Part shown: positions 1 to 56,826 of the stretch, one piece after another
Position numbering within the stretch: the first letter of the stretch is position 1
Layout: each line of letters opens with the position of its first letter
Source: a virus
IMG/VR virus record: IMGVR_UViG_3300045988_168418
Strand: one strand, 5' to 3'
DNA length: 56,826 nt
Made by a program: the position numbers and the translations under genes
The notes under the pieces: generated by a model
Seen by the model: the letters and a program-made list of their open reading frames with translations, nothing else
Database searches by the model: none
Told to the model about the DNA's origin: nothing

Positions 1-119
1 ATCTAAAAGTCTAAAAATAAAATCAAAAAACGAGAATTAAAAATCTCTCCAAAAATTTTTTCAAATCTAAAAGTCTAAAAATAAAATCAAAAAACGAGAA
101 TTAAAAATCTCTCCAAAAA
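1..119. repeat. Two copies of a 55-bp direct repeat (1-55 and 65-119) with a 9-nt T-rich spacer; each copy contains the sub-repeat 'tctaaaa'
   Basis: Read directly: 'atctaaaagtctaaaaataaaatcaaaaaacgagaattaaaaatctctccaaaaa' occurs identically at 1-55 and 65-119. Confidence 0.8.
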
Positions 120-203
120 ATTTTTTTAAACAAATTAAAATAAAAAAGGATTTTAAAAAAATAAAAATATTTCTCATTTTTCTCTTTAAAACTACCCGCG
201 ATA

Positions 204-959
204 TCAAACAAGGCTCCGAAAAGCGTCTAAATTAGATCCACTAGGGATAGCAAAAATTATTTTTTCAAAAATATAATTATTAGATAATTTCATAAATATC
301 TTTTTAACTTCATTAGGATCTTGACCAAAAGCTCCGCATCCAAAAGCTCCTAAGATTAGAACATCAATTTTATTTTTCGCCGCAATGTCTAAAATAAAAG
401 AAATTCTTTCTTTTAAAGCCTTAGTATTTTCTTCATCTGTTATCCCATTACGCTTAGCTTCTTTTTTATTCGGGGCTGCACAACTAATAATATCACAATT
501 ATAAGAATCTTCAAAAAGAACATTTGGACTATAAATTGCTCGATTCCAATATAAACCGCGATTTATTAAGTTTTTATTTTCTCCATAAAAATCTTCTCTT
601 TGTCGTTGTAAAATATTATAAAGAATAGATTTATGACATAAACTTTCTTCTTGAGTACTATTTCCTTTTAAAAAGCCTCCGCCAGGATATTTAAAAGATG
701 CAAAATTAAGTGCGGCAATCTTACTATTAGGAAATTCAGATACAGCTTTTTTAATAGCATTAACAGTATCAGTTTCCCATATTTCTAAATAATTAAGATT
801 TTTTTCATTCGTTTTCTTTGTTTTATTTACAATAGAACCTGGTACGAAACCACTATAATATTTAGTTCTTGCGTTACACCATGCGATTTTATCTGAATAT
901 TCTTTTTCCATTTTATAAAAATGATTTATGGCTTGAATAGCTCTTTCTTTTTTATTCAT
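204..959 (-). CDS. Bacterial-type poly(ADP-ribose) glycohydrolase-like macrodomain protein (DUF2263/TIGR02452-like)
   Basis: PARG signature GGG-X7-QEE present ('GGGFLKGNSTQEE'); C-terminal 'LGAFGCGAFG' glycine-rich macrodomain-like motif; GAGGA RBS upstream of the ATG at 959. Confidence 0.6.
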   Translation of the reverse strand: MNKKERAIQAINHFYKMEKEYSDKIAWCNARTKYYSGFVPGSIVNKTKKTNEKNLNYLEIWETDTVNAIKKAVSEFPNSKIAALNFASFKYPGGGFLKGNSTQEESLCHKSILYNILQRQREDFYGENKNLINRGLYWNRAIYSPNVLFEDSYNCDIISCAAPNKKEAKRNGITDEENTKALKERISFILDIAAKNKIDVLILGAFGCGAFGQDPNEVKKIFMKLSNNYIFEKIIFAIPSGSNLDAFRSLV

Positions 960-979
960 CTATTAACATCCTCGTTTTA

Positions 980-1168
980 TTAGAACATCGCATTTGCTTG
1001 TTCATAATATTTTAATTCTTGAATCCAAGCGATTGGAATTACCATTTCCGCTTTAGCATATCTTTCTATAGCATCCATAATCTCATTTCTTCTACTATTA
1101 ATTACTTCTAATCTAAAAGCTTCACGCGGAACCAAACCTGCAACTGTCTTTTTTGCTTCATTATTCAT
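980..1168 (-). CDS. Hypothetical 62-aa protein, translationally coupled between the SLOG-like and PARG-like genes
   Basis: ORF with RBS (taaaataggaggaaaa) inside the 3' end of the upstream gene; the upstream gene's TAA and this ATG are separated by 1 nt. Confidence 0.4.
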   Translation of the reverse strand: MNNEAKKTVAGLVPREAFRLEVINSRRNEIMDAIERYAKAEMVIPIAWIQELKYYEQANAMF

Positions 1169-1169
1169 A

Positions 1170-1517
1170 TTATTTTCCTCCTATTTTAATTACTTTACCA
1201 TGCTTTCCATTCATTTTCATTTTCATAATAATTTTTCTAATTATTGCATCTTTTCCGTCATAAAAAAATATACCAAAATCAATATTTTCTACCATTTTCT
1301 GAATTAATTTATCTATGTTGCGATCAAATACATATTCAATAGGAGCACCATTATTTTCTGCCCATATTTTTCCAATAGACTCCGAGAGCTTCTTCTCAGT
1401 ATTCCCGCAAACAACAGTAAATAAATAACATTGCGTTTCGCGGATAAAATCTTCCATAGTTGCGGAGACTAGGCGATTATCTGCGAAACCGCGACTTCCA
1501 AGAATACTAATTCTCAT
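1170..1517 (-). CDS. DUF2493/YspA-type SLOG-family (LOG/DprA-like Rossmann) protein
   Basis: N-terminal 'MRISILGSRGFAD' followed by 'YLFTVVCGN...IGKIWAENNGAPIEYVF' resembles the DUF2493 pattern (MRVLVxGGRxFxD ... VVxHGGAxGAD ... W ... GVPV); judged by eye only. Confidence 0.5.
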   Translation of the reverse strand: MRISILGSRGFADNRLVSATMEDFIRETQCYLFTVVCGNTEKKLSESIGKIWAENNGAPIEYVFDRNIDKLIQKMVENIDFGIFFYDGKDAIIRKIIMKMKMNGKHGKVIKIGGK

Positions 1518-1548
1518 TTCTTTTTCCTCTTGTTTTATTTATAAAATA

Positions 1549-1577
1549 ATTATAACAAAAATTTTTTAAAAAATCCA
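1549..1577 (-). promoter_or_regulatory. Extended -10 promoter (TGtTATAAT) with weak -35 (TGGATT) driving the SLOG-PARG operon
   Basis: Minus-strand TGTTATAAT at 1549-1557; 17-nt spacer; GAGGA RBS before the ATG at 1517. Confidence 0.5.
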
Positions 1578-1598
1578 ATTAAAGTGCTTTAATCAAAT

Positions 1599-1627
1599 TT
1601 GACAAAAAAATTTTTTTGTGGTATAAT
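1599..1627 (+). promoter_or_regulatory. Consensus sigma-70 promoter: TTGACA (1599-1604), 17-nt spacer, TGgTATAAT (1619-1627)
   Basis: Exact -35 and extended -10 hexamers; AGGAGA RBS at 1645-1650 and ATG at 1655. Confidence 0.7.
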
Positions 1628-1654
1628 ATAATTGTAAACTAGAAAGGAGAAATT

Positions 1655-2818
1655 ATGACACCAATAACATTAGAAGATAAGGCTTTTGAGGAGAATAATG
1701 TTTTAGAAGAAGAAAAAAAAATAACAGAAAAACAAATCGAAGAAGAAAATATGCAAACTACTATTAAACTAGATTATTCTTTAGAAACTCCTGAAGAGCG
1801 GAATGAATTAGTTAAAAAAATTATAGATAAGACTCCTTCTGAGCAATTAACACCTAAATATTTAGAAATATTATCAGATTACATTATTTTTGCTATGGAT
1901 AAACAAGAGCGGAAACAGAAGCAAATATTAACTGATAATCATATGGTCACAGTTAATAAAAGAGAAACTTCTTTTGAAGGATTAGTTGGTCGCTTAGAGA
2001 ATGGCGAAGATGGCATTTATAATATGATCGCCAATGATAAGAATATTATTTTTACACCTAAATTTCAAATAACTCAACAGGATATTGCGGAAATCCCTGA
2101 GTTAAAGCAACTTGTAGACGCGATTGCGGAAGTCGAAAAAGCTGAGAAAAAAGCAGTTGGTAAAAAGAAATTTTTATTAAAAAAGCAACTTATTGCTATG
2201 AGACAAGATCAATATGTAATTAGAAGTGCATACAAGCCGCCAATTTATTGTATGAACGCAATTAAAAGTTTTAGCAAAATTGATTTTGATGAAAATGTTT
2301 CTATTAGCGGAAATGATGAAATTGAAGATAATAGCTTAGTTTCTTTTTTTAATCCTAAGCACATATCTGCATTATTATGTAACTATTCCCGCCTAAAAGA
2401 AGATGCATGGGGAAAATTCTACAGTGATTCATATTTTTTAATGGAGGATTTAGATACATTAATAGAAAAGACTCTAAGAGATAGTTATCCAATGTATTAT
2501 GACCTCTTGATTTATAAAATAGACGGAAAACAAAATCTTGAAATTCAGAGTCTGTTGAATCAAAAACACAATGTAAAACATTCAGTGGAATATATATCAT
2601 CTTTATGGCGGAATAAAATACCTAAGCTATTGTCAGAGCAAGCTCAGGAAGACTATTTAATTTGGTATTACACAACTCAGAAAAAAGGAAAATGGAAAAA
2701 ATGTTCCCGTTGTGGGGAAATCAAATTAGCTCATAATAAATTTTTTTCAAAGAATAAGACAAGTAAAGATCATTTTTACAGTATATGTAAATGTTGTCGA
2801 AATAAGAAAAATAAATAA
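1655..2818 (+). CDS. Hypothetical protein with C-terminal CxxCG...CKCC zinc ribbon (possible DNA-binding/packaging accessory)
   Basis: Long ORF with strong RBS; C-terminus 'CSRCGEIKLAHNKFFSKNKTSKDHFYSICKCCRNKK' is a treble-clef-like zinc ribbon. Confidence 0.5.
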   Translation: MTPITLEDKAFEENNVLEEEKKITEKQIEEENMQTTIKLDYSLETPEERNELVKKIIDKTPSEQLTPKYLEILSDYIIFAMDKQERKQKQILTDNHMVTVNKRETSFEGLVGRLENGEDGIYNMIANDKNIIFTPKFQITQQDIAEIPELKQLVDAIAEVEKAEKKAVGKKKFLLKKQLIAMRQDQYVIRSAYKPPIYCMNAIKSFSKIDFDENVSISGNDEIEDNSLVSFFNPKHISALLCNYSRLKEDAWGKFYSDSYFLMEDLDTLIEKTLRDSYPMYYDLLIYKIDGKQNLEIQSLLNQKHNVKHSVEYISSLWRNKIPKLLSEQAQEDYLIWYYTTQKKGKWKKCSRCGEIKLAHNKFFSKNKTSKDHFYSICKCCRNKKNK

Positions 2819-2830
2819 AGGAGGCTAATA

Positions 2831-4030
2831 ATGAATTATACTTGTAACAAATGCGGAAAGTCAATGGATGAAATAAATTTTTATACATATAAAAATGGTA
2901 AAAAAACAGAATTATGTAAAAAATGTTTAACTATGCATATAAATAATTTTGAACCTAATACTTTCCTATGGGCATTAGAAAAGATGGATGTTCCATATGT
3001 TCCAGAAGAATGGAATATTTTAAGGGATAAAGCCTATGCAAAAGACCCTTATAAAATGAATGGGATGTCAGTATTTGGAAAATATCTTTCTAAAATGCGG
3101 CTAAAGCAGTGGAAAGATTATAGTTGGGCAGATACAGAAAAGATTGCTCAAGAAAAAGAAGAAAAGACTCAAAAGGATCTTGAACAACAGAAAAAGTTTG
3201 AAGAAAGTATGAAGCAACAGCTTGAAAAAGGTGAAATTTCTGAAGCTGAATACAAAACGATGGTTTCTACCCCCACTCAAAACGCGGAATTGGCGGTAAA
3301 AGCTCCTAAGAATGAGATTGGAACTGACAATTTTTATGATGAAAATAATTTTATAAGCGAGGATGAATTAATTGATCCTGCCGCGGAATTAACTCAAGAA
3401 GATAAGATTTACTTAGCTATGAAATGGGGACGTTTGTATAAACCAAATGAATGGGTTGAACTAGAGAAAAAATATGAAGAGATGACTAGTTCTTTTGATA
3501 TTCAAGACTCAGATACTACAGGAACTTTAATTCTTATTTGCAAAACTTATTTAAAGATGAATCAGGCGATCGATTGCGGTGACATGGATGGCTATCAGAA
3601 GTTGTCCAGAGTATATGATTCACTACGTAAATCCGCGAAATTCACAGCCGCACAAAATAAAGAAGTAAAAAGTGATTTTGTAGATTGTATTGGAGAGATG
3701 GTTGCCTATTGTGAAAAAAATGGCGGTCAGATTCCAAGGATGAAAATAGATGCACCAAATGATATAGTTGATAAAGTTATCATGGATTTAAAAGAGTATA
3801 CAAGATCATTAATCTATGATGATAAGTCTCTTGCTCAACAGATAGAAAATTATATTAAGCAGAGAGAAAATGCTGATGCAATGAAGAAAGATAGAGAAGA
3901 AGCTAAAGAAAAAGGCTATAATCAGATAGAAATAAAAGATAGAGATTATCAAGCTTATTTTGAAAATATTGCAAAAGAAAAAGAAGAAGATGAAAAAATT
4001 TATATAGGAGAGGATGAAGACTTTATATGA
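2831..4030 (+). CDS. Hypothetical protein with N-terminal zinc ribbon and charged coiled-coil middle region (candidate small terminase/packaging accessory; function unknown)
   Basis: N-terminus 'CNKCGKSMDEINFYTYKNGKKTELCKKC'; RBS AAGGAGG; sits immediately upstream of the large terminase. Confidence 0.45.
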   Translation: MNYTCNKCGKSMDEINFYTYKNGKKTELCKKCLTMHINNFEPNTFLWALEKMDVPYVPEEWNILRDKAYAKDPYKMNGMSVFGKYLSKMRLKQWKDYSWADTEKIAQEKEEKTQKDLEQQKKFEESMKQQLEKGEISEAEYKTMVSTPTQNAELAVKAPKNEIGTDNFYDENNFISEDELIDPAAELTQEDKIYLAMKWGRLYKPNEWVELEKKYEEMTSSFDIQDSDTTGTLILICKTYLKMNQAIDCGDMDGYQKLSRVYDSLRKSAKFTAAQNKEVKSDFVDCIGEMVAYCEKNGGQIPRMKIDAPNDIVDKVIMDLKEYTRSLIYDDKSLAQQIENYIKQRENADAMKKDREEAKEKGYNQIEIKDRDYQAYFENIAKEKEEDEKIYIGEDEDFI

Positions 4031-4371
4031 GTTTAAAAGGTCTATTAGATTTATCTGAATCTAGAACCCTTAAGAAACAGGGCATGTCAGAAGAAAGACT
4101 AAAAGCTCAACTTCCTCATTTAAGAAATCTAATCGCTTATTATAGAGAATATCCAGACCTTTTGGTAGACTTTATGAAAGGTCCTGAGAGTACTTTTAAA
4201 TTCTTTTTTTATCAGAGAATATTTTTAAGGATTACGATGCGGCATAGGTATGTGTATGCTACTTTTCCACGTGCGTATAGTAAATCATTCTTATCTATGA
4301 TGATTCTTATGTTAAGGTGTATTCTCTATCCTAATTCACATTTGTTTGTTACTACTGGTGGTAAAATATAA
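4027..4371 (+). CDS. terL: Terminase large subunit, exon 1 (N-terminal ATPase with Walker A region)
   Basis: 'FFFYQRIFL...ATFPRAYSKSFL' resembles the T4 gp17-type 'YQR...PRQxGKT' Walker A region; 'FVTTGGK' aligns with gp17 'ILAHKGS'; the ORF stops inside the putative intron. Confidence 0.55.
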   Translation: MSLKGLLDLSESRTLKKQGMSEERLKAQLPHLRNLIAYYREYPDLLVDFMKGPESTFKFFFYQRIFLRITMRHRYVYATFPRAYSKSFLSMMILMLRCILYPNSHLFVTTGGKI

Positions 4372-5341
4372 ATTTTAAAGTAAGGAGGAGCATAAAATGA
4401 GTGCAAAAAACGTCCTAACTAATTTTGAGATAATTGATACTGAAGAAAAAGCTTATTGGCTAGGTTTTTTATATGCGGATGGAAGTGTTGGTTCTAAAGA
4501 AGATAAAATAGAATTGGGGCTTGCTGAAAAAGATTTAAAACATATAGAAAAATTTAGAGATTTTATGAATATAACTAATAAAATTAGCTATAGAGAAAGA
4601 ACAAAATCTTATAGAATGAGTTTTAGGAGTGCTCAATGTAAACAGGATTTAATAGATAAAGGGTGCGTTCCTAAAAAATCATTAATTCTTGATTTTCCAA
4701 ATGAAAAACAAGTACCAAAACATTTAATTAGACATTTTATAAGAGGGTATTTTGATGGCGATGGATGGTTTACAAATACAGAAAGTTGTTTTCAAATAGG
4801 TATAATTGGAACTGAAAATTTTATAAATGGATTTTTAAATTCTATTGAGAATATAAATAAAGATAATAAAATTTTTGATGTTCATAGAAAACATGGAGCT
4901 AAACGATATGTTTTTGGAGCTTATGATGATGTTTTAAATTTTTTAAATTGGATATATAAAGATTCAAATATTTATTTAGAAAGAAAATATGCTAGCTATT
5001 TAGACTTTATACAAAATGGAAGTAAGTATCATAAAATAAAATAAAAATTTTTGCCGTATATTAGAGAAATTTAATATATGATTATTGCGGAATTAAGCGG
5101 GGAAGGCTGAGATGCTAACCCGAACCGAAGGTTATAGGAACTATAGTCAGGGGCAACGCATAGATGGTGAAAAGATATAATCCATCCACGAGTCCGCAAC
5201 ACAGCATTATATAGGAATGCTTGAGACTATCTCACCAATAGTCAAACCTAACGTAAAACGAGGGTGAAAAGATATGCTAAGCTTATACGAAAAAGAAGTA
5301 TAAGAACTAAAGGATAAAAAGCCTTTAGGATAATATAACTG
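4363..5341 (+). other. Group I self-splicing intron interrupting terL (approximate ends: 5' splice after U4362, omega-G at 5341)
   Basis: terL homology resumes in-frame at 5342 with no start codon; a 7-bp P4-like pairing 'ttgcgga' (5085-5091) / 'tccgcaa' (5193-5199) resembles P/Q elements; R-like 'gagacta' (5223-5229) and S-like 'aagatataatcc' (5172-5183); contains a free-standing LAGLIDADG ORF. Confidence 0.55.
4397..5044 (+). CDS. LAGLIDADG homing endonuclease (intron-encoded, two-motif monomeric type)
   Basis: Motifs 'YWLGFLYADGSV' and 'RGYFDGDGWF'; own RBS 'aaggagg' upstream of the ATG at 4397. Confidence 0.85.
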   Translation: MSAKNVLTNFEIIDTEEKAYWLGFLYADGSVGSKEDKIELGLAEKDLKHIEKFRDFMNITNKISYRERTKSYRMSFRSAQCKQDLIDKGCVPKKSLILDFPNEKQVPKHLIRHFIRGYFDGDGWFTNTESCFQIGIIGTENFINGFLNSIENINKDNKIFDVHRKHGAKRYVFGAYDDVLNFLNWIYKDSNIYLERKYASYLDFIQNGSKYHKIK

Positions 5342-6748
5342 AAAGAGCAGGCTGCCAGTATCACCATAGCGAAAATTGAAGAAATATGTAAGCTTATCCC
5401 CGCACTTAATAATGAGCTAGATTGGTCAAGGGGAGCTTCTAAAAAATCAAAAGATGATGTTAATTATATCTTTAAAAATGGTTCTTCTATTGATATATTA
5501 GCCGCTAAACAATCTTCTAGAGGCCAGCGTAGAACGGGTGGTTTAATGGAAGAATGTGTTCTTATAGATGGAGATATATTAAATGAAATAATAATTCCTA
5601 CAACAAACGTTGATAGATTATTACCAGATGGAACTAGACATAAAGAAGAAATAATTAACAAGAGTCAAATATATATTACAACAGCTGGGTGGAAGAATTC
5701 ATTCGCGTATGACAAACTGACGGAACTTTTGGTTCAGTCTATGATTGAGCCTGATAAAGTTATGGTTATGGGTGGAACGTATGAAACGCCTGTTGCGGAA
5801 GGGCTTTTAGATGAAGATTTTGTAGATCAGCTCAAATTACAAGGTACATTTAAAGAAGATTCTTTTGATAGGGAATATCGTTCTAAATGGAGCGGAGATG
5901 CAGAAAATGCATTTTATTCTTCTGAAAAGTTTGATAGGTATAGAGTGTTATCCCAACCAGAATACGAATATAGCGGAAGAAGTAGTAAATCAGCTTATTA
6001 TGTTATAGGGGTAGACGTCGGACGTATAGGCTGCACAACTGAAGCTTGCATATTCAAAGTTACCCCTCAACCGCAAGGAACGGCTTTAAAAAGTTTGGTT
6101 AATATCTATACTTATGAAGCAGAACATTTTGAGACTCAAGCAATTAATTTAAAAAAATTATTTTATAAATATAAAGCTAAAATTATCTCTATTGATGCGA
6201 ATGGCTTGGGTATCGGGCTCATCGACTTCATGACAAGGGCGCAGATTGACCCAGAAACAGGAGATACTCTTCCGCCATTTGGAGTTGAGGGAGGAACATC
6301 AGAGGATGCTATTGCTCCTTACAGAAAAATTAAAGGCGGAGATGTGGAAGATAATGCTTTATATTTAATTAAAGCAAACGCACCAATTAACACTGAAGCC
6401 TATTCATACACTCAGACTCAAATGTCTAGCGGAAAAATTAAATTTTTGAAAGATGAGTCTGAAGCTAAAGCTAAACTAATGTCATCAAAAGTTGGTCAGA
6501 ATATGGATGCGGATAAAAGAAACGAATATCTAAAACCTTTTGTTTTAACAACAATTTTAAGAGAACAAATGCTAAATCTAGTTGAAGAAAATGAAGGAGT
6601 TAATATTATTTTAAAACAATCTTCAAGAGGTATAAAGAAAGATAAATTTTCTGCTTTTATATATGGATTATATTATATAAAGCAGGAAGAAGACCATAAG
6701 AAAAAGAAACGAAGTAGAAATATATCAGATTTTATGTTCTTTAGCTAA
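5342..6748 (+). CDS. terL: Terminase large subunit, exon 2 (rest of ATPase plus nuclease domain); the ORF track starts at 5546 but the frame is open and homologous from 5339
   Basis: Upstream in-frame translation 'KEQAASITIAKIEEICKLIP...IFKNGSSIDILAAKQSSRGQRRTG...ECVLID' parallels T4 gp17 '...NGSxIxAxASSxDAVRGxS...YIDE'; downstream 'GVDVG' and 'SIDANGLG' nuclease-type motifs. Confidence 0.6.
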   Translation, partial: KEQAASITIAKIEEICKLIPALNNELDWSRGASKKSKDDVNYIFKNGSSIDILAAKQSSRGQRRTGGLMEECVLIDGDILNEIIIPTTNVDRLLPDGTRHKEEIINKSQIYITTAGWKNSFAYDKLTELLVQSMIEPDKVMVMGGTYETPVAEGLLDEDFVDQLKLQGTFKEDSFDREYRSKWSGDAENAFYSSEKFDRYRVLSQPEYEYSGRSSKSAYYVIGVDVGRIGCTTEACIFKVTPQPQGTALKSLVNIYTYEAEHFETQAINLKKLFYKYKAKIISIDANGLGIGLIDFMTRAQIDPETGDTLPPFGVEGGTSEDAIAPYRKIKGGDVEDNALYLIKANAPINTEAYSYTQTQMSSGKIKFLKDESEAKAKLMSSKVGQNMDADKRNEYLKPFVLTTILREQMLNLVEENEGVNIILKQSSRGIKKDKFSAFIYGLYYIKQEEDHKKKKRSRNISDFMFFS

Positions 6749-6821
6749 AACAAAATGGACAAATGTTTATAAAAAAGAAGAAATATTTTTAAAGTACTAT
6801 GAAAAAGAAGGGAGAGTTGCT

Positions 6822-7178
6822 ATGCGAGCAAGTAGAGGTGAAATAAAAATTGAAGAAATTCTTCAAGAGTCAGGTTTGAATTTTAAAGAAGAGTATATTT
6901 TTTCCGACCTTGTAAGTTCTAGTGGTCGACCCCTCAGATTTGATTTTGCGATTTTAGATGATAATAACGAATTAGATTTTTTAATAGAGTTTCAGGGAAT
7001 CCAACATTATGAGCCAAAGAGTAAATTTGGCGGAATCTCTGGATTGCGGAAGCAGCAATATAATGATATGAAGAAGAGAGAATATTGTGCTAAGCACAAT
7101 ATTCCTCTTGTAATCATTCCTTATTGGGATGAAGGTAGACTTGATTATGATTATATTATGACTGCCGCAGGATATTAA
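6822..7178 (+). CDS. DUF559/Vsr-like PD-(D/E)XK endonuclease (possible free-standing homing endonuclease)
   Basis: 'RFDFAILDDNNELDFLIEFQGIQH' matches the D...(E/D)xxGxQH pattern of DUF559/Vsr-fold nucleases; small gene between terminase and portal. Confidence 0.4.
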   Translation: MRASRGEIKIEEILQESGLNFKEEYIFSDLVSSSGRPLRFDFAILDDNNELDFLIEFQGIQHYEPKSKFGGISGLRKQQYNDMKKREYCAKHNIPLVIIPYWDEGRLDYDYIMTAAGY

Positions 7179-7196
7179 AATTTTTATTTTAATAAA

Positions 7197-7225
7197 TTAG
7201 ATAAAATTGTATTTTATGTTATACT
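7197..7225 (+). promoter_or_regulatory. Promoter-like element: TTAGAT, 17-nt spacer, TGtTATACT
   Basis: Extended -10 at 7217-7225, -35-like hexamer at 7197-7202, upstream of the portal gene. Confidence 0.4.
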
Positions 7226-7243
7226 ATACTTAGAAAGGTTAAG

Positions 7244-8836
7244 GTGTATATCTTGATAAATAGAGTAGCAGAAATAAAGAAGAAGGGGTTCCAAATGAGT
7301 ATTAATGACTCCGCAGAAGATATATATACTCAATCTTTTAATGCAGTAGACTTTTCTAAAATCAAAGTTGGAATAAAAACTTTAGATGATGCTATTGTAA
7401 ACTTAGGAGAGCTAAAAAAAATTAATCCTAGGTTAGCTGATAAAAAAGAAGTTTTACGAGCTATTAATAATGGAGACTATGAAACTATGAGAGATATATC
7501 TAATTTCTTTTATAAAACTAGTGGTATTTATAATAGACTTTGTAGATATATGGCATATTTATATAGATATGATTGGTTAATTACTCCTTATATTAATTCA
7601 GATAATTTAAAGCCAGAAAAAGTATTAGATGGATTTAATAAAGCTTTAATGTATTTAGATAACTTTGAAGCTAAACGTTTTTTTGGGGAAGTTGCATTAA
7701 AAGTTATTAAGAATGGCTGTTATTATGGATATTTGATCCCCCAAAAAGATCGAATGGTAATACAAGAATTGCCGCCCAAATATTGCCGTTCAAGATTTAG
7801 TGTTAATGGACGTCCTGCGGTAGAGTTTAATATGAGATTTTTTGATGAAGCATTTAGAGATACAACTCAAAAGATGAAAATGCTAAATCTGTTTCCTGCG
7901 GAATTTAAGAAAGCTTATATTCTTTACAAAGAAGGAAAATTAAAAGCTGATTTTGCTGGAGATACATCTGGGTGGTATCTATTAAACATTGATAACGTAA
8001 TAAAATTTAACTTGAATGGAGATGATTTTCCAGCTTTCATTTCAGTCATTCCTGCAATTATAGATCTAGACGCCGCACAAGAGCTAGATAGAAAAAAAAT
8101 GCAACAAAAACTATTAAAAATTATCATTCAGAAAATGCCTGTTGATAAAAATGGAGATTTGGTTTTTGATGTAGAAGAAGCTCAACAGTTACATAATAAC
8201 GCTGTGAAAATGTTAGGAAAAGCGATTGGAATAGATGTTTTAACTACTTTTGCTGATGTCGAAGTTGCGGATATGGCTGATAAGAGTTCCACTACTACTG
8301 TTGATGAATTGGAAAAGGTTGAGCGTGCAGTTTATAACGAAGCTGGAGTCTCTCAGATGCAATTTAATACAGATGGAAATATTGCCTTAGAAAAATCTAT
8401 TTTGAATGACGAAGCTTCCATGTATAATTTATTAATTCAATTTGAAGGGTTTTTAAATACATTATTAAAGCCTTTTAATAAGAATCCAAAAAAAGTATAC
8501 TATAAAGCACAGATTTTAACTACAACAATTTATAATTATAAAGAGATGGCTAAATTATATAAAGAACAGACTCAATTAGGTTATTCTAAGATGTTACCGC
8601 AAATAGCTCTAGGTCAATCTCAAAGTTCAATTTTAGCTAATGCTTATTTTGAAAATGATGTTTTAGATTTAGTAAATCTATTTATTCCGCCTTTAATGTC
8701 TAGCACTATGAATGTAGAAGCATTAAACCAAGCAAAACCCGCGGAAGATGGAGAAGAAAAGAAAGCGGGCAGAAAAGAAAAAGCTGATGATGAGAAAAGT
8801 GAAAAAACTATGAAAAATATAGAATCTCAAGGTTGA
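7244..8836 (+). CDS. Portal protein (real start probably ATG 7294, 'MSINDSAEDIY')
   Basis: ~510-530 aa ORF directly after the terminase module, with a charged K/E-rich C-terminal tail; GAAGG RBS before 7294; assignment from position and size. Confidence 0.5.
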   Translation: MYILINRVAEIKKKGFQMSINDSAEDIYTQSFNAVDFSKIKVGIKTLDDAIVNLGELKKINPRLADKKEVLRAINNGDYETMRDISNFFYKTSGIYNRLCRYMAYLYRYDWLITPYINSDNLKPEKVLDGFNKALMYLDNFEAKRFFGEVALKVIKNGCYYGYLIPQKDRMVIQELPPKYCRSRFSVNGRPAVEFNMRFFDEAFRDTTQKMKMLNLFPAEFKKAYILYKEGKLKADFAGDTSGWYLLNIDNVIKFNLNGDDFPAFISVIPAIIDLDAAQELDRKKMQQKLLKIIIQKMPVDKNGDLVFDVEEAQQLHNNAVKMLGKAIGIDVLTTFADVEVADMADKSSTTTVDELEKVERAVYNEAGVSQMQFNTDGNIALEKSILNDEASMYNLLIQFEGFLNTLLKPFNKNPKKVYYKAQILTTTIYNYKEMAKLYKEQTQLGYSKMLPQIALGQSQSSILANAYFENDVLDLVNLFIPPLMSSTMNVEALNQAKPAEDGEEKKAGRKEKADDEKSEKTMKNIESQG

Positions 8837-8855
8837 TTAAATTGGAGGTAGCTAA

Positions 8856-10280
8856 ATGTCAAGAATGAGTATAGCTACAATAGATAGTCCAGAATTTATA
8901 AACGTTTCCCCATATAATCCTTTAATTTCAGAATGTGAAATTAAAGTTTTGTATTTGGGAGAAAATAGAAATCATAGCTATATAAGTAAAGAAGTAGCTA
9001 CAGAGATGGCTAATTCATTACCTGGATGTCCTATTGTAGGTTATTTTAAACAAGATGTAAAAGATTTTGGCGATCATGGGGATCAAGTGGTAATTGATGA
9101 AAATGGAATACATTTTAATTGTCTTACAAAGCCTTATGGATTTGTAGCTCCTAATGCTAAAATTTGGTTTCAAAAATTTGAGGATACAGACGATTTTGGA
9201 AATTCTATTATTAGAGAATATTTAATGACTACTGGGTTTTTGTGGACAGGGCAGTTTGAAGAGGCTCAAGCTGTTGTTGAGCATGGAAAACCACATTCTA
9301 TGGAATTAGATGAAGATTCTTTAAAAGGAGAATGGTCAAAAAATTATAAAACAGGTATAGACTTTTTTATTATAAATGACGCAATATTTTCAAAATTATG
9401 CATTTTAGGAGACAAAGTTGAACCTTGTTTTGAGGGTTCGAACATAACAGCTCCATATGTAAGTACATCGTTCACTAAAGTAGATGATAATTTTAAAAAA
9501 ACTTTATATACTATGATGCATGAATTAAAGGATGCATTAGAAGGAGGACAAATGGCTTTAGAAAAAGATAATAAAAAAGTTTCTGATGAAAAGGACAAAA
9601 AAGAACAAAACTTTTCCGCAGAAAATCAAAATTCTACAGAGGGATTAAATCAAACTGATTTTGTAGCTTCTGATAAAGATAAAAAAGAAAAAGAGGAAGC
9701 TAAAAAAGATCAGCCTAAAAATGATGAAACCACAAAGACAGAAGAAAATGATGAAGATAAGAAGAAAAACTTTGTAAAAAAAGAAGAGGATAAAACTGTT
9801 AAAGAAGAAAAAACTAATACAGAAGATTCTACTTCAAAGGAAGATAAAAAAGACGATAATAAAGCATCTTCTGATGATGAAGAAGAAAAGAAGAAGAATG
9901 ATAAATATACTTTATTAGAAGCTCAATATCAAAATTTACAAAGTAAATACTCTGCATTAGAAGAGGATTTTCAATCATTAGTAGCTTTTAAAAATCAAAT
10001 TGAAAATGAGAAAAAAGATGCTTTAATTAACAGTTTTTATATGCTTTCAGATGAGGATAAGAAAGATGTAGTTACAAATAAAGCTAAATATTCTTTAGAT
10101 GATATTGAAGCAAAGTTATCTGTAATTTGTGTTAGAAAGAAAGTTAATTTTGATTTAGAAAATACCTCAAAAAATGAAAAAGATAATCCTGTTACAACTT
10201 TTAGCCTAGAAGAACAGGATAGTTCTATCCCAGCGTGGATAAATGCTTTAAAAAATACTCGAAACAGTAGAAATGATTAA
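8856..10280 (+). CDS. Scaffolding protein (globular N-terminal half, K/E/D-rich coiled-coil C-terminal half)
   Basis: Lies between portal and capsid; extremely charged low-complexity segment 'KDKKEKEEAKKDQPKNDE...'; coiled-coil 'LLEAQYQNLQSKYSALEEDFQSL'. Confidence 0.45.
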   Translation: MSRMSIATIDSPEFINVSPYNPLISECEIKVLYLGENRNHSYISKEVATEMANSLPGCPIVGYFKQDVKDFGDHGDQVVIDENGIHFNCLTKPYGFVAPNAKIWFQKFEDTDDFGNSIIREYLMTTGFLWTGQFEEAQAVVEHGKPHSMELDEDSLKGEWSKNYKTGIDFFIINDAIFSKLCILGDKVEPCFEGSNITAPYVSTSFTKVDDNFKKTLYTMMHELKDALEGGQMALEKDNKKVSDEKDKKEQNFSAENQNSTEGLNQTDFVASDKDKKEKEEAKKDQPKNDETTKTEENDEDKKKNFVKKEEDKTVKEEKTNTEDSTSKEDKKDDNKASSDDEEEKKKNDKYTLLEAQYQNLQSKYSALEEDFQSLVAFKNQIENEKKDALINSFYMLSDEDKKDVVTNKAKYSLDDIEAKLSVICVRKKVNFDLENTSKNEKDNPVTTFSLEEQDSSIPAWINALKNTRNSRND

Positions 10281-10293
10281 GGAGGATATATAG

Positions 10294-10875
10294 ATGGCTA
10301 CAACAATTAAAAGAGTTGGTTTTGGTCAAGTTGAACCTAATCATTTGTCAGCTCAAAGAACTTCTCAGATTTACGCACAATTACCAGCAAAATCTGATAT
10401 TAGTATTCTTGAAAATGGTCAGTATGTAAAATATGACTATGCTAATGGAGAAGTTAATTTTACTGGCAAAGGTGAATGGATGATGGTGTTCAACGAAGTA
10501 AAATTATACGATGATAAGTGGAGAGAGTCTTATAAAGACTTTGCTATGATTAAAGATAATTATACCGCGGGAAGCGATGATATTACTCATGATGGCTTAG
10601 GTCCGTTTAAAGGTCAGATGGTTCCGCGTGTAATTAAAACAAATGTTGGAGATATTTATACTACTAATGCTGTTGGTGCTGCAAATACAAGCGGAAAAGC
10701 AGAGTATGCTGGTATTGCTCTTGAAGTAGGAGACTTTTTAAAAGTTGACACAACAGGCTTCTTAGTAAAAGATGAAGCAGCAGAAGCTTCAACAGAAAGC
10801 ATGCTATGGCAAGTAGTAAAAATTTATACTATGGCAGATGGACAACCAGCTGTTAAGGTAATGAGAGTTAAATAA
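10294..10875 (+). CDS. Head protein (possible decoration/auxiliary capsid protein)
   Basis: Strong RBS 'aaggagga'; lies between scaffold and major capsid. Confidence 0.35.
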   Translation: MATTIKRVGFGQVEPNHLSAQRTSQIYAQLPAKSDISILENGQYVKYDYANGEVNFTGKGEWMMVFNEVKLYDDKWRESYKDFAMIKDNYTAGSDDITHDGLGPFKGQMVPRVIKTNVGDIYTTNAVGAANTSGKAEYAGIALEVGDFLKVDTTGFLVKDEAAEASTESMLWQVVKIYTMADGQPAVKVMRVK

Positions 10876-10890
10876 GGAGGATTATAAGAG

Positions 10891-11919
10891 ATGGCTTTAA
10901 GTAGAAAAGATTTATTTACATTAGCTAAAACCGTAGCAAAAGCTAATCCTTCTTCTCAGGTTGCTTATTCTTTCGGTAATGAAAAATTTAGCTATGCAGA
11001 TTTAAACGATACATTAAGAAACGAATTAAGAGAAATCGCGGGAACATACGCACTTTATCGCGAAAATAAGAATACAATTTTTGCCCTTATGGAAGAGACT
11101 ATTGATGATGTTCTTCCAAAAAAGGTATTAGAGCAATATGGTCAATTCGCTGAAATTAAAACATTTAGTCAGGGAGATAAACCTGTATTTACTCAGAGAA
11201 TTACAGTTGCTTCAAAGAGACGTGCAAAACAATTTATTACAAAAGTTGGATTAGCAGGTATTTATGAAGTATTCAAACTGGATGGTAAATCTTATGAAGT
11301 TCCTACAAGTGCTTTTGGTGGAGCTGCTCAAATTGGATTTGAAGAATTCTTAGATAAACGTATAGATTTCGCGGATGTTCTTGATATTATTATGGAAGGT
11401 TTGGATGAAAGCCTTTATCTTGAAATTGAAAGAGCTTTGAAAGGTGCCGTAACTAATTTACAAGCTAATAACAAGACTACTCAAGACTCTTTTGTAGAAG
11501 CTGAAATGGATAAATTATTAGCTGTAGCAGACTCTTATGGACAAGCTACCATTTATTGTACATATGAATTCGCGGCTACTATGGTACCTGCTGAGGGTTG
11601 GATTTCAGACGCTATGAAAGACCAAAAATGGAATAACGGTTATTTAGCAAGCTATAAAGGACATAGAGTAATTGTTTTACCTCAGTCTTATGAAGATGAA
11701 ACTAATAGTAAAAAAGTTATCGACCCATCTTATGCATGGATTATTCCTACTGGCGGAAATGATAAACCTGTAAAAGTTGCTCTTGAAGGACAGACTATCG
11801 TTAGAGAAATTGAAAATGCTGATATGTCAAGAGAAATTCAGGTTTACAAGAAAATGGGTGTTGCTGCAATTATCACTAATAATATTTGCGTATATAGAAA
11901 CACTAGTTTGACTCAATAA
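10891..11919 (+). CDS. Major capsid protein (SPP1 gp13-like family)
   Basis: 342 aa; C-terminal 'YKGHRVIVLP' resembles SPP1 gp13 'NRKHFVLHP'; strong RBS; followed by a terminator hairpin. Confidence 0.55.
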   Translation: MALSRKDLFTLAKTVAKANPSSQVAYSFGNEKFSYADLNDTLRNELREIAGTYALYRENKNTIFALMEETIDDVLPKKVLEQYGQFAEIKTFSQGDKPVFTQRITVASKRRAKQFITKVGLAGIYEVFKLDGKSYEVPTSAFGGAAQIGFEEFLDKRIDFADVLDIIMEGLDESLYLEIERALKGAVTNLQANNKTTQDSFVEAEMDKLLAVADSYGQATIYCTYEFAATMVPAEGWISDAMKDQKWNNGYLASYKGHRVIVLPQSYEDETNSKKVIDPSYAWIIPTGGNDKPVKVALEGQTIVREIENADMSREIQVYKKMGVAAIITNNICVYRNTSLTQ

Positions 11920-11926
11920 TTTAATA

Positions 11927-11960
11927 TGGGGAAGATAATATATCTTCCCCAATATTTTTA
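11927..11960 (+). terminator. Rho-independent terminator/attenuator after the capsid gene
   Basis: 'tggggaagata-ata-tatcttcccca' hairpin followed by 'atattttta'. Confidence 0.55.
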
Positions 11961-11988
11961 TATATATTTAGAGATAAAAGGAGAAAAT

Positions 11989-12558
11989 ATGTTAGAGAAA
12001 GATACTTTAATCAAAGTTATAAATAGAGATAATGGAACTGTTGGTTATACAATTCCTGACTTAGGAAATTTACATCGTAATTTTCAGCCAAGAGAAGAAA
12101 AAGAAGTTACTATGGATGAGTTGAGAAAGCTATCTTATTTACCAGGCGGAATAGTTATTTTAAAAGACTGTTTAATCATTAAAAACAAAGAGGCTTTAGA
12201 AGAATTACTTCCAGAAGTCGAGCCAGAATATTTTTATTCAGAAGAAGATATTAAAAAATTACTTTTAACAGGTTCATTAGATCAGCTTATGGATTGCTTA
12301 GACTTTGCTCCTATTGGTGTTATTGATTTAGTTAAAGAGTTGGCAGTTAAGTTAAAAATTAATGATATTAGTAAGAGAGAAGCTATTTTTGAGAAGACTG
12401 GTTTTAATGTAAATAAGGCTATTGAAATTAATAAAGAAACAGATGAAAATGAAATTCCTAAAGAAAAAGCTAGAAGAACTACCCCAGTTTCTTCAACTTC
12501 AACTGCGACAGGAAGAAGAACAGCTCCGCCAAAATACAAAGTAACAGTTACAAAATAA
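11989..12558 (+). CDS. Hypothetical head-associated protein (the track ORF starts at 11926, but that start lies inside the terminator hairpin; ATG 11989 with RBS 'aaaggaga' preferred)
   Basis: In-frame ATG with an RBS downstream of the hairpin. Confidence 0.45.
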   Translation: MLEKDTLIKVINRDNGTVGYTIPDLGNLHRNFQPREEKEVTMDELRKLSYLPGGIVILKDCLIIKNKEALEELLPEVEPEYFYSEEDIKKLLLTGSLDQLMDCLDFAPIGVIDLVKELAVKLKINDISKREAIFEKTGFNVNKAIEINKETDENEIPKEKARRTTPVSSTSTATGRRTAPPKYKVTVTK

Positions 12559-12577
12559 AACATAAAGGGAGGCAATT

Positions 12578-13147
12578 ATGAATAATATTAATAAAACTCC
12601 TTTTTCTAAAGTTTATGATTGTTTTTTATCAACTAAGGTAACAGACGATATGTACTTAGAATTAACTGAATTAGAGACGTTTCGTATGTTGCAAGATCTC
12701 TTGCTTTCCGCAATGTATAAATTTGAATTTCCGCGAGTTAATCTTTATGACTATGAAGAAGATTCTTTTGTAGATGAATCTACTTATAAAGGCGTTGAAA
12801 GTAACAATATAGAAGTTAAAGCTTTTATTTATTCAGGTGGTTTTTTTAATAGTTTTTTAACTCAAGAGGAAATTAACATTCTTGCGGTTTACATGGTTGT
12901 AGAGTGGATAGGATATCAGTTAGCTTCGATTGAAAATACTAGACTTAAATATAGCGGTTCAGATTTTAAATTTACTTCTCAGGCAAATCATATGCATAAA
13001 TTATTAGCAATTAAGAAAGATTATGAAAGAGAAGGATTTCATTTACAGAGATTGTATAAAAGAAGAAAAGTTGATAAAAAAGGCATTGTGCGTTCAACCT
13101 TCAATATTATTATGGAACCAATAGAGGAGGAGCGTCATGATACTTAA
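12578..13147 (+). CDS. Head-tail connector/head completion protein (hypothetical)
   Basis: Position and size in the morphogenesis module; RBS 'aagggagg'. Confidence 0.3.
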   Translation: MNNINKTPFSKVYDCFLSTKVTDDMYLELTELETFRMLQDLLLSAMYKFEFPRVNLYDYEEDSFVDESTYKGVESNNIEVKAFIYSGGFFNSFLTQEEINILAVYMVVEWIGYQLASIENTRLKYSGSDFKFTSQANHMHKLLAIKKDYEREGFHLQRLYKRRKVDKKGIVRSTFNIIMEPIEEERHDT

Positions 13148-13442
13148 ATATGGTGCGGAAATAGATAAATCCGCTATTGATAAAAATCTAAATAGAATTA
13201 CAAATCAAATCTATAAGTTATTGCCAAGTAGAGAAGAAAAATCAGATTGGCAAAAACCATTAACTACTATTATTGAGGAGCTGGCGGGAATGGATAGATT
13301 GTTATTTGACCAGCATGAAGTTCTGTTTCCGCTCTTGTGTAAATTAGAAGGACTATTCCTACTATCAGAAGATAAAGACTTTTTTCTTTATAGAAGAACT
13401 ATCTTTGAATGTTTAGGATTGATAAATAATATAAAGATATGA
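13137..13442 (+). CDS. Head-tail adaptor-like small protein (hypothetical)
   Basis: Overlapping start/stop coupling with neighbouring genes. Confidence 0.3.
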   Translation: MILKYGAEIDKSAIDKNLNRITNQIYKLLPSREEKSDWQKPLTTIIEELAGMDRLLFDQHEVLFPLLCKLEGLFLLSEDKDFFLYRRTIFECLGLINNIKI

Positions 13443-14398
13443 ATGGATTAGATAATTTAAAAACTAGACTTAATTATTATGGCGGAAGTAAGGAACAAAG
13501 GCTTATTAATGATAAGCTCAGGTCATTAAAAAAAGCTATGTATTCTTATCAAGGTCAAACCGCGATTCTTGAAGATGGACGAGAGTTTAAGTGCTTAATT
13601 AACCCAAATAAATTAAATCCAGATTATGATAATAAAATACTTTCTATACCTTATAGAGATGTATGTTTAAATAAAAGTAGACTAGGGAAAACTTCTGAAG
13701 CAGAAGAGGAGTTGGGGATAAAGTCTGGAGACATTATCTCTTGGAAAGAGACTAATACTAAATGGATTATTTATTTACCTTTTTTAGAAGAAGTTGCTTA
13801 TTTTAGAGCGGAGATTAGAAAGTGCGAGGCTCAAGCTGAATTAAACGGGAAGAAATATTGGATTTATATTAGAGGCCCTGTAGAAACTACTATTCAATGG
13901 AATAAAAAGAATAATACAGTTTGGAATGACTTAAATAATACCTTAGTTTTTTATATTACTAAGAATAAGGAAACTTTAGATTTTTTTCATAGATTTAAGT
14001 TATTGAAGATAGAAGGACAAACTTGGGAAGTCCAAGACACGAATATCTTTTATGGGGAAGGTATTATTAAAGTTACTGTAAAAGAATATTATGAGAATCC
14101 GCTTCAAGATTATTATGAAGAGAGAGAAAAAGAAAAAAAAGAAGATTCAACAACAGAATCTGATATAGCCGGAGATGTTGAAGTATATCCATATGATATA
14201 AAGGAATATTCTTTAAAAGGAGATTTTAAAGAAGGCACTTGGAGTATAAATAATAATAAAGCAAAAATTATAGAAATAAAAGATAATTCTGCTATTGTAG
14301 AAGTAGTAACTGGAAAAAGTGGAGAATTTATTTTGGCTTACAGTGAAAAAGATCAAGGAAAAGTTTTAACTTTAAAAGTAAAAATCAATTCTTTGTAA
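13439..14398 (+). CDS. Hypothetical structural protein
   Basis: ATGA overlap with the upstream gene; position. Confidence 0.3.
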   Translation: MNGLDNLKTRLNYYGGSKEQRLINDKLRSLKKAMYSYQGQTAILEDGREFKCLINPNKLNPDYDNKILSIPYRDVCLNKSRLGKTSEAEEELGIKSGDIISWKETNTKWIIYLPFLEEVAYFRAEIRKCEAQAELNGKKYWIYIRGPVETTIQWNKKNNTVWNDLNNTLVFYITKNKETLDFFHRFKLLKIEGQTWEVQDTNIFYGEGIIKVTVKEYYENPLQDYYEEREKEKKEDSTTESDIAGDVEVYPYDIKEYSLKGDFKEGTWSINNNKAKIIEIKDNSAIVEVVTGKSGEFILAYSEKDQGKVLTLKVKINSL

Positions 14399-14425
14399 AA
14401 TATAAATGGAGATAAAAGGAGTAAT

Positions 14426-15010
14426 ATGAAAAGAAATTTAGCCGTAACGAATATTCAATCATCTTTTCTCTCTTGTGAAAAAGATACTGAAAGAATATTA
14501 AAAAAGCTTTTTGTTGAAAGTAAACCTTATAGTGATGATCTAAAAAGACTTTTGGTAATAAACACTAAAGATTGTTTAGATAATAAAGAAGATGAACAGT
14601 ATAAAAAAAGATTAACTGAAATGACTCTTGGAAAAATGATTGAGCAGGGTTATGTTAAATTAAAACCTAAGCTTAGACTTCCTGAACATGAAGAAATTAA
14701 ATCTTATATAATTGTTTCTTATGATAATTTTACACCCAATAGAACAAATCCAGAATTTAGAGATTGTACGATTAATTTTGACGTATTATGTCATACTGAT
14801 TATTGGGATATAGGAAACTATAGAGTGAGACCGCTTAAAATTTGCGGTTATATAGATGGGCTTTTGAATAATACAAAATTAACAGGAATTGGAGAATTGC
14901 AGTTGGTAAGATGTAATGAATTGCTTTTAGATGAAGACTTAAGCGGATATAGTTTAACTTATAAAGCAATTCATGGCAGTGATGATAAGATTCCTTCTGA
15001 GGAAGAATAA
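14426..15010 (+). CDS. Hypothetical structural protein (head-tail joining region)
   Basis: RBS 'aaaggag'; position. Confidence 0.3.
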   Translation: MKRNLAVTNIQSSFLSCEKDTERILKKLFVESKPYSDDLKRLLVINTKDCLDNKEDEQYKKRLTEMTLGKMIEQGYVKLKPKLRLPEHEEIKSYIIVSYDNFTPNRTNPEFRDCTINFDVLCHTDYWDIGNYRVRPLKICGYIDGLLNNTKLTGIGELQLVRCNELLLDEDLSGYSLTYKAIHGSDDKIPSEEE

Positions 15011-15753
15011 TGAATAATGATTTACTTTTATTGTCTGGTAATGATATTGCTTTTACAGAAGCTCAACTCACTGTACATCAACCTATTATTAAAGAAATTG
15101 CTTATATTGGAGAAGAAACTTTTTTTATGGGATGCGAATTTCTAAATTTTTCAAAAGATAATTTAAGTAAAGAGGACAAAGTTAATTTAAGAAATAAAAC
15201 TAATTTTGAAATATTAATGTCAATAATGAAAAGCAAAAATGTTATTGCCCAACAGAATAAAAACTGTGCTCTATTAGTGCTAATGTTATTATTCCCAGAA
15301 TATAGTTTATCATTAGATATGTTTATGGAACAAATTGTTCTAAAAAAAGATGGAAAAGAATATTTTATCAATAATAAAAATTATGAAGCATTTAAAAGTA
15401 TTCTAATCTCTGTCTTTTGTTTAGATAAAAACAAAGATGATGTATCTTCATATAATCCTGGTAATGACGCAGCTAGAAAAATCGCGGAAAAGCTGAAAAA
15501 AGGTCGAGCTAAAGTTGCATCTTTAAAAGGTGATTCTCAAAAAATTTCTATTTTAGAAAGATATATTTCTATCTTAGCTGTTGGAGAAAATAAAGATATA
15601 AATTCTTTAATGCAATATACTGTTTATCAATTATTTGACGAGTTCCAGCGGTTTGAACTAAAGCAAAGCCATGATACATACCTTAAGGCTAAATTAGCTG
15701 GAGCTAAAGATTTGGATGAAGTAGAAAATTGGATGAAAAATATCCATCCATAA
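15010..15753 (+). CDS. Hypothetical structural protein
   Basis: ATGA overlap with the upstream gene. Confidence 0.3.
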   Translation: MNNDLLLLSGNDIAFTEAQLTVHQPIIKEIAYIGEETFFMGCEFLNFSKDNLSKEDKVNLRNKTNFEILMSIMKSKNVIAQQNKNCALLVLMLLFPEYSLSLDMFMEQIVLKKDGKEYFINNKNYEAFKSILISVFCLDKNKDDVSSYNPGNDAARKIAEKLKKGRAKVASLKGDSQKISILERYISILAVGENKDINSLMQYTVYQLFDEFQRFELKQSHDTYLKAKLAGAKDLDEVENWMKNIHP

Positions 15754-15837
15754 TATTACTTTTATGTATAAAGATAACTTAAAAAAGTTATTTTTAAAAG
15801 ATAAATTAAGAATTTTATATAAGGAGGATAATGCGTT

Positions 15838-16782
15838 ATGAAGTTTGGCGTTAGAGAGATTTGTGATGTAGTGTTTAAAGCGAAAGCAAATGTCACTATT
15901 GGTAATACTAAATTCGTCAAAGGTCAGCCTGTACTTTATATAGATACAGCAAAAACTTCTACCTTAGAAGGTGCTGCAACCACAGTCTATGCACAGGGTG
16001 GAAAAGGAAACACTAGACTGATCGCGTGGGAAGGTGAAAAGACTTTAACTTTTACAGTTGAAGATGCCCTATTATCACCTATTGGTTTTGCTGTACTTTC
16101 TGGAGCAGGCTTAATTAAAGCTGATAGTAAGAATTTAGTCCATGTTCATATGACAACTGATGTAATCGCGGGAGCAGAAGGTGTTTGTGAAATCACTTAT
16201 GAAGCTTTTGATGATGAAACAACAACAATCTGTAATACAACAGATGTTCCTGTATTTGGTACTGTTTTAGATGGTTCTGGCTCAGGTATTAAATTCTTAG
16301 GAGCAGGTACATTTGAAGCAGCAACCGCAACGGTAAATGTAAAATCTACTACTATAGAAAATGCTATTGAAGTATCAAACGGTAAAACTTGTCAGATTAA
16401 ATTTACAGGTGCGGTTGAAGGTCAGGTAGTAAGAATTGATTATTACATTATTAAATCTGCAGGTGCTCAGACCATCACTATTGATGCTGAAAACTTTGCT
16501 GGTTACTACTATGTAGAGGCTAGTACATTATTTAGACGTCAGGATAGTGGAGTAGATATGCCTGCTGAATTAGTTATTCCGAATGTAAAAATTCAGTCTA
16601 ACTTTACATTCACTATGGCGGCTACTGGAGATCCATCTACATTTACTTTTACGATGGATGCTTTCCCAGGATATACAATGTTTGATAGAACAAAGAAAGT
16701 TCTTTGTGCAATTCAAATTATTGGTACGGACGCAGTAGATGATGCTGAAGATACTGGTCATACAAACCATCAAAAAGGTTGA
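15838..16782 (+). CDS. Major tail (tube) protein
   Basis: Strong RBS 'aaggagga'; 314 aa, rich in T/G/V beta-strand composition; followed by a strong terminator and then chaperone/TMP genes. Confidence 0.5.
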   Translation: MKFGVREICDVVFKAKANVTIGNTKFVKGQPVLYIDTAKTSTLEGAATTVYAQGGKGNTRLIAWEGEKTLTFTVEDALLSPIGFAVLSGAGLIKADSKNLVHVHMTTDVIAGAEGVCEITYEAFDDETTTICNTTDVPVFGTVLDGSGSGIKFLGAGTFEAATATVNVKSTTIENAIEVSNGKTCQIKFTGAVEGQVVRIDYYIIKSAGAQTITIDAENFAGYYYVEASTLFRRQDSGVDMPAELVIPNVKIQSNFTFTMAATGDPSTFTFTMDAFPGYTMFDRTKKVLCAIQIIGTDAVDDAEDTGHTNHQKG

Positions 16783-16790
16783 TAATTAAA

Positions 16791-16823
16791 TAGGAGAGTT
16801 TAATAACTCTCCTATTTTTTTTT
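16791..16823 (+). terminator. Rho-independent terminator
   Basis: 'taggagagtt-taat-aactctccta' followed by T9. Confidence 0.7.
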
Positions 16824-16843
16824 ATTTATGGAGGAAGTATAAT

Positions 16844-18025
16844 ATGGCAAAAACTAAAATGGATGTTAATGAGAAAGATATTGATAAAATGGAAGATACT
16901 GTTCTAGATGCTATGGATGAACCTGTTAAAGAAGTTGTTAAAGGCAATTTAAAAAAAATGAGAGAGGAAGCTCAAATCTATTTAAGTAAATTAGACGAAT
17001 TAAAAGATGGAGTTAAAGATATAGAAGATAGGATTAAAAAACTAAAAGAATTTAGACATCAATATTCTAATAAAGTAAAAGTTCCAGGTAGAAAAAAAGC
17101 AGTGTCAGAATATGAATTAATGGATGAATATGTGCATGCAAGAGCAGAAAAGAATAGACTTTTAGCTGGAGATATTCCTAAACAACTTTATGAAAGTAGT
17201 TTTAAGTTTCAAAAAGCTTTAAATGAATTTTTAGGTCAAAAAGTAACAATGGTTTATGTATATAGATATAAAAATCAAGCACCTGTTTTATATGAAATAC
17301 TGAATGAAGATATATTAAAATTTGGAGATGCTTCAAAGTCTGGATTTACAGCTAGATATAAGGCAACTCAAAAACAAATAGAAAATATGTTAGAAAGTAA
17401 AGCTATTCAGCAGTTAGAAATAGGGAATGATTTTAATTTCAATCTTAATAACTTAAATCAAACATATAATGAAGTTATGTTTAGGTTTAGAAAAAGTAAA
17501 AAAGTAACAGGTGGTCATTATATTATATTATGGCAAAATCCATTAAAAACTTGGCATCAGGCTTTTATATCTTCAGAAGGTGATATTAATGAAACTTACG
17601 CTTCTATTGTTTTGACAAATAGACAAGAGCCTAGCTTTGAAATAACTGAAAGCGATATTCTGTTACAATTAGAACTTTTTGTAAAGGACTTTATTGACGA
17701 AGTTTTAAAAGTAGATAGTTTATCTGGGGCGTTAGAAGGAGATTTAGAGATAGGAGAAATTGAATATGGAATTAAATCTGCTGGTGCTTCAGCATTAGGG
17801 CTGCAACAATTAGCAGATTTAGCAAAAAGTATTGTAGAAGATGAAAATTATAGTGAAGAAGAATTATTAAAGAAGAAAAAAGAATTTAAAGAGAACAAAC
17901 AGACAAGAAATAAACTTTTAGAATCATTAGAAGATCAAGTTGATAAGAGTATAAAAGAAGCAATATTAGATGCATACCAGATGGGTGGAAAAAGAGCTTT
18001 AAACAGAGCAAAAAAATTAACTTGA
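16844..18025 (+). CDS. Coiled-coil hypothetical protein (possible tail assembly/chaperone-type)
   Basis: RBS 'ggaggaag'; charged helical sequence; lies between the tail tube and TMP genes. Confidence 0.35.
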   Translation: MAKTKMDVNEKDIDKMEDTVLDAMDEPVKEVVKGNLKKMREEAQIYLSKLDELKDGVKDIEDRIKKLKEFRHQYSNKVKVPGRKKAVSEYELMDEYVHARAEKNRLLAGDIPKQLYESSFKFQKALNEFLGQKVTMVYVYRYKNQAPVLYEILNEDILKFGDASKSGFTARYKATQKQIENMLESKAIQQLEIGNDFNFNLNNLNQTYNEVMFRFRKSKKVTGGHYIILWQNPLKTWHQAFISSEGDINETYASIVLTNRQEPSFEITESDILLQLELFVKDFIDEVLKVDSLSGALEGDLEIGEIEYGIKSAGASALGLQQLADLAKSIVEDENYSEEELLKKKKEFKENKQTRNKLLESLEDQVDKSIKEAILDAYQMGGKRALNRAKKLT

Positions 18026-18050
18026 CAAAAGAAAAATTTTATAGTATAAT
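18022..18050 (+). promoter_or_regulatory. Consensus sigma-70 promoter: TTGACA (18022-18027), 17-nt spacer, TATAAT (18045-18050)
   Basis: Exact hexamers with optimal spacing, 38 nt upstream of the ATG at 18088. Confidence 0.65.
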
Positions 18051-18087
18051 ATTCTTATAAGATGAGACAAAAGGAGAAATAAATAAA

Positions 18088-18621
18088 ATGAAAGTAAGTT
18101 ATGCAAATTTAAAATTAAAAACTAAAGATGAAATTAAAACTTTTAATTTTAATAATACAGAAATAGAAGTTAAACAATATTTACCTATTGAAGATAAATA
18201 TGATTTAGTTATGATTACTTTACAAAAAGCAGAAGAAAATGGTATTTATAATGCTTTAAAATTAGATATGTATTTTCATTTGCATTTAGTTTATATGTAT
18301 ACTAATTTAAGTTTTACAGAAAAACAAAAAGAGAATGAAATGAAAATTTATGATACTTTAGAGAGCAATGGTTTTATTGATAAAATGATTGAAGTTATTC
18401 CTGAAGAAGAATATAATGCTTTATTCACTTTTATGGATGAAATAATGCTTAATACTTTAAATTATACCAATACCGCGGGAGCCGTTATTCAAAGTATTAT
18501 AAATGATTTACCTAAAAACGCAAAAGTTGCTAAAGATATAGTTGATTCTTTTGATAAAGAAAAATATCAAGAGGTAATTGAATTTGCGAAAGCGGCTAAT
18601 GGAAATCGTCCAATTGGGTAA
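18088..18621 (+). CDS. Tail assembly chaperone-like protein (hypothetical)
   Basis: Acidic 177-aa ORF immediately upstream of the TMP; RBS 'aaaggaga'. Confidence 0.35.
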   Translation: MKVSYANLKLKTKDEIKTFNFNNTEIEVKQYLPIEDKYDLVMITLQKAEENGIYNALKLDMYFHLHLVYMYTNLSFTEKQKENEMKIYDTLESNGFIDKMIEVIPEEEYNALFTFMDEIMLNTLNYTNTAGAVIQSIINDLPKNAKVAKDIVDSFDKEKYQEVIEFAKAANGNRPIG

Positions 18622-18639
18622 AATAAATTAATAAAAATG

Positions 18640-18678
18640 CCTTTATTATCATATTATGGTAGTAAAGGTATTTTTTTT
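18640..18678 (+). terminator. Weak terminator/attenuator hairpin before the TMP gene
   Basis: 'cctttatta' (18640-18648) pairs with 'tagtaaagg' (18660-18668) with one G·U; followed by T8. Confidence 0.4.
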
Positions 18679-18705
18679 ATGCGTAATTTTAGGAGGTAAA
18701 AGGAT

Positions 18706-21700
18706 ATGGCGGCTACAAATCGTATTGATTTTACAGTTGGCTTTAATACAGACCAAAGCGGTTTATCAACCATTAAGAAGTCATTAGAAGAAATTCAAAA
18801 GATGACTTCTAGTGATTTGATGAGTTTAAATAAAGGTATGGATTTAAGCGAAGCCAATAGCAGATTAACCCAGATAAAAGAATCTGCTAGTCAAGTTCAA
18901 AAAGCGTTAGATAAAGCTTTTAACGCAGATTTAGGAACATTAAATGTTTCTAAATTTAATAACGAATTAAAAAATTTAGATATAAACAAAATTTATAATG
19001 ATTTTAATAGTGCGGGTTCGGCAGGACAAACTGCATTTAAAAATATGACAACTCAGGTTTTAACTACTAATATGCAGTTAAAACAAACTCATAGCTTCTT
19101 AGAAAATATGGCTACAACTTTGTCTAATACTATTAAATGGAATATTGCGTCTGGAGCTATGAACGCATTAACTAATAATGTACAACAAGCAGTTAATTAT
19201 GTTGAGAAATTAGATACTTCATTAAATAATATTAGAGTCGTAACTGGCAAATCTGCGGAAGAGATGCGTGATTTCGCGGAATCTGCAAGTCAAACCGCCC
19301 AGGAACTATCTGCAAGTACGAGAGATATAACTGAAGGAGCTTTAATTTACTATCAACAGGGTGATACAGATGAAAATGCTCTTGCTAAAGCTGAGATTAC
19401 TCAGAAAACCGCGAATGTATCTCAGATTAGCTCAGAACAGGCTGCGGAATATTTAACTGCGGTTTGGAATGGTTATAAAGTAGCTAATGAAGCTGCGGCT
19501 GAAGGAATGGACGTTTATGAAAAATATGTAGATAAGTTAGCGGCTGTAGCAGCTACAACTGCGTCAGACTTGGCTGAATCTTCTATGGCTATTTCTAAAG
19601 TGGCTTCCGCAGCAAGTTCTATGGGTGTTGACTTTGATCAGTTAAATGCTCAGATTGCGACTATTATTTCTGTTACCCGCCAAGCACCAGAATCAGTAGG
19701 TACAGCTTTAAAAACAATTTATGCTCGTATGGGTGATCTAGCTGTTGATGGTGTTGATGAATTTGGAGTTTCTCTTGGTGAAGTTTCTGGAAAGATGAAA
19801 ACAATGGGCATTGACATCTTAGATGAGAATGGTCATCTAAAAGAGATGGGAAATGTTATTGAAGAAGTAGCAGGTAAGTGGAGTACTTGGACAGACGAAC
19901 AAAGACAAGCGGCAGCAGTTGCAATCGCGGGTAAGAGACAGTATAATAACTTAATTGCTTTATTTGATAACTGGGATATGTACACTGATGCTTTAGACAC
20001 TTCTAAAAATGCATTGGGAACTCTTGAAGAGCAACAAGATATTTATTCTGAAAGAACAGAAGCTCATATCCAAAGAATGAGAACTACTTTCGAGGATTTA
20101 TATGACTCTTTATTAAAGCCAGAAGCTATTAATGAAGTTGTTGATGGAATTACTTTTGTTGTAGATAAAATTGCAACATTGGTTGATAATATCGGCGGTG
20201 GTAAGACTGTTCTTGCTGAGTTAGGATCTTTAGGTGTAAGAGTATTTAGTAAACAAATCGCTGGTGGTATTTCTACAACTATAGCTAATTTTAAAAATGT
20301 AAAATCTAATGCTGAACAACTTAATGCTCAGTTAGAGATTCTACAACAGTATAAAGGATTATCTGCATTAGACGAAGATACTAAAGAATTAGTAAATATG
20401 AAGCAAGAGATTGTGGATTTAGGATCTGTTGCTACTACTGAACAACAGAACATTGCTAACGGTTTTATTGAACAAATAAATGCTTTGCAAAATCAAAAGA
20501 AACAGTTAGAAGAGAATGAGGAAGCTGCAAAAAATCTTTATAAGGCTTTAACTAATGAAGAATTAGACTTAGATAGCCTTAGAGGGAAGGGCGAAGGAGC
20601 AAAAAATACAGATACATATGACAAAATTAAGAAGCAAGTAGATGAGACTCAGAAACAATATAAAAGTTTGAATAAAGAAGCCTCTAATTATGCTGGGGCT
20701 TTGACTTTAGCTACTTTTAATCAAAGACAAGCTTCTAAAGATAATTCAAAGCAAGAAGAGGCAATTAAATCTTATGAAGCTTTAACTACCGCTGTAAAAA
20801 ATTATAATGATGAAGTAAAAAAAATAGTTTCTTCAAGTCCAGAAGTCGCAAGTGCTTATGAAAATTTTAATAAGAAATTAAAAGAGTATAGTGAACTCAC
20901 AGGAAATGCTGAAAAATCGGTAGGAGAATTAATTGCGACTTACCCAGAATTAAGCAAAGCTTTCAAAGAGGTAACAGAAGCAAGTAAAGATTATGCTAGT
21001 CAAGCGGCAAGTGATGCACAGAAGGTTATGAAAACTGCACAAGATGTCGCTGCAGGGACAGGGGAAAAAGTAAAAGAAAAGTTAGATGAGTCTCGCTCTG
21101 CATGGAAAAGCTTTATAGATGATGTAAGAAATACTGCGGTTATTCAATCAGCTTTAGACATCGCGGGTTCTATTGGAGAAATAGGTTCTTCTATAGCTGG
21201 TTTAAAAGGAGTATGGGATGTTTTTTCAGATGAATCTTTATCTACAACAGAGAAATTAGGACAATCCTTTACTATTTTGCTTTCTACTTTACCGCTTCTT
21301 ATAAATGGGATTCAAGGACTTCAAGCAGGTCTTATAACTTTGGCTCAAACTGCAATTCCAGCTCTAGCTGGCTCTTCTTTAACTGCGGGGGAAGCATTTT
21401 TAGCATTATTTTCAGCCTCTTGGATTGGTTGGGCTGCGGCGGCGGCAGCAGCGATTGGGATAGTAGTATTCGCTATAGACAAAATGACTGTAAGTGCAAA
21501 AGAAGCAAAAGAAGCTTTAGAGAGTCAATTTGAAGAATATGAGAAGGCTCAACAGGAAGTAGACGAATTAAATTCTAAATTAGAAACGACGCAAGAAAGA
21601 TTAAAAGAACTGTATCAAATTTCTCCAGATGAACTTACTCTTGCACAAAAGGAAGAATTAAGAACCTTAGAAGCTCAAAACGCGGCATTAGCAACACAGC

Positions 21701-24700
21701 TTGAGCTAAGAAAGAAAGTTGCAAAAGCTGAGGAAAAGAAAACAGTAGAAGCCGCAGAACAAGCCGCAAAAAAAGACGCATATGGTAAAGAACTTGACGC
21801 AGCATCGGTAGACGCGTCAGTAGATAGAAGCCAATTAGCAGAGGTATCTGGAGTAGATATTGGAAATGGAAGGAAAGTTCAAGATATACTTCTTGATGAC
21901 TCTGTTGCTAAGTTTCAACTAGGCGATGAGAAAGCTTATAAGGAATATAAAGCTGAAGTAGAATACTCTATTTCTGAAATTAGAGAATTACTAGCGAAAA
22001 AGAATACTGGAATCAATTATGATCAGAGAGAAGCTTTAAGTGCTTATGTAAATAACTTAGAGCATACTCTATCAGCAGTAAATAAGAAATGGGAAAATTC
22101 TTCTGGTGAAGTTTCTAAAAGTTTAACAGACGCGTATAATAACGCTTTAAAACAGATTCCTTTGTTAGAAGAAGCTGGTTCAGAATATGTTGACTATTAC
22201 TATAATATTGTCGAACAGTATTATAGAAAGACAGATACATTAGGTTTCGCTACTAAGCAAGCTTTCGGTGAAGCTTTAAGTGAAAATAAAGAAGCTTTTG
22301 ATAAAATGAAAGCGGAGATAGAAAAAGAAGGCGGAATTGATGTATTATTAGCGGATGATGGCAAAAAGCTACGAAATGTTATAGGTAGTAATGCTTTTGA
22401 ATCTTTAAAAGAATACTCTACTCAAACAGGACTTTCTTTAGAAACTTTATTAAAGAGTCTTGATGAGATTGATGCTAAATATGATGATATTAAAGATGGA
22501 GCATCTATTGCAGCTAACACAGAGAAAAAAGAAATTGAAGAACTAACGAAAAAACAAGAAGAGTATCAAGAAGAATTAGATAAAAAATCTGTAATTGGAG
22601 ATATTTCTTCTCAGTTGGCTAGTGAAGGTAGCTTAGATAAATTAAGTAAAACCAAAGAAGGAAAGGCTACTTTAGAGACTTTTAATCAGATGTTAGAGGA
22701 AACCGCAGGCATCTATAATAAAAATGTAAGTGCGGCTCAAGAGTTTGAAGAAGCTGCTACTAGAGGTGTTCTTGGACAAATAGAATACCTAGAAGATTTA
22801 AGAGAAGCAGATTCTAATTATTATACTGAAGTTATCGAGTTAGAAAAACAAAAATTAGAAGCGGAATTAGATTCTAATAAAAAAATATTAGAAGGATATG
22901 CACAGAGAAAAACTGAATTAACTATGCATATCAATCAGCTAGAGGATATAAGAGAGAAAGAAGGTTCTCTTAGCAAAGAACAACTAGATGAGCTTAGTAA
23001 TGCTCAAGTTGAATTAGAAGCAGTTACAGAAAAATATAATGAATATCAAAACGCTGTTTCAGATACAAAGAAAGAAATAGAGGATACTGATTGGGAATTA
23101 AAAATTGATTTAGCTGGGGTTGAAGAAATCTTAAGCATTGGTGATTCTGTTCTAAGTGAATCTGATAAAATTAGAGAAGCTGCGATGATGATTGGAGAGG
23201 GATATATCGTTGCATCTGAAGATGCTAAAAAATTAGCAGAAGTTTTCCCTGAGATACTAGATGGTGCCCAGGTAATGGCAGATGGACAAATTCAACTTCA
23301 AGAAGATGTTGCTAAAGATGCATTAGGTAATCAAGAAAGTATCCTTGATGGCGATGTAGAATCTACTAACGCTAGAATAGAAAATGAGATTCAACTATTG
23401 ACTGCAAAAAAAGAATCTGCTGAAGCCGAATTAGCGATGGCTAAGTCTGTTGCTGAAGGTGGAGTAAAATTAACTAAAGAACAAATAGAGAAAATTTCTA
23501 ATGGGCGTCAACAACTAACTAATTATTTAATGAAGTTAGGTTTAGAAGAAGCTGATGCTAATAAAGCAGTAGCTGCCGCGATGTCAGGTAATATGGATGA
23601 ATATAATCGTATTACTGCGAATGTTTCAGATGATGTAGCTCATAACTTAGCACAATCTTTATCTGATGCAGCAACGTCAGCTAAGGAAAATTCTTCTAAT
23701 ATGGTTACTTCGGTTTCTGCGGTAGGCGAACAGGCAAGTAAAGTGGCTAACCAAATTAAAAATATGCCTAAAGGAATCAAAACTGATGTTTCGAAAGTGA
23801 ATGTTGGAGGTGGAGGAACAGGAGGTTCGAACTTTACAGCTACCACAAATAAGGGAGATTTTAAAGGAGTCGATCCGGTTGAATCTTCTGCTTCTTTACC
23901 AGAAATAGATGAGTGGATAAGTGATCTTGAGCTAGATATTTCCACTTATGAACAAAGCATTTCTAGAATGAGAGCATTACAAGCAACTTTGTATGAAAAT
24001 GCTGGTTCAACCAAAAAAGCCCTCGATAGTGCAAAATCTGGTTTAGGTGGTTCAACACCTTTTGAAAAAGATAAAAGTGGTAAAGGTGGAAAAGGTGGTA
24101 GTGGAGGAAAAGGCTCTTCATCAGATGCACAAGCAGATACGATGGATTTATTGCAAGATGAGGCTGAAGTATATCACGACATAGATCTTCAAATAAAAGA
24201 TATCACAAAAGACTTAGATGCTTTACAGAAAAAACAAGAAAAGCTTGCTGGTAAAGAACTAACTAAAAATCTTCAAGAACAGTTAGATTTATTAGAAAAG
24301 CAAAAAGAAGCGTATGCTACAAAAATAGAGGTAGCTAAAATTAGGTCTAGTACGTATAAATCTGCACTTAAAGCAGAAGGAGTCACTTTTAACGCAGATG
24401 GAGACATAACTAATTATTTTAAAATTATGCAAACTAAAATGGATAATGTCAATAAAATGATTACTAAATATAATGGCATGTCCAAAGAAGAGCAAAAGAA
24501 ATATAAGCAAACAGTTGAAGCTGCAAAAAAGGATTATGAGAAATTTAAAAAGATTCTTAGCAAATATGAAGAGTTAAATGCAGATGAAAAAGAGATAGAA
24601 AAACAACAGCAAGAAATAGAAGATAAAGCTACAGAAGTAAGAATTAAGAAGTTTACTTTAAAAGTTGACTTAGCTCTTGATACAGCTCAAGCAGAGAGAG

Positions 24701-27234
24701 ATTTTAATGCTTTTAAAAAGAAAGTTATTGATGGCATAAAAGATGATGACTTCGCGGGTCAAGCTAACGCTTTACTATCTAATTTTAGTTCATATGTAAA
24801 GCCAGATGGTACAGGCGAGATTCAAGCTTTAACAGATCAGCTTAATAAAACTAAAAGTGAAATTGAAATTATGGAAGCTGGCGGAAAATCAACTATTTAT
24901 GGAGATAACCTTGCTAAAGCTTATGAAGATTTAGAGAAGTATGAAAAAAATGCGGAAACCGCGTTAGAAAATTATGCACAAATATCAAAGGATATTGAAG
25001 AGACTTATTTAAGTGCAATAGATAAAGCTCAAGAAAAACTAGACGAACAATCAGAACAATATGAATTTATATCTGATTTAATTGACCATGATAAAGATGT
25101 AATTGGTTTAATTTATGGCGATAAAGCTTATTCTCAATTAGCTAAATATTATGAGATGCAAAGAAAAAATAATAATGATAATTTGGACTTTGCAAGAAAA
25201 CAGGTAGAATTCTGGAAACAGAGAATGGATAACGAAGAAAAAGATTCCAAAGCTTGGAAAGAATATAAAGCTAATTATGAAAAAGCGGTTACTGATTTAA
25301 ACTCAAAAGTTAAGAGTTCTATTGAGGAAGTTATTGAAGAATACAAAAATACTATAAATAAAATCTTTGAAGATATTAACAAGAGACTAACCAATGGAAG
25401 CGGATTAGATCATGTTAAAGATCAATGGGATTTAATTAACAAAAATGCAGATATGTATTTGGATAGTATCAATTCTTCTTTTGAAATTCAAAAACTTCAA
25501 AATAAGTATTTAGATTCTATTGATAATACAAGTAGTTTATCTGCTCAAAAGAAATTGAATAACCTGATGAATGAGCAAATTGAAATGCTTAAAGCTAAGG
25601 AAAAATTGACTCAATATGACGTAGATCGTGCTAATGCACTATACGAAATAGCTTTAAAAGAAATTGCTTTGCAAGATGCTCAAAAAAATAAGTCAAAAAT
25701 GAGATTGAGACGTGATTCTCAAGGAAATTATAGTTATCAATATGTTTCTGATGAAGACAGTATAGCTCAAGCACAGCAAGAGCTATTAGAAGCTCAAAAT
25801 TCTCTCTATAATTTGGATAAAGACAAGTATAAGAGTAATTTAGATGAAATCTATAGCACTTATTCTGAGTTCCAACAGAAATTATTAGAACTGTATTCAG
25901 ATACCACTCTTGCAGATGAAGAAAGAGAAGAAAAGAAAAAGTTATTAGCAGAACAATATGGCGAAATAATAAATAACTTAGTTGAACAAAATGAGCAAGT
26001 TAAGCAGAATCTTCAGGATACAACTTTCCAAGAATTAGCTAAAAAGTATAATACCGATGTAGCTAACTTCCAAGGAATGTCAGATGAGGAAAAGAGAATC
26101 TTAATGGAGAGCATGATTCCGCAATGGAATTCAGGCGTTCAGCAAATGACTGATAAATTTGCGGGAGAAGGCGGTTTTATTCCAACTTGTGAAAATGCCT
26201 TTAAACAGCTAGATGAAGCTTTGCTTACTTACAAGAATAATTTAAGCGAAACAAGCGAACGCTCAGGGGTAGATTTCAACAAGATTGCTGAAGGATATGA
26301 TATGAATATCCAAAAAGCTAAAGAGCTTCTTGAGGAAAATGATAAGTTACTTGAAAAATACAAGGCTCAATTAGAAGCTGTTCAAGATGTACTTCAAGAA
26401 GTAAAACAGTTAGAAGAAGCTTATAGAGGTGTTGCGGCAGCTGCTATTTCTGCGGTTACAGAAGCTAATAAATTAAAGCAACAGAAGGATAAAGAAGCGA
26501 GAGAAGCAGCAGATAAAGAGGCTGCTGAAAATGGTAAAAGCGGAGATAATAACAAGAATAACAAAAGTAATAAAGGTGGAGGAAAGACTACAATCGTTGA
26601 TGTCAAAGCGGATCCTTCTGATACTCCAGCAAGTGCAGTTGACATGGACGAAGGTAGTAAGAAATTTAAAGTTGGAGATAAGGTTAAATTACTAAAAGGA
26701 AAAAGATATTATTATACGTCTGAAGGAGCTGAACCTTCAGGAAATAGAGGAGCTGGACAGAATAAACCTGGTACAATTACTCAGATTGAAAAGGGAGCTA
26801 AAAAGCCTATTCATGTTCAGAGTAATGACGGTCCATTCGGATGGCTTACGAAAGATGATATCAAGAAATTTGATACTGGTGGATATACTGGAGCATGGAA
26901 CGGAAATGAGGGAAAAGTTGGTATTCTTCATCAAAAAGAATTAGTTTTGAATAAAGAAGATACTAAAAATTTCTTATCTGCTATGAATGTTGTTAGAAGT
27001 TTAGACAGTGTTTTAGATACAATTAATGCATCTATGATGGATAGACTGATTGGGTTACTAGCTCAGACTACTACTTCTTTGAGCGGCTTTTCCGCATCTC
27101 AAGATTTGACTATTGACCAGAAAGTCCAAATAGAAGCTTCTTTCCCGAATGTTCAAAATTCTGGAGAAATTGAAAAGGCATTTAAAAATTTAGTAAATTA
27201 TGCAAGTCAACACGCATATGATACTAAACGTTAG
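18706..27234 (+). CDS. Tail tape measure protein, 2842 aa
   Basis: Giant alpha-helical/coiled-coil ORF; hydrophobic segments 'LSTLPLLINGIQGLQAGLITLAQTAIPALAG...WIGWAAAAAAAIGIVVFAI'; Gly-rich stretches 'GGGGTGGSNF' and 'GKGGKGGSGGKG'; sits between the chaperone and distal tail genes. Confidence 0.85.
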   Translation: MAATNRIDFTVGFNTDQSGLSTIKKSLEEIQKMTSSDLMSLNKGMDLSEANSRLTQIKESASQVQKALDKAFNADLGTLNVSKFNNELKNLDINKIYNDFNSAGSAGQTAFKNMTTQVLTTNMQLKQTHSFLENMATTLSNTIKWNIASGAMNALTNNVQQAVNYVEKLDTSLNNIRVVTGKSAEEMRDFAESASQTAQELSASTRDITEGALIYYQQGDTDENALAKAEITQKTANVSQISSEQAAEYLTAVWNGYKVANEAAAEGMDVYEKYVDKLAAVAATTASDLAESSMAISKVASAASSMGVDFDQLNAQIATIISVTRQAPESVGTALKTIYARMGDLAVDGVDEFGVSLGEVSGKMKTMGIDILDENGHLKEMGNVIEEVAGKWSTWTDEQRQAAAVAIAGKRQYNNLIALFDNWDMYTDALDTSKNALGTLEEQQDIYSERTEAHIQRMRTTFEDLYDSLLKPEAINEVVDGITFVVDKIATLVDNIGGGKTVLAELGSLGVRVFSKQIAGGISTTIANFKNVKSNAEQLNAQLEILQQYKGLSALDEDTKELVNMKQEIVDLGSVATTEQQNIANGFIEQINALQNQKKQLEENEEAAKNLYKALTNEELDLDSLRGKGEGAKNTDTYDKIKKQVDETQKQYKSLNKEASNYAGALTLATFNQRQASKDNSKQEEAIKSYEALTTAVKNYNDEVKKIVSSSPEVASAYENFNKKLKEYSELTGNAEKSVGELIATYPELSKAFKEVTEASKDYASQAASDAQKVMKTAQDVAAGTGEKVKEKLDESRSAWKSFIDDVRNTAVIQSALDIAGSIGEIGSSIAGLKGVWDVFSDESLSTTEKLGQSFTILLSTLPLLINGIQGLQAGLITLAQTAIPALAGSSLTAGEAFLALFSASWIGWAAAAAAAIGIVVFAIDKMTVSAKEAKEALESQFEEYEKAQQEVDELNSKLETTQERLKELYQISPDELTLAQKEELRTLEAQNAALATQLELRKKVAKAEEKKTVEAAEQAAKKDAYGKELDAASVDASVDRSQLAEVSGVDIGNGRKVQDILLDDSVAKFQLGDEKAYKEYKAEVEYSISEIRELLAKKNTGINYDQREALSAYVNNLEHTLSAVNKKWENSSGEVSKSLTDAYNNALKQIPLLEEAGSEYVDYYYNIVEQYYRKTDTLGFATKQAFGEALSENKEAFDKMKAEIEKEGGIDVLLADDGKKLRNVIGSNAFESLKEYSTQTGLSLETLLKSLDEIDAKYDDIKDGASIAANTEKKEIEELTKKQEEYQEELDKKSVIGDISSQLASEGSLDKLSKTKEGKATLETFNQMLEETAGIYNKNVSAAQEFEEAATRGVLGQIEYLEDLREADSNYYTEVIELEKQKLEAELDSNKKILEGYAQRKTELTMHINQLEDIREKEGSLSKEQLDELSNAQVELEAVTEKYNEYQNAVSDTKKEIEDTDWELKIDLAGVEEILSIGDSVLSESDKIREAAMMIGEGYIVASEDAKKLAEVFPEILDGAQVMADGQIQLQEDVAKDALGNQESILDGDVESTNARIENEIQLLTAKKESAEAELAMAKSVAEGGVKLTKEQIEKISNGRQQLTNYLMKLGLEEADANKAVAAAMSGNMDEYNRITANVSDDVAHNLAQSLSDAATSAKENSSNMVTSVSAVGEQASKVANQIKNMPKGIKTDVSKVNVGGGGTGGSNFTATTNKGDFKGVDPVESSASLPEIDEWISDLELDISTYEQSISRMRALQATLYENAGSTKKALDSAKSGLGGSTPFEKDKSGKGGKGGSGGKGSSSDAQADTMDLLQDEAEVYHDIDLQIKDITKDLDALQKKQEKLAGKELTKNLQEQLDLLEKQKEAYATKIEVAKIRSSTYKSALKAEGVTFNADGDITNYFKIMQTKMDNVNKMITKYNGMSKEEQKKYKQTVEAAKKDYEKFKKILSKYEELNADEKEIEKQQQEIEDKATEVRIKKFTLKVDLALDTAQAERDFNAFKKKVIDGIKDDDFAGQANALLSNFSSYVKPDGTGEIQALTDQLNKTKSEIEIMEAGGKSTIYGDNLAKAYEDLEKYEKNAETALENYAQISKDIEETYLSAIDKAQEKLDEQSEQYEFISDLIDHDKDVIGLIYGDKAYSQLAKYYEMQRKNNNDNLDFARKQVEFWKQRMDNEEKDSKAWKEYKANYEKAVTDLNSKVKSSIEEVIEEYKNTINKIFEDINKRLTNGSGLDHVKDQWDLINKNADMYLDSINSSFEIQKLQNKYLDSIDNTSSLSAQKKLNNLMNEQIEMLKAKEKLTQYDVDRANALYEIALKEIALQDAQKNKSKMRLRRDSQGNYSYQYVSDEDSIAQAQQELLEAQNSLYNLDKDKYKSNLDEIYSTYSEFQQKLLELYSDTTLADEEREEKKKLLAEQYGEIINNLVEQNEQVKQNLQDTTFQELAKKYNTDVANFQGMSDEEKRILMESMIPQWNSGVQQMTDKFAGEGGFIPTCENAFKQLDEALLTYKNNLSETSERSGVDFNKIAEGYDMNIQKAKELLEENDKLLEKYKAQLEAVQDVLQEVKQLEEAYRGVAAAAISAVTEANKLKQQKDKEAREAADKEAAENGKSGDNNKNNKSNKGGGKTTIVDVKADPSDTPASAVDMDEGSKKFKVGDKVKLLKGKRYYYTSEGAEPSGNRGAGQNKPGTITQIEKGAKKPIHVQSNDGPFGWLTKDDIKKFDTGGYTGAWNGNEGKVGILHQKELVLNKEDTKNFLSAMNVVRSLDSVLDTINASMMDRLIGLLAQTTTSLSGFSASQDLTIDQKVQIEASFPNVQNSGEIEKAFKNLVNYASQHAYDTKR

Positions 27235-27236
27235 AT

Positions 27237-27268
27237 AAGAGAGGTTTTATAACCTCTCTTATTTTTTT
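27237..27268 (+). terminator. Rho-independent terminator
   Basis: 'aagagaggtt-ttat-aacctctctt' followed by T8. Confidence 0.7.
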
Positions 27269-27338
27269 GGACATTTTTATTTAAAAATCTTTAATAAAAA
27301 ATTATATTTTATATAAAGAGAGAAAAGGAGTGTATAAG

Positions 27339-30300
27339 TTGAGCAATAACATAGAAAGCAATATTTGCAAAGCTATTGATATTATCGTAAAGAAAGCAGT
27401 AAATCAAGCTAGTTATGATAAGACAATTCAAGCAACGATTCTTTCGTGTATAGATGCTACTATTGGTAAATACAAAGTAAAGTATCAAGATAGCATTTTT
27501 TATGCATACTCAGGAAATTCTGATACCACTTATACAGATGGTTCTAATGTCTATATACTAATTCCTGGTAACGATATGAAAAAAGATAAGACTATTTTAG
27601 GTACGACAAAAAAGCTAGGTATTAACTATATAGCTACTTCAGAAGGAGAGGAAAGTTATGAACCTATTGGTAATAACTGTATTTCTTCATCTACTGTTTT
27701 TGGATTAAGTTCATATTCAAAAGGCGAACAAGAGAAAATCTTATATAGTAGAGATTTTCCAAATAAGAATTTAATAAAAGTAGATAGTGCATCTGCGGAA
27801 GAATATATAAAACAATCTGCAAATTTAGTTTGTAGCATGAAAGTAAGGACACTACTGCCGCCAGAACAACAGAGCAGAGGTAACTATGGTATTATCTTTG
27901 CGTTAGATTTTTTAGATAATGCGACTAATAAAATTATAACGAGAAATTATGTTATAGATGTGGATAAAATGACAGGTAATCCTTATAAATTGGTTTACTC
28001 AACCAAACAATATGGTATTTTTGATATAGATGGAATAAATTTCAAATCTATAAAAGAAATTAAATTATTCTGTTATAATTTCCCGAATAGCAAGGAGAAT
28101 TATATTGATGATATTTTTATAGAAGATTTGCAATTTTATGGAGTTGCAAAACTTAGCGAGGAGGATATTAATGGTTGTAGTTTAAGTATCATAACTCCGC
28201 AAGGTAATTTTTTCAATAAAAATGCAAATAAAAATGATTATAAAAAGTTACAGGCTCAAGTTAGAGTTAAAGGTAAAGTTATAGATAATAATTCTCAAAA
28301 ACTTCCTTTCTATTGGTTTGTGGAAGATATTAATATTACATCAAAAAGTTTAGGTTATCATAAGTATGGCGGTCAGGGTTGGAGATGTCTAAATAAGTAT
28401 AATATTATTCAAGATGCAAATGAAGAAACTGGTGAAGCCGCGATAGTAGAATATGTTGCTCTTGATTCTGAATATAAAGTTTATTTTGAAGATGTAATTG
28501 CGAAAGAGACTAAATATAAATGCGTTGTTATTTATGATGAGAGTGCTTTAGAAAAACAGATTGTAATTAAAAATTATAATTCTAATTATCAATTTTCATT
28601 AGTATCTGATTTAGGAGAGCAGTTTTATTACGATGTTGGTTATCCTACTTTAACTTGTTTAATGAATGGAGAACAAATAAAAGATACGAAAAATTATGAG
28701 TTTTCTTGGATTACTGTTGATAGTATAGGCGGTTTTAGTAATCTTGAAGAGACGACCGCGGAAAATGAAGAATATAATAACGCAGTTAAGAATAAAAAAG
28801 TTTTAGAAAAAGCTATTAGTGATGGTACAAAGTATTACGAAGTTGTAAAGGATGAATTAGACAGATATAATGCTGTTATAGAGAAATATAATACAATAAC
28901 AAGAGTAGAAAAAGATAAGATCATTCATATAGATGTGCGTTCCATTACACGAAATAAAACTTATAAATGTGCGGTATATTATATTAGAAATGGAAATAAA
29001 ACCTTCTTAGGTTCAGCATCAATTACTCTAACTAATTCCTTAGGCACAGAAGGTTCATATACTTTAGTTATTAACAATGGTATACAAACTTTTAAATATA
29101 ATGAAAATGGAATTAGTCCAGCTTCTAAATCATTAGAGAAACCTATTACTTTACAAGCTTTAACTTTTACTATTTATAATAATTTAGGTCAACCTATTGA
29201 TGATGAAGTGGCTAATCATTGCAAAATTAAATGGATTGTTCCTTTTAAAAATACTATGTTAAAGATTTCATCTGATTATAATAATGTCAAAAAAGATGAA
29301 GATTTAATTAATAATACAACAACATATAATAATATTACGACATTAATATATGGTATTGAAGATAAGTATTCTGTTAATAAAGTTAGAAATAATATTCAAT
29401 TAGCAGTAGAATATAAAGAGATGAATCTAATTGCGGAAACTAACTTTACTTTTGTTAAAGAAGGAGAGTCTGGAACAAATGGAACTGACATTGTATGTAA
29501 AATAGTTCCAAATGTTGAAGATGGAGAGCCTATTCCAGTATATCCAATCCTTACTAAAAGCGGTGCTAACTATAGTTTTAATTTTAATAAGAAAGATAAT
29601 GCGTCTAATTTTAAAATTGAAATATGGAAAGATGGAGAAATAGTTTTTAGCGGAAGCACTACATCAGGTGATACGACAGTAGTTTGGAGCGTATTGAAAA
29701 ATAAATATGGACTTGATTATGGGAATTCTAGCGGTACAGATTATTCTTTTATACAAATTAATGCTCAAAATGGAAATGTCACTGGAGTAAATTCTTTAGC
29801 TTGGAATCACCTAGGAGTTGCTAATATTATAAAAGCTACAGTAAAATACGATGGAGTAACTTACTATGCAACTATGCCAATCGTAGTTGTAGAAATTCAC
29901 AATGGCAATTATAAAGTTAATTTAAAAGATTATACAGGTTTTAGATATGTCATTTATAATGCAGATGGAAGGAAACCTAAATATGACAATGCTACTCCTT
30001 TTACTTTAGAAGTTAAGAAAAATATGCAGGAGGCTAATGGCTATGTAGATATTAGCACCAATTCAAAAACTAATTATAACTGGAAAAGAAAAGGAAGTAT
30101 TTTAGAATATCACAAGAGTTCTGGAATTAATGATTCAACTTGTTGGAAAGAAAAATCTTCTCTGCATTTAATAGATATTAGTCCAGAAAACATTCCAATA
30201 AATCAGCATAGTTATAAGCCTGTTGATGATTACGATGGACAGTGCGTAAATAATGGTATAGTATGTACAATAAAAGATGAAACTAATAATAAAAACCCTA

Positions 30301-31940
30301 TTGCAAATATTTATATACCAGTACATTTATACTTAAATAGATTTAATAATGCTGCTATAAACGATTGGGATGGTAATAGTGTTAATGTAAATAGTGATGG
30401 CGGTTTTATCCTATCTCCACAAGTTGGAGCAGGAGTAAAAGATAATAATAATGCCTTTACAGGTATTGTTATGGGAAAGGTACAAGAAGCTAATCAAAAC
30501 AATGTTGAGGTAGGATTATTCGGATATAATAAAGGTCAAAGAAATATATTTTTAGACGCGGAAACGGGTAAAGCTATTTTTGGTGTTAATAATGGCGGAC
30601 AGATTATCTTAGATCCATCTGATGGAAGAGCGAAAATAAAATCTGGAAATTATGATGAATCACATCCAACAGCAGGTATGTTAATTGATTTAACTACTCC
30701 AGAGATTAAGTTTGGTACAGGTAGATTTAGTGTTAATAGTTCTGGAGAACTAACAGCAAAAGGTGGAGGAAGTATTGCTGGATGGAAGATTGGCGATAAA
30801 ATGTTATCTTCTGAAAAAGGTAATGTTTTTTTAAACTCAGAGGAAAAAAATGATGACGGCACTACATCTATAGCAATAAAAGCTGGTAACAACTTTACTG
30901 TAGATTTTAATGGCGTGATAAAAGCTGCTCAAGGAGAGCTAGGTAGTGGCACTTCTCATATTATAATAGGCAATAGCGGAAAATACAGTGCCTTATATAG
31001 TGGAAAAGAATCAAAAATTGATAATAAAGAAGGTTTTTATTTAGGGACAGATGGATTTGCTCTTGGAAACCAGCATAAGACATGGGTAAAAAATGAAACA
31101 AAAATAGTTAGTAATTTTCAAGTTAATACAAACGGTACTGTTTATATGACCAAAGGATACATTGGAGGGAGCGATAAAGATAATCCTCCTTTGATAATAA
31201 CTGAGAGAAGTATTAGATATAAAAAGACATCTTATAATGGAACTGAAAGTGATGGATTTTATTTAGGTCCTTCAGGAATTGGATTAGGCAAAAGAACATT
31301 TACAGTTAATGATGCTGGATACTTAACTGCAAAGAGCGGAGAGATTGGAGGCTGGGAAATTAGTGGCTCTAGTTTAGTAGGAACAGAGAAGAAAAAAGAT
31401 AAGAAAGAAAAGAAAATAACTTTAAATCCAGCAACAGGCATAAATTTTAATGATCTTTTTACAGTTAATCAAAATGGATACTTAACTGCAAAAAGCGGAG
31501 AGATTGGAGGCTGTACTATAACAGGTAGTGGCATCTCTGGCTCTACTAAAGGAGGAGCATCTTGGAATATACAAGGAGATGGTACAGCCAGTTTTACTAA
31601 TGTATTGATAAATGGAAAGTCAATTATATCAACAGACACTCATGTTGGTGGATCATATGATAGTAAGGGAGAAGTTTCAGGAGGATCGTCTTTATCTGGT
31701 TATATAGGGAGTCAATCTGGAGGAGCCTTGAGGTCTAATCTAGGTAATACTGATTATATAAGTCAAGGTGATGATAAGACTGTAGGTTGGGGACAGGCAG
31801 TTGTTGGTTTTGAAAAAATAGAATATAATTCAGCTACAAAAAGATTAGAAATATATTTACAAACCCTGCCTTTTCTTATGAAAAAGGGCGGAACTGGTAC
31901 TAATGTAGGAGCAGTAAGTAAAGGTGTTGATTTAAAATAA
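27339..31940 (+). CDS. Large tail tip/fibre protein (~1534 aa) with C-terminal tandem repeats; start probably TTG 27339 (the track's GTG 27330 abuts the RBS)
   Basis: Three repeats: 'SSGELTAKGGGSIAGWKIGDK', 'DAGYLTAKSGEIGGWEISGSSL', 'QNGYLTAKSGEIGGCTITGSGI'; Gly/Ser-rich C-terminal end; located right after the TMP. Confidence 0.55.
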   Translation: MSNNIESNICKAIDIIVKKAVNQASYDKTIQATILSCIDATIGKYKVKYQDSIFYAYSGNSDTTYTDGSNVYILIPGNDMKKDKTILGTTKKLGINYIATSEGEESYEPIGNNCISSSTVFGLSSYSKGEQEKILYSRDFPNKNLIKVDSASAEEYIKQSANLVCSMKVRTLLPPEQQSRGNYGIIFALDFLDNATNKIITRNYVIDVDKMTGNPYKLVYSTKQYGIFDIDGINFKSIKEIKLFCYNFPNSKENYIDDIFIEDLQFYGVAKLSEEDINGCSLSIITPQGNFFNKNANKNDYKKLQAQVRVKGKVIDNNSQKLPFYWFVEDINITSKSLGYHKYGGQGWRCLNKYNIIQDANEETGEAAIVEYVALDSEYKVYFEDVIAKETKYKCVVIYDESALEKQIVIKNYNSNYQFSLVSDLGEQFYYDVGYPTLTCLMNGEQIKDTKNYEFSWITVDSIGGFSNLEETTAENEEYNNAVKNKKVLEKAISDGTKYYEVVKDELDRYNAVIEKYNTITRVEKDKIIHIDVRSITRNKTYKCAVYYIRNGNKTFLGSASITLTNSLGTEGSYTLVINNGIQTFKYNENGISPASKSLEKPITLQALTFTIYNNLGQPIDDEVANHCKIKWIVPFKNTMLKISSDYNNVKKDEDLINNTTTYNNITTLIYGIEDKYSVNKVRNNIQLAVEYKEMNLIAETNFTFVKEGESGTNGTDIVCKIVPNVEDGEPIPVYPILTKSGANYSFNFNKKDNASNFKIEIWKDGEIVFSGSTTSGDTTVVWSVLKNKYGLDYGNSSGTDYSFIQINAQNGNVTGVNSLAWNHLGVANIIKATVKYDGVTYYATMPIVVVEIHNGNYKVNLKDYTGFRYVIYNADGRKPKYDNATPFTLEVKKNMQEANGYVDISTNSKTNYNWKRKGSILEYHKSSGINDSTCWKEKSSLHLIDISPENIPINQHSYKPVDDYDGQCVNNGIVCTIKDETNNKNPIANIYIPVHLYLNRFNNAAINDWDGNSVNVNSDGGFILSPQVGAGVKDNNNAFTGIVMGKVQEANQNNVEVGLFGYNKGQRNIFLDAETGKAIFGVNNGGQIILDPSDGRAKIKSGNYDESHPTAGMLIDLTTPEIKFGTGRFSVNSSGELTAKGGGSIAGWKIGDKMLSSEKGNVFLNSEEKNDDGTTSIAIKAGNNFTVDFNGVIKAAQGELGSGTSHIIIGNSGKYSALYSGKESKIDNKEGFYLGTDGFALGNQHKTWVKNETKIVSNFQVNTNGTVYMTKGYIGGSDKDNPPLIITERSIRYKKTSYNGTESDGFYLGPSGIGLGKRTFTVNDAGYLTAKSGEIGGWEISGSSLVGTEKKKDKKEKKITLNPATGINFNDLFTVNQNGYLTAKSGEIGGCTITGSGISGSTKGGASWNIQGDGTASFTNVLINGKSIISTDTHVGGSYDSKGEVSGGSSLSGYIGSQSGGALRSNLGNTDYISQGDDKTVGWGQAVVGFEKIEYNSATKRLEIYLQTLPFLMKKGGTGTNVGAVSKGVDLK

Positions 31941-31952
31941 AAGGAGATTTTT

Positions 31953-32219
31953 ATGTATAGTGGTAACAATAATATAGACTTAAATATTCAATGTTATAAA
32001 TTTTCACAGGATTTAGCAACATTAATAAGTAATAGTGATTTACCTATTACTGTAGCATATTTAATTTTAAAAGATACTTGTCAACAAGTTGAAAAAACAA
32101 AAAATAATTATTTATCAATGCTTTCTTCAAAATCTATAGAAAAAGTTTCTGTGCCTTTAAGCATTGATGAGGAAAATAATCAAGATAGCAAAAAAGATTT
32201 AGAAGAAAAGGAGAATTAA
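31953..32219 (+). CDS. Hypothetical small protein
   Basis: RBS 'aaaggaga'; 88 aa. Confidence 0.35.
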   Translation: MYSGNNNIDLNIQCYKFSQDLATLISNSDLPITVAYLILKDTCQQVEKTKNNYLSMLSSKSIEKVSVPLSIDEENNQDSKKDLEEKEN

Positions 32220-32220
32220 T

Positions 32221-32604
32221 ATGGTAGATGTATTAATGGTATTTTTAAAATTAGTTATTATGGTTGTTGTTCCAGTAGCAACATCAGTTTTAACATTCTT
32301 ATTAAAAACTTATCTTGAAGAATTAATTAACAAAAATGTTCAAAATGAAACTGCGGATGCTCTAAAGAAAGGACTAAATATTATTTTAGATTCAGTTAAT
32401 TATGTTCAACAGACATACGTAGATAATTTAAAGAAAGAAGATAAGTTTACCGCGGAAGCTCAGTCTAAAGCTCTTCAAAGTGCAAAACAACGTGCTATTG
32501 AATTAATGAATACTGATGTCCAATCCGCAATTGAAGCTAGTTACGGTAACTTGGATACTTATGTTACTACAGTAATAGAAAGTTTAATAAAGAAAAATAA
32601 ATAA
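32221..32604 (+). CDS. Small membrane protein (one N-terminal TM; holin-like, LL-H-type architecture possible)
   Basis: 'VLMVFLKLVIMVVVPVATSVLTFLL' TM segment followed by an amphipathic charged tail; translationally coupled to the upstream ORF. Confidence 0.3.
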   Translation: MVDVLMVFLKLVIMVVVPVATSVLTFLLKTYLEELINKNVQNETADALKKGLNIILDSVNYVQQTYVDNLKKEDKFTAEAQSKALQSAKQRAIELMNTDVQSAIEASYGNLDTYVTTVIESLIKKNK

Positions 32605-32611
32605 GAAAGGG

Positions 32612-32640
32612 GAGAGGCGGGTTCATCCCGCCTATTTTTA
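32612..32640 (+). terminator. GC-rich terminator/attenuator hairpin
   Basis: 'aggcggg-ttcat-cccgcct' followed by 'attttta'; sits 3 nt before the next ATG. Confidence 0.5.
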
Positions 32641-32642
32641 GT

Positions 32643-34043
32643 ATGGATAAAATTAAATTAGTAAAAATATCTTTAGATGATGGTGCTAGTTATGGTGAAG
32701 AAATTCCTATTGGTGTAGAGGCTTCTAATGTAGATTTACCAGATGGAACTAATTTAGGTGATTATTTAGAAGATATGAAGATTGCGAATGAACTTAAAGC
32801 AAGTTTAAAATCTGCCAGATTACGTAATTATCAAGGAGAAGTTCCTGTTGGGGCGAGAAGCTTGACTATTGGATCAAATAATAGAGCAGTTGGAGAAGAT
32901 TCTTTTGCAGAAGGAAAAGCAACCTATGCAGTAGGTAATTTTTGCCATGCTGAAGGTAATGGTACTACTGCGGGTTTTAAAGACACATCAACTGGTAAAA
33001 CAACTTATGCAGCACATGCTGAAGGCGGTAATACTCAAGCTTTAGGAATGTATTCTCATGCAGAAGGATATAATACAATAGCTAAAGCAAATATGTCTCA
33101 TTGTGAGGGTTTTGGCGGAGAAGCAAGAGGTACTAGTTCTCATGTAGAAGGACTTGGAACTATTTCTCATGCTTCATATCAGCACGTACAAGGAAAATAT
33201 AATGTAGAAGATATTGAAAATAAGTATGCCCATATTGTAGGCGGTGGCACAGGTAGTTCTGAGGATCAAAGAAAAAATATTCACACTCTTGATTGGTATG
33301 GTAATGCTGTATATTCAGGAGATGTTACTATAACTGTTGAAGGAGAGCAAATACCTCTATCTTCTATAGTTGATGTTTTTCGTACTGGAGCTGCAGCTCA
33401 TAATTCAGTATACAGAGGAAAGTTCTTAGGGGATACTATTACTCCAGAACAAGCTTCTGCGATTAATGATGGGACTTTTAAAAATTTATATTTAGGCGAT
33501 TATTGGACTGTTAATGGAGTCAATTATAGGATAGCGGATTTTGATTATTGGATAAATAAAGGCTTTCCAGAGGTTGATAAAACAAAAGTTCATCATCTTG
33601 CTATTGTTCCAGATAGTTGTTTAGCTACTGGACAAATGAATTCTTCCCTTACTACTAATGGTGGATATATAGGTTCTGGAATGAAAACAAATATATTAAA
33701 TACTGTTACATCAAATTTACCAGATACTTTTAAATCAAGAATACTATCTCGTAGAATTATGGCTGAAGGAACTTGGACTGTCGCTACATTAGATCTGATG
33801 AATGAAGTGATGGTATATGGCTGCTATGTTTATACCCATAACAATAATAAACAAACCTCTGACAGTAGACAATTAAATTTATTTCGTTTCAATTCAGGTT
33901 TACTAAATATCAATAGTGATTATTGGTTGAGAGATGTATCAAGCGAAACTAAGTTTTGCTTAAATTCTCAATATGGAGATGCGAGTAGAGATGATGCTAC
34001 TAGCACTTATGGTGTTAGACCTATTTTTGCGATAGGTGGCTAA
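32643..34043 (+). CDS. Tail fibre/receptor-binding protein with tandem 'HAEG' beta-helix-like repeats
   Basis: Repeats 'FCHAEGNGT', 'AAHAEGGNT', 'YSHAEGYNT', 'MSHCEGFGG', 'SSHVEGLGT' with a ~14-15-residue period. Confidence 0.5.
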   Translation: MDKIKLVKISLDDGASYGEEIPIGVEASNVDLPDGTNLGDYLEDMKIANELKASLKSARLRNYQGEVPVGARSLTIGSNNRAVGEDSFAEGKATYAVGNFCHAEGNGTTAGFKDTSTGKTTYAAHAEGGNTQALGMYSHAEGYNTIAKANMSHCEGFGGEARGTSSHVEGLGTISHASYQHVQGKYNVEDIENKYAHIVGGGTGSSEDQRKNIHTLDWYGNAVYSGDVTITVEGEQIPLSSIVDVFRTGAAAHNSVYRGKFLGDTITPEQASAINDGTFKNLYLGDYWTVNGVNYRIADFDYWINKGFPEVDKTKVHHLAIVPDSCLATGQMNSSLTTNGGYIGSGMKTNILNTVTSNLPDTFKSRILSRRIMAEGTWTVATLDLMNEVMVYGCYVYTHNNNKQTSDSRQLNLFRFNSGLLNINSDYWLRDVSSETKFCLNSQYGDASRDDATSTYGVRPIFAIGG

Positions 34044-34141
34044 TATAGGTTTTTAGTAGCTCTATATGGGTAGAACTATTTAATTACTTTTTTCTTTTTT
34101 TAAAATATTGTGAAGAAAGACAAAATAGGAGGGCAAGTTTT

Positions 34142-34624
34142 GTGATAGAGCTATTAGCAAAATATTCTTTATCAGAAATTGCGGCTTTTTTAATCACTTT
34201 TGCTTTGGCTATAAAAGGAGTTATTTCTTTTTATGATTGGGCAACTGAACGATTAAAAAAGGCTTTTAGTAAAGAGACGCAGAGAGATAAAGAAAAAGAA
34301 GTATTAGAAGAGAGATTGGTTTATGGAGCTGATAAAATGCGGGCTTTAGACAAACAACAGAAACAAACTAATGAACAATTAAAAGCAATTCATAAACAAT
34401 TAGAAATGTTAATTTCTTCTGATAAAGATGATATAAAAGCTGATTTAACTAAAGATCATCATTATTTTTGTTATGAAAAAAAGTGGATAGATGATTATAG
34501 CTTAGATTGTATGCAAAGAAGATTTGAAAGATATGTAGAAGAAGGCGGCAATTCTTTTATTGAAAAATTGATGGATGAAGTTAAAGATTTACCAAACCAG
34601 CCGCCTTCTGATTTAGATAATTGA
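34142..34624 (+). CDS. Membrane-anchored coiled-coil protein (GTG start)
   Basis: GGAGGG RBS 8 nt upstream of the GTG; N-terminal TM 'IAAFLITFALAIKGVISF' followed by a charged helical region. Confidence 0.35.
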   Translation: MIELLAKYSLSEIAAFLITFALAIKGVISFYDWATERLKKAFSKETQRDKEKEVLEERLVYGADKMRALDKQQKQTNEQLKAIHKQLEMLISSDKDDIKADLTKDHHYFCYEKKWIDDYSLDCMQRRFERYVEEGGNSFIEKLMDEVKDLPNQPPSDLDN

Positions 34625-34656
34625 ATTAAATTAAAGAGAAAAAAGGAGAAAATAAT

Positions 34657-37377
34657 ATGGCAAGCATAGGAAATAATTTATATCCCCCAATTATAGATAC
34701 ATTTATGCCAGCCTTTGTACGAACTCAAACTTGTAGAGTTTATTTTTCATTGTCAAGATATAATGATATAAAAGAAGTAATGAACGCACAGATTATCGTA
34801 AGTAATCAAAGTACTAACGCATCTGTATTAGATTCCGTCACTTACCCCGCGGGCATAAAAGTATCTAATATTTTGATTGATTCAGAAAAAATTGCTGATG
34901 ATAAATATTATGTAGAAATAAATCCCTCAGATTTAGCAGGAAATAGGGGCTTTGGAGTTAATCAATTTTATAAAGTTCAAATTCGTTTTACTAGTATAAA
35001 TGCTACTAGTTTTCCAAGCGATACCAATAAAATAGCTAGTTGGTTATCAAGTAACGAAAATTATTTTTCTGAATGGTCTACAGTTTGTGTTATTAAAGGC
35101 ATAGAGAAACCACAATTATCTATTGTAGGATTCGAAAATGGATTAGACCAAGAAATTATTTTTACAAATCAAGTTACATCAATAGTAGGTTCAATGTATT
35201 ATTCTGCTAATTCTACTCTTGAAAAAGAATTTTTAAAAACCTATCAAATTCAAATTTATAATAGTGAGACAGATGGAACAAAGCCTGTTATAGATAGTGG
35301 GATTTTGTATTCTAATCCATATAGTCCCAATGAAATTAATTATACTTTAAATTATCAACTAGAAGAAGGGACCCAGTATAGAGTAGATATTACTTACACT
35401 ACAAATAATTATTATACTTCTACGCAATCGTATAATTTCATTATTATTAGTTATGGAATAGATAGGTTAAATGCTACTATAACCGCATTAGATGATCTTG
35501 ATGAAGGGCGAGTTAAAATTCATATACTAAGTACAAAAGATGAAACTTTTTTTGGAAACGTTACAATCAGAAGAACCTCCAGTAACAGTAATTTTCAAGT
35601 TTGGGAAGATATATATACAATTAGTATTGTCGCGAGTGAAAAACTGGATTTGACTTGGTACGATTATACTGTTGAGAGCGGCATTTGGTATAAGTATTGT
35701 GCTCAGAAAACAAATGGGCGTGGAGATCGAGGTCCGATAATTCAAATTGATAGTCCAATCATGTTAAATCTTGAAGATAGTTATTTAAGTGCGAACGGAA
35801 AACATTTAAAATTAAAATTTGATAATCAGATTTCTTCTTTCCAACATACTATTTCAGAAACCAAAACGGACACCATAGGTTCTCAATTTCCATATATTAG
35901 AAGAAATGGTAATATGAATTATCGTCAGTTTCCTATCACTGGATTGATAACTAGCTTTTGCGATGAACAAGAATTATTTACTAGCAAAGATGAAATTTAT
36001 GGTGAAAGTAAAAATCTTTATAAAGAATATAACAGTGAACAGAATATTTCTGATTATAGAGATTTTATATATGAGAAGAAGTTTCGAGATAAGGTATTGG
36101 ATTTTTTATATGAAGATTCTGTTAAACTTTTTAGGTCAACAACAGAAGGAAATATATTAGTTAAGTTAATGGATGTTACTTTAACCCCTAATCAAACATT
36201 AGGTAGAATGTTATATTCATTTTCCGCGAACGCATATGAAATAGATGAAAGCAATTTGGTCAATTATAATAAATATAATATTCAACTAAGTGGAGAAACA
36301 GTATCATATATAGAAGGTACTTTTTCTAAAATTGGTCAACTATATGGAGAATTTAGAAAGAATACTAATATTTTTTCTGTAATTTCAGAAAAATATGCAG
36401 AATTTAGTAAAACAGGTGTAGTAAATGTTCCTCAATATTTAAGCTATTTGAAAGTTGAATTTAATTCAAAGCCTTATTTAATTGTAGATGGGAGTAATCC
36501 CCGCCCTGCATTACCAAATGAAAAATCAAATAATCTAGTTCAAGGATATATAGTGACGATTAATGGAAAAAATATCATAGTAAAAGAACGCGGTTTTTAT
36601 GAACTAAGAGATGATGGTATTAATATAACTTCATTAGTTTTTCCTGTTGATTGTAATGTTACTATTGATTATGTTTGCGTTTATACAAAAGAAGAAGATA
36701 CTCGTAGAAAAGTTGATAGAGTTTATTATACTCAAAAGATTGGTCAATTATTTGGTACTTTTGGTATAAAAGATCTTTTAATAAACAAAGTTTACTCAAA
36801 ATATTTTGAAGATACTAAAACATATTATCAAAAATTAGTTTCTATAAATGGAATTAATGTAGAAGCTAATCCAGGAGTTGTTATTTATGTACAAGATTCA
36901 GAAGATGAAAGTTTATTTAGACACGTAATTGGAGAGACTGGAGTTTTACAGCTATATAGTGATGATGCGATTATTCAAGGTTTTTATTTTGGTGGATTTC
37001 ACTTAACTGAATTTACTGGAGAGAATTTAGAAGTTATGGATTTGGATAATCAATATATAGAAACTGGCATTGAAGCAAACCGTTTTAATGAGATAAAAAA
37101 TCCTATTCCAAATGGGGTCTATAGAATAAAAAATTATGGGATACATAGTGATAAATATGAAAATCCAATGTTATTTTTGTCATCAAATAAAGGAATAGTT
37201 AAAGATTCAGTAACTCAAAAGTATATATTGCTATTGAGACAGTTAATCAATAATAGATTCATTTATTTTAGAGACAAATGGTATGTATTTAATGATAACG
37301 GAGATGTTCTTTGTCCAATAGATGCATTAATAGATTATTTTTGTGAAGTAGAGAAAGGAGAGTATTCAGTAACATGA
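34657..37377 (+). CDS. Large tail/baseplate structural protein (906 aa)
   Basis: RBS 'aaaaggaga'; beta-rich N/T/Y-rich composition typical of baseplate or fibre proteins. Confidence 0.45.
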   Translation: MASIGNNLYPPIIDTFMPAFVRTQTCRVYFSLSRYNDIKEVMNAQIIVSNQSTNASVLDSVTYPAGIKVSNILIDSEKIADDKYYVEINPSDLAGNRGFGVNQFYKVQIRFTSINATSFPSDTNKIASWLSSNENYFSEWSTVCVIKGIEKPQLSIVGFENGLDQEIIFTNQVTSIVGSMYYSANSTLEKEFLKTYQIQIYNSETDGTKPVIDSGILYSNPYSPNEINYTLNYQLEEGTQYRVDITYTTNNYYTSTQSYNFIIISYGIDRLNATITALDDLDEGRVKIHILSTKDETFFGNVTIRRTSSNSNFQVWEDIYTISIVASEKLDLTWYDYTVESGIWYKYCAQKTNGRGDRGPIIQIDSPIMLNLEDSYLSANGKHLKLKFDNQISSFQHTISETKTDTIGSQFPYIRRNGNMNYRQFPITGLITSFCDEQELFTSKDEIYGESKNLYKEYNSEQNISDYRDFIYEKKFRDKVLDFLYEDSVKLFRSTTEGNILVKLMDVTLTPNQTLGRMLYSFSANAYEIDESNLVNYNKYNIQLSGETVSYIEGTFSKIGQLYGEFRKNTNIFSVISEKYAEFSKTGVVNVPQYLSYLKVEFNSKPYLIVDGSNPRPALPNEKSNNLVQGYIVTINGKNIIVKERGFYELRDDGINITSLVFPVDCNVTIDYVCVYTKEEDTRRKVDRVYYTQKIGQLFGTFGIKDLLINKVYSKYFEDTKTYYQKLVSINGINVEANPGVVIYVQDSEDESLFRHVIGETGVLQLYSDDAIIQGFYFGGFHLTEFTGENLEVMDLDNQYIETGIEANRFNEIKNPIPNGVYRIKNYGIHSDKYENPMLFLSSNKGIVKDSVTQKYILLLRQLINNRFIYFRDKWYVFNDNGDVLCPIDALIDYFCEVEKGEYSVT

Positions 37378-39401
37378 GATATCCTTATTTAAAAGACTCT
37401 TCTTTTTTAAGAGAAATTGATAAATTAAGAATAAAAGAACAATTTGTAAAAATTGTACTATTAGATTTTTATGAAAATTCAATAAGAGAAATACAAGGAA
37501 AAGCTATAAGTGGTAGCTTAAATTTAGAAGGGGAATCAAATATTAGAAGGACTTGCAATTTAACTATGGTTGCAAGTCCTTTTGAAAATGACTTAACTAA
37601 TATAAATAATCTTATTTCTATAAATAAAAAGATTCAATTAGAAATAGGAATTTTAAATACTACAAAAAAATATCAAGAGTACAAAATAATCTGGTTTCCA
37701 CAAGGCGTTTTCGTTAATATCAATTCATCTATTTCACATTCTACTAGTGACGTAACTATATCATTACAGATGAAAGATAAAATGTGTTTACTTAATGGAG
37801 AGTGTGGAGGTACTATTTCTGCTTCTACAACTTTTCACGAATATGAGACAACTGATGAAAATGGCAATATAGTAATAAGTAATCCAACAATTTATCAGAT
37901 TATTCAAGAAGTAGTTAATCATTTTGGCGGAGAACAATTAAGTAAAATTATTATTAGCGATATTGATTCCCGCATTAAGAAAGTTATGAAGTGGACAGGA
38001 AGTTCTCCTTTCTACTTAATAAAAAAAATGAAAAATAATACTATTCAATATTTGCCTACTACTAACGCAGATGAGCTTACAAAAGAAGATGTCCAAGAAT
38101 ATAAGATATATGAATATGGAGAAGATATAGGATATGTATACGCGGATTTTGTTTATCCAGGAGAATTAATTGGAGATGCCGGAAGTACTGTATGTGATAT
38201 TTTGGACTCTATTAAAGACACTTTAGGGAATTATGAATATTTTTATGATGTAGAAGGAAATTTTATTTTTCAAGAAATTAAAAATTATTTAAACAATTCT
38301 CAAGCAAAAGTTGAATTAAATAGTATGTCAAATGATAATTATTTAATTGATATGAGTAAAGGTAAGTCTGTTTATACTTTTGATGATGGCTGTTCAGTTA
38401 CTTCTTATTCCAATAACCCGCAATATGGAATGATAAAAAATGATTTTATAGTATGGGGTATGAAAGAAAATGAGAATGGAAATACAATGCCTATTCGTTA
38501 TCATTTAGCTATTGATTCTAAGCCTAAAGTTGGAAATACTTATAAATGTTTTTTCTATGAAGATCCAGATGATAAAATTAAAAAGGCTAAATGCCCTATT
38601 ACTTTTCCTACTTTTTCTGATTTTCCAAAAGAAGGTAAAGCAGATGTTTTTTACATGGCTAAAGATTCAGGCATAATATATAAGTGGACTACTTCAGAAA
38701 ATGGAGATGAAAAATATATTGCTATAGAAAATCAATTAACTTCCATTACTACTTCTGATTGGCGGACTGAATTATATTTATCTGGTGTTAATGGAGAGCC
38801 TTTGGGTTCAGATTCTAATTATTATTATACTGAACTATTGAATGAGTGGCCTAAGCTCTATGATATTGAGAACGGGAAATTTTATGATGAAAACCTAAAA
38901 ATGCCAAGTGATATAGACTATTTTTTAGATTTCATAGATTCTTCAGCGTCAATTTCTGAACTTAGTGTATCTAATATAGGAAGAAGAACTAAAGTTATTA
39001 ATGACGATAAGATAAACTGTATTTTTGAACCAGAGATTCCCGACTTAGTATTATTAAATTTAGCTGATAAAAATGTTGAAGAGTTAAGAATAGAATGTGA
39101 TAACAAAGGACAAGATTATGTACAGTTGGAAGATAGAATTTTTAATATGATTGTCGCAGGAGGGAAATCTAATTCCGCGTATAATATGGTTCGAGAACTT
39201 CTATATCAATATACTAGTTATAATGAAAGTATTACAATAGATGCATTACCAATTTATTATTTAGAGCCTAATGTTAGAATTACAGTAAGAGATAGTCTAA
39301 GTGGAATCTACGGAGACTATATGATAAAAAGTATTTCTCTTCCATTAGACATATCTAGTACAATGTCGATATCTTGTACAAGAGCTTTAGAAAGATTTTA
39401 A
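37374..39401 (+). CDS. Tail/baseplate structural protein (675 aa)
   Basis: ATGA-coupled to the upstream gene. Confidence 0.4.
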   Translation: MRYPYLKDSSFLREIDKLRIKEQFVKIVLLDFYENSIREIQGKAISGSLNLEGESNIRRTCNLTMVASPFENDLTNINNLISINKKIQLEIGILNTTKKYQEYKIIWFPQGVFVNINSSISHSTSDVTISLQMKDKMCLLNGECGGTISASTTFHEYETTDENGNIVISNPTIYQIIQEVVNHFGGEQLSKIIISDIDSRIKKVMKWTGSSPFYLIKKMKNNTIQYLPTTNADELTKEDVQEYKIYEYGEDIGYVYADFVYPGELIGDAGSTVCDILDSIKDTLGNYEYFYDVEGNFIFQEIKNYLNNSQAKVELNSMSNDNYLIDMSKGKSVYTFDDGCSVTSYSNNPQYGMIKNDFIVWGMKENENGNTMPIRYHLAIDSKPKVGNTYKCFFYEDPDDKIKKAKCPITFPTFSDFPKEGKADVFYMAKDSGIIYKWTTSENGDEKYIAIENQLTSITTSDWRTELYLSGVNGEPLGSDSNYYYTELLNEWPKLYDIENGKFYDENLKMPSDIDYFLDFIDSSASISELSVSNIGRRTKVINDDKINCIFEPEIPDLVLLNLADKNVEELRIECDNKGQDYVQLEDRIFNMIVAGGKSNSAYNMVRELLYQYTSYNESITIDALPIYYLEPNVRITVRDSLSGIYGDYMIKSISLPLDISSTMSISCTRALERF

Positions 39402-39422
39402 TAACAAGAAAGGAGAAAACTT

Positions 39423-40163
39423 ATGTATCAAATAGGTCAATTTCGTAGAACTCAATTACCTATAGATAGATATAAAATTACTAAACAAGGTGAAATTGTA
39501 AGCGTAAAAAGCCACTTTAAAAGTAGTAATGGGGAAGAAGATGACTCTTTTGTTTTTGAAAACAAAGGACTTTTATTAGAAGGTAGTAATGTTTTAGATA
39601 ATCAAACTAGCTATTATTTAAAGTTTACTGTTTATAAGAAAACTTCTGGAGAACAAAGTTTTGATTTAATTTTAAAAAATAGTGATGTTTCAAACAAAGA
39701 AACTCAGACTATAGAGTCTTTTGTTGCGGCGAAGTTAGTAGAGGGAGAAAAAAATAATAAAGTAACTTTCGAAGTAATTATTTCTCCTAATTCAACATAT
39801 AATCAAATTGTTTTTGATTTAGATAGAACTTCAATAGATTTAAAAGAAGCTAATCAAGAGAAAGAGGATGTAGTTGGAAGAGTTATGAATATTGAAGTTA
39901 ATGATTTTTATGCTATTCATAACATAATTGAAGATTTATCTTCTAATCTTAATTATTCTGATTTAGAAGAACTAGCTAAAATCGGCGTACAAGGGCCGCC
40001 TGGATTGATTATGTGTATCAATAGGGAACAAATTAGAATAGGTAGAACTGGAATATATGAATTAAATAATGGGATGAAGATTCAATCTATTGGTTTTGTT
40101 TTAAAAAAATCTGATTTTTATTTAGATGGAACTGATTATTTCATAATGGATTTCCAGTATTAA
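39423..40163 (+). CDS. Hypothetical tail protein
   Basis: RBS 'aaaggaga'. Confidence 0.35.
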   Translation: MYQIGQFRRTQLPIDRYKITKQGEIVSVKSHFKSSNGEEDDSFVFENKGLLLEGSNVLDNQTSYYLKFTVYKKTSGEQSFDLILKNSDVSNKETQTIESFVAAKLVEGEKNNKVTFEVIISPNSTYNQIVFDLDRTSIDLKEANQEKEDVVGRVMNIEVNDFYAIHNIIEDLSSNLNYSDLEELAKIGVQGPPGLIMCINREQIRIGRTGIYELNNGMKIQSIGFVLKKSDFYLDGTDYFIMDFQY

Positions 40164-40173
40164 GGAGGTTAGA

Positions 40174-41766
40174 ATGTTAGGAAGTTTTTATGGAGGTAAG
40201 CCAGGAGTTTCTTTTATCATTGTAAAGAGCTATTTGTCTATCGAGGCAATGAAAAATGATTTTAAACAAGGTCCGCTCTTTAGTGAAGTTACTTTTGGGG
40301 AATATGTTTTAATCAATACTGAGAACAAAAATGATCCTGATAATGGAAAGGTTTTTAGAAGAGGATTAAATTATACTGATACGAAAACTGCGGGAGCTAT
40401 TTATATAGGTACTATTGTCGGACCTGCGGGAAGAGCTCCGATGCTAGAAGTTACTACTTTAGATATAATAAAAGATAAACAAATTGAAGAAGGCTTTGAA
40501 TATAGAAAAGGTGAAGGCTCTTATACCTTAAGCGGAAAAGATTTATTACCAGGTAAAGTAGATGGAGAAGACCAATATAATGATGAAATTCAATGGGGAT
40601 ACTGCTCTGTTAGAAATGCAAATGGAGAAGATACTACTGCATATATTGGTTTTAAATTTCCTTATTTAGTAGTTGACTTTAAAGCTAATTCAGTTAGTCC
40701 ATATTATAATAGAAGTAATGATACAGCCAATTTTACTAATAATAATTTAGTTGAAAGAGCTGATGATAAGTCTCATCCTTTTTATGAAGAATGGGATATT
40801 AAAATTCCAAAAGGAATAAAAGGAGACTCTTTAAAAAACTTAAGAGTAATGGTTGCTGATGATTCAGTCCAATATGAAAACTTAAGTAAAAAAGCAGATG
40901 ATATTGCCAATAGTAGAAAAGTGCTAGTATATGATTACTATAATTATGATGCTAATGCAAATGGTGAATTAACTCCTATTTACTTAGGAGATTATAATAT
41001 GATTGAAGATATCTATATAGATGGAGTAACAGGCAAGATCACTATTAATTATACACATGATGATGACTATGCTAAATTTTTACAATTTGTTAATGGAATT
41101 TCAATAGCGGAAAATGGAACTGTCACTCTTAGCTATACAGGCGGTGCTTCAGATGTAGTTTTATCTACTAAATTAAAATGGATTTCTAATGTAACGGTAA
41201 ACACTGGAACTCAAGAGGGAAATGGCACTCAGAAAATCGCTGTAACTTATAATGATGGAACTTCTAGTGAAATTGGAAATCCATTAAATTATATTATGAG
41301 AATAGCGGTAAATGAAGAAAATTATCATTTGTTAATTCTTTATAGCGATCCCGCCCGCAGACAAAGTTTAATTTCATCTGGACAAGCAGTTACTTATAAT
41401 GGAATTCAAGGATGGTTAGATTTAGGTTCAGTAAAAGATAAGGGTGGATTATTAGTAGGTCCGCGTATAAAAATCTCAGACTTAGGATTGACAAGTAGTG
41501 CAACTACACAACAGATTGCTGCGGCTTTAAAACGTTTATATCCAAATGGTTTTTCAGATGCAGATAAAGGAAAAGTTGCAGTTATAGAGTTTGATGAAAC
41601 AATAAAAGACTATTATGGATTCGATTATGATAGTAATGAATGGTATTACATCGCGGGTTCTGTTTTAATTAATATTCCTATTGTAGTAGGTAAAGAGAAT
41701 GATGCAGATATAGAATCAAAGATAAATGATTTACCTGAAGGTGGTATCTGGTTTGTAATAGACTAA
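40174..41766 (+). CDS. Tail fibre/receptor-binding-like protein (530 aa)
   Basis: RBS 'aaggagg'; beta-rich sequence. Confidence 0.35.
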   Translation: MLGSFYGGKPGVSFIIVKSYLSIEAMKNDFKQGPLFSEVTFGEYVLINTENKNDPDNGKVFRRGLNYTDTKTAGAIYIGTIVGPAGRAPMLEVTTLDIIKDKQIEEGFEYRKGEGSYTLSGKDLLPGKVDGEDQYNDEIQWGYCSVRNANGEDTTAYIGFKFPYLVVDFKANSVSPYYNRSNDTANFTNNNLVERADDKSHPFYEEWDIKIPKGIKGDSLKNLRVMVADDSVQYENLSKKADDIANSRKVLVYDYYNYDANANGELTPIYLGDYNMIEDIYIDGVTGKITINYTHDDDYAKFLQFVNGISIAENGTVTLSYTGGASDVVLSTKLKWISNVTVNTGTQEGNGTQKIAVTYNDGTSSEIGNPLNYIMRIAVNEENYHLLILYSDPARRQSLISSGQAVTYNGIQGWLDLGSVKDKGGLLVGPRIKISDLGLTSSATTQQIAAALKRLYPNGFSDADKGKVAVIEFDETIKDYYGFDYDSNEWYYIAGSVLINIPIVVGKENDADIESKINDLPEGGIWFVID

Positions 41767-41778
41767 AGGAGTTAAAAT

Positions 41779-42069
41779 ATGAGTGATACAAGTGTTAATA
41801 AATTCTTTGGTCAGATACGAGGACCTTTTACCAAAGACCAAGAAATTATAGAATTGATTAGAACTATGACTAACTATAGAAATTTAAGTTATTTAAAAAA
41901 AGTAGGTATTCAAACAAATGTAAGAAACGAGATAGAAATAAATGGTCATATCTTTGAAATAGGTAAAACTGGTATTTTGGAGAGTGATTATGATAATAAA
42001 ATTACTTCTTTAAAATTTAAACAGGATGTTGATGAATATACTATTGTAGATTTTATTTGTAATAAATGA
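41779..42069 (+). CDS. Hypothetical small protein
   Basis: RBS 'aaaggag'. Confidence 0.35.
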   Translation: MSDTSVNKFFGQIRGPFTKDQEIIELIRTMTNYRNLSYLKKVGIQTNVRNEIEINGHIFEIGKTGILESDYDNKITSLKFKQDVDEYTIVDFICNK

Positions 42070-42082
42070 AGGAGTGTGTTAG

Positions 42083-42646
42083 ATGGCGGAAACAAGCAGT
42101 TCATTTAAAGTTAAACAAAAAGATGGCACTTTTAAAGATTTTAAATTTAAAGTAGATACAATAAATGTAAAGTTATCCGACCAGTATCAAGGTACTCAAG
42201 GATTGGATAATTTAGAAGATTTTTTAAAGGCTGAAAAAGAATGGACAAGTAGCGGAAATCTTAATTATGAGATCTCAGATGGTACTGTCATTAGATTGAC
42301 CATTACCCCAGCCGCGAAAAAATTAGCAAATTGTCTTTATATTTTTTCTGAGTATAATGGTCATCCTATGGAAGTAAAACAGATTCCTGTAAATATGGTA
42401 GATTATGAAAATAAGATAATTCAATTATCCTATACTATTGTAGATCCCATTACCCATGCTATGACTATTTTTCAATATAATCTAACTTGGGAAAATGATA
42501 AAAATACTTTAACAGTTTCTGATGTTCGTACAGCAGAATTAAAAGTAATTATAGAATCCGATGGTAGCAAAAATTTAGATTTTCAAGTGGTAGAAGGAAA
42601 AAATAATAAAGCTTATAGATTAAGACAATTATGCCTTTCAAGATAG
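42083..42646 (+). CDS. Hypothetical protein (last gene of the tail operon)
   Basis: RBS 'gaaggag'; followed by a strong terminator. Confidence 0.35.
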   Translation: MAETSSSFKVKQKDGTFKDFKFKVDTINVKLSDQYQGTQGLDNLEDFLKAEKEWTSSGNLNYEISDGTVIRLTITPAAKKLANCLYIFSEYNGHPMEVKQIPVNMVDYENKIIQLSYTIVDPITHAMTIFQYNLTWENDKNTLTVSDVRTAELKVIIESDGSKNLDFQVVEGKNNKAYRLRQLCLSR

Positions 42647-42653
42647 TAAAATG

Positions 42654-42698
42654 CTAGCCAAGAATAATATTTATTGTTATTCTTGGCTATTTTTTTTG
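42654..42698 (+). terminator. Rho-independent terminator closing the tail operon
   Basis: 'agccaagaataa' (42656-42667) pairs with 'ttattcttggct' (42677-42688); followed by T8. Confidence 0.7.
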
Positions 42699-42853
42699 TT
42701 TTATACAGAATTTTATACGTGCTTTTTATTTTCTTACTTTAGGAGCCAAATTTACTTTTTAAATAAATTTTAATGAAAATTTCGGGCAAAGTATAAAATT
42801 TATTACCAGTCATTTTTCATATACCATTGCAAGGGAAAGGAGTGAAAAGTAAA

Positions 42854-43336
42854 ATGTATCAAAATTTACAACAACTGCAAAACAGTCCTTATTACCAATA
42901 CCCTTATAATCAACAATATCAACGCCTGGCACAATTAGAGCAACAACAACAGATGAATACTCCGTATAATACTATGGTTTCTCAAAATCAAAGTTTTTTA
43001 AAAGGTAGACCAGTAGTATCCATGGAGGAAGCCCGTGCCGCACAGATTGATTTAGATGGTTCGTTGTTTATTTTTACTGACATAGGAAATAAAAAGATTT
43101 ATACTAAACAGATAAATCTTGATGGAACTGCTACTTTAAACACTTACTCTCTTGTAGAAAATGTAGCACCAATAGAAAGTTATGTCACTAAAACTGAATT
43201 TGAAAAAGCCATCTCATCAATTAGAGAAGAAATGGTTAAAAAGGAAACATTAGAAAGGAATGTAGATAATGACTCAATTAAACAGCAACAATCTGGAACA
43301 ACTAAAAAAGCAGTTTGCAAATCATCCTCTTTTTAA
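42854..43336 (+). CDS. Q/Y/N-rich (prion-like low-complexity N-terminus) protein with folded C-terminal domain; the track starts at 42827, ATG 42854 preferred
   Basis: 'MYQNLQQLQNSPYYQYPYNQQYQRLAQLEQQQQMNTPYNTMVSQNQ' followed by '...IDLDGSLFIFTD...INLDGTATL'. Confidence 0.4.
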   Translation: MYQNLQQLQNSPYYQYPYNQQYQRLAQLEQQQQMNTPYNTMVSQNQSFLKGRPVVSMEEARAAQIDLDGSLFIFTDIGNKKIYTKQINLDGTATLNTYSLVENVAPIESYVTKTEFEKAISSIREEMVKKETLERNVDNDSIKQQQSGTTKKAVCKSSSF

Positions 43337-43466
43337 TAGAGCAGAACAAATGGTATCTGGAAAAACACCAGAAGAGATAGAGCAAATTGCAAAAAATTTA
43401 TGCCAGCAAAGAGGAATTAATTTTGATGAAGCATGGAAAATGTTTCAGCAACAATTTAGATTTTAG
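43269..43466 (+). CDS. Small hypothetical protein overlapping the previous gene by 68 nt in the +1 frame
   Basis: Own ATG with 'aaaggaa' RBS-like sequence; 65 aa. Confidence 0.3.
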   Translation: MTQLNSNNLEQLKKQFANHPLFNRAEQMVSGKTPEEIEQIAKNLCQQRGINFDEAWKMFQQQFRF

Positions 43467-43520
43467 CGTACAAGGCTTTTATGGAAAACAAATTATAAAT
43501 TATAAAAAAGGAGATTTATT

Positions 43521-44270
43521 ATGGGAATGATGAATGATGGATTAAGTATCGCTGATGCTATGGCTTTAGCAAAAGATGGAGATTGCACTGGATTCGGCGG
43601 AAATGGCACTTGGATTTGGGTGTTCTTCTTATTTTTCTTGTTAGCTTGGGGCGGAAATGGCTTCTTTGGTAATAGAAGTGGAGTAGACAGTGCCGCAGTT
43701 CAAGGAGCTTTAACAAGAGCAGATTTATTTGAAGGATTTAACAACAGCGATGTTCAAAGACAATTACAAGGATTATCTAATGGACTTTGTGATGGATTCT
43801 ACGCTCAAAATACAACTATGTTAAATAGTTTTAATACTGTTGGGAGAGAGCTTTGTCAAGGTTTTGGCGGAGTCAATAGTAATATGAGTTTAGGTTTTGC
43901 AGGAATCCAATCTGCAATTAATGATGCAAAATTTGCGGATCAGCAATGCTGCTGTGAAACGAATCGCAACATAGACGCGGTTCGCTATGAAAACTCTCGT
44001 AATACTTGCGATATTGTAAATGCAATTCGTGAAGATGGAAATACTACAAGAGCGTTAATCAATGCTAATACAATGCAAGATTTAAGAGATAAATTAGCAG
44101 ATAGAGATAGAGATCTTATGACCGCAAATTTTCAATTAAGTCAACAGGCTCAAAGTGCTAATTTGATTGGAACTTTAAGACCTTATCCACAACCAGCTTA
44201 TATTACTTGCTCTCCATATGAAGCTTCCTTATTAGGAAACAGAATTTATAATGGATGCGGCTGTAACTAA
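43521..44270 (+). CDS. Cys-rich membrane protein (one TM near the N-terminus; 'CCCETNRN' cluster; ends 'GCGCN')
   Basis: RBS 'aaaggaga'; TM 'WIWVFFLFFLLAWGG'; about 11 Cys in the extracytoplasmic part. Confidence 0.4.
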   Translation: MGMMNDGLSIADAMALAKDGDCTGFGGNGTWIWVFFLFFLLAWGGNGFFGNRSGVDSAAVQGALTRADLFEGFNNSDVQRQLQGLSNGLCDGFYAQNTTMLNSFNTVGRELCQGFGGVNSNMSLGFAGIQSAINDAKFADQQCCCETNRNIDAVRYENSRNTCDIVNAIREDGNTTRALINANTMQDLRDKLADRDRDLMTANFQLSQQAQSANLIGTLRPYPQPAYITCSPYEASLLGNRIYNGCGCN

Positions 44271-44322
44271 TCTTAATAGAATACGGGCGGAGAGTCTCCG
44301 CCCAAGAAAGGAAATATAAAAT

Positions 44323-44772
44323 ATGGGATATACAATAAACAAAGCATATCAAAAAAGCGTATTAAATGCTGTATCTACTGCAAATGAGACTCTAACAACA
44401 GGACAAGTTCTACCATTTACTAATATTAATATTCTAAATGGATGTTCTATCAATTATATTGCTGGTTCTTCTTCAATCCAGTTAAAGAAACCAGGAGTTT
44501 ATCTAATCAGTGTAGACGCTATCGCCGCAGAGTCTGGAACTGCGGGAACTGTTACTATGCAATTACAAAAGAACGGAGTTAACGTAGAAGGAGCAACAAG
44601 TAGTTCTAATTCCGCGGCAGTAACAGACTTTAATGGAATGTCTTTTTCAACTGTTGTTAAAGTTTTACCTTCTTGTGCTTCTATTGATAATACTACTACT
44701 CTAACTGTATTAAATACTGGCGTAGGAGCTATTTATTCTAATACTAATATAACTGTAATTAAATTATGTTAA
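44323..44772 (+). CDS. BclA C-terminal/C1q-TNF-like jelly-roll domain protein
   Basis: 'PGVYLISVDAIAAESGTAGTVTMQLQKNGVNVEGATSS...' parallels the B. anthracis BclA CTD 'TGFYKITVIANTATASVLGGLTIQVNGVPVPGTGSS...'; judged by eye. Confidence 0.4.
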   Translation: MGYTINKAYQKSVLNAVSTANETLTTGQVLPFTNINILNGCSINYIAGSSSIQLKKPGVYLISVDAIAAESGTAGTVTMQLQKNGVNVEGATSSSNSAAVTDFNGMSFSTVVKVLPSCASIDNTTTLTVLNTGVGAIYSNTNITVIKLC

Positions 44773-44787
44773 TGAGGAGGCTATGTT

Positions 44788-45336
44788 ATGGCAGAAACAA
44801 TATCTCCGAAAGCAACAATAGAAGAAAATACAAATGAGGACATGATGGTTAAGATGATGGAGCAGAATCTAGAAGGAGTAATGTTTCATTTATTTGAAAC
44901 AGACTTATATGATTTATTAAAATTACCTGGATTTAAGGCTTTACATCACCACCAATCACAAGAAGAGACTGAAACTCTTGAGCTTTTAAAACATAAATAT
45001 ATTGAGAAATATAAAAAATTTCCAATCTTAAAAACAAAAAGTATTGACCGTTGGGAAGAAAACGAGGATTTATATAAAGATTTATCTGAAGAAAAAATTA
45101 TTTCTTTAGTGAAAGAATCTATGAAACAATATGCTGATTGGGAAAGCGAAGTTTTAGAACATCTATTACAATGGAAAAGAAATGTAGAAGATAGAAAGAT
45201 CGTGCATAAAATGATAGAAGATGTCATGCAAGAGATAAAGCATATAGAAACATTAATGGACATCTTAGAAGAACATGATTATAATTATCAATGTATCTGT
45301 GAAATCTCTGATTACCTTAGTCGTAGATATAAATAA
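44788..45336 (+). CDS. Highly acidic helical hypothetical protein
   Basis: RBS 'gaggagg'; E/D-rich 182 aa. Confidence 0.4.
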   Translation: MAETISPKATIEENTNEDMMVKMMEQNLEGVMFHLFETDLYDLLKLPGFKALHHHQSQEETETLELLKHKYIEKYKKFPILKTKSIDRWEENEDLYKDLSEEKIISLVKESMKQYADWESEVLEHLLQWKRNVEDRKIVHKMIEDVMQEIKHIETLMDILEEHDYNYQCICEISDYLSRRYK

Positions 45337-45365
45337 TGGGAGCTATTTAGCTCCCATATTTTTTT
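45336..45365. terminator. Bidirectional terminator between the convergent arms
   Basis: 'atgggagcta-tt-tagctcccat' followed by T-run 'attttttta' on the plus strand. Confidence 0.6.
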
Positions 45366-45858
45366 ATTCCCAAATAATCTTATTATTTAAAAGAATATAT
45401 GCATAACCTATTCCTATAGCATCTGCTTCATCATCATTTACTTTAATATTAAATTTTTCTTCTACAAATCGAATATCTTCAAGCTTTAATTCTTCTCTTT
45501 TGATTCCTTTTCCTGTGCGGATTCCACATGCAGAACGCCATTCACTTGGGTATAAATATTCAATTTTTATTTGTGGAAAATTATCATGTACAGTAAAAGC
45601 TATCGCTGCTTGAAGCCACATCAAAACACGATGAGTTTGAATATTTTGCAATCCATTTTCTGGTCTAACTTCCTCCAAAATAATTTTATCTATAGAATAT
45701 TTCTTTAAAATTTCAATTAGTCCTTCTATCATTTTTTTTATTCTTGCGATAACATCTTTTGAAGAAGCCGTAATACAAGTATGATAAGTTAGTTTATTAT
45801 TTTCAAAAATAGCAAATCCGCTACTTTTGGAACTTGCATCTATTGATAATATGTTCAT
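45364..45858 (-). CDS. ruvC: RuvC-like Holliday junction resolvase (phage/Lactococcus type)
   Basis: N-terminal 'ILSIDASSKSSGFAIFE' (RuvC/YqgF fold 'ILGIDPGxxxxGxAv'); C-terminal 'DEADAIGIG' catalytic-Asp motif. Confidence 0.65.
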   Translation of the reverse strand: MNILSIDASSKSSGFAIFENNKLTYHTCITASSKDVIARIKKMIEGLIEILKKYSIDKIILEEVRPENGLQNIQTHRVLMWLQAAIAFTVHDNFPQIKIEYLYPSEWRSACGIRTGKGIKREELKLEDIRFVEEKFNIKVNDDEADAIGIGYAYILLNNKIIWE

Positions 45859-45886
45859 ATTTAATCTCCTTTATTTTTCTATCTAA

Positions 45887-45915
45887 ATTATAACATATTA
45901 TTCTAACTCTGTCAA
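45887..45915 (-). promoter_or_regulatory. Consensus sigma-70 promoter for ruvC: TTGACA, 17-nt spacer, TATAAT (minus strand)
   Basis: Plus-strand 'tgtcaa' at 45910-45915 and 'attata' at 45887-45892 with a 17-nt spacer; 'aggagat' RBS before the ATG at 45858. Confidence 0.65.
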
Positions 45916-45927
45916 ATTTTATTTAAA

Positions 45928-45971
45928 CAAAAAAAAATAGAGTATATAATAATATATATATTATATACTCT
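45928..45971 (-). terminator. Rho-independent terminator after dut (12-bp inverted repeat plus T-run on the minus strand)
   Basis: 'agagtatataat' (45939-45950) and 'attatatactct' (45960-45971) flank a 9-nt loop; A10 on plus gives T-run on minus. Confidence 0.6.
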
Positions 45972-45980
45972 ACTTAATAT

Positions 45981-46424
45981 TTATTTGGAACCGGTAGAAC
46001 CAAAGCCCCCTGCCCCTCTGCTGGTATCTGTGAGAGAGTCAGTCTCTTCAAAAGTAGCTGGAATAAAAGGCATAATAATCAGTTGTGCTATTCTTTCTCC
46101 AGCCTCTACTACCATTGCTTTATCAGAATCATTATGAACGGCTACAATATATTCGCCCCGATAATCTGGGTCACAAGCACCTACACAGTTAGCTGGACGT
46201 AATCCTTTTTTTGTAGCCAATCCGCTTCTCGCGAAAATGGCTCCAAAAGTGTTTTCCTCTAATTCAATAGCAAGTCCCGTACCTATCTTTACAGTTTTAT
46301 GAGGAGGAATTTCTATATCATACGCGGTCGCCGCGTATAAATCATAGCCCGCGGCATATTCACTTCCGCGAGTAGGAATTTTTGCTAAATCATTTAAACG
46401 TTTTATTTTTACTTTATTTGCCAT
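45981..46424 (-). CDS. dut: dUTP diphosphatase (dUTPase)
   Basis: All five trimeric dUTPase motifs: 'AGYDL', 'RSGLA', 'GACDPDYRGEY', 'ERIAQLI', 'RGAGGFGSTG'. Confidence 0.9.
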   Translation of the reverse strand: MANKVKIKRLNDLAKIPTRGSEYAAGYDLYAATAYDIEIPPHKTVKIGTGLAIELEENTFGAIFARSGLATKKGLRPANCVGACDPDYRGEYIVAVHNDSDKAMVVEAGERIAQLIIMPFIPATFEETDSLTDTSRGAGGFGSTGSK

Positions 46425-46675
46425 TAAAAAGCTCCTTTTTTAGTATATTCAATATCAATCTCACTATCTGGCTCTTGTTCATTATTAAAAAGTTTTACAA
46501 CTTCAAAACGAATCCATTCATCAATTATTTCGCCTTTTGATTTTTTCTCTTTTTTGGTACTACTATATTTAGCTACCGTAAAATGCGGATCGGCTTTTAA
46601 TTCTTTAAGAAAATCTTCTACTTCTCTTTCATTACTTAATCTATATGTTTCTACTACTTTTGTTAAATATCTCAT
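46424..46675 (-). CDS. Hypothetical protein
   Basis: ORF coupled (ATGA-type overlap) to dut. Confidence 0.35.
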   Translation of the reverse strand: MRYLTKVVETYRLSNEREVEDFLKELKADPHFTVAKYSSTKKEKKSKGEIIDEWIRFEVVKLFNNEQEPDSEIDIEYTKKGAF

Positions 46676-46686
46676 TATAATTCTCC

Positions 46687-46944
46687 CTAAATTAAATTAA
46701 TTTGAATTAAGTTTTTATTATATTTAGAAAATTCTGCTTCTTTAATTTTTTTACTAATGCCTTTTGTATATTGCTTAGGTCCAGTCAAATCTACCTGAGT
46801 AATATTATACTTTTCTACAAAAGCAAAGATAACTTCATTTACCTCGTCTATTGTAGGATAAGCCATATCAATTTTATTACCATTTTCATAAACGTAAAAG
46901 CTTTGTTCCAAATCAAAAGGTCTTAATATTCCAATTATTTTCAT
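46687..46944 (-). CDS. Hypothetical protein
   Basis: ORF in operon context. Confidence 0.35.
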   Translation of the reverse strand: MKIIGILRPFDLEQSFYVYENGNKIDMAYPTIDEVNEVIFAFVEKYNITQVDLTGPKQYTKGISKKIKEAEFSKYNKNLIQINLI

Positions 46945-46945
46945 A

Positions 46946-47314
46946 TTACACCTCTATAATAGCTTCATCATATGGAAATAAATAATAGCAATATGCATCA
47001 TTATTCATTTTAATCCAAATTTCAAAAGCTTCTTGTATTTCGTCTACTTTACTAATATCTAAAACTTCCCCTCTATTGAGTAAACACTCTTTTAATTCTT
47101 CTGTTGCCTTTTCCACGGAAGCATGATTGTTTATTTTAAAAATAGTGTAATCCTTTGCTTCATTGCAAAGTAGCATAAAATACATTTTATTATTTTTAAA
47201 AAATTTAGTTACCTGTTTTAATTTATTAGTCAAAGCAGGATAAGAAAGTTTTTTTTCTTTTTTCATAAGGTTTTTGTTAATATCGTATAAAGTTCCTAAA
47301 CTAACTTCTCCCAT
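46946..47314 (-). CDS. Hypothetical protein
   Basis: ORF in operon context. Confidence 0.35.
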   Translation of the reverse strand: MGEVSLGTLYDINKNLMKKEKKLSYPALTNKLKQVTKFFKNNKMYFMLLCNEAKDYTIFKINNHASVEKATEELKECLLNRGEVLDISKVDEIQEAFEIWIKMNNDAYCYYLFPYDEAIIEV

Positions 47315-47349
47315 TTTTTTACTCCTTATTTATTATAATATATTTTTAT

Positions 47350-47835
47350 TTAAAAGTCAATTCCTTTTTTTAATATTCGTTGATTACGGCTGCCCCTCCA
47401 AGGCAGCCCATATTCATATTCATCTTGCTTAAATTGTCCATCTATTAAAACATCTATATATTTTAGTATTGACAATTCTTTTATATCTTCCAAAGTATAA
47501 CCAGTCCAAAGCCATATTGTTTTATTTGGAAAATTTTCTTTAAAATTAACACATAATTTAGTAACAGTATTTAGATTATATTGACTTAAAGGTTCTCCGC
47601 CCAAAATTGATATTCCACTGATATGTTCGTTAATAGAATTAAAAATTTCTTGTTCTTTTGTTTCAGTATACTCTTCTCCATAATTAGGATTCTGTAATTT
47701 ATAATTAAAACATCCTTTACAATGGAAATCACATCCAGAAAAAAAGATAGCGGTTCTTAACCCTTCTCCATTTGATATGCAATATTTTTTAATCTTTGCT
47801 ATATTAGCCATATTATTCTTCCTCTTCTGGATCAA
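47350..47835 (-). CDS. nrdG: Anaerobic ribonucleotide reductase activating protein (radical SAM)
   Basis: 'GCDFHCKGCFN' CxxxCxxC cluster near the N-terminus; ~160 aa; overlaps the nrdD stop. Confidence 0.8.
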   Translation of the reverse strand: MIQKRKNNMANIAKIKKYCISNGEGLRTAIFFSGCDFHCKGCFNYKLQNPNYGEEYTETKEQEIFNSINEHISGISILGGEPLSQYNLNTVTKLCVNFKENFPNKTIWLWTGYTLEDIKELSILKYIDVLIDGQFKQDEYEYGLPWRGSRNQRILKKGIDF

Positions 47836-49936
47836 TGTGATAAACTCTTGCGGCTATATCTGCTGCTCTACCTTCACTAAAAGGATTAGTACTTATATAT
47901 CCACATATACGAACTGCAACATTCATTTTATCAAAATCATCGTTTCCGCAACGAGGACAAACGAATTTTAATTTATTTTTATCCATTTTAATATCTGTAC
48001 TTCCACAAATTTGACAGTAAGATGTAGTAGTGTTAATTTCTGCATACATATTAGTTTCATAAATATGTTTAATAATTTCCAGTAATGCAGGAATATTATT
48101 TTCCATATTTGGTGTTTCACAATATGTAATTTGACCACCTTCGCTATATTTAGCGAAATCACTTTCAATAGTTAATTTCTCAAAAGCATCTATTGAAAAC
48201 GCAGGATTTATATGATAAGAATTAGTAACATATAATTTATCATTAACGCCCTTTATAATAGGATATTCTTTCAACGCTTTTGCAAATTTAGTTGTAGTAT
48301 TTTCAATAGGAGTTCCATATAAAGAAAAACCTATATTTGTTTTATTTTTCCATTCTTTGCATTTTTCATTAAGATGCTTCATAATAGACAGAGCCATTTC
48401 TTTTCCTTTTGAAGTAGTTAAGCTTTTATTTGTTAAAGCTAATACTGTTTCCCATAGTCCGGCATAACCAAGAGAGATAGATGAATTTAGTCCATATAAT
48501 AAAGGATCAATTACTTCTCCAGGTTTTAATCTTGCACAAGCACCATGTTGCCATAATATCGGAGCTACATCAGACTTTGTTCCTAGCAATCTATTATGCC
48601 TAATCATTAATGCTCTATAGCATAATTCTAGTCTTTCGTCTAGCACACTCCAGAAATCTTCCTTACTATTGATAGCTTCTAATGCGGCTGCCGCTAGATT
48701 TATGGTAACTACACCTTGATTAAATTTTCCCCAATATCTATGTTCGATTGGGTCTCCCGCTAGAAAAGATCTACACCCCATACACCCATAGACGTCACCT
48801 TTTAGCTCTTTCATCTTCTTTGCGGAAATGTAATCTGGAACTAGCCTTTTTGCACTACACTCCGCGGCTAATTTTGTTAAATACCAATATTCGCTATCTT
48901 CTGTGATATTATTTTCATCTAAAACATAGAGTAACTTTGGAAAAGCTACAGTTACATAGACACCTTGTTCATTCTTAACTCCTTTAATTCTTTGCTTTAA
49001 AATTTCTTCTATAATTAAAGCTAAGTCTTTTTCCCCTTGTTTATTTTTAGCATCTTTTAAATAAAGAAATAAACTTGCAAATGGAGCCTGACCATTTGTA
49101 CTAGACATTGTAATTAATTGATACTGAATTGTTTGAACACCATCTGAAATTTCATCTTTTACCATCTTCTCAATTTCAGAATTATTTAAGAAAGAAAATT
49201 TTCTTAAATATCTTTCTCTTGATTTTTGAACAAAAGGAGCTAGATGAGCTATATTAAGGGTTTGCCCTCCATATTGAGAACTCGCAACCTGAGCAGCAAT
49301 TTGAGTTGTAACAGTGCAAGCTGTTCTAAAGCTATTTGGAGGATCTATTTTAGAACCACTTATAACAGTACCATTCTGTAACATATCTTCAAGATTAACT
49401 AAACAACAGTTAGTCATTGGCATAGCAGGACTATAGTCCATATCGTGAAAATGAATCCATCCTTTATTGTGAGCATCTAAAATGTCTCTATCAATATGAA
49501 ATTCCGCTAATTCTTTGCAGGTAAATCCAGCAATATAATCTCTCATAGTTGGAATAATTCTAGTATCTTTGTTAGAATTTTCAGTTTTAGATTCTTTATC
49601 TGTCCCATCAATTAGATTAAGAATTTTTTCATTCTTAAATTTTAATGTTCCTTTCATTTCTCTAAGATGAGTTCTTTCATCTCTATACACAATAAAAGCT
49701 TTTGCAACATCTTTTCTCTTAGTAGACATTAGTCCTTTTTCAACTAAATCTTGAATTTCTTCTACTGTTAAGTCTTTTGTTTTTGCTATATCTGAAATAT
49801 AATCTGCAATATTACCAGCTTTAATTAAAGCATAATCAGATATATCATTATCAATTTGCTTAAAAGCAGCAAGAACCGCGTCTACAATTTTCATCTTATC
49901 AAATTTTACTGTTCTATTATCTCTTTTAATTACCAT
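47813..49936 (-). CDS. nrdD: Anaerobic ribonucleoside-triphosphate reductase (class III)
   Basis: C-terminal Zn ribbon 'CQICGS...CPRCGN' followed by glycyl-radical motif 'RICGY'; ~700 aa. Confidence 0.85.
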   Translation of the reverse strand: MVIKRDNRTVKFDKMKIVDAVLAAFKQIDNDISDYALIKAGNIADYISDIAKTKDLTVEEIQDLVEKGLMSTKRKDVAKAFIVYRDERTHLREMKGTLKFKNEKILNLIDGTDKESKTENSNKDTRIIPTMRDYIAGFTCKELAEFHIDRDILDAHNKGWIHFHDMDYSPAMPMTNCCLVNLEDMLQNGTVISGSKIDPPNSFRTACTVTTQIAAQVASSQYGGQTLNIAHLAPFVQKSRERYLRKFSFLNNSEIEKMVKDEISDGVQTIQYQLITMSSTNGQAPFASLFLYLKDAKNKQGEKDLALIIEEILKQRIKGVKNEQGVYVTVAFPKLLYVLDENNITEDSEYWYLTKLAAECSAKRLVPDYISAKKMKELKGDVYGCMGCRSFLAGDPIEHRYWGKFNQGVVTINLAAAALEAINSKEDFWSVLDERLELCYRALMIRHNRLLGTKSDVAPILWQHGACARLKPGEVIDPLLYGLNSSISLGYAGLWETVLALTNKSLTTSKGKEMALSIMKHLNEKCKEWKNKTNIGFSLYGTPIENTTTKFAKALKEYPIIKGVNDKLYVTNSYHINPAFSIDAFEKLTIESDFAKYSEGGQITYCETPNMENNIPALLEIIKHIYETNMYAEINTTTSYCQICGSTDIKMDKNKLKFVCPRCGNDDFDKMNVAVRICGYISTNPFSEGRAADIAARVYHIDPEEEE

Positions 49937-50016
49937 AATTAATATTATCCTCCTAATTATATTATTATTTTAAGGCTTATAATATATATTAAATTTTACT
50001 TATTGATTATTATTAG

Positions 50017-50607
50017 TTATTGCCCATGCATAAAATCTACAATAGGCTCAAAAGAATCAAACATACTAGGGGCATAATCAGATTCATTATAAAAAGTTAC
50101 ATATTCAAAATTAATGTCTGAAAAATCTCTTTCATCAGCAAGGAACCTTCGACAAATTTCTTTACAATCTGGATTATATTCTCTTCTTAAAGCTCTTTTT
50201 AATCTTTCCTTTCCTGGCACTTCTATTAAAACTGGTAGTACCTCTATTCTTTCATCTTTCAATAATTGCCTAATTCCCGCGATACTAAAAACACCAATAT
50301 TTATTTTATCTTTATCTAACTCTTGGATAGAAGTGCCATATAGCCATTTTTTAAAATAAACTGCATCTATTATATCTTTATCGCGAACTCGCCTTTCAAA
50401 ATCCTCGCGATATAGAAAGTAATAATCTACGCCATCTCTTTCGTATTCTCTTGGCGGTCTAGTAGTACAACTAATAATTTCTTTTATTTCTGAATGATTG
50501 CAACACATTCGTTTTTTTATAGTATCTTTTCCTGCACCGCTCTTTCCGAACAGTGCAAGAACTTTATATTTTGACATTCTATTCTCCTTCCATACCATAT
50601 CTAACAT
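50017..50607 (-). CDS. Guanylate kinase-like nucleoside monophosphate kinase
   Basis: P-loop 'GKSGAGKDT'; 'SCTTRPPREYERDGVDYYF' matches the guanylate kinase 'STTRxxRxxExxGxDYxF' motif. Confidence 0.55.
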   Translation of the reverse strand: MLDMVWKENRMSKYKVLALFGKSGAGKDTIKKRMCCNHSEIKEIISCTTRPPREYERDGVDYYFLYREDFERRVRDKDIIDAVYFKKWLYGTSIQELDKDKINIGVFSIAGIRQLLKDERIEVLPVLIEVPGKERLKRALRREYNPDCKEICRRFLADERDFSDINFEYVTFYNESDYAPSMFDSFEPIVDFMHGQ

Positions 50608-53600
50608 GCTCTAGTTTCATATCTGAACCATTAACGTCAATAATTTTGTAGAGCTGATGGGTAGGGGTGTGTTTATACGATTTAGTCTGAAATGTATCTC
50701 CACGCCTAAACCCGGTACACATTACTTTTGTTCCTCTTTGAAACCAGCCTTTTTCCATAACTTTTTTAGTTCCATCTTCTTGCTTTTCAGAAATTTGTCT
50801 CCCAAACATAGCAAAGTAATCTTTTGTAAATTTTACATTAACAACTCCAGAAGTTGTTAATAATGATATTGAAGAACGAGCATCATTTTTACTAATTACA
50901 GTACCAATGATTTTATAAGTTTTGTAAATAGGAATTTCTTTTCCATTTCTTTTGAAAAAATAATCTACAACAGGCTCTTCGGGTAATTTAGAAAAATCTG
51001 AAATTCCATACTTTAAAGTATCAATATTTATTAACTCATGCGGATGGTAGTAAAAACATAAGCTTTCCATTTCCCACGCTGAGATATTTCCTTTAGCATA
51101 TTTATTCCAAGAGTCAAGAAATAGAGCCTCATTAAATTCTTTTAATACTGTCTGTTGATTTTCTTTAAGCCAGTCTCTAGCTCTATCCATACCTTTTTGA
51201 TACTTTTTATCCCATTTGTTTTGTAAAATACAAACGCATCCGTTTATTACTTCAAGATCTTCCATATCATACCTTTGATTGTAGAATTTTTCACAAGCAT
51301 CATCAAAGACATAATATTTTCCAACTTTTTTCTCAGTCTTTAGATATTTATTAAAGAAAAATAATCTTTTCATACTATCTAAAGAAGGTGGAATTAAGTC
51401 TTTTTGAATTAAACCATTAAAGTTTTGTAGCGTTAATCTTTTCTTTGGCTCGCTAACAACAGATAAATAATATATCATTACAAGCACTCTTGGCTCAACA
51501 TTTAATTCTTTTGCCCATTCTAATTCTAGTTTATCAAAGGCTCCGCTCTTTATTAAAGAAATCATTGCAGATTTATTTAAAGGACATCTTATCATAAAAT
51601 CTTTAATACTTTTATATGGTCTACCAGAAAAAATCTGCTCAATAATTGGTGTGCCTACATTACTCAATGCTTTCATTCCAAAAAGAATTTCGTTATTTTC
51701 AGCATCTGGTTTAAAACTATAGTCAGATTTATTTATATCAACTAAGGAAACCTTAATTCCTCTATCAATTATTTCCCCTAAAGCTTGAGCCATTTTAGCA
51801 TAATCTGTTGTTTTTTCTTTCTTCTTTTCTTCACTTTCATCTGTTATTTCATATTCAATTTCATCATCTTTTTCTTTATATGTTTCGATAGACCCGCTAT
51901 TTACAATAAGACAGGCTGTATTCCAATATATAATTGGATATTTATAAGCCAAATTCATTTCTTGTAAAGCAACCAAAGAATACGCTAAACAGTGACTTCG
52001 ATTAAAAGAATATCCTCTCTGTACCTTAAGTAAAACATCCCAAACATAATGTGCTAAAGTCTCTGAACAATTATTTTTTTTAATATTTTCGTAAAAAATA
52101 TCTTCACATTCTTGAAAGAGTTTTCCCTGTTTTTTAGCAATACCTTTACGACACTTGTCAGCAAAAGTAAGAGAATTCCCGCCTAGTCTTGGCTCTTGTA
52201 CTAAAGACATCAATCCTTCTTGAGATTCGCATATTCCATTAGTAATTGCTGAGTGATTAGAAAGCCACTTTATCTCTTCTTTTGATAAACCATACCTTTC
52301 CATTTCTCTTATCCACACATTAATGTCTTTTCTATAAATTGCCCACATTTCAAGAGGGGTTTTACTATTTTTGTCAGGAGCCATTAAACGAATAACAGAA
52401 TTAAGTACACTTAAATCGTTGACCGATCTTGGCTTAGCTAATTTAATCCCTTGAATTCCGCTTTGTTGCTCCATCTGAAATAATGATAAGATTTTATGAT
52501 TCCACACCATTTCCCACATCTTTAAATCATCTCTTTCAATGTTATATACACCTATAACTTCTTCGTATGTCTCTCTTAAAGTAGGTTTTTTAATAATCTT
52601 TTTATCCTCAATTAGTAGATTTAGACAAGCGTGAATTTTGTCCATAGCTTCTACAGATAAAGCGTCATATTTTATTAGACTTACTTCCTCCGCATCATGG
52701 AGATCAAATTGTGTTGTAATTGTACCATCTGGTGCTCTCATTAAGGCAGTAGATTTAGTAAAAGGCTCATCTACAAAAATTACTCCGCCAGCATGAATAC
52801 CAGTTCCGCATATGAGTCCTTCAATTCCTTGAGCTACTTCCCATAAATCGGGATAATTGTTTGTCATCTCATTAACAAATATTGTATTAGGTTTAAAATC
52901 TTTTTCCTTATTTCCATAAAAAACTTCTTTTAAAGTTCTAAGCTGTCCTCTATCAGAAGGAATCAAAGATGCCAAATAACTTGCTATATCATTATCATAT
53001 CCTAACCCTCTCGCAGCGGTAAGAATAGCTGCTTTTGATTTTTCCGTTCTAAAGGTTAGAACATTTGCTACCCTATCTTCACCGTAAAATTCTCTAAATT
53101 TATTTAAAACCTGTGGACGACGTCCGCCCTCTATATCAAAATCTATGTCGAGAACAGAAACTCTTTCTGGATTTAAGAAACGCCAAGCATAACATTTAGT
53201 TTCTTCTCTTAAAGGATTAATTTGAGTTATACCTAAACAATATAACAAAATAAAACCAACCCCTGAGCCTCTTCCTGGACCTACTATGGAACCCGCTTCC
53301 CAACATAAATCTATAATTTTTTGAAGATTAAGATAATATGCTGACCAATGCGTTTTATTAACATTAGAAGATAACCACGTAGTTTCGAGATTACTATTTA
53401 TTTCATCATAAGCTTCTTTATTTTGTAAATCAGGGTGAGTTAATATACCATGAATTATTGCTTTTACTAGTACTTTATCCCCAATATAATCAGAATCTAA
53501 AAAAGTTTTAAAGAATGGTATACGATCAATCCATCCTTCAGTTACTTCAATGGAAGAATAATTATTCCATTGCAAAGTAGGAATTTTAAGAGGTTTTCTA

Positions 53601-54493
53601 ATGTCAAAGTCTTCACATAAATCTCTCACTTTTTCGATGTTATGAAAGCCTCTTTCTATCTCTTGAGAAGTAAGACTTAAATGTTTGATTAAATCCTCTG
53701 TATCCATTAAATAAGTTGTGGAGTAAAAAGAATCTACTTCTCTTTCTCCTTCTTTTGCTTTTAAAAAAGCTTTATGTATTTCTCTATCTTCTGCTTTAAG
53801 ATAATGTGTATCACAAGTTATTATATAATCTATATTTAATTCTCTTGATATATCTATAAGTTTAGAATTAACATAAGTTTGTTCTGCTGAAGCAGAAGGT
53901 TGTAACTCAAGATAAAAATAATCTTTTCCGCCAAAGGTACGACACATTAGTTTACACCAATTAAGAATTTTTTCCCATAATTTATCATCATTAGATTGCT
54001 TATGCTCAAGTAATTTAGTTGGTAGAAATCCACCCAAACATGCAGTACTCGCAACAACATGACCTGGATTAGCACCGATAATTTCTATTATATCTTCATA
54101 ATAGGTTGGAACTCTACGCATGCCTCTACTTTTGTAACTTCTTAACCATGCTCGCGTAGATAATTCACAAATTTGTTGAAAGCCTATTTTATCTTTTGCT
54201 AATAAGACAAAATGATAATACTTATCTTCTTCAGTTATAAAATTATCTTTATTTAAGCCGTCTCTGCATAAATAAATTTCATTTCCCATAATAATTTTAA
54301 TTTTGTCTTTAAGTTTGTCTTTTATTTTAGAGATTTTAACAGCAGAGGCAATAGTCTCATGATCTGTTATTGCAACAACAGAATGACCTAATTCAATGGC
54401 TCTGTTAATTAAATCTTCTTCTTTAATAATACAATCTCTTAAACGAAAATTAGACATTTGGGTATGATTATGTAAAGAGCCTGTATAGTTCAT
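50579..54493 (-). CDS. dnaE: DNA polymerase III alpha subunit (DnaE-type, N-terminal PHP domain)
   Basis: PHP domain 'LHNHTQMSNFRLRDC...VVAITDHE'; 1304 aa; overall DnaE-like layout. Confidence 0.7.
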   Translation of the reverse strand: MNYTGSLHNHTQMSNFRLRDCIIKEEDLINRAIELGHSVVAITDHETIASAVKISKIKDKLKDKIKIIMGNEIYLCRDGLNKDNFITEEDKYYHFVLLAKDKIGFQQICELSTRAWLRSYKSRGMRRVPTYYEDIIEIIGANPGHVVASTACLGGFLPTKLLEHKQSNDDKLWEKILNWCKLMCRTFGGKDYFYLELQPSASAEQTYVNSKLIDISRELNIDYIITCDTHYLKAEDREIHKAFLKAKEGEREVDSFYSTTYLMDTEDLIKHLSLTSQEIERGFHNIEKVRDLCEDFDIRKPLKIPTLQWNNYSSIEVTEGWIDRIPFFKTFLDSDYIGDKVLVKAIIHGILTHPDLQNKEAYDEINSNLETTWLSSNVNKTHWSAYYLNLQKIIDLCWEAGSIVGPGRGSGVGFILLYCLGITQINPLREETKCYAWRFLNPERVSVLDIDFDIEGGRRPQVLNKFREFYGEDRVANVLTFRTEKSKAAILTAARGLGYDNDIASYLASLIPSDRGQLRTLKEVFYGNKEKDFKPNTIFVNEMTNNYPDLWEVAQGIEGLICGTGIHAGGVIFVDEPFTKSTALMRAPDGTITTQFDLHDAEEVSLIKYDALSVEAMDKIHACLNLLIEDKKIIKKPTLRETYEEVIGVYNIERDDLKMWEMVWNHKILSLFQMEQQSGIQGIKLAKPRSVNDLSVLNSVIRLMAPDKNSKTPLEMWAIYRKDINVWIREMERYGLSKEEIKWLSNHSAITNGICESQEGLMSLVQEPRLGGNSLTFADKCRKGIAKKQGKLFQECEDIFYENIKKNNCSETLAHYVWDVLLKVQRGYSFNRSHCLAYSLVALQEMNLAYKYPIIYWNTACLIVNSGSIETYKEKDDEIEYEITDESEEKKKEKTTDYAKMAQALGEIIDRGIKVSLVDINKSDYSFKPDAENNEILFGMKALSNVGTPIIEQIFSGRPYKSIKDFMIRCPLNKSAMISLIKSGAFDKLELEWAKELNVEPRVLVMIYYLSVVSEPKKRLTLQNFNGLIQKDLIPPSLDSMKRLFFFNKYLKTEKKVGKYYVFDDACEKFYNQRYDMEDLEVINGCVCILQNKWDKKYQKGMDRARDWLKENQQTVLKEFNEALFLDSWNKYAKGNISAWEMESLCFYYHPHELINIDTLKYGISDFSKLPEEPVVDYFFKRNGKEIPIYKTYKIIGTVISKNDARSSISLLTTSGVVNVKFTKDYFAMFGRQISEKQEDGTKKVMEKGWFQRGTKVMCTGFRRGDTFQTKSYKHTPTHQLYKIIDVNGSDMKLEHVRYGMEGE

Positions 54494-54576
54494 TTTAATT
54501 AACCTCGCTTATTTGTATAATACTATTTCTATTAAATTAAATAAATAAAATTATTTATACTATTAAAATATATTAT

Positions 54577-54605
54577 ATTATATTATATTTTTTTATTATT
54601 GTCAA
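54577..54605 (-). promoter_or_regulatory. Consensus sigma-70 promoter for dnaE: TTGACA, 17-nt spacer, TATAAT (minus strand)
   Basis: Plus-strand 'tgtcaa' at 54600-54605 and 'attata' at 54577-54582; GAGG RBS before the ATG at 54493. Confidence 0.6.
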
Positions 54606-54750
54606 TACATCTTTTACATTTAATCATTTCTATAGAGTCCCTACCAAGCTCTCTATAGAAAAGATTATATCCTTCAAAAAGAAAAAGCCTATTACATTTA
54701 TTACATCTTTTTGGGATAATTGCATACTTATCATAATAAGTTATTGTCAT
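54583..54750 (-). CDS. Small zinc-ribbon protein (55 aa; two CxxC pairs); not in the supplied ORF track
   Basis: Manual translation 'MTITYYDKYAIIPKRCNKCNRLFLFEGYNLFYRELGRDSIEMIKCKRCIDNNKKI'; ATG 3 nt after the helicase stop. Confidence 0.4.
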   Translation of the reverse strand: MTITYYDKYAIIPKRCNKCNRLFLFEGYNLFYRELGRDSIEMIKCKRCIDNNKKI

Positions 54751-54753
54751 ATT

Positions 54754-55884
54754 TTATTCATTCCTTATTAAAACTAATTTTTCGCTTGCCCGTGTAACTG
54801 TAGTGTATAGCCAACGTGCATGTTCTGTCTTGTCAAAAGGAAAAGCTTCCTCAATAACTAAGACTTTATCCCATTCACTTCCTTGCGACTTATGTCCCGT
54901 AATAGCGTACGCGTATGCGAATTCTTTAGGAACTACATCTCCGATTTTATCTTTTAATTTCCCTAATTGATAAGCTACTTTCCAATCACAGCATCTTTCT
55001 CCATTTAAAATTAGTTGTTTATCTACAAGAACATAATTAAATGAAGTATTTTTATCAATAATAAAATCTGAGCTAATCATCTCTAATTTACGTTTATCAG
55101 CTTTTATAAATCGCGGAATTGTATAAAAAGTTTCAAAAGGATTTTTTAAATAGCCAATAGTTCCATTTACTAATGAGTCTCCATTTTCATTAATATCATC
55201 CCAATAATTTCTTAAACAGATAACTTTATCTCCATCTTCTGGGAGTGATCCCCGCTCCAATAAAGTTCTCATCTGGTTATTGATATTTTGACGAGTCGCA
55301 TTTGTTCCTACCAAAATTTGATCCGCCCAAGTAAGCATCCCTGTATTTAAAGTTTCTTTTGATAAGACTTTAACATTATTTCCATTAAATAAAGAAATTG
55401 GTTCTCTTTTTCTAATTTTCATAGATAGTTGAATAATTTCAGAATCTTCCGCCTGCCGCATAATTTCATCTAAGAATATATGCGGATGGTCTAATAAATG
55501 ATTATCTTCATCTTTGTTAATTGGTGGAAGCTGAAACGGATCTCCTAAGCAAATAATATGACATCTATGAGATGCGAGTAATTCCATCAATGATTTAGGT
55601 GCCATGGAAATTTCATCAACTACTACAACTGAATATGGAATATCTTTTTTTGGTTTTCTAAAGAAACCGCCTTCTAGCTTTGGAAAATGGTCATATAAAA
55701 GTTTATGTAAAGTGCAAACGTTGTGATTTCCTTTTTTCTTTAAAACCTCTGCGGCTTTCCCAGTAAAAGCAGTATAACACACTTTATTTATATCAATATT
55801 TAAAGCTTCAATTATAAATTTTACTAAGCTACTTTTGCCAGTTCCAGCATTTAGGCGTAGCCGCTGATGACGGTATATTTTTCT
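54754..55884 (-). CDS. RecD/Dda-like SF1 helicase, main ORF; the frame carrying Walker A ('NAGTGKS') has no start codon and is displaced by -1 from the N-terminal fragment at 55851-55946
   Basis: Motifs 'AGTGKS' (Walker A), 'VVVDEISM' (II), 'CLGDPFQLPPI' (III), 'ITGHKSQGSEW' (V), 'YTTVTRASEKL' (VI); the open frame extends upstream of the track's GTG start to 55884. Confidence 0.7.
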   Translation of the reverse strand, partial: RKIYRHQRLRLNAGTGKSSLVKFIIEALNIDINKVCYTAFTGKAAEVLKKKGNHNVCTLHKLLYDHFPKLEGGFFRKPKKDIPYSVVVVDEISMAPKSLMELLASHRCHIICLGDPFQLPPINKDEDNHLLDHPHIFLDEIMRQAEDSEIIQLSMKIRKREPISLFNGNNVKVLSKETLNTGMLTWADQILVGTNATRQNINNQMRTLLERGSLPEDGDKVICLRNYWDDINENGDSLVNGTIGYLKNPFETFYTIPRFIKADKRKLEMISSDFIIDKNTSFNYVLVDKQLILNGERCCDWKVAYQLGKLKDKIGDVVPKEFAYAYAITGHKSQGSEWDKVLVIEEAFPFDKTEHARWLYTTVTRASEKLVLIRNE

Positions 55885-55946
55885 TTATTTTTCCATCTTT
55901 CAACGGCTACTTTCAAACCTTGTTCTTGTTTTTTTGTTAAAATCAT
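55851..55946 (-). CDS. Helicase N-terminal fragment (31 aa, 'MILTKKQEQGLKVAVERWKNKEKYTVISGYA'), ending in TAA just before the Walker A codons
   Basis: ATG directly after the HNH stop; removing 8 nt 'taaatgct' would give the perfect 'ISGYAGTGKS'. Confidence 0.5.
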   Translation of the reverse strand: MILTKKQEQGLKVAVERWKNKEKYTVISGYA

Positions 55947-55947
55947 A

Positions 55948-56310
55948 TCAAGAATCCCTTTCTTCAATATTTTTATTTAAATCTTCCAGTTTCCATATAT
56001 TATCATGCAACTCTCTATGACAATTAGCACACAATAAAATACATTTTTTACTTTCCTCAATAGCTTCTTTTAATCTAAAATGATCGTTACTAATAGTAAA
56101 ATCTTTTTTAGAAGGATCTAAATGATGAAATTCTAATGCTTTAATGCATTTATTATAGCCACATCTTTCACAATATCCTCCACGAAAAAATTTTATTTTT
56201 GCAAGAAAATCTCCTCTTTTTAATTGAGTTCCTTCTGGCATACATTCATAACAGCAACTTCTTTGATTTGCCGATGGAGTTTTTGGTTTAAAAATTTTTT
56301 CGCAAATCAA
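55948..56310 (-). CDS. HNH endonuclease
   Basis: 'EFHHLDP...' and 'CANCHRELH' HNH core plus Cys pairs 'CCYEC' and 'CERCG'. Confidence 0.8.
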   Translation of the reverse strand: MICEKIFKPKTPSANQRSCCYECMPEGTQLKRGDFLAKIKFFRGGYCERCGYNKCIKALEFHHLDPSKKDFTISNDHFRLKEAIEESKKCILLCANCHRELHDNIWKLEDLNKNIEERDS

Positions 56311-56345
56311 ACAATATTTTTCTTTGCAATTATTTTGTTTTTCTT

Positions 56346-56477
56346 TTAATGTTTTATTTTTTTTGTTTCTGCATATCTAATTCTTCTCGCAGCATTTGTA
56401 CACTCATTACTGCAATATTTTTTTGTTGATTTTATAGCTTCAAAATTTTTTCCACAAATTACACATTTATTAATCAT
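56346..56477 (-). CDS. Small zinc-ribbon protein (43 aa), the HNH-associated type; not in the ORF track
   Basis: Manual translation 'MINKCVICGKNFEAIKSTKKYCSNECTNAARRIRYAETKKIKH'. Confidence 0.45.
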   Translation of the reverse strand: MINKCVICGKNFEAIKSTKKYCSNECTNAARRIRYAETKKIKH

Positions 56478-56519
56478 ATTTTACATCTCCTTTTATTTGA
56501 TATTATATATAAAATATGA

Positions 56520-56657
56520 TTAATATTTTTCGTTTAATTTGACCAAAAAAGATTTATCTAACGATGCATATCCAGATATTACAGTATATTTTTCTTTATT
56601 TTTATATCTTTCTATTGCAATGCGTAATCCTTGTTCTTGTTTATTTGTTAATTTCAT
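56520..56657 (-). pseudogene. Degenerate duplicate of the helicase 5' end (45 aa; Walker A decayed from GTGKS to SLDKS)
   Basis: 'MKLTNKQEQGLRIAIERYKNKEKYTVISGYASLDKSFLVKL' versus 'MILTKKQEQGLKVAVERWKNKEKYTVISGYA' + 'GTGKSSLVKF'. Confidence 0.55.
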
Positions 56658-56826
56658 AATATTTCAACAACCTTTCCATAAATTTGAGCTCGACTTACCC
56701 AACCATTCACATGACCATGATTATTAGATATTTGATAGCTCTTATTATTTTTTATTGCGGAAATTTTATGTAAATAAAAATGATCTGAAACTTTTACAAA
56801 CACAATATCATTTTTATTTAATTCAG
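56656..56826 (-). CDS. 3' end of a gene that continues beyond the window ('...SDHFYLHKISAIKNNKSYQISNNHGHVNGW...'; possibly a metallophosphoesterase-like C-terminus); its stop overlaps the next ATG
   Basis: Open frame from the window edge to a TGA overlapping the ATG at 56657. Confidence 0.3.

Follow-up and report, generated by a model that had tools for sequence, protein, structure and literature searches.

The locus examined here raises the question of whether three adjoining phage genes, encoding a SLOG-like protein, a small protein and a PARG, form one system against ADP-ribose-based defences, as a first-pass annotation had proposed, or are separate genes that share a promoter. The window, meaning the whole stretch of viral DNA analysed, is 56,826 nt long (IMG/VR record IMGVR_UViG_3300045988_168418), and the features relevant to the question are the following.

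1-128, no strand: two tandem 64-bp repeats, 95% identical, found by a repeat search just 3' of the PARG stop codon
192-982, no strand: PARG presence/absence cassette, ~790 bp, from blastn against the close relative L111
204-959, minus strand: PARG gene, 251 aa, with PF10021, TIGR02452 and DrPARG/TcPARG matches
980-1168, minus strand: small ORF, 62 aa
1170-1517, minus strand: SLOG-like gene, 115 aa
1549-1557, minus strand: extended -10 element TGTTATAAT of the SLOG-like/small/PARG operon, with a weak -35, read from the sequence
1599-1627, plus strand: divergent sigma-70/sigmaA-type promoter TTGACA-17-TGnTATAAT, with 12/12 hexamer matches and the TG

All three minus-strand ORFs were recovered as first annotated. 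The promoter layout was also as described, with the minus-strand extended -10 set back-to-back with, and facing away from, the perfect 12/12 consensus promoter that serves a 387-aa gene and the structural arm. TGTTATAAT was missing from the scan for consensus promoters because its -35 has fewer than 4/6 matches. A GAGG site is located 8 nt 5' of the SLOG-like ATG at 1517. The SLOG-like stop and small-ORF start form the sequence TAAtATG, leaving a gap of 1 nt, and the AGGAGG of the small ORF is within the SLOG-like gene. Translational coupling, claimed for the whole trio, fits this junction but not the next, where the PARG gene is only closely spaced (20 nt) and has its own GAGGA ribosome-binding site. 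The terminator scan detected no intrinsic terminator in 1-1800, and none after PARG.

The source phage is an SPβ-like siphovirus whose host is probably an anaerobic Firmicute of the gut, and in it the trio makes up the promoter-proximal end of the leftward non-structural unit. The 'left end' at which the operon had been placed is the end of the window and not of the genome. Source contigs of 80–140 kb run tens of kb past PARG, and the operon was rejected as a marker of a genome end. No tRNAs or Rfam families were found in the window using ARAGORN and Rfam scans.

The distal protein had been put forward as a bacterial PARG, and it matched both of the expected families well above their cut-offs, PF10021 with 91.9 bits (cut-off 23.5, E 6.6e-26) and TIGR02452 with 175.5 bits over residues 23-242 (cut-off 50, E 1.5e-51). 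In the PDB it matched DrPARG (5ZDA, E 2.8e-21, homology spanning residues 73-238) and TcPARG (3SIG, E 4.7e-19), with the motifs aligned. The catalytic GGG-X7-QEE signature 'GGGFLKGNSTQEE' occupies residues 92-105 (G92-G93-G94, FLKGNST, Q103-E104-E105), aligns with GGGFLGGAQAQEE of DrPARG and includes both catalytic glutamates. The diphosphate loop GAFGCGAFG is at residues 204-212, and LILGAFGCGAFGQDP was aligned with LVLGAWGCGVFRNDP of 5ZDA. In 18 PARG homologues, G93, G94, Q103, E104 and the G204-Q213 loop were invariant and E105 was at least 90% conserved. The codon differences between close relatives (9 synonymous and 9 non-synonymous in one comparison, 10 and 11 in another) are small counts that indicate only moderate constraint.

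Homology thus establishes the enzyme class: the 251-aa protein is assigned to the bacterial-type PARGs (DUF2263/TIGR02452), with an intact catalytic signature and, from the solved structures of its homologues, probably a macrodomain core. It shares the HMM family, GGG-X7-QEE, Gly-rich diphosphate loop and length of ~250 aa with 3SIG, 5ZDA, SCO0909 and CdPARG, and would be expected, like them, to hydrolyse the 1''-O-glycosidic bond of ADP-ribose. The phage enzyme differs in being only ~30–35% identical to the solved PARGs, AT-rich and without a linked PARP/ART, and its nearest relatives are found in phage RNA-repair neighbourhoods. PAR hydrolysis has been published for TcPARG, HaPARG, DrPARG and CdPARG (PMC8120803, PMC5966428). 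Our literature search found no biochemical or genetic characterisation of any phage PARG.

The proximal gene had been called a DUF2493 SLOG. Alone, the 115-aa protein scored 21.1 bits against PF10686 (DUF2493), under the Pfam gathering threshold of 28.2, and a PF10686 match at E ≤ 0.01 was seen in only 6/64 members of its subfamily. Against a small canonical DUF2493 profile the E value was 4e-13, and the best Foldseek matches were viral DUF2493 proteins. The fold, five strands and four helices in a three-layer alpha/beta Rossmannoid, is that of the SLOG superfamily and is closest to YpsA, DprA and LOG structures. Neither the protein nor the profile of its family found anything in a PDB sequence search beyond chance-level matches and designed Rossmann proteins. 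When motifs were aligned using the canonical domains P0126N, P0128N, P0215 and L097N as references, the protein was found to keep GSR..F.D, CG and WA..G, which it has in common, along with the fold, with YspA/DUF2493 (PF10686, YAcAr). In contrast to that family, the DW..YG..AG..RN insert is deleted, and the GGAxGAD-type loop (G-x-x-G-x-D), which follows strand 2, and S/P-GT, which follows strand 4, are replaced. Residues conserved in the family are F33, W52-A53, G57-A58-P59, D80 and G104-K105-H106-G107, of which GAP, D80 and GKHG are the subfamily's own invariant residues.

Structure, transitive homology and the fusions described below identify the 115-aa protein as a degenerate SLOG of a subfamily related to YspA/DUF2493, so the original label stands at the level of fold and ancestry but not at the Pfam threshold or in the canonical motifs. 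Because those motifs are lost, the protein is most likely not an enzyme but a non-catalytic module that binds a ligand or serves as a partner. The further suggestion that it binds or cleaves nucleotides becomes uncertain for the same reason.

The 62-aa protein encoded between these genes is predicted to have a disordered N-terminus and, after it, a hairpin of two helices (AF2 model, pLDDT 81; helices 15-39 and 46-61). It matched nothing in Pfam, NCBIfam, PHROG or PADLOC, and a fold search of the hairpin against the PDB gave nothing significant (best E 2.5). All 17 of its homologues, 73–100% identical, belong to the same phage clade. For the three proteins together, no PADLOC model matched at E ≤ 0.1 and the only PHROG matches were at E ≥ 0.047.

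The distribution of the genes in related phages was examined to see how far they belong together. At least five sequenced relatives keep the trio (L001, L011, L108–L110 and L112), and PARG is confined to loci with a 387-aa neighbour at least 96% identical to that of the window. The relative L111 has the SLOG-like gene and the small ORF and lacks PARG. In a blastn comparison, positions 5978-6768 of L001 (982-192 of the window) were uncovered while the flanks were 92% and 89% identical, and L111 carries 55 nt in place of the ~790-bp segment, with no PARG remnant detected in it by tblastn. PARG is a presence/absence cassette among ~90%-identical phages.

In this lineage of SPβ-like gut phages the SLOG-like gene has long stood first in the operon and kept its synteny: 18/19 loci have it head-to-head with the 387-aa gene, down to 53% identity of the 387-aa protein. 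Its partners vary. A YpsA-like SLOG gene is directly upstream in four loci (L095, L096, L098 and L099), and in three others (L097, P0126 and P0128) an intact DUF2493 domain is fused to the SLOG-like domain, with the intact domain first and the SLOG-like domain C-terminal. DUF488-N3a, which we take to be a rhodanese-phosphatase-type domain related to DUF4326, adjoins the SLOG-like gene in L098 and L099, shares an operon with it in L096 and is fused to it in P0173. No homologue of the SLOG-like protein was found in GenBank phages, and no relative in the bacterial genome collection.

It is unlikely that the SLOG-like protein, the 62-aa protein and PARG act as one integrated anti-defence system, in which the SLOG would bind or cleave an ADP-ribose-derived nucleotide and PARG would remove the marks. 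The tight spacing, co-transcription and retention of the trio in its closest relatives are what such a system would show, and SLOG and Macro domains co-occur in DNA viruses, sometimes as neighbours (PMC9503650). DUF488-N3a also provides a weak link between the two families, as it is found within 5 kb of PARG in two confirmed loci. However, the trio proved not to be a recurring unit. It is confined to one tight clade, as is the small ORF; L111 dispenses with PARG; and PARG was not found within 5 kb in 13 other viral loci of the SLOG subfamily or in L005, the other SLOG-subfamily loci lacking both PARG and the small ORF. The survey of co-occurrence that the first-pass annotation had proposed gave no confirmed SLOG neighbour among 78 other phage PARG loci, many of the comparison loci coming from one IMG/VR dataset and being non-independent. 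A DUF2493-like gene beside PARG in L024 was a marginal match without Pfam support and was rejected. In contig 085326 a single phage has both genes, ~95 kb apart. Although transcribed together, the three genes do not constitute an obligate three-component system.

The reading we prefer, at a probability of about 0.55, is that the SLOG-like gene is an ancient, conserved gene and PARG a recent, independent cassette encoding an orphan counter-defence hydrolase. The operon head would then consist of two evolutionarily independent elements. One would be a minimal YspA/DUF2493-type SLOG that has lost the canonical motifs, has kept its own WA..GAP/D80/GKHG and may serve as a ligand-binding or partner module; in relatives an intact SLOG, either YpsA-like or DUF2493, or a DUF488-N3a domain is paired with it or fused to it. 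The other, PARG, would have been gained recently as a single-gene cassette, and a host-type promoter would drive it together with the SLOG-like gene and the clade-specific hairpin protein. From its sequence PARG is predicted to hydrolyse ADP-ribose 1''-O-glycosidic linkages, those of PAR chains among them, and the characterised bacterial-type PARGs suggest by analogy that it may also act on ADP-ribose at RNA 2'-OH groups. In a tested panel of bacterial hydrolases, the 2'-OH RNA ADP-ribosylation made by RhsP2 was reversed solely by bacterial-type PARGs (PMC11833690). We infer the substrate and the counter-defence role, in which PARG would erase ADP-ribosylation of RNA or protein set by host or competitor ADP-ribosyltransferases and so be an orphan, 'antitoxin-like' counter-defence protein. 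The circumstantial features are that the hydrolase is an orphan and that its gene occupies a promoter-proximal slot and shows presence/absence polymorphism; comparison with AdfN and DarG-like hydrolases makes an ADP-ribose-centred counter-defence role plausible (PMC11825919, PMC11481870).

The neighbours of other PARGs speak for the preferred reading but could also fit a different occupation. The closest PARGs outside the clade are 46–48% identical, and two of them are directly downstream of a gene for an AAA_33, Metallophos and RNA_lig_T4_1 fusion protein, while one is near Thg1. RNA ligase (9 loci), Thg1 (7 loci), an isochorismatase-family protein (7 loci) and Pnkp-Rnl fusions recur as neighbours of phage PARGs, and Macro domains have been described in KptA-linked RNA repair (PMC9503650). 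PARG might on this basis clear ADP-ribose by-products or adducts that arise as the phage itself carries out tRNA/RNA repair or turns over NAD, a housekeeping role that we consider decidedly unlikely. The link to RNA repair comes from the relatives alone, because no RNA ligase, Pnkp or Thg1 was found in the ~77 kb inspected of the ~135-kb source genome, and the window and flanks contained no RNA-repair or NAD-salvage genes. A promoter-proximal accessory slot with presence/absence variation is instead typical of host-range and counter-defence genes.

PARG could also limit or reverse ADP-ribosylation by an ART/PARP-like enzyme of the phage itself, as the eraser of a writer/eraser pair. Active bacterial PARP-PARG pairs are known in Clostridioides and Herpetosiphon (PMC5966428), and ARTs are encoded by many large phages, though by few siphoviruses (~3%; PMC9503650). 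As neither the 30 window proteins scanned nor the Pfam matches of the flanks, together ~55% of the ~135-kb genome, included an ART or PARP domain, such self-regulation appears highly improbable.

The bond cut by PARG in PAR is of the same type as the ribose-ribose O-glycosidic bond of cyclic ADPR isomers, and this brings Thoeris and other TIR-derived signals into consideration. In an anti-Thoeris or anti-TIR-signal module PARG would cut the ribose-ribose bond of 2'cADPR/3'cADPR, and the degenerate SLOG would imitate the SLOG sensor of ThsA as a decoy or sponge. Soluble ADP-ribose derivatives are the targets that Iyer et al. predict for the Macro and SLOG domains of phages (PMC9503650). A phage ribose-ribose glycosidase directed at Thoeris signals, RyDEP, exists, and the cleavage strategy is therefore real, but the preprint that describes it says that no other degrading enzyme is known (PMC13232231). 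SPβ-group phages are known to be targeted by NAD/ADP-ribose-based defences (DSR2, DSAD1). Nothing shows any PARG cleaving cyclic ADPR isomers, the loops that bear the canonical DUF2493 motifs vary in the SLOG-like subfamily, and the nearest PARG relatives are in RNA-repair and not signal-degradation contexts. Overall, the module is a long shot. Equally speculative is a broader version in which the operon head is a hotspot against ADP-ribose signals, combining the SLOG as decoy, sponge or sensor with interchangeable enzymes (an intact SLOG, DUF488-N3a or PARG), PARG cleaving 2'cADPR/3'cADPR. If it were true, PARG would be a second, macrodomain-based class of Thoeris-signal glycosidase beside RyDEP. 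The likeness to RyDEP and to the Tad1/Tad2 sponges, which likewise are small, are made early by phages and bind or cleave immune signals derived from ADPR, is conceptual, as no sequence or fold relationship of any of them to PARG or the SLOG-like protein was detected.

Closer parallels to the preferred reading, in which PARG is an independent orphan hydrolase, are AdfN (NADAR) of T4-like phages and the DarG-like macrodomains of ICP1 and chimalliviruses. These are likewise stand-alone phage hydrolases with no cognate toxin and are proposed to erase ADP-ribosylation imposed by defences (PMC11825919). Unlike them, the present protein belongs to the PARG-type macrodomain clade and matched no model in PADLOC, a set that includes defence-system proteins, and the bond that it attacks is likely to be O-glycosidic (ribose 2'-OH or PAR) and not that of base-linked DNA ADP-ribose.

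The trio had been thought undescribed, which is true of the exact combination, but the association of SLOG with Macro in phages was published in 2022, along with a predicted role against ADP-ribose-derived signals, in the viral SLOG-Macro-NADAR-DUF4326 network for ADP-ribose processing of Iyer, Burroughs, Anantharaman and Aravind (PMC9503650). Like that network, the locus combines a SLOG with a member of the Macro superfamily in a single early operon of a large phage, and its SLOG-like subfamily is linked or fused to DUF488-N3a. The locus differs in the PARG type of the Macro domain, the degenerate YspA-like SLOG and the unconserved adjacency of the two genes. Because there is no fixed three-part system and the general theme has already been described, the locus is a credible candidate for counter-defence but not an unusual one, and with phage Macro/SLOG action against ADP-ribose-based immunity predicted earlier it is mechanistically unsurprising.

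Should PARG prove to act in counter-defence, the PARG macrodomain clade would join the NADAR and DarG-like erasers used by phages, and ADP-ribosylation of RNA 2'-OH groups or poly-ADP-ribosylation would be indicated as a chemistry used for defence in Firmicutes of the gut. Comparative work could draw directly on the natural PARG-plus and PARG-minus relatives and on the changing partners of the SLOG-like gene. Macro domains were present in only ~1% of the siphovirus genomes surveyed previously (PMC9503650), and the source phage is a siphovirus. In GenBank, the phages with a PARG were the Lak megaphages, Bacillus phage G (gp114) and two uncultured records only.

The first-pass annotation had described three genes set back-to-back with the promoter of the structural arm, and this layout is real, as the ORFs, their junctions and both promoters could all be read in the sequence:

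1170–1517, minus strand, SLOG-like ORF (115 aa)
980–1168, minus strand, small ORF (62 aa)
204–959, minus strand, PARG ORF (251 aa)
1557–1549, minus strand, extended -10 (TGTTATAAT) upstream of the SLOG-like gene, with a poor -35
1599–1627, plus strand, TTGACA-17-TATAAT with TG, 12/12 matches, about 70 bp from the minus-strand extended -10

A GAGG ribosome-binding site is found upstream of the SLOG-like gene, whose stop lies 1 nt from the start of the 62-aa gene (TAAtATG on the minus strand), with an AGGAGG site within the SLOG-like gene. A gap of 20 nt separates the 62-aa gene from the PARG gene, and a GAGGA site precedes the PARG ATG. The plus-strand promoter is predicted to serve the 387-aa gene, which is head-to-head with the SLOG-like gene, and the structural arm. 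Judged from the sequence, a host-type promoter drives one transcript for an intact PARG-type glycohydrolase and a conserved, degenerate SLOG protein. The operon is at the left end of the window but not of the genome, since the same DNA is found inside contigs of 80–140 kb. Beyond PARG the leftward unit runs on through ~1.25 kb of non-coding DNA rich in repeats and reaches a long run of small genes. Within this non-coding DNA, just off the left edge of the window, bases 6960–8020 of L001 (the locus of a trio-bearing relative) are dense in repeated TGTCAATRG...TGCACAAA motifs and include several TTGACA/TATAAT promoter-like sites; this could be a regulatory/operator array or an origin-like region. 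Directly downstream of the PARG stop, bases 1–128 comprise two tandem 64-bp repeats (95 % identical) with no terminator-like hairpin; L001 has only ~1.3 copies.

The identification of the distal gene as a PARG was borne out. The 251-aa protein matched PF10021 (E 6.6e-26) and TIGR02452 (E 1.5e-51), both well over the cut-offs, and the solved PARGs of D. radiodurans (E 2.8e-21) and T. curvata (E 4.7e-19). In both alignments GGGFLKGNSTQEE lines up with the GGG-X-QEE catalytic motif and GAFGCGAFG with the diphosphate loop, and the residues of the two motifs were invariant or nearly so in 18 homologs. These matches identify the protein as a bacterial-type PARG. Enzymes of this type hydrolyse PAR (PMC8120803, PMC5966428), and de-ADP-ribosylation of the 2'-OH of RNA is also a published activity (PMC11833690).

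For the proximal gene, proposed to encode a DUF2493 SLOG protein, the fold stood but the canonical family features did not. Alone, the 115-aa protein scored 21.1 bits against PF10686, below the Pfam cut-off of 28.2. An exhaustive profile search among 1.84 billion proteins recovered a small family of 97 cluster representatives, and six of 64 aligned members matched PF10686 (best E 3.2e-14). Modelled by AlphaFold from the family alignment (pLDDT 94.6), the protein has five strands and four helices, and Foldseek against viral models retrieved DUF2493 / 'YspA cpYpsA-related SLOG' proteins of phages and giant viruses (TM ~0.8). In three tandem proteins (P0126, P0128 and one in L097) the SLOG-like domain is the C-terminal half and a canonical DUF2493 domain (PF10686 E 6.8e-16) the N-terminal half. 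The GxxGxD loop, DW..YG..AG..RN insert and GT motif of the canonical domains are gone from the subfamily, which instead conserves residues of its own (F33, W52-A53, G57-A58-P59, D80 and G104-K105-H106-G107). Sequence and model together identify the protein as a degenerate SLOG. In the model topology most of the conserved residues lie at the strand-start ends, opposite the usual nucleotide cleft on the strand-end side, which suggests a non-catalytic binding or partner role. An anti-Thoeris function, with the SLOG-like protein as a sponge and the PARG as a glycosidase, is very unlikely; no enzyme class other than RyDEP is known to degrade Thoeris signals (PMC13232231). The 62-aa protein is conserved (73–100 % identity) in this phage clade only. 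Its model (pLDDT 81) has a disordered N-terminus followed by a two-helix hairpin. Searches of Pfam, NCBIfam, PHROG and PADLOC and a PDB fold search gave no informative match.

Neighbourhoods were compared over ±5–6 kb using ORFs called by a crude longest-ORF approach. In 18 of 19 SLOG-subfamily loci the 387-aa gene has a homolog standing head-to-head with the SLOG-like gene; many of the loci compared share one IMG/VR dataset as their source and are not independent. As the pairing persists while identity of the 387-aa protein falls from 99 % to 53 %, the SLOG-like gene is old and syntenic. A YpsA/DprA-like SLOG gene is directly upstream in four loci (L095, L096, L098, L099), and DUF2493 is fused to the SLOG-like domain in L097. 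DUF488-N3a (PF22751) is directly downstream in L098 and L099; in L096 it lies farther down the operon, and in P0173 it is fused. Elsewhere the neighbours are unrelated small ORFs. This recurrent pairing or fusion of the degenerate subfamily with an intact SLOG (YpsA-like or DUF2493) and DUF488-N3a, seen in L095–L099, P0126, P0128 and P0173, suggests that SPβ-like gut phages carry a modular nucleotide/ADPr-processing locus where the leftward operon begins.

Among the SLOG-subfamily loci, PARG was present only where the 387-aa protein shares at least 96 % identity with the window's copy. In L111, a close relative with ~90 % DNA identity in both flanks, the SLOG-like gene and 62-aa ORF are retained and 55 nt replace the 790-bp PARG segment (window 192–982), with no PARG remnant. 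From 172 viral-contig stretches with PARG relatives, 80 loci were kept, two of them from this phage. At the 78 others no SLOG-subfamily, canonical DUF2493 or YpsA-like gene was confirmed within 5 kb of PARG; one marginal SLOG-type match had no support from Pfam, and in one 139-kb contig PARG and the SLOG-like gene are ~95 kb apart. DUF488-N3a, near PARG at two confirmed loci, is the only common thread between the two sets, and a weak one. These distributions argue against the earlier view of the trio as one system, and joint action of the SLOG-like, 62-aa and PARG proteins, despite their shared operon, is unlikely.

Recurrent neighbours of PARG in other large phages were a C5 DNA methylase (19 loci), RNA ligase (9), Thg1 (7), an isochorismatase-family protein (7) and DUF2828/DUF7788 (7). 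Three of the closest homologs from outside the clade (46–48 % identity) were inspected; in two of them PARG directly follows the gene of a ~725-aa kinase-phosphatase-RNA ligase fusion, and in the third it adjoins Thg1. These neighbours suggest that the macromolecule relevant to this PARG lineage is RNA, and fit the published activity on RNA 2'-OH. The fusion (L113 3772–5940, L117 3809–5989) comprises an AAA_33 kinase, a metallophosphatase and a T4-type RNA ligase 1, and is followed by PARG and then a conserved gene that lacks annotation (177 aa in L113 and 232 aa in L117). Band_7 proteins are encoded close by, and the set may be a PARG-containing RNA-repair cassette. In L115, a phage-like contig, an IS605 OrfB/TnpB (Cas12f-like) gene (8313–9509) lies a few genes downstream of the PARG homolog. 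No RNA-repair, NAD-salvage or ART genes were found in the ~77 kb of the present phage examined, about 55 % of its genome. On this portion of the genome, RNA-repair housekeeping by the PARG, which such neighbourhoods would favour, is improbable here, and a phage-encoded writer/eraser pair that includes the PARG is most improbable.

We favour the view that the PARG is an orphan 'eraser' that would remove ADP-ribose from RNA 2'-OH, PAR or protein modified by host or competitor ADP-ribosyltransferases, and that it arrived recently as a single-gene cassette. The SLOG-like protein would be a ligand-binding or partner module acting independently of it. The eraser role would be analogous to that of phage AdfN (NADAR; PMC11825919) and phage DarG-like macrodomains. 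Counter-defence phage ADP-ribosylhydrolases are experimentally established for other folds (PMC11825919); no experimental work on a phage PARG was found in the literature. The exact trio is, as first thought, undescribed, but Iyer et al. 2022 (PMC9503650) had already set out the SLOG/Macro theme in phages, including co-occurrence, neighbourhoods and predicted action on ADPr derivatives. Modest further interest lies in the degenerate SLOG subfamily and in the natural PARG presence/absence variants.

The phage is an SPβ-like siphovirus; contigs related to it measure ~135–140 kb, and YonG_N and YonD_N domains are found in neighbouring proteins. Among the other proteins of the window are a DnaE-type Pol III alpha, NrdD/NrdG, guanylate kinase, dUTPase, RuvC and a UvrD-like helicase. 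Its G+C content is 30.6 %, from which the trio genes (28–32 %) are not distinct. The host is anaerobic and probably a Firmicute; none could be assigned, with no SLOG-like relative in the bacterial genome collection and no tRNA in the window, and a human faecal contig was the sole DNA-level match among deposited phages. Two giant ORFs occupy 18706–31940, one (2842 aa) tape-measure-like with a PhageMin_Tail domain, the other (1536 aa) with internal 56-nt repeats (30726–31513) and no Pfam match. Close to the right end of the window, two small minus-strand genes share an 81-nt direct repeat (55867–55947 and 56578–56658, 79 % identical) at their 5' ends, which suggests that they are paralogous.

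A 580-aa gene that is intact in the close relatives L108 and L112 is interrupted in the window (4027–6748) by a 976-bp insertion (4366–5341) carrying a LAGLIDADG homing-endonuclease ORF (4397–5044). The halves (4027–4365 and 5342–6748) are 99 % identical to the intact gene and lie in different reading frames, implying a putative self-splicing intron rather than an intein. Rfam detected no group I/II intron in this region. Within the insertion, 33 nt (5246–5278) are identical to Clostridium phage c-st.

What the first reader, a model, noticed from the sequence alone, without database searches (positions are those of the whole stretch)
42854..45336. Terminal cluster of atypical proteins where a lysis cassette would be expected
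After the tail-operon terminator come four proteins, and no lysin is recognisable. First, a protein with an extreme Q/Y/N-rich prion-like N-terminus ('YQNLQQLQNSPYYQYPYNQQYQRLAQLEQQQQ') and two 'I(D/N)LDG(S/T)' loops. Second, a 249-aa membrane protein with a single TM and a Cys-rich ectodomain (CCCETNRN, ending GCGCN). Third, a protein convincingly similar to the BclA exosporium C-terminal C1q/TNF-like domain, without collagen repeats. Fourth, a strongly acidic helical protein that could be a DNA mimic. The set may be a spore-surface or host-envelope-interacting or lysogenic-conversion-like module, or a novel lysis/egress system for a spore-former. I cannot match it to a described system.
Basis: partly seen in the sequence, partly recalled or inferred. 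Interest (0 to 1): 0.6.

Follow-up and report, generated by a model that had tools for sequence, protein, structure and literature searches.

The report
Widespread unexplained phage accessory gene cassette
The odd proteins after the tail genes (five, not four) are a self-contained, dispensable gene cassette that recurs in the same order in many gut-anaerobe phages; it includes a membrane protein and a BclA/C1q-fold protein, is not the phage's lysis system, and matches no described system.

Summary
The sequence features are real.

- **C** is a BclA/C1q-TNF jelly roll, supported by profile, AlphaFold model and Foldseek. It has no collagen stalk.
- **D** is a divergent ferritin-like helical bundle. 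Nothing supports a DNA mimic.
- **A-A2-B-C** is the real unit. In 46 other loci (C. perfringens phages, gut Clostridia and Negativicutes phages, one crAss-like phage) the order A, small ORF, B, then C or an unrelated Cys-rich β-protein "C2" holds in about 90%.
- **B** has 2,382 clusters at 50% identity and no annotation. Group I introns split it at or near its most conserved motif in three lineages. A GC-rich hairpin follows it in most loci.
- **Dispensable.** phiCP39-O-type phages, about 96% identical in the flanks, lack the block.
- **Not lysis.** A Holin_LLH holin lies at 32221-32604.
- **Host.** The window is about 42% of a roughly 135-kb SPβ-like phage linked to Megamonas funiformis, which as far as I know does not sporulate.

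Best guess, at low confidence: a membrane-anchored helical stalk (B) with an exchangeable trimeric head (C). Function is untested.

The parts
42655..42689 (+). Intrinsic terminator ending the tail operon. It forms the upstream boundary of the cassette.
   Evidence: 15-bp stem followed by a T-run. C. perfringens phage 17DYC likewise has a terminator just before its A gene.
42854..43336 (+). Gene A, 160 aa. It has a Q/N/Y-rich low-complexity N-terminus (aa 1-46), a conserved β-rich core of about 60 aa carrying IDLDGS and INLDGT, and a helical C-terminal part. It belongs to phrog_21718, function unknown.
   Evidence: Family alignment A10. 973 homologues at E <= 1e-5, none named or with a Pfam domain among the 120 listed. 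No PDB relatives. pN/pS 0.05.
43269..43466 (+). Gene A2, 65 aa. It overlaps the 3' end of A by 68 nt.
   Evidence: It has homologues in the same slot in XP41-N3 (E 2e-11) and Dulem virus 39 (E 3e-8). The A2 HMM finds it in 22 of 41 loci, and 40 of 41 have a 50-110 aa ORF in that position. pN/pS 0.05 in its own frame. It is absent from the gene calls.
43521..44270 (+). Gene B, 249 aa, the hallmark of the cassette. It has an acidic N-tail, a short hydrophobic segment (W31-W43, nt 43611-43649) flanked by Gly-rich stretches, and two long predicted helices. Conserved Cys include CCCETNRN (nt 43947-43970). It ends with a Pro-rich stretch and then GCGC.
   Evidence: phrog_16490, E 1e-28. More than 7,800 homologues at 90% clustering. 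2,382 clusters at 50% identity. Alignments A6 and A9. The AlphaFold model is poor, pLDDT 50. No Pfam, NCBIfam, PADLOC or PDB match. pN/pS 0.02.
43953..43954 (+). Site inside codon C145 where other strains of this phage carry a 1,067-bp group I intron with a GIY-YIG-type ORF. The allele in this window has no intron.
   Evidence: L053 and L054 compared with the window. Rfam Intron_gpI E 9e-10, 44.7 bits, below the gathering score of 50. L018 has an insertion with a homologous ORF at the same QQC motif. L020 has an ORF-less intron at 100.7 bits.
44284..44304 (.). GC-rich hairpin (9 bp, 7 G-C pairs) between B and C. It is probably an attenuator or a 3' stabiliser that sets apart expression of A-A2-B from that of C-D.
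   Evidence: A stable hairpin after B recurs in 30 of 37 loci (median z -3.7). Control regions upstream of B and of A are much weaker. 17DYC has a terminator in the same position.
44323..44772 (+). Gene C, 149 aa. It is a standalone BclA_C / C1q-TNF-like jelly roll with a short conserved N-terminal peptide and conserved Cys. It is the fastest-evolving gene of the cassette.
   Evidence: Strain divergence is 92.9% nt identity with pN 0.016, against 97-99% for most comparisons of A, A2, B and D.
44788..45336 (+). Gene D, 182 aa. It is a divergent ferritin-like helical protein. It is co-transcribed here but separable from the A-C core in other phages.
   Evidence: Profile A8 against ferritins 5ls9, 6txh and 1z4a, E 5e-4 to 2e-3. 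The D/G family is found in only 5 loci in all, counting the window. It is retained in phiCP39-O (gp45), which lacks A through E.
45336..45357 (.). Bidirectional terminator closing the cassette. It is shared with the convergent RuvC-like gene on the minus strand.
32221..32604 (+). Context rather than part of the cassette: a Holin_LLH holin inside the tail operon.
   Evidence: PF09682, 40.4 bits against a cut-off of 24.9. phrog_13712 'holin', E 1e-21.

Best explanation
The region is an autonomous, horizontally mobile, non-essential accessory ('moron-like') cassette. Its conserved core is A-A2-B-C.

**Proposed mechanism (inferred, not shown).** B is the abundant, conserved subunit. It is anchored in the cytoplasmic membrane by its short Trp-capped hydrophobic segment. 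Its two long helices and Cys-rich motifs build an oligomeric, probably trimeric, stalk. C is a trimeric C1q/BclA-type β-sandwich. It is made in smaller amounts because of the hairpin after B. It is the exchangeable distal or partner element, docked by its short conserved N-terminal peptide or by Cys or metal bridges. A (prion-like low-complexity region, β core and helix) and A2 (small, partly M/Q-rich) are assembly or scaffolding helpers.

The complex would act at the membrane or envelope of the infected or lysogenic cell. Candidate roles are excluding other phages, or changing what the cell surface or membrane debris binds. It would not lyse the cell.

D is a co-transcribed ferritin-like neighbour, not a core part.
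For: **Shown**
- Terminators bracket the unit.
- The order A, small ORF, B, then C or C2 holds in about 90% of 46 loci from phages of Clostridia, Negativicutes and a crAss-like phage.
- All five genes are under strong purifying selection.
- The block is absent from phiCP39-O, 26F, 13O, 34O and 9O, which are about 96% identical in the flanks to phages that carry it.
- Its position in the genome varies. It lies after tail genes here, after lysis genes in cr116_1 and several MAG loci, and in the early region of C. perfringens phages and Dulem virus 39.
- C has the BclA/C1q fold, which in all its top matches forms trimeric tips of fibres or membrane-bound ligands.
- The C slot is filled by two unrelated families, C in 16 loci and C2 in 23.
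- C diverges fastest among strains. This is the behaviour expected of an exchangeable specificity element.
- A stable hairpin or terminator follows B in 30 of 37 loci. Pilus and virion operons use the same device to make more major subunit than minor subunit.
- B has one hydrophobic segment and long predicted helices.
- None of A, A2, C or D has an N-terminal signal sequence, read directly.
Against: - There is no direct evidence that B and C touch.
- The AlphaFold model of B is unreliable (pLDDT 50) and matched nothing.
- The topology of B is ambiguous. The hydrophobic core is about 13 residues, the N-tail is acidic, and there are few flanking K/R.
- C has no export signal. It cannot reach the outer face of the membrane before lysis, so any complex must be cytoplasmic or form at lysis.
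- No enzymatic or sensor domain was found that would explain exclusion.
- The cassette lies directly after the tail genes in this phage, which fits a virion role equally well.
Confidence: 0.3

Rival explanations
1. A dispensable virion accessory or decoration module. C is a trimeric adhesin that docks onto capsid or tail through its N-terminal peptide, comparable to Hoc or to side tail fibres. A, A2 and B are assembly factors or minor virion proteins.
For: - Foldseek hits for C include phage fibre tips: the cyanophage A-1(L) short tail fibre CBD 8ke9 and the A4 portal-tail complex 9k09.
- BFVD hits include collagen-repeat and tail-fibre proteins of phages.
- In this window the cassette follows the tail genes directly.
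- C lacks a signal peptide, so it is free only at lysis, together with virions.
- The cassette is dispensable. From my own knowledge, the λ side tail fibres are likewise dispensable in the laboratory.
Against: - In C. perfringens phages and Dulem virus 39 the cassette sits among early, replication or lysogeny genes, far from the structural operon.
- Standalone C-like proteins occur in records labelled Sipho-, Myo- and Podoviridae and the cassette occurs in a crAss-like phage, so it is not tied to one virion architecture.
- C has no fibre shaft or baseplate-attachment domain.
- The most conserved member is a protein with a membrane-type hydrophobic segment.
Confidence: 0.2
2. A prophage- or phage-encoded exclusion or abortive-infection system directed against competing phages. 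B would be a membrane effector and C a sensor or decoy.
For: - It is a variable-position, dispensable, multi-gene cassette with its own terminators. This is the typical genomic behaviour of phage-borne defence loci, as a general inference.
- It includes a membrane protein.
- C evolves quickly and can be swapped.
Against: - There are no PADLOC hits.
- There are no nuclease, ATPase, NTPase or protease domains.
- The low-complexity, Cys-rich composition is atypical for known defence proteins.
- In this phage it is transcribed in the same direction as, and next to, the late operon.
Confidence: 0.15
3. A lysis or egress accessory: a spanin-, antiholin- or fusogen-like device, or a novel lysis system.
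For: - B has an N-terminal hydrophobic anchor, long helices and conserved Cys, which superficially resembles i-spanins or class I fusion subunits. The cr116_1 homologue is annotated 'spike protein/glycoprotein'.
- In cr116_1 and several MAG loci the cassette lies just downstream of endolysin or holin genes.
Against: - A holin exists elsewhere in this window.
- Carrier phages have an ordinary amidase plus holin.
- The block is absent from viable close relatives.
- It occurs in phages of both monoderm and diderm hosts.
- I saw no lipobox-bearing partner.
- There are no holin or spanin family hits.
Confidence: 0.1
4. A spore-surface or exosporium-remodelling module, with the phage decorating host spores.
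For: - The nearest structures to C are exosporium proteins: BclA, F-BclA and ExsFA/BxpB.
- Cys-, Tyr- and Q/N-rich composition and a ferritin-like neighbour recall spore-coat proteins (my own knowledge of CotJC, CotY/ExsY and CdeC).
- C2 has an N-terminal multi-Cys motif reminiscent of Ena subunits (paper PMC12357932).
- Confirmed carrier hosts include C. perfringens, which sporulates.
Against: - This phage is linked to Megamonas funiformis, class Negativicutes, which is non-sporulating as far as I know.
- A B homologue also lies in a crAss-like phage.
- There is no collagen stalk and I saw no exosporium leader.
- Among the C2 members scanned there was no Pfam hit to DUF3992 or DUF4183, and the C2 profile found nothing in PDB.
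Confidence: 0.05

Closest known systems
BclA / F-BclA C-terminal domain (Pfam PF18573; C1q-TNF superfamily; PDB 1wck, 9h38) and ExsFA/BxpB
   Same: C has the same all-β jelly roll of about 135-150 aa. The match covers the full domain, with TM 0.68-0.76 and top Foldseek ranks. The family profile gives E 8e-7 against 9h38. Relatives hit BclA_C at 5e-8 to 9e-9.
   Different: There is no collagen-like stalk, and I saw no exosporium-targeting N-terminus. C is a standalone 149-aa protein encoded by a phage whose likely host does not sporulate. The window protein itself does not reach any Pfam threshold, and relatives stay below the gathering score (33.2 against 38).
TNF-family ligands (type II membrane stalk with a trimeric TNF-homology head)
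   Same: If B and C associate, the overall design is the same: an N-terminal membrane anchor, a stalk and a C1q/TNF-fold trimer. TNF and C1q structures are among the Foldseek hits.
   Different: Here the design is split over two polypeptides. Association and topology are untested, and there is no sequence relationship.
Phage fibre-tip or receptor-binding heads with the C1q-like fold (cyanophage A-1(L) short tail fibre 8ke9; A4 9k09)
   Same: The fold is the same, the genes are phage-encoded, the element is dispensable, and here it lies adjacent to the tail genes.
   Different: There is no shaft or anchoring domain. The cassette is unlinked from structural genes in other phages. It always travels with a membrane protein.
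Morons and lysogenic-conversion cassettes of temperate phages (λ bor/lom; the sublancin cluster at the end of the late region of SPβ; both from my own knowledge)
   Same: It is an autonomous unit between terminators in a variable region. It is present or absent among near-identical phages. The host phage is SPβ-like.
   Different: There is no sequence or domain similarity to any described moron. It has four or more co-ordered genes and is conserved across phages of different bacterial phyla.
Spanins and holin-antiholin pairs
   Same: B has an N-terminal hydrophobic anchor, long helices and conserved Cys. It is sometimes next to lysis genes.
   Different: It is dispensable, occurs in phages of monoderm hosts, has no lipoprotein partner that I could see, and has no family hits.
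Prokaryotic ferritins (for D only)
   Same: The profile aligns nearly end to end with 164-173 aa ferritins, E 5e-4 to 2e-3. The size and the helical character match. I infer a four-helix bundle from this alignment.
   Different: The canonical ExxH ferroxidase motif is not conserved. The family has its own invariant H34, H53, E119 and E149. There is no Pfam Ferritin hit.

Membership tests
BclA_C / C1q-TNF-like domain (protein C) | Compact β jelly roll of about 130 aa, superposable on BclA CTD. | tested here: met
   AlphaFold pLDDT 87.6 and pTM 0.81. Foldseek against PDB puts BclA, F-BclA and ExsFA on top, E 3e-8 to 1e-6, TM 0.68-0.76.
BclA_C / C1q-TNF-like domain (protein C) | Sequence-profile match to the family model at its curated threshold. 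| tested here: inconclusive
   The window protein has no BclA_C hit at E <= 1. Four relatives hit with a best E of 9e-9. One relative at 40% identity scores 33.2 bits against a cut-off of 38. The family profile against PDB gives 9h38 at E 8e-7 and BclA at 1e-3.
BclA-type exosporium glycoprotein (whole-protein architecture) | Collagen-like GXX repeat stalk and an N-terminal exosporium-targeting segment. | tested here: not met
   The longest GXX run in C is 2. The N-terminus is a 12-residue peptide, MGYTINKAYQKS.
BclA_C / C1q-TNF-like domain (protein C) | Homotrimer formation. | not testable with these tools
   Only monomer prediction was available.
Holin-endolysin lysis cassette | A muralytic enzyme domain together with a holin-family membrane protein. 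| tested here: not met
   No such domain is found in A, A2, B, C or D with Pfam, PHROGs or NCBIfam. The holin is elsewhere, at 32221-32604.
Spanin (i-spanin / o-spanin) | An outer-membrane lipoprotein partner, restriction to diderm hosts, and a requirement for lysis. | tested here: not met
   I saw no lipobox-type N-terminus in the cassette proteins (sequences). The cassette is present in C. perfringens phages. It is absent from viable relatives.
Ferritin-like superfamily (protein D) | A helical bundle of about 160-180 aa alignable to ferritin. | tested here: met
   Profile A8 against 6txh and 1z4a, profile positions 38-190 to chain residues 23-162, E about 7e-4. The evidence is weak but covers the full length.
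Ferritin-like superfamily (protein D) | Di-iron ferroxidase ligands (E, ExxH, E, ExxH). | tested here: inconclusive
   An EE pair is kept, but the His of ExxH aligns to Thr. The family's own invariant residues are H34, H53, E119 and E149.
DNA-mimic proteins (Ocr / ArdA-like) (protein D) | Extreme acidity and similarity to a known mimic. | tested here: not met
   pI 5.04 and net charge about -15 over 182 aa. The only family-level similarity is to ferritins.
Known anti-phage defence systems (PADLOC-DB v2) | A match of any component to a defence-system model. | tested here: not met
   There are no hits for A, A2, B, C, D, C2, X1 or X3. Only noise appears for X4 and E, at E of 0.01 or weaker.
Moron (autonomous accessory transcription unit in a phage genome) | Flanked by transcription signals, and present or absent among otherwise near-identical phages. 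| tested here: met
   Terminators lie on both sides. There is an indel between 17DYC and phiCP39-O, whose flanks are 96-98% identical. No convincing σ70 promoter was found upstream.

The most novel reading that the evidence does not exclude
A-A2-B-C encodes a previously unrecognised phage machine that is very common in gut anaerobes. It would be a membrane-inserted trimeric 'spike'. Its conserved subunit (B) has a Gly-rich hydrophobic peptide, helix 1, a Cys-rich loop and helix 2, laid out like a class I fusion subunit. Its exchangeable C1q/TNF-fold head (C or C2) would confer specificity. Prion-like helper proteins would assemble it. It would remodel or fuse membranes, or act as a new kind of surface or exclusion device.
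Probability: 0.15. Interest if true: 0.85.

Novelty: categorically new. Interest (0 to 1): 0.62.

Why it matters
B alone defines 2,382 protein clusters at 50% identity and more than 7,800 at 90%. None of the homologues listed carries a Pfam domain or an informative name.

The four-gene order is kept in phages of C. perfringens and in gut contigs assigned to Clostridia and Negativicutes. A B homologue followed by a β-rich protein also occurs in a crAss-like phage.

Self-splicing introns home into B's most conserved motif, which is something usually seen in important phage genes.

A system this common and this well conserved, with no known function, is a real gap in understanding what gut phages do to their hosts. 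Natural isogenic pairs of cultured phages already exist (17DYC or XP41-N3 against phiCP13O or phiCP39-O), so the question can be tested directly.

The work also corrects the context. The phage is SPβ-like, probably infects Megamonas, and has a holin elsewhere.

Tried and rejected
- **Family searches.** Pfam, PHROGs, NCBIfam and PADLOC on all cassette proteins gave only PHROG families of unknown function.
- **PDB sequence and profile searches.** B, A and C2 returned nothing or coiled-coil noise.
- **Structure of B.** AlphaFold on B with 71 homologues gave pLDDT 50. Foldseek with that model returned no match. The structure of B is therefore unresolved.
- **C against C2.** hhalign shows they are unrelated.
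- **Downstream families.** hhalign among X1-X4 and D found no relationship.
- **Endolysin.** No muralytic Pfam domain turned up in any window ORF of at least 45 aa that I scanned or within 10 kb beyond either end in a relative. The 466-aa protein next to the holin has no PDB relative. About 58 kb of the genome was not seen, so absence cannot be claimed.
- **Literature.** DUF7841, XP41-N3, the carrier phage names and BclA-like phage proteins gave nothing relevant. Only the F-ENA paper identified 9H38.
- **Rejected ideas.**
  - Chance cluster, because of the synteny.
  - DNA mimic for D.
  - Replacement for the lysis cassette.
  - D as a core part of the cassette.


Full report
**1. What is at the coordinates**

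The window has about 30% G+C. A long plus-strand structural operon runs from 1655 to 42646, and a convergent minus-strand replication and nucleotide-metabolism block starts at 45364. A strong terminator lies at 42655-42689. After it come five ORFs, not four:

| Gene | Coordinates | Length |
|---|---|---|
| A | 42854-43336 | 160 aa |
| A2 | 43269-43466 | 65 aa |
| B | 43521-44270 | 249 aa |
| C | 44323-44772 | 149 aa |
| D | 44788-45336 | 182 aa |

A bidirectional terminator at 45336-45357 closes the unit.

- The first 46 residues of A are 61% Q/N/Y, against 12% in the rest. IDLDGS and INLDGT lie at residues 65 and 87.
- B has a single hydrophobic segment (W31-W43) flanked by Gly-rich stretches. 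It has ten Cys, including CCCETNRN and a GCGCN end.
- D is helical but only moderately acidic, with pI 5.0.

A2 overlaps the end of A. Automatic gene calling on near-identical contigs does not call it. It has homologues in the same slot in other phages. Its pN/pS in its own frame is 0.05. All five genes have pN/pS of 0.02-0.08 among strains.

**2. Genome and host context**

B is 99% identical to a protein on a 136.5-kb metagenomic contig. Proteins of the cassette occur on hundreds of contigs, and none is longer than about 142 kb. Precomputed Pfam hits on flanking genes of these relatives are YonB, YonD_N, YonG_N, YorF and YorH. The window is therefore about 42% of a roughly 135-kb SPβ-like phage.

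RefSeq holds D, C, the two halves of an intron-split B, and A under accessions within the run WP_440972056 to WP_440972061, all assigned to Megamonas funiformis. This species belongs to the class Negativicutes. From my own knowledge it is non-sporulating and diderm. The 'spore-former' premise is therefore doubtful.

A Holin_LLH holin (40.4 bits against a cut-off of 24.9; phrog_13712 E 1e-21) lies at 32221-32604 inside the tail operon. I found no endolysin domain in the window or within 10 kb beyond either end. About 58 kb of the genome was not seen.

**3. The individual proteins**

*C.* The window protein alone gives no Pfam BclA_C hit. Four family members do, with a best E of 9e-9. One relative at 40% identity matches over the whole domain at 5e-8, though at 33.2 bits it is below the gathering score of 38. 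The family profile hits the F-BclA C-terminal domain 9h38 at E 8e-7 and BclA at 1e-3. The identity of 9H38 comes from PMC12357932. The AlphaFold model is good, with pLDDT 87.6. Its best PDB matches are BclA, F-BclA and ExsFA/BxpB, followed by C1q and TNF proteins and two cyanophage tail or fibre proteins. In BFVD the best matches are standalone proteins of 130-150 aa from uncultured phages labelled Sipho-, Myo- and Podoviridae, two of them named 'BclA protein'. There is no collagen repeat.

*D.* A five-member family profile aligns almost end to end with prokaryotic ferritins, at E 5e-4 to 2e-3. The phiCP39-O homologue, gp45, was already annotated 'contains ferritin domain'. The canonical ExxH ligands are not kept. 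The family's invariant residues are H34, H53, E119 and E149. Nothing points to a DNA mimic.

*A, A2 and B.* They have no relatives in Pfam, NCBIfam, PADLOC or PDB. They fall in PHROG families of unknown function. AlphaFold on B failed, with pLDDT 50. It predicts only long helices at residues 77-121 and 150-219, and Foldseek found nothing.

**4. The cluster is a conserved cassette**

tblastn with B found 27 phage records. These include six C. perfringens phages, several 'Dulem' viruses and a crAss-like phage. A scan of species-representative genomes gave 46 loci, mostly phage-sized contigs in gut MAGs. Iterative HMMs on all ORFs of these loci gave these counts:
- A lies within 1.5 kb upstream of B in 38 of 41 loci.
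- An ORF of 50-110 aa lies directly upstream of B in 40 of 41 loci. The A2 model recognises 22 of them.
- C, or an unrelated Cys-rich β-protein C2, lies directly downstream of B in 39 of 43 loci (C in 16, C2 in 23).

C and C2 are unrelated by hhalign. Further downstream, the genes vary. They include DUF7841 proteins, RG/Y-rich helical proteins, a small Cys/His protein and the ferritin-like D/G family.

B has more than 7,800 homologous clusters at 90% identity and 2,382 at 50% identity. Lengths are 109-309 aa among the best 150, so there are no domain fusions.

**5. Dispensability and mobility**

In C. perfringens phages 17DYC, XP41-N3, CPD1, PMQ04 and HMD-PC1 the cassette lies between an antirepressor gene and Gam/Erf genes. 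This is several kb downstream of a normal amidase and holin. The cultured relatives phiCP39-O, 26F, 13O, 34O and 9O are about 96-98% identical in the flanks. They lack A through E, keep a truncated F, and keep the ferritin-like gene.

Elsewhere the cassette lies after an integrase (Dulem virus 39). In cr116_1 it lies 1 kb after a holin and an L,D-carboxypeptidase. In other loci it is next to endolysin domains, terminases or recombinases.

It is therefore a mobile, non-essential unit and not a core lysis or virion-assembly function. D is separable from the core.

**6. Two regulatory and evolutionary signatures**

(a) A GC-rich hairpin lies between B and C at 44284-44304. Across loci the B-to-next-gene spacer folds far better than shuffled sequence in 30 of 37 cases, with a median z of -3.7. 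Over a fixed 60 nt downstream of B the median z is -2.55. The figures are -0.84 upstream of B and -0.29 upstream of A. In 17DYC the same position holds a canonical terminator. This implies that A-A2-B are made in excess over C.

(b) In other strains of this same phage, B is split inside codon C145 of the CCC motif by a 1,067-bp insert. The insert carries a GIY-YIG-type ORF and matches Rfam Intron_gpI at E 9e-10, 44.7 bits, just under the gathering score. L018 has a homologous insertion at the same motif. L020 has an ORF-less group I intron at 100.7 bits within or next to B, whose ORF there is fragmented. Homing into this motif fits the nucleotide-level conservation already seen.

C is the fastest-evolving member among strains, at 92.9% nt identity and pN 0.016.

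**7. Interpretation**

What is shown:
- The unit is autonomous, conserved, selected and dispensable.
- B is the conserved hallmark.
- The slot after B is exchangeable and holds a C1q/BclA-fold protein in this phage.

What is inferred: B forms a membrane-anchored, probably trimeric helical stalk. C is its less abundant, variable partner or head. A and A2 are low-complexity helpers. The complex acts at the membrane or envelope of the infected or lysogenic cell (confidence 0.3).

The main weaknesses are these. There is no evidence of B-C contact. The topology of B is ambiguous. A, A2, C and D have no export signal, so any complex must be cytoplasmic or form at lysis.

| Rival | Confidence |
|---|---|
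| Virion decoration or accessory fibre | 0.2 |
| Anti-phage exclusion system | 0.15 |
| Lysis or egress accessory | 0.1 |
| Spore-surface module | 0.05 |

**8. Novelty**

C is a new, collagen-less, phage-borne member of the BclA_C/C1q fold family. D is a divergent ferritin-like protein. As a system, the cassette matches nothing described in the libraries or papers I could search. I rate it categorically new as a system, with its function unproven.

Noticed in passing
window 43953/43954 (gene B); L053 4101-5167; L018 about 4990-6130; L020 6325-6556: Group I introns interrupt gene B in three phage lineages. In L053/L054 and L018 the site is the CCC codons of the CCCETNRN motif, and both inserts carry homologous GIY-YIG-type ORFs. 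The third, in L020, is ORF-less and scores 100.7 bits with Rfam Intron_gpI; its exact site was not mapped. The allele in the window has no intron.
   Followed up: yes
window 44284-44304, and the B-to-C spacer in L001-L049: A GC-rich stem-loop immediately after the B stop codon recurs in 30 of 37 loci. Some copies have a T-run and look like terminators, and others do not. It probably sets the ratio of A-A2-B to the downstream genes.
   Followed up: yes
whole window; L059 and L060 (flanks in a 135.6-kb relative): The phage is SPβ-like, with Pfam YonB, YonD_N, YonG_N, YorF and YorH on relatives' genes. It is about 131-142 kb, very common in gut metagenomes, and its proteins are filed in RefSeq under Megamonas funiformis.
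   Followed up: partly
window 4027-6748: A LAGLIDADG-type ORF (4397-5044) lies between two plus-strand ORFs (4027-4371 and 5546-6748) in the packaging and head region. This may be another intron or homing-endonuclease insertion that splits a gene.
   Followed up: no
window 50579-54493 (-); L003 17049-20750: The 1,304-aa DNA polymerase III alpha-type gene is intact in the window. In the 136.5-kb relative it is split into 365-aa and 842-aa parts by a GIY-YIG ORF, which looks like another mobile insertion polymorphism.
   Followed up: no
window 1-125: Two tandem direct copies of an A/T-rich unit of about 62 nt (ATCTAAAAGTCTAAAAATAAAATCAAAAAACGAGAATTAAAAATCTCTCC...) lie at the left end of the window.
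   Followed up: no
window 204-959 (-): A microbial-type PARG (poly-ADP-ribose glycohydrolase-like) protein, PF10021 at E 7e-26. It may be a counter-defence or ADP-ribosylation-reversal gene.
   Followed up: no
window 32221-34624: The Holin_LLH holin lies in the middle of the tail operon. It is followed by a 466-aa protein and a 160-aa protein with a hydrophobic N-terminus, both of unknown function. No endolysin domain was found anywhere in the window.
   Followed up: partly
L001 5715-6089 and 25 other loci (family C2): The alternative occupant of the C slot is a β-rich protein of 110-185 aa with an N-terminal M-x-C-x3-C-x2-C motif and further conserved Cys. This recalls the Cys-rich N-terminal connectors of Ena spore-appendage subunits. 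It has no Pfam or PDB match, and the structure was not modelled.
   Followed up: partly
L019 8785-9153, L022 2638-3006 and 6 other loci (family X4): A protein of about 120 aa with a conserved 'DCVxRAI ... GH' pattern often follows the cassette. The pattern suggests a Cys/His enzyme of the papain or transglutaminase type. There was no Pfam hit.
   Followed up: no
L052 2505-3261 (phiCP39-O gp44 and gp45): phiCP39-O-type phages keep only the C-terminal 78 aa of gene F and the ferritin-like gene. This looks like the scar of a deletion that removed A through E.
   Followed up: yes

Follow-up and report, generated by a model that had tools for sequence, protein, structure and literature searches.

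How might a phage express a helicase whose gene is interrupted, in its most conserved codons, by a stop codon and a break in the reading frame? This question is posed by a virus sequence of 56,826 nucleotides (IMG/VR record IMGVR_UViG_3300045988_168418; the whole stretch is called the window below), in which a Dda/RecD-like helicase gene on the minus strand has an HNH homing-endonuclease cassette at its 5' end. The original prediction, made from the letters alone, described on this strand a degenerate copy of the helicase start, a Zn-ribbon ORF, an HNH endonuclease and a functional-looking second helicase start, and explained them by an insertion that had duplicated the 5' end of its target. 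All four elements are present in that order. We propose instead that the cassette disrupts its target with a short insert that ribosomes would bypass, a reading to which we give a probability of roughly 0.6.

A helicase gene broken at the P-loop

The second helicase start (copy 2, 55854–55946, minus strand) opens with the ATG at 55946 and comprises 31 codons that encode the true helicase N-terminus (MILTKKQEQGLKVAVERWKNKEKYTVISGYA), ending in ISGYA. It had been expected to lead directly into the helicase. Instead, a TAA (55853–55851) follows the 31 codons, and AGTGKS and the whole helicase body are read in the −1 frame relative to them. The body (54754–55845, minus strand) extends for 363 codons from GTGKS (Walker A) to its stop and is of the SF1 Dda/RecD-like type; no in-frame start codon for it was found upstream of Walker A in the window. 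The frame break is caused by an 8-nt insert (TAAATGCT, 55846–55853) lying between GCC and GGA, since these eight nucleotides are absent from three relatives (L001–L003) with an uninterrupted helicase of 394 aa and 96–98% amino acid identity. The body itself is 99.8% identical to that of L001.

When the two parts are joined, the resulting protein has the features of an SF1 Dda/RecD-like helicase, with Pfam matches to AAA_30 (2.3e-23), AAA_19 (1.2e-18) and UvrD_C_2 (2.8e-16) and a Walker A motif of the form GxxxxGK[ST]. It aligns colinearly and in one piece (residues 1–390) to the Dda-like helicases of Enterococcus phages, with 42% identity over 99% of its length. Sister contigs of the window lineage were found by exact-protein lookup. 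Megablast of the region against GenBank phages gave no match, an exact search for the junction in IMG/VR gave none, and cultured phages yielded neither a close relative of the endonuclease (identity at most 45%) nor an interrupted helicase allele, leaving no relative that is annotated or amenable to experiment.

A mobile block carrying an HNH endonuclease

Alignment with L001–L003, which lack the HNH gene, reveals an empty site: a 1.28-kb block in the window stands in for 34 nt upstream of the helicase ATG. Part of this block is the C-terminal portion of a 104-aa ORF (56654–56826, minus strand) that is missing from L001–L003 and whose full-length copies (L033–L042) match Peptidase_S24 weakly. 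The TGA stop of this foreign ORF overlaps the ATG of the degenerate helicase start (copy 1) as ATGA, coupling the two translationally.

Copy 1 (56520–56657, minus strand) is a 45-aa remnant of a helicase 5' end (MKLTNKQ...ISGYASLDKSFLVKLNEKY) with a stop at codon 46. It is identical to copy 2 at 69/93 nucleotides and 25/31 amino acids, and to L001 at 75/93 nucleotides; other 93-nt stretches of this DNA score 25.4 ± 4.4 identical positions, 45 at most, so the predicted similarity of the two N-termini is genuine. The P-loop codons of copy 1 have been replaced (GYA-SLDKS), and the 14-codon tail past GYA (SLDKS...) is, taken alone, only marginally alike (18/42 nt, p about 0.03). The same GYA-SLDK[ST]-.LV tail occurs in the copy-1 remnants of two other cassettes (L015 and L017). 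SLDKS is thus an inherited feature of the element, and the claim that the upstream copy had lost Walker A is correct as to the residues and mistaken in ascribing them to local decay. Given that copy 1 is coupled to a foreign ORF and shares its tail with L015 and L017, the insertion did not duplicate its target here; the mobile block brought copy 1 along, altered P-loop included. The idea of a homing-endonuclease footprint is borne out by the empty site and the foreign sequence around it, in contrast to the duplication that had been attached to it. Of about 28 distinct loci that bear the endonuclease, only 10 contain copy 1.

Between the two helicase starts lie a 43-aa Zn-ribbon ORF (56346–56477, minus strand; CxxC...CxxxC), which is identical in 21 contigs, and a 120-aa ORF from TTG (55948–56310, minus strand) with a second Zn-ribbon and the HNH nuclease domain. 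The HNH frame is open from 56376, and gene callers choose the ATG at 56241, giving 97 aa. This ORF matches PHROG 2255 'HNH endonuclease' (E = 4e-26), as predicted, and the CxxC...HH...N...CxxCH..H residues are invariant in the endonuclease alignment; against Pfam HNH it scored under the cutoff (15.9 vs 21.4 bits). The Zn-ribbon ORF had been listed apart from the endonuclease. It is colinear with residues 1–40 of intact endonucleases of ~175 aa (L016, L018, L019, L027), which indicates that it is the N-terminal module of the endonuclease and that the two ORFs are halves of a single gene of ~175 aa, frameshifted in a run of eight A (56357–56364, minus strand; with the preceding codon, the heptamer A AAA AAA). 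A −1 slip at this run would fuse the Zn-ribbon ORF to the HNH frame, and the protein repaired in this way aligns colinearly.

In the window, as in each of the 10 sister contigs examined, the two modules do not share a reading frame, and the window is the only locus with this arrangement. A full endonuclease could arise in the window lineage only through a −1 slip at the A8 run, and the frameshifted enzyme may be inactive there. Across loci, it is the endonuclease that decays first; the helicase does not.

The block has also left its mark on the helicase gene. A foreign patch, or co-conversion tract (55840–55932, minus strand), differs from L001 by 26 substitutions and the 8-nt insert. This patch, in the first ~110 nt of the gene, holds 34 of 43 differences from L001, and the next 5.8 kb past it contain just 9. 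Breakpoints fall within a few nucleotides of the P-loop in three independent pairs. In the pair formed by the window and L001 the breakpoint is at 55840; L048 and L049 are 100% identical from −720 to +8 and 40–70% identical thereafter; L049 and L058 have the reverse pattern. An identical cassette thus sits on unrelated helicase bodies with its breakpoint at the P-loop. Presence/absence polymorphism and co-conversion of flanking target sequence establish that the cassette is mobile. The 5' tract that it carries replaces the helicase start and in some cases duplicates it, and wherever a member of this HNH family lies beside a helicase gene, an insert directly follows GYA.

These features suggest how the cassette would operate. 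Its target would be the DNA that encodes the P-loop (Walker A) in Dda/RecD-like helicase genes of phages, and its load would consist of the endonuclease gene, a replacement helicase 5' end (copy 2) and, in some versions, copy 1, which may serve as an upstream homology arm. The insert would shield the carrier genome from its own endonuclease. We infer cleavage near the insertion site and immunity of the carrier because breakpoints lie at the P-loop and the P-loop codons are disrupted in both copies.

Inserts, selection and an upstream hairpin across phages

We surveyed 37 distinct interrupted and 67 uninterrupted helicase alleles from metagenomic phages, the interrupted alleles being akin through a shared co-converted 5' tract, such that allele counts overstate the number of independent events. 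The inserts occupy one spot, after GYA, and split the sequence GGC-TAC-GCN/GGN-ACN-GGN-AAR at the slash. There are 24 types, with lengths of 5, 6, 7, 8 or 11 nt, which need frame corrections of 0, +1 and +2. All except one (23/24) start with TAA, TGA or TAG; the exception, CGGTG, starts with CGG. The last codon of the insert is GCN in 13 types, ACY in 6, GTN in 5 and TCG in 1, each at most one mismatch from Ala, although such codon-choice statistics are inflated by common descent of the 5' tract. As a proposed landing site for the alanyl-tRNA, this codon is cognate in the 13 GCN types, including the window (GCC to GCT), and near-cognate (ACY, GTN, TCG) in 11 types, about half. In the 5-nt class the third bases of the take-off and landing codons co-vary (GCT..ACT in L069, GCC..ACC in L070). 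Two alleles with 98% protein identity, L053 and L055, carry inserts of 8 and 7 nt, respectively, and L016 has an independent variant, GGT-TA-GGT, inside the P-loop.

The insert does not depend on the presence of the endonuclease. Among about 80 helicase alleles sampled without bias, 14 (about 17%) have an insert, and 10 of these are clearly without an endonuclease nearby; the insert persists in at least 10 lineages that have no endonuclease at all. While the spacer diverges, the alleles keep the stop, a near-cognate codon for landing and the hairpin described below.

The interrupted helicases do not look like pseudogenes: they show neither relaxed selection nor the addition of further lesions. 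Between distant cassette alleles dS is saturated and evolution before and after insertion is inseparable, and that comparison was discarded in favor of close pairs in which both members carry an insert. For these pairs, dN/dS of the helicase bodies is 0.004–0.07 at dS 0.25–0.6; L069 and L070, for example, differ by 56 synonymous changes and 1 non-synonymous change. The cassette-linked N-termini (31 codons) are also under purifying selection (pN/pS 0.37). All 37 interrupted bodies are otherwise open. The internal 'stops' seen in some bodies are exclusively TAG at conserved Gln positions, where the junction stop is TAA or TGA; we rejected decay as their cause and assign them to code 15. The helicase of L012 is genuinely fragmented, and L012 and L013 demonstrate that this helicase can be lost. 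The 'CGG' junction of these two loci was considered as a double +1 frameshift site and rejected, the helicase being fragmented in several places.

An RNA hairpin immediately precedes the junction. In the window (55857–55910, minus strand) it consists of a 5' arm GUAGCCGUUGA (55910–55900) and a 3' arm UCAGCGGCUAC (55867–55857) that ends at the codon just before the proposed take-off codon. Its minimum free energy is −21.9 kcal/mol, compared to −7.5 ± 2.4 kcal/mol for synonymous shuffles, and 0/200 shuffles were as stable. Interrupted alleles have a lower free energy than uninterrupted ones (−19.8 vs −9.3 kcal/mol, p = 5e-16, a figure inflated, like the other hairpin statistics, by common descent of the 5' tract), and the synonymous-shuffle z score is −3.3 for interrupted and −0.02 for uninterrupted alleles. 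The Gly-Tyr codons are fully paired in 34/37 interrupted and 7/67 uninterrupted alleles. When the observed partner is used, 86.5% of cells pair, versus 25–53% with the partner slid. Compensatory changes occur in five pairs, and the covariation score was reached by 0/500 shuffles. A similar hairpin is found in three to seven uninterrupted alleles, and it is therefore not strictly diagnostic. Overall, the RNA structure of this system is a 5' hairpin abutting the take-off codon, unlike the take-off stem-loop of gene 60.

How the insert may be decoded

Since the gene has been kept intact by selection in many phages despite the insert, a hop of the ribosome over it is likely. In the window, the ribosome would pause with peptidyl-tRNA-Ala on GCC (55856–55854), the last codon of copy 2, and a slowly decoded stop codon (TAA) in the A site. 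It would then slide forward by 8 nt, aided by re-zipping of the upstream hairpin as the 3' arm exits the ribosome. The tRNA would skip the TAA and the following AT, re-pair with GCU (GCT at 55848–55846), which completes the insert, and decoding would restart at GGA (55845–55843) to give ...ISGYA-GTGKS.... Beyond this locus, it is somewhat more probable than the opposite that hairpin-assisted stop-hops of 5–11 nt in the P-loops of phage SF1 helicases form a second, independent and far more widespread class of natural bypassing, seeded by HNH endonucleases as self-immunity and both kept and still bypassed after endonuclease loss. The near-cognate landing codons in about half of the insert types count against a hop. 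Synthetic stop-hops are of low efficiency. Efficient natural hops as short as these are undocumented, and a review treats stop-hops as a phenomenon of synthetic constructs (PMC5009743).

The strongest alternative, which we consider unlikely overall, is that the insert is decoded, by a +2 or +1 shift or by stop readthrough, adding 1–3 residues between GYA and GTGKS. For the window, a frameshift would yield GYA-N-A-GTGKS, with the hairpin promoting the forward shift. In the body frame, inserts of 5, 7, 8 and 11 nt contain no stop past the 1–2 nt skipped, a protein with an insertion such as KA (A-K-A-G-T-G-K-S) still fits [AG]x4GK[ST], and upstream refolding hairpins reportedly favor +1 shifts. 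Such decoding would nevertheless oblige close relatives to use distinct events, a +2 shift in some alleles, a +1 shift in others and in-frame stop readthrough in a third group. No single frame offset is fixed among relatives, and because alleles as close as L053 and L055 differ, a single mechanism must cover offsets 0, +1 and +2. In the 6-nt class the stop is in frame. There is no slippery sequence at GGC-TAC-GCC-TAA, where tRNA-Ala is unable to re-pair at +1 or +2. The added residues, variable in number, would fall where strand beta-1 meets the P-loop, a junction that does not vary among the 67 uninterrupted alleles. In L016, a +2 shift would produce GVG-G-KT with broken Walker A spacing, whereas a hop from GGT to GGT restores it. 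A −1 slip in the A-rich run further upstream (GAA AAA TAT) was rejected, as it would turn the conserved YTVISGYA into IYRHQRLRLNA.

Far less probable is a split protein, in which a 31-aa peptide and the body would be made by termination-reinitiation and assemble non-covalently, as with T4 gp39/gp60 or the MobE-split NrdA. The stop codon at the end of the 31-codon ORF is conserved and endonuclease-split phage proteins that reassemble are known, yet close to the junction no insert class offers a conserved ATG, GTG or TTG in frame with the body, nor a ribosome-binding site, and reinitiation was rejected on account of the missing start codon. Such a split would part beta-1 from its own P-loop without the added N- and C-terminal extensions of the MobA and MobE cases, and would leave the near-cognate codon before GGN unexplained.

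Slightly less credible still is a dead helicase. On this view the cassette selfishly kills the gene, repair left the insert as a scar, and recent invasion alone accounts for the intact look of the bodies. T4 Dda is non-essential, and helicase loss could be tolerated. The gene is formally disrupted, no start codon serves its body, movement of cassettes from allele to allele is clear, and L012 and L013 demonstrate that loss of this helicase occurs. Set against these points are the low dN/dS of insert-bearing pairs, the open frames of every interrupted body, the retention of the insert in endonuclease-free lineages, the conservation of stop, landing codon and hairpin amid spacer divergence, and the decay of the endonuclease before the helicase.

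We regard it as very improbable that the insert is removed from the RNA, as a tiny intron or by editing, or that an intron-containing gene has copy 1 as its first exon. Introns often carry homing endonucleases; here, however, the inserts are 5–11 nt long, the alleles free of endonuclease retain them, and copy 1 is missing from most loci, has a destroyed P-loop and ends at its own stop codon. The region is not a group I or group II intron or an intein, given that the 8-nt insert is out of frame and that 54400–56826 has no Rfam family match at E ≤ 1. Lastly, an artefact of sequencing or assembly, conceivable for a window taken from a metagenomic assembly, is effectively refuted: the 8-nt junction is real and not unique to one assembly, since 10 independent ENA/Logan contigs, which differ in sample and assembler, have it without a change and it lies outside any homopolymer, and 24 insert variants occur at the one site in unrelated datasets.

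Ribosomal hopping over the insert would have its closest counterpart in the T4 gene 60/MobA system (Huang 1988; Bonocora 2011; bioRxiv 10.1101/2022.08.31.505936), to which the helicase inserts appear analogous and not homologous; no sequence relationship with the gene 60 cassette of T4 was detected. In both, an HNH gene lies beside a non-coding insert in conserved codons of a gene for DNA metabolism, and a stop or a rare or hungry codon comes directly after the take-off codon. One tRNA reads the take-off and landing codons in gene 60 and may do so at the helicase inserts, where the landing codon is cognate in 13 of 24 types. In both, the element carries a replaced 5' tract, the endonuclease has in many cases become a pseudogene or disappeared while the insert and, for gene 60, its bypass are kept (bioRxiv 10.1101/2022.08.31.505936), and forward movement is proposed to be driven by RNA that pairs 5' of the take-off site. 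The target here is the P-loop of an SF1 helicase, compared to the Toprim domain of a topoisomerase in T4. The gap is 5–11 nt rather than 50 nt, too short for a stem-loop or mini-Shine-Dalgarno sequence. The 5' hairpin is strongly conserved here, in contrast to the 5' stem-loop of gene 60 homologues, and the helicase is not cut in two, its 5' end being replaced and in some cases duplicated.

Other known systems share single features. Synthetic stop-hops in E. coli work over matched codons that flank a stop, the peptidyl-tRNA detaching and re-pairing a few nucleotides downstream, such that 9 nt specify one amino acid (Weiss et al. 1987, PMC5009743); those sites are engineered, whereas the present ones are natural, conserved and furnished with a dedicated hairpin. 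According to the 2016 review (PMC5009743), no natural in-frame stop-hop was known, and shorter counterparts were "long presumed". The byps of yeast mitochondria (Lang 2014; Nosek 2015, PMC5009743) are likewise many short mobile inserts in coding regions that ribosomes skip, but they are 27–55 nt long, GC-rich and mitochondrial, occur dispersed across many genes and are not accompanied by a gene for an endonuclease. The free-standing HNH and GIY-YIG homing endonucleases of phages (T4 Mob, Seg, I-HmuI type) also adjoin a conserved target gene, vary in presence among close relatives and co-convert their flanks with breakpoints at the target. Their immunity, however, usually rests on target-site polymorphism, with no frame-breaking insert or duplicated gene 5' end. 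In prfB (RF2), a slowly decoded A-site stop similarly triggers forward realignment of the P-site tRNA; there the shift is a fixed +1 on slippery CUU U with an upstream Shine-Dalgarno sequence, while the helicase sites have no slippery sequence, and the proposed move there would span 5–11 nt with a hairpin as stimulator.

For efficient programmed bypassing in nature, T4 gene 60 with its homologues is essentially the only case studied well. If the helicase inserts are hopped, they would provide a minimal natural bypass signal (hairpin, take-off codon, stop and near-cognate landing codon) in dozens of natural variants, and a second case in which a homing endonuclease protects itself by untranslated DNA in a gene's most conserved codons. 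A search for stops between matched codons within invariant motifs could reveal hidden recoding elsewhere. As a caution for annotation, gene callers split helicases of this kind into a 31-aa ORF and an N-terminally truncated ORF without Walker A.

Helicase locus and its uninterrupted relatives

Read on the minus strand, an ORF whose C-terminal part lies at the window end has a TGA overlapping the ATG of a 45-residue decayed helicase start, copy 1 (MKLTNKQEQGLRIAIERYKNKEKYTVISGYA-SLDKSFLVKLNEKY*, 56657-56520). A 43-residue Zn-ribbon ORF (56477-56346), an ORF with a second Zn-ribbon and an HNH motif (56310-55948) and, two bases past it, the ATG (55946) of a second helicase start, copy 2 (MILTKKQEQGLKVAVERWKNKEKYTVISGYA), follow. 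The two starts agree at 69 of 93 nucleotides, far above other 93-nt stretches of the sequence (25.4 ± 4.4, maximum 45), so the duplication in the original prediction is real. The loss of Walker A proposed for copy 1 was also borne out: the nine bases encoding GTG are replaced, and the resulting SLDK[ST] tail recurs at two other loci, L015 and L017. Copy 2 had been called functional-looking, a description that misses what comes next: its Ala31 codon (GCC) is followed by TAA, and Walker A and the 363-codon body (to 54754) sit in the -1 frame relative to it. No start codon was found upstream of Walker A in the body frame in the window. With Ala31 fused straight to GTGKS, residues 1-390 align in one piece with Dda-like helicases of Enterococcus phages, and the enzyme is of the Dda/RecD-like SF1 type (Pfam AAA_30, AAA_19, UvrD_C_2). 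Three nucleotides past the helicase stop lies a Zn-ribbon-like ORF of 55 aa (54583-54750, minus) that has a couple of CxxC pairs (two) and is identical in contig L001.

Comparison with related phages lacking the HNH gene, suggested at the outset, proved informative: three IMG/VR contigs (L001-L003) carry an uninterrupted 394-aa helicase, 96-98% identical, and alignment to L001 defined the junction. From two bases 5' of the helicase ATG, L001 matches the window at 99.3% identity across 5.9 kb. Of the 43 differences, 34 fall in 55932-55840, comprising 26 substitutions and an 8-nt insert (GCC-TAAATGCT-GGA). Upstream of the helicase, a 1.28-kb block holding two small ORFs, copy 1 and the endonuclease gene replaces 34 nt of L001 in the window lineage. 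Together, the block and the clustered differences bear the marks of a cassette acquired horizontally, whose short co-conversion tract stops at the P-loop codons. The exact 43-aa ORF is present on 21 contigs; in all ten that were read, from differing samples and assemblers, the junction GGCTACGCCTAAATGCTGGAACT and the endonuclease frameshift are identical, which rules out a sequencing or assembly artefact at the junction.

Recurrence and grammar of the inserts

Searches of IMG/VR and JGI metagenomes with the endonuclease as query revealed dozens of loci where it lies directly 5' of a helicase that shares just 40-66% identity with that of the window. At every such locus, the 31-codon N-terminus ends in GGC TAC GCY, followed by a short insert and then GGN ACN GGN AAR. 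Of about 80 helicase alleles sampled without bias, 14 had inserts; three of these have an endonuclease, one was undetermined, and 10 were scored as clearly lacking it, the helicase start being flanked directly by ordinary phage genes. With all searches pooled, 37 distinct alleles were interrupted and 67 were not. One interrupted allele (L286, GCG TAACTCG GGA) is on a contig assigned to Gemmiger formicilis and binned with a bacterial genome, possibly as a prophage or through an artefact of binning; it hints at a Clostridia-class gut bacterium as host.

The 24 insert types measure 5, 6, 7, 8 or 11 nt and call for frame corrections of 0, +1 and +2. Their first codon is TAA, TGA or TAG in 23 types. 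The exception, CGGTG (5 nt), carries no stop and would place CGG in the A site at the junctions of L062 and L071, a codon that may be rare ("hungry") if the host is low in GC. The three bases that close the insert, next to the resume codon GGN, read GCN (13 types), GTN (five), ACY (six) or TCG (one), each within one mismatch of an Ala codon. In the 5-nt class, which includes the close relatives L069 and L070, third bases of both codons co-vary (GCT..ACT or GCC..ACC). Several related phages (L048/L050, L066, L068, L069, L070, L126) have in-frame TAG in the body only at conserved Gln positions (for example WAD*IL versus WADQIL), which indicates TAG-to-Gln recoding (code 15); at the junction, these phages use only TAA or TGA as the stop. 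An independent variant on contig L016/L064 (~5454-5475) interrupts the P-loop itself (GGA GTT GGT TA GGT AAA ACA), with identical GGT codons either side of TAG at a 5-nt offset; a Gly-to-Gly hop across TAG would restore GVGKT.

Sequence conservation argues that the interrupted genes are probably alive. All interrupted bodies are open, and close pairs in which both members carry an insert (dS 0.25-0.6) gave dN/dS of 0.004 for L069/L070 (56 synonymous versus 1 non-synonymous change), 0.03 for L053/L055 (inserts of 8 and 7 nt), 0.045 for L269/L275, ~0.06 for L051/L052/L055 and 0.07 for L267/L270; pN/pS was 0.37 for the 31 cassette-linked codons. In contrast, contig L012 (3256-7198) has the helicase in at least three ORFs and L013 is likewise fragmented, marking a genuine pseudogene. 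The RecJ-like gene upstream in L012 is broken by a GIY-YIG-like ORF (4390-4611).

A candidate ribosomal hop

These patterns agree with a homing-endonuclease cassette that would shield its own target, the helicase gene's most conserved stretch of DNA, from cutting by means of a small ribosome-skipped insert; hop, immunity and cleavage specificity are all inferred here. A hop would be one mechanism able to cope with gaps of 5-11 nt in any frame and to restore GYA-G[TSV]GK[ST] every time. Peptidyl-tRNA-Ala on GCY, with the A site occupied by a stop that is decoded slowly or by the rare codon CGG, would detach and re-pair with the cognate or near-cognate codon just 5' of GGN. The main rival, frameshifting or readthrough leaving 1-3 extra residues in the helicase, would take three kinds of recoding event in closely related alleles, and the extra residues, varying in number, would fall at a structural junction that is invariant. 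L053 and L055, colinear relatives with 98% identical helicase protein, differ by a 1-nt indel inside the insert (8 versus 7 nt).

A hairpin precedes the insert. Its arms in the window are GUAGCCGUUGA (55910-55900) and UCAGCGGCUAC (55867-55857), the latter being the 3' arm, which ends on the Tyr codon directly before the take-off codon; the window's z against synonymous shuffles is -5.9, with 0/200 as stable. Across interrupted and uninterrupted alleles, respectively, mean MFE of the upstream 72 nt was -19.8 and -9.3 kcal/mol (p = 5e-16), mean z against synonymous-codon shuffles was -3.3 and -0.02, the Gly-Tyr codons were fully paired in 34/37 and 7/67 (p = 4e-17), and the Gly codon was GGC in 35/37 and 12/67; the alleles are kin through a 5' tract that they have in common, which inflates these statistics. 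A similar hairpin also occurs in a few uninterrupted alleles. In a 26-allele alignment, 86.5% of cells pair versus 25-53% with the 3' partner slid, five pairs show compensatory changes, and 0/500 shuffles matched the covariation score. At take-off the ribosome would enclose the outer stem (8-11 bp), which on re-zipping where the mRNA exits could draw the message forward over approximately the observed distance.

The proposed hop resembles T4 gene 60/MobA in several respects: a take-off site followed by a stop or hungry codon, codons that match, a suggested part for pairing of exiting mRNA, protection from MobA (immunity by the helicase insert being the presumed counterpart), and endonucleases often pseudogenised or lost while bypass is kept (bioRxiv 10.1101/2022.08.31.505936). 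The CGG junctions parallel AGG variants among gene 60 homologues. Unlike gene 60, the helicase element has a far shorter gap, lies in a different gene and is not homologous. Shorter counterparts have long been presumed, and stop-hops were known from synthetic constructs, with no natural in-frame example, in a 2016 review (PMC5009743). Full-text literature searches found no description of the helicase element, nor was it found in cultured phages of GenBank; its high interest depends on experimental confirmation.

Endonuclease and probable target site

The predicted HNH assignment is upheld by PHROGs (E = 4e-26); the ORF scores below the Pfam HNH cutoff. In L016, L018, L019 and L027, the Zn-ribbon and HNH ORFs form a single ~175-aa gene. 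The window version is colinear with these intact relatives after a -1 shift in an A8 run (56364-56357, minus; heptamer A AAA AAA) that marks the exact point of frame change, so the gene is in decay or else depends on slippage for its expression. Slippage by -1 at this run, in translation or transcription, would yield a full-length ~176-aa endonuclease, and low-level expression rather than death may apply because all ten sister contigs examined share the frameshift. Endonuclease genes are broken at several loci while helicase bodies stay open; the helicase thus outlives the endonuclease. The predicted homing insertion stands as to the cassette, and the view that it duplicated its target's 5' end is not supported: copy 1 occurs in 10 of ~28 distinct endonuclease-bearing loci, so duplication belongs to some cassette versions only.

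Alleles L048 and L049 have 100% identity between 720 nt upstream and the end of GGAACAGG, and 40-70% beyond it; L049 and L058 show the reverse, and the window and L001 diverge at 55840. All three independent breakpoints lie only a few bases from the P-loop codons and so point to probable cleavage there. The P-loop sequence is disrupted in both helicase-derived segments, by the insert in copy 2 and by the replaced GTG bases in copy 1.

The replication module is mosaic when window-lineage contig L033 (1-5249) is compared with L001 and L002: the RecJ-like region is 88% identical to L001 and 96% to L002, unlike the helicase and polymerase region (99.3% to L001). These identities indicate frequent recombination among co-circulating phages. 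In L034 (336-1028) and L035 (378-1070), a 230-aa GIY-YIG endonuclease ORF interrupts a DnaB-like replicative helicase gene, leaving pieces of 365 and 142 aa; the gene is intact (516 aa) in L033 (169-1719) of the same lineage, a second homing-endonuclease polymorphism of the module.
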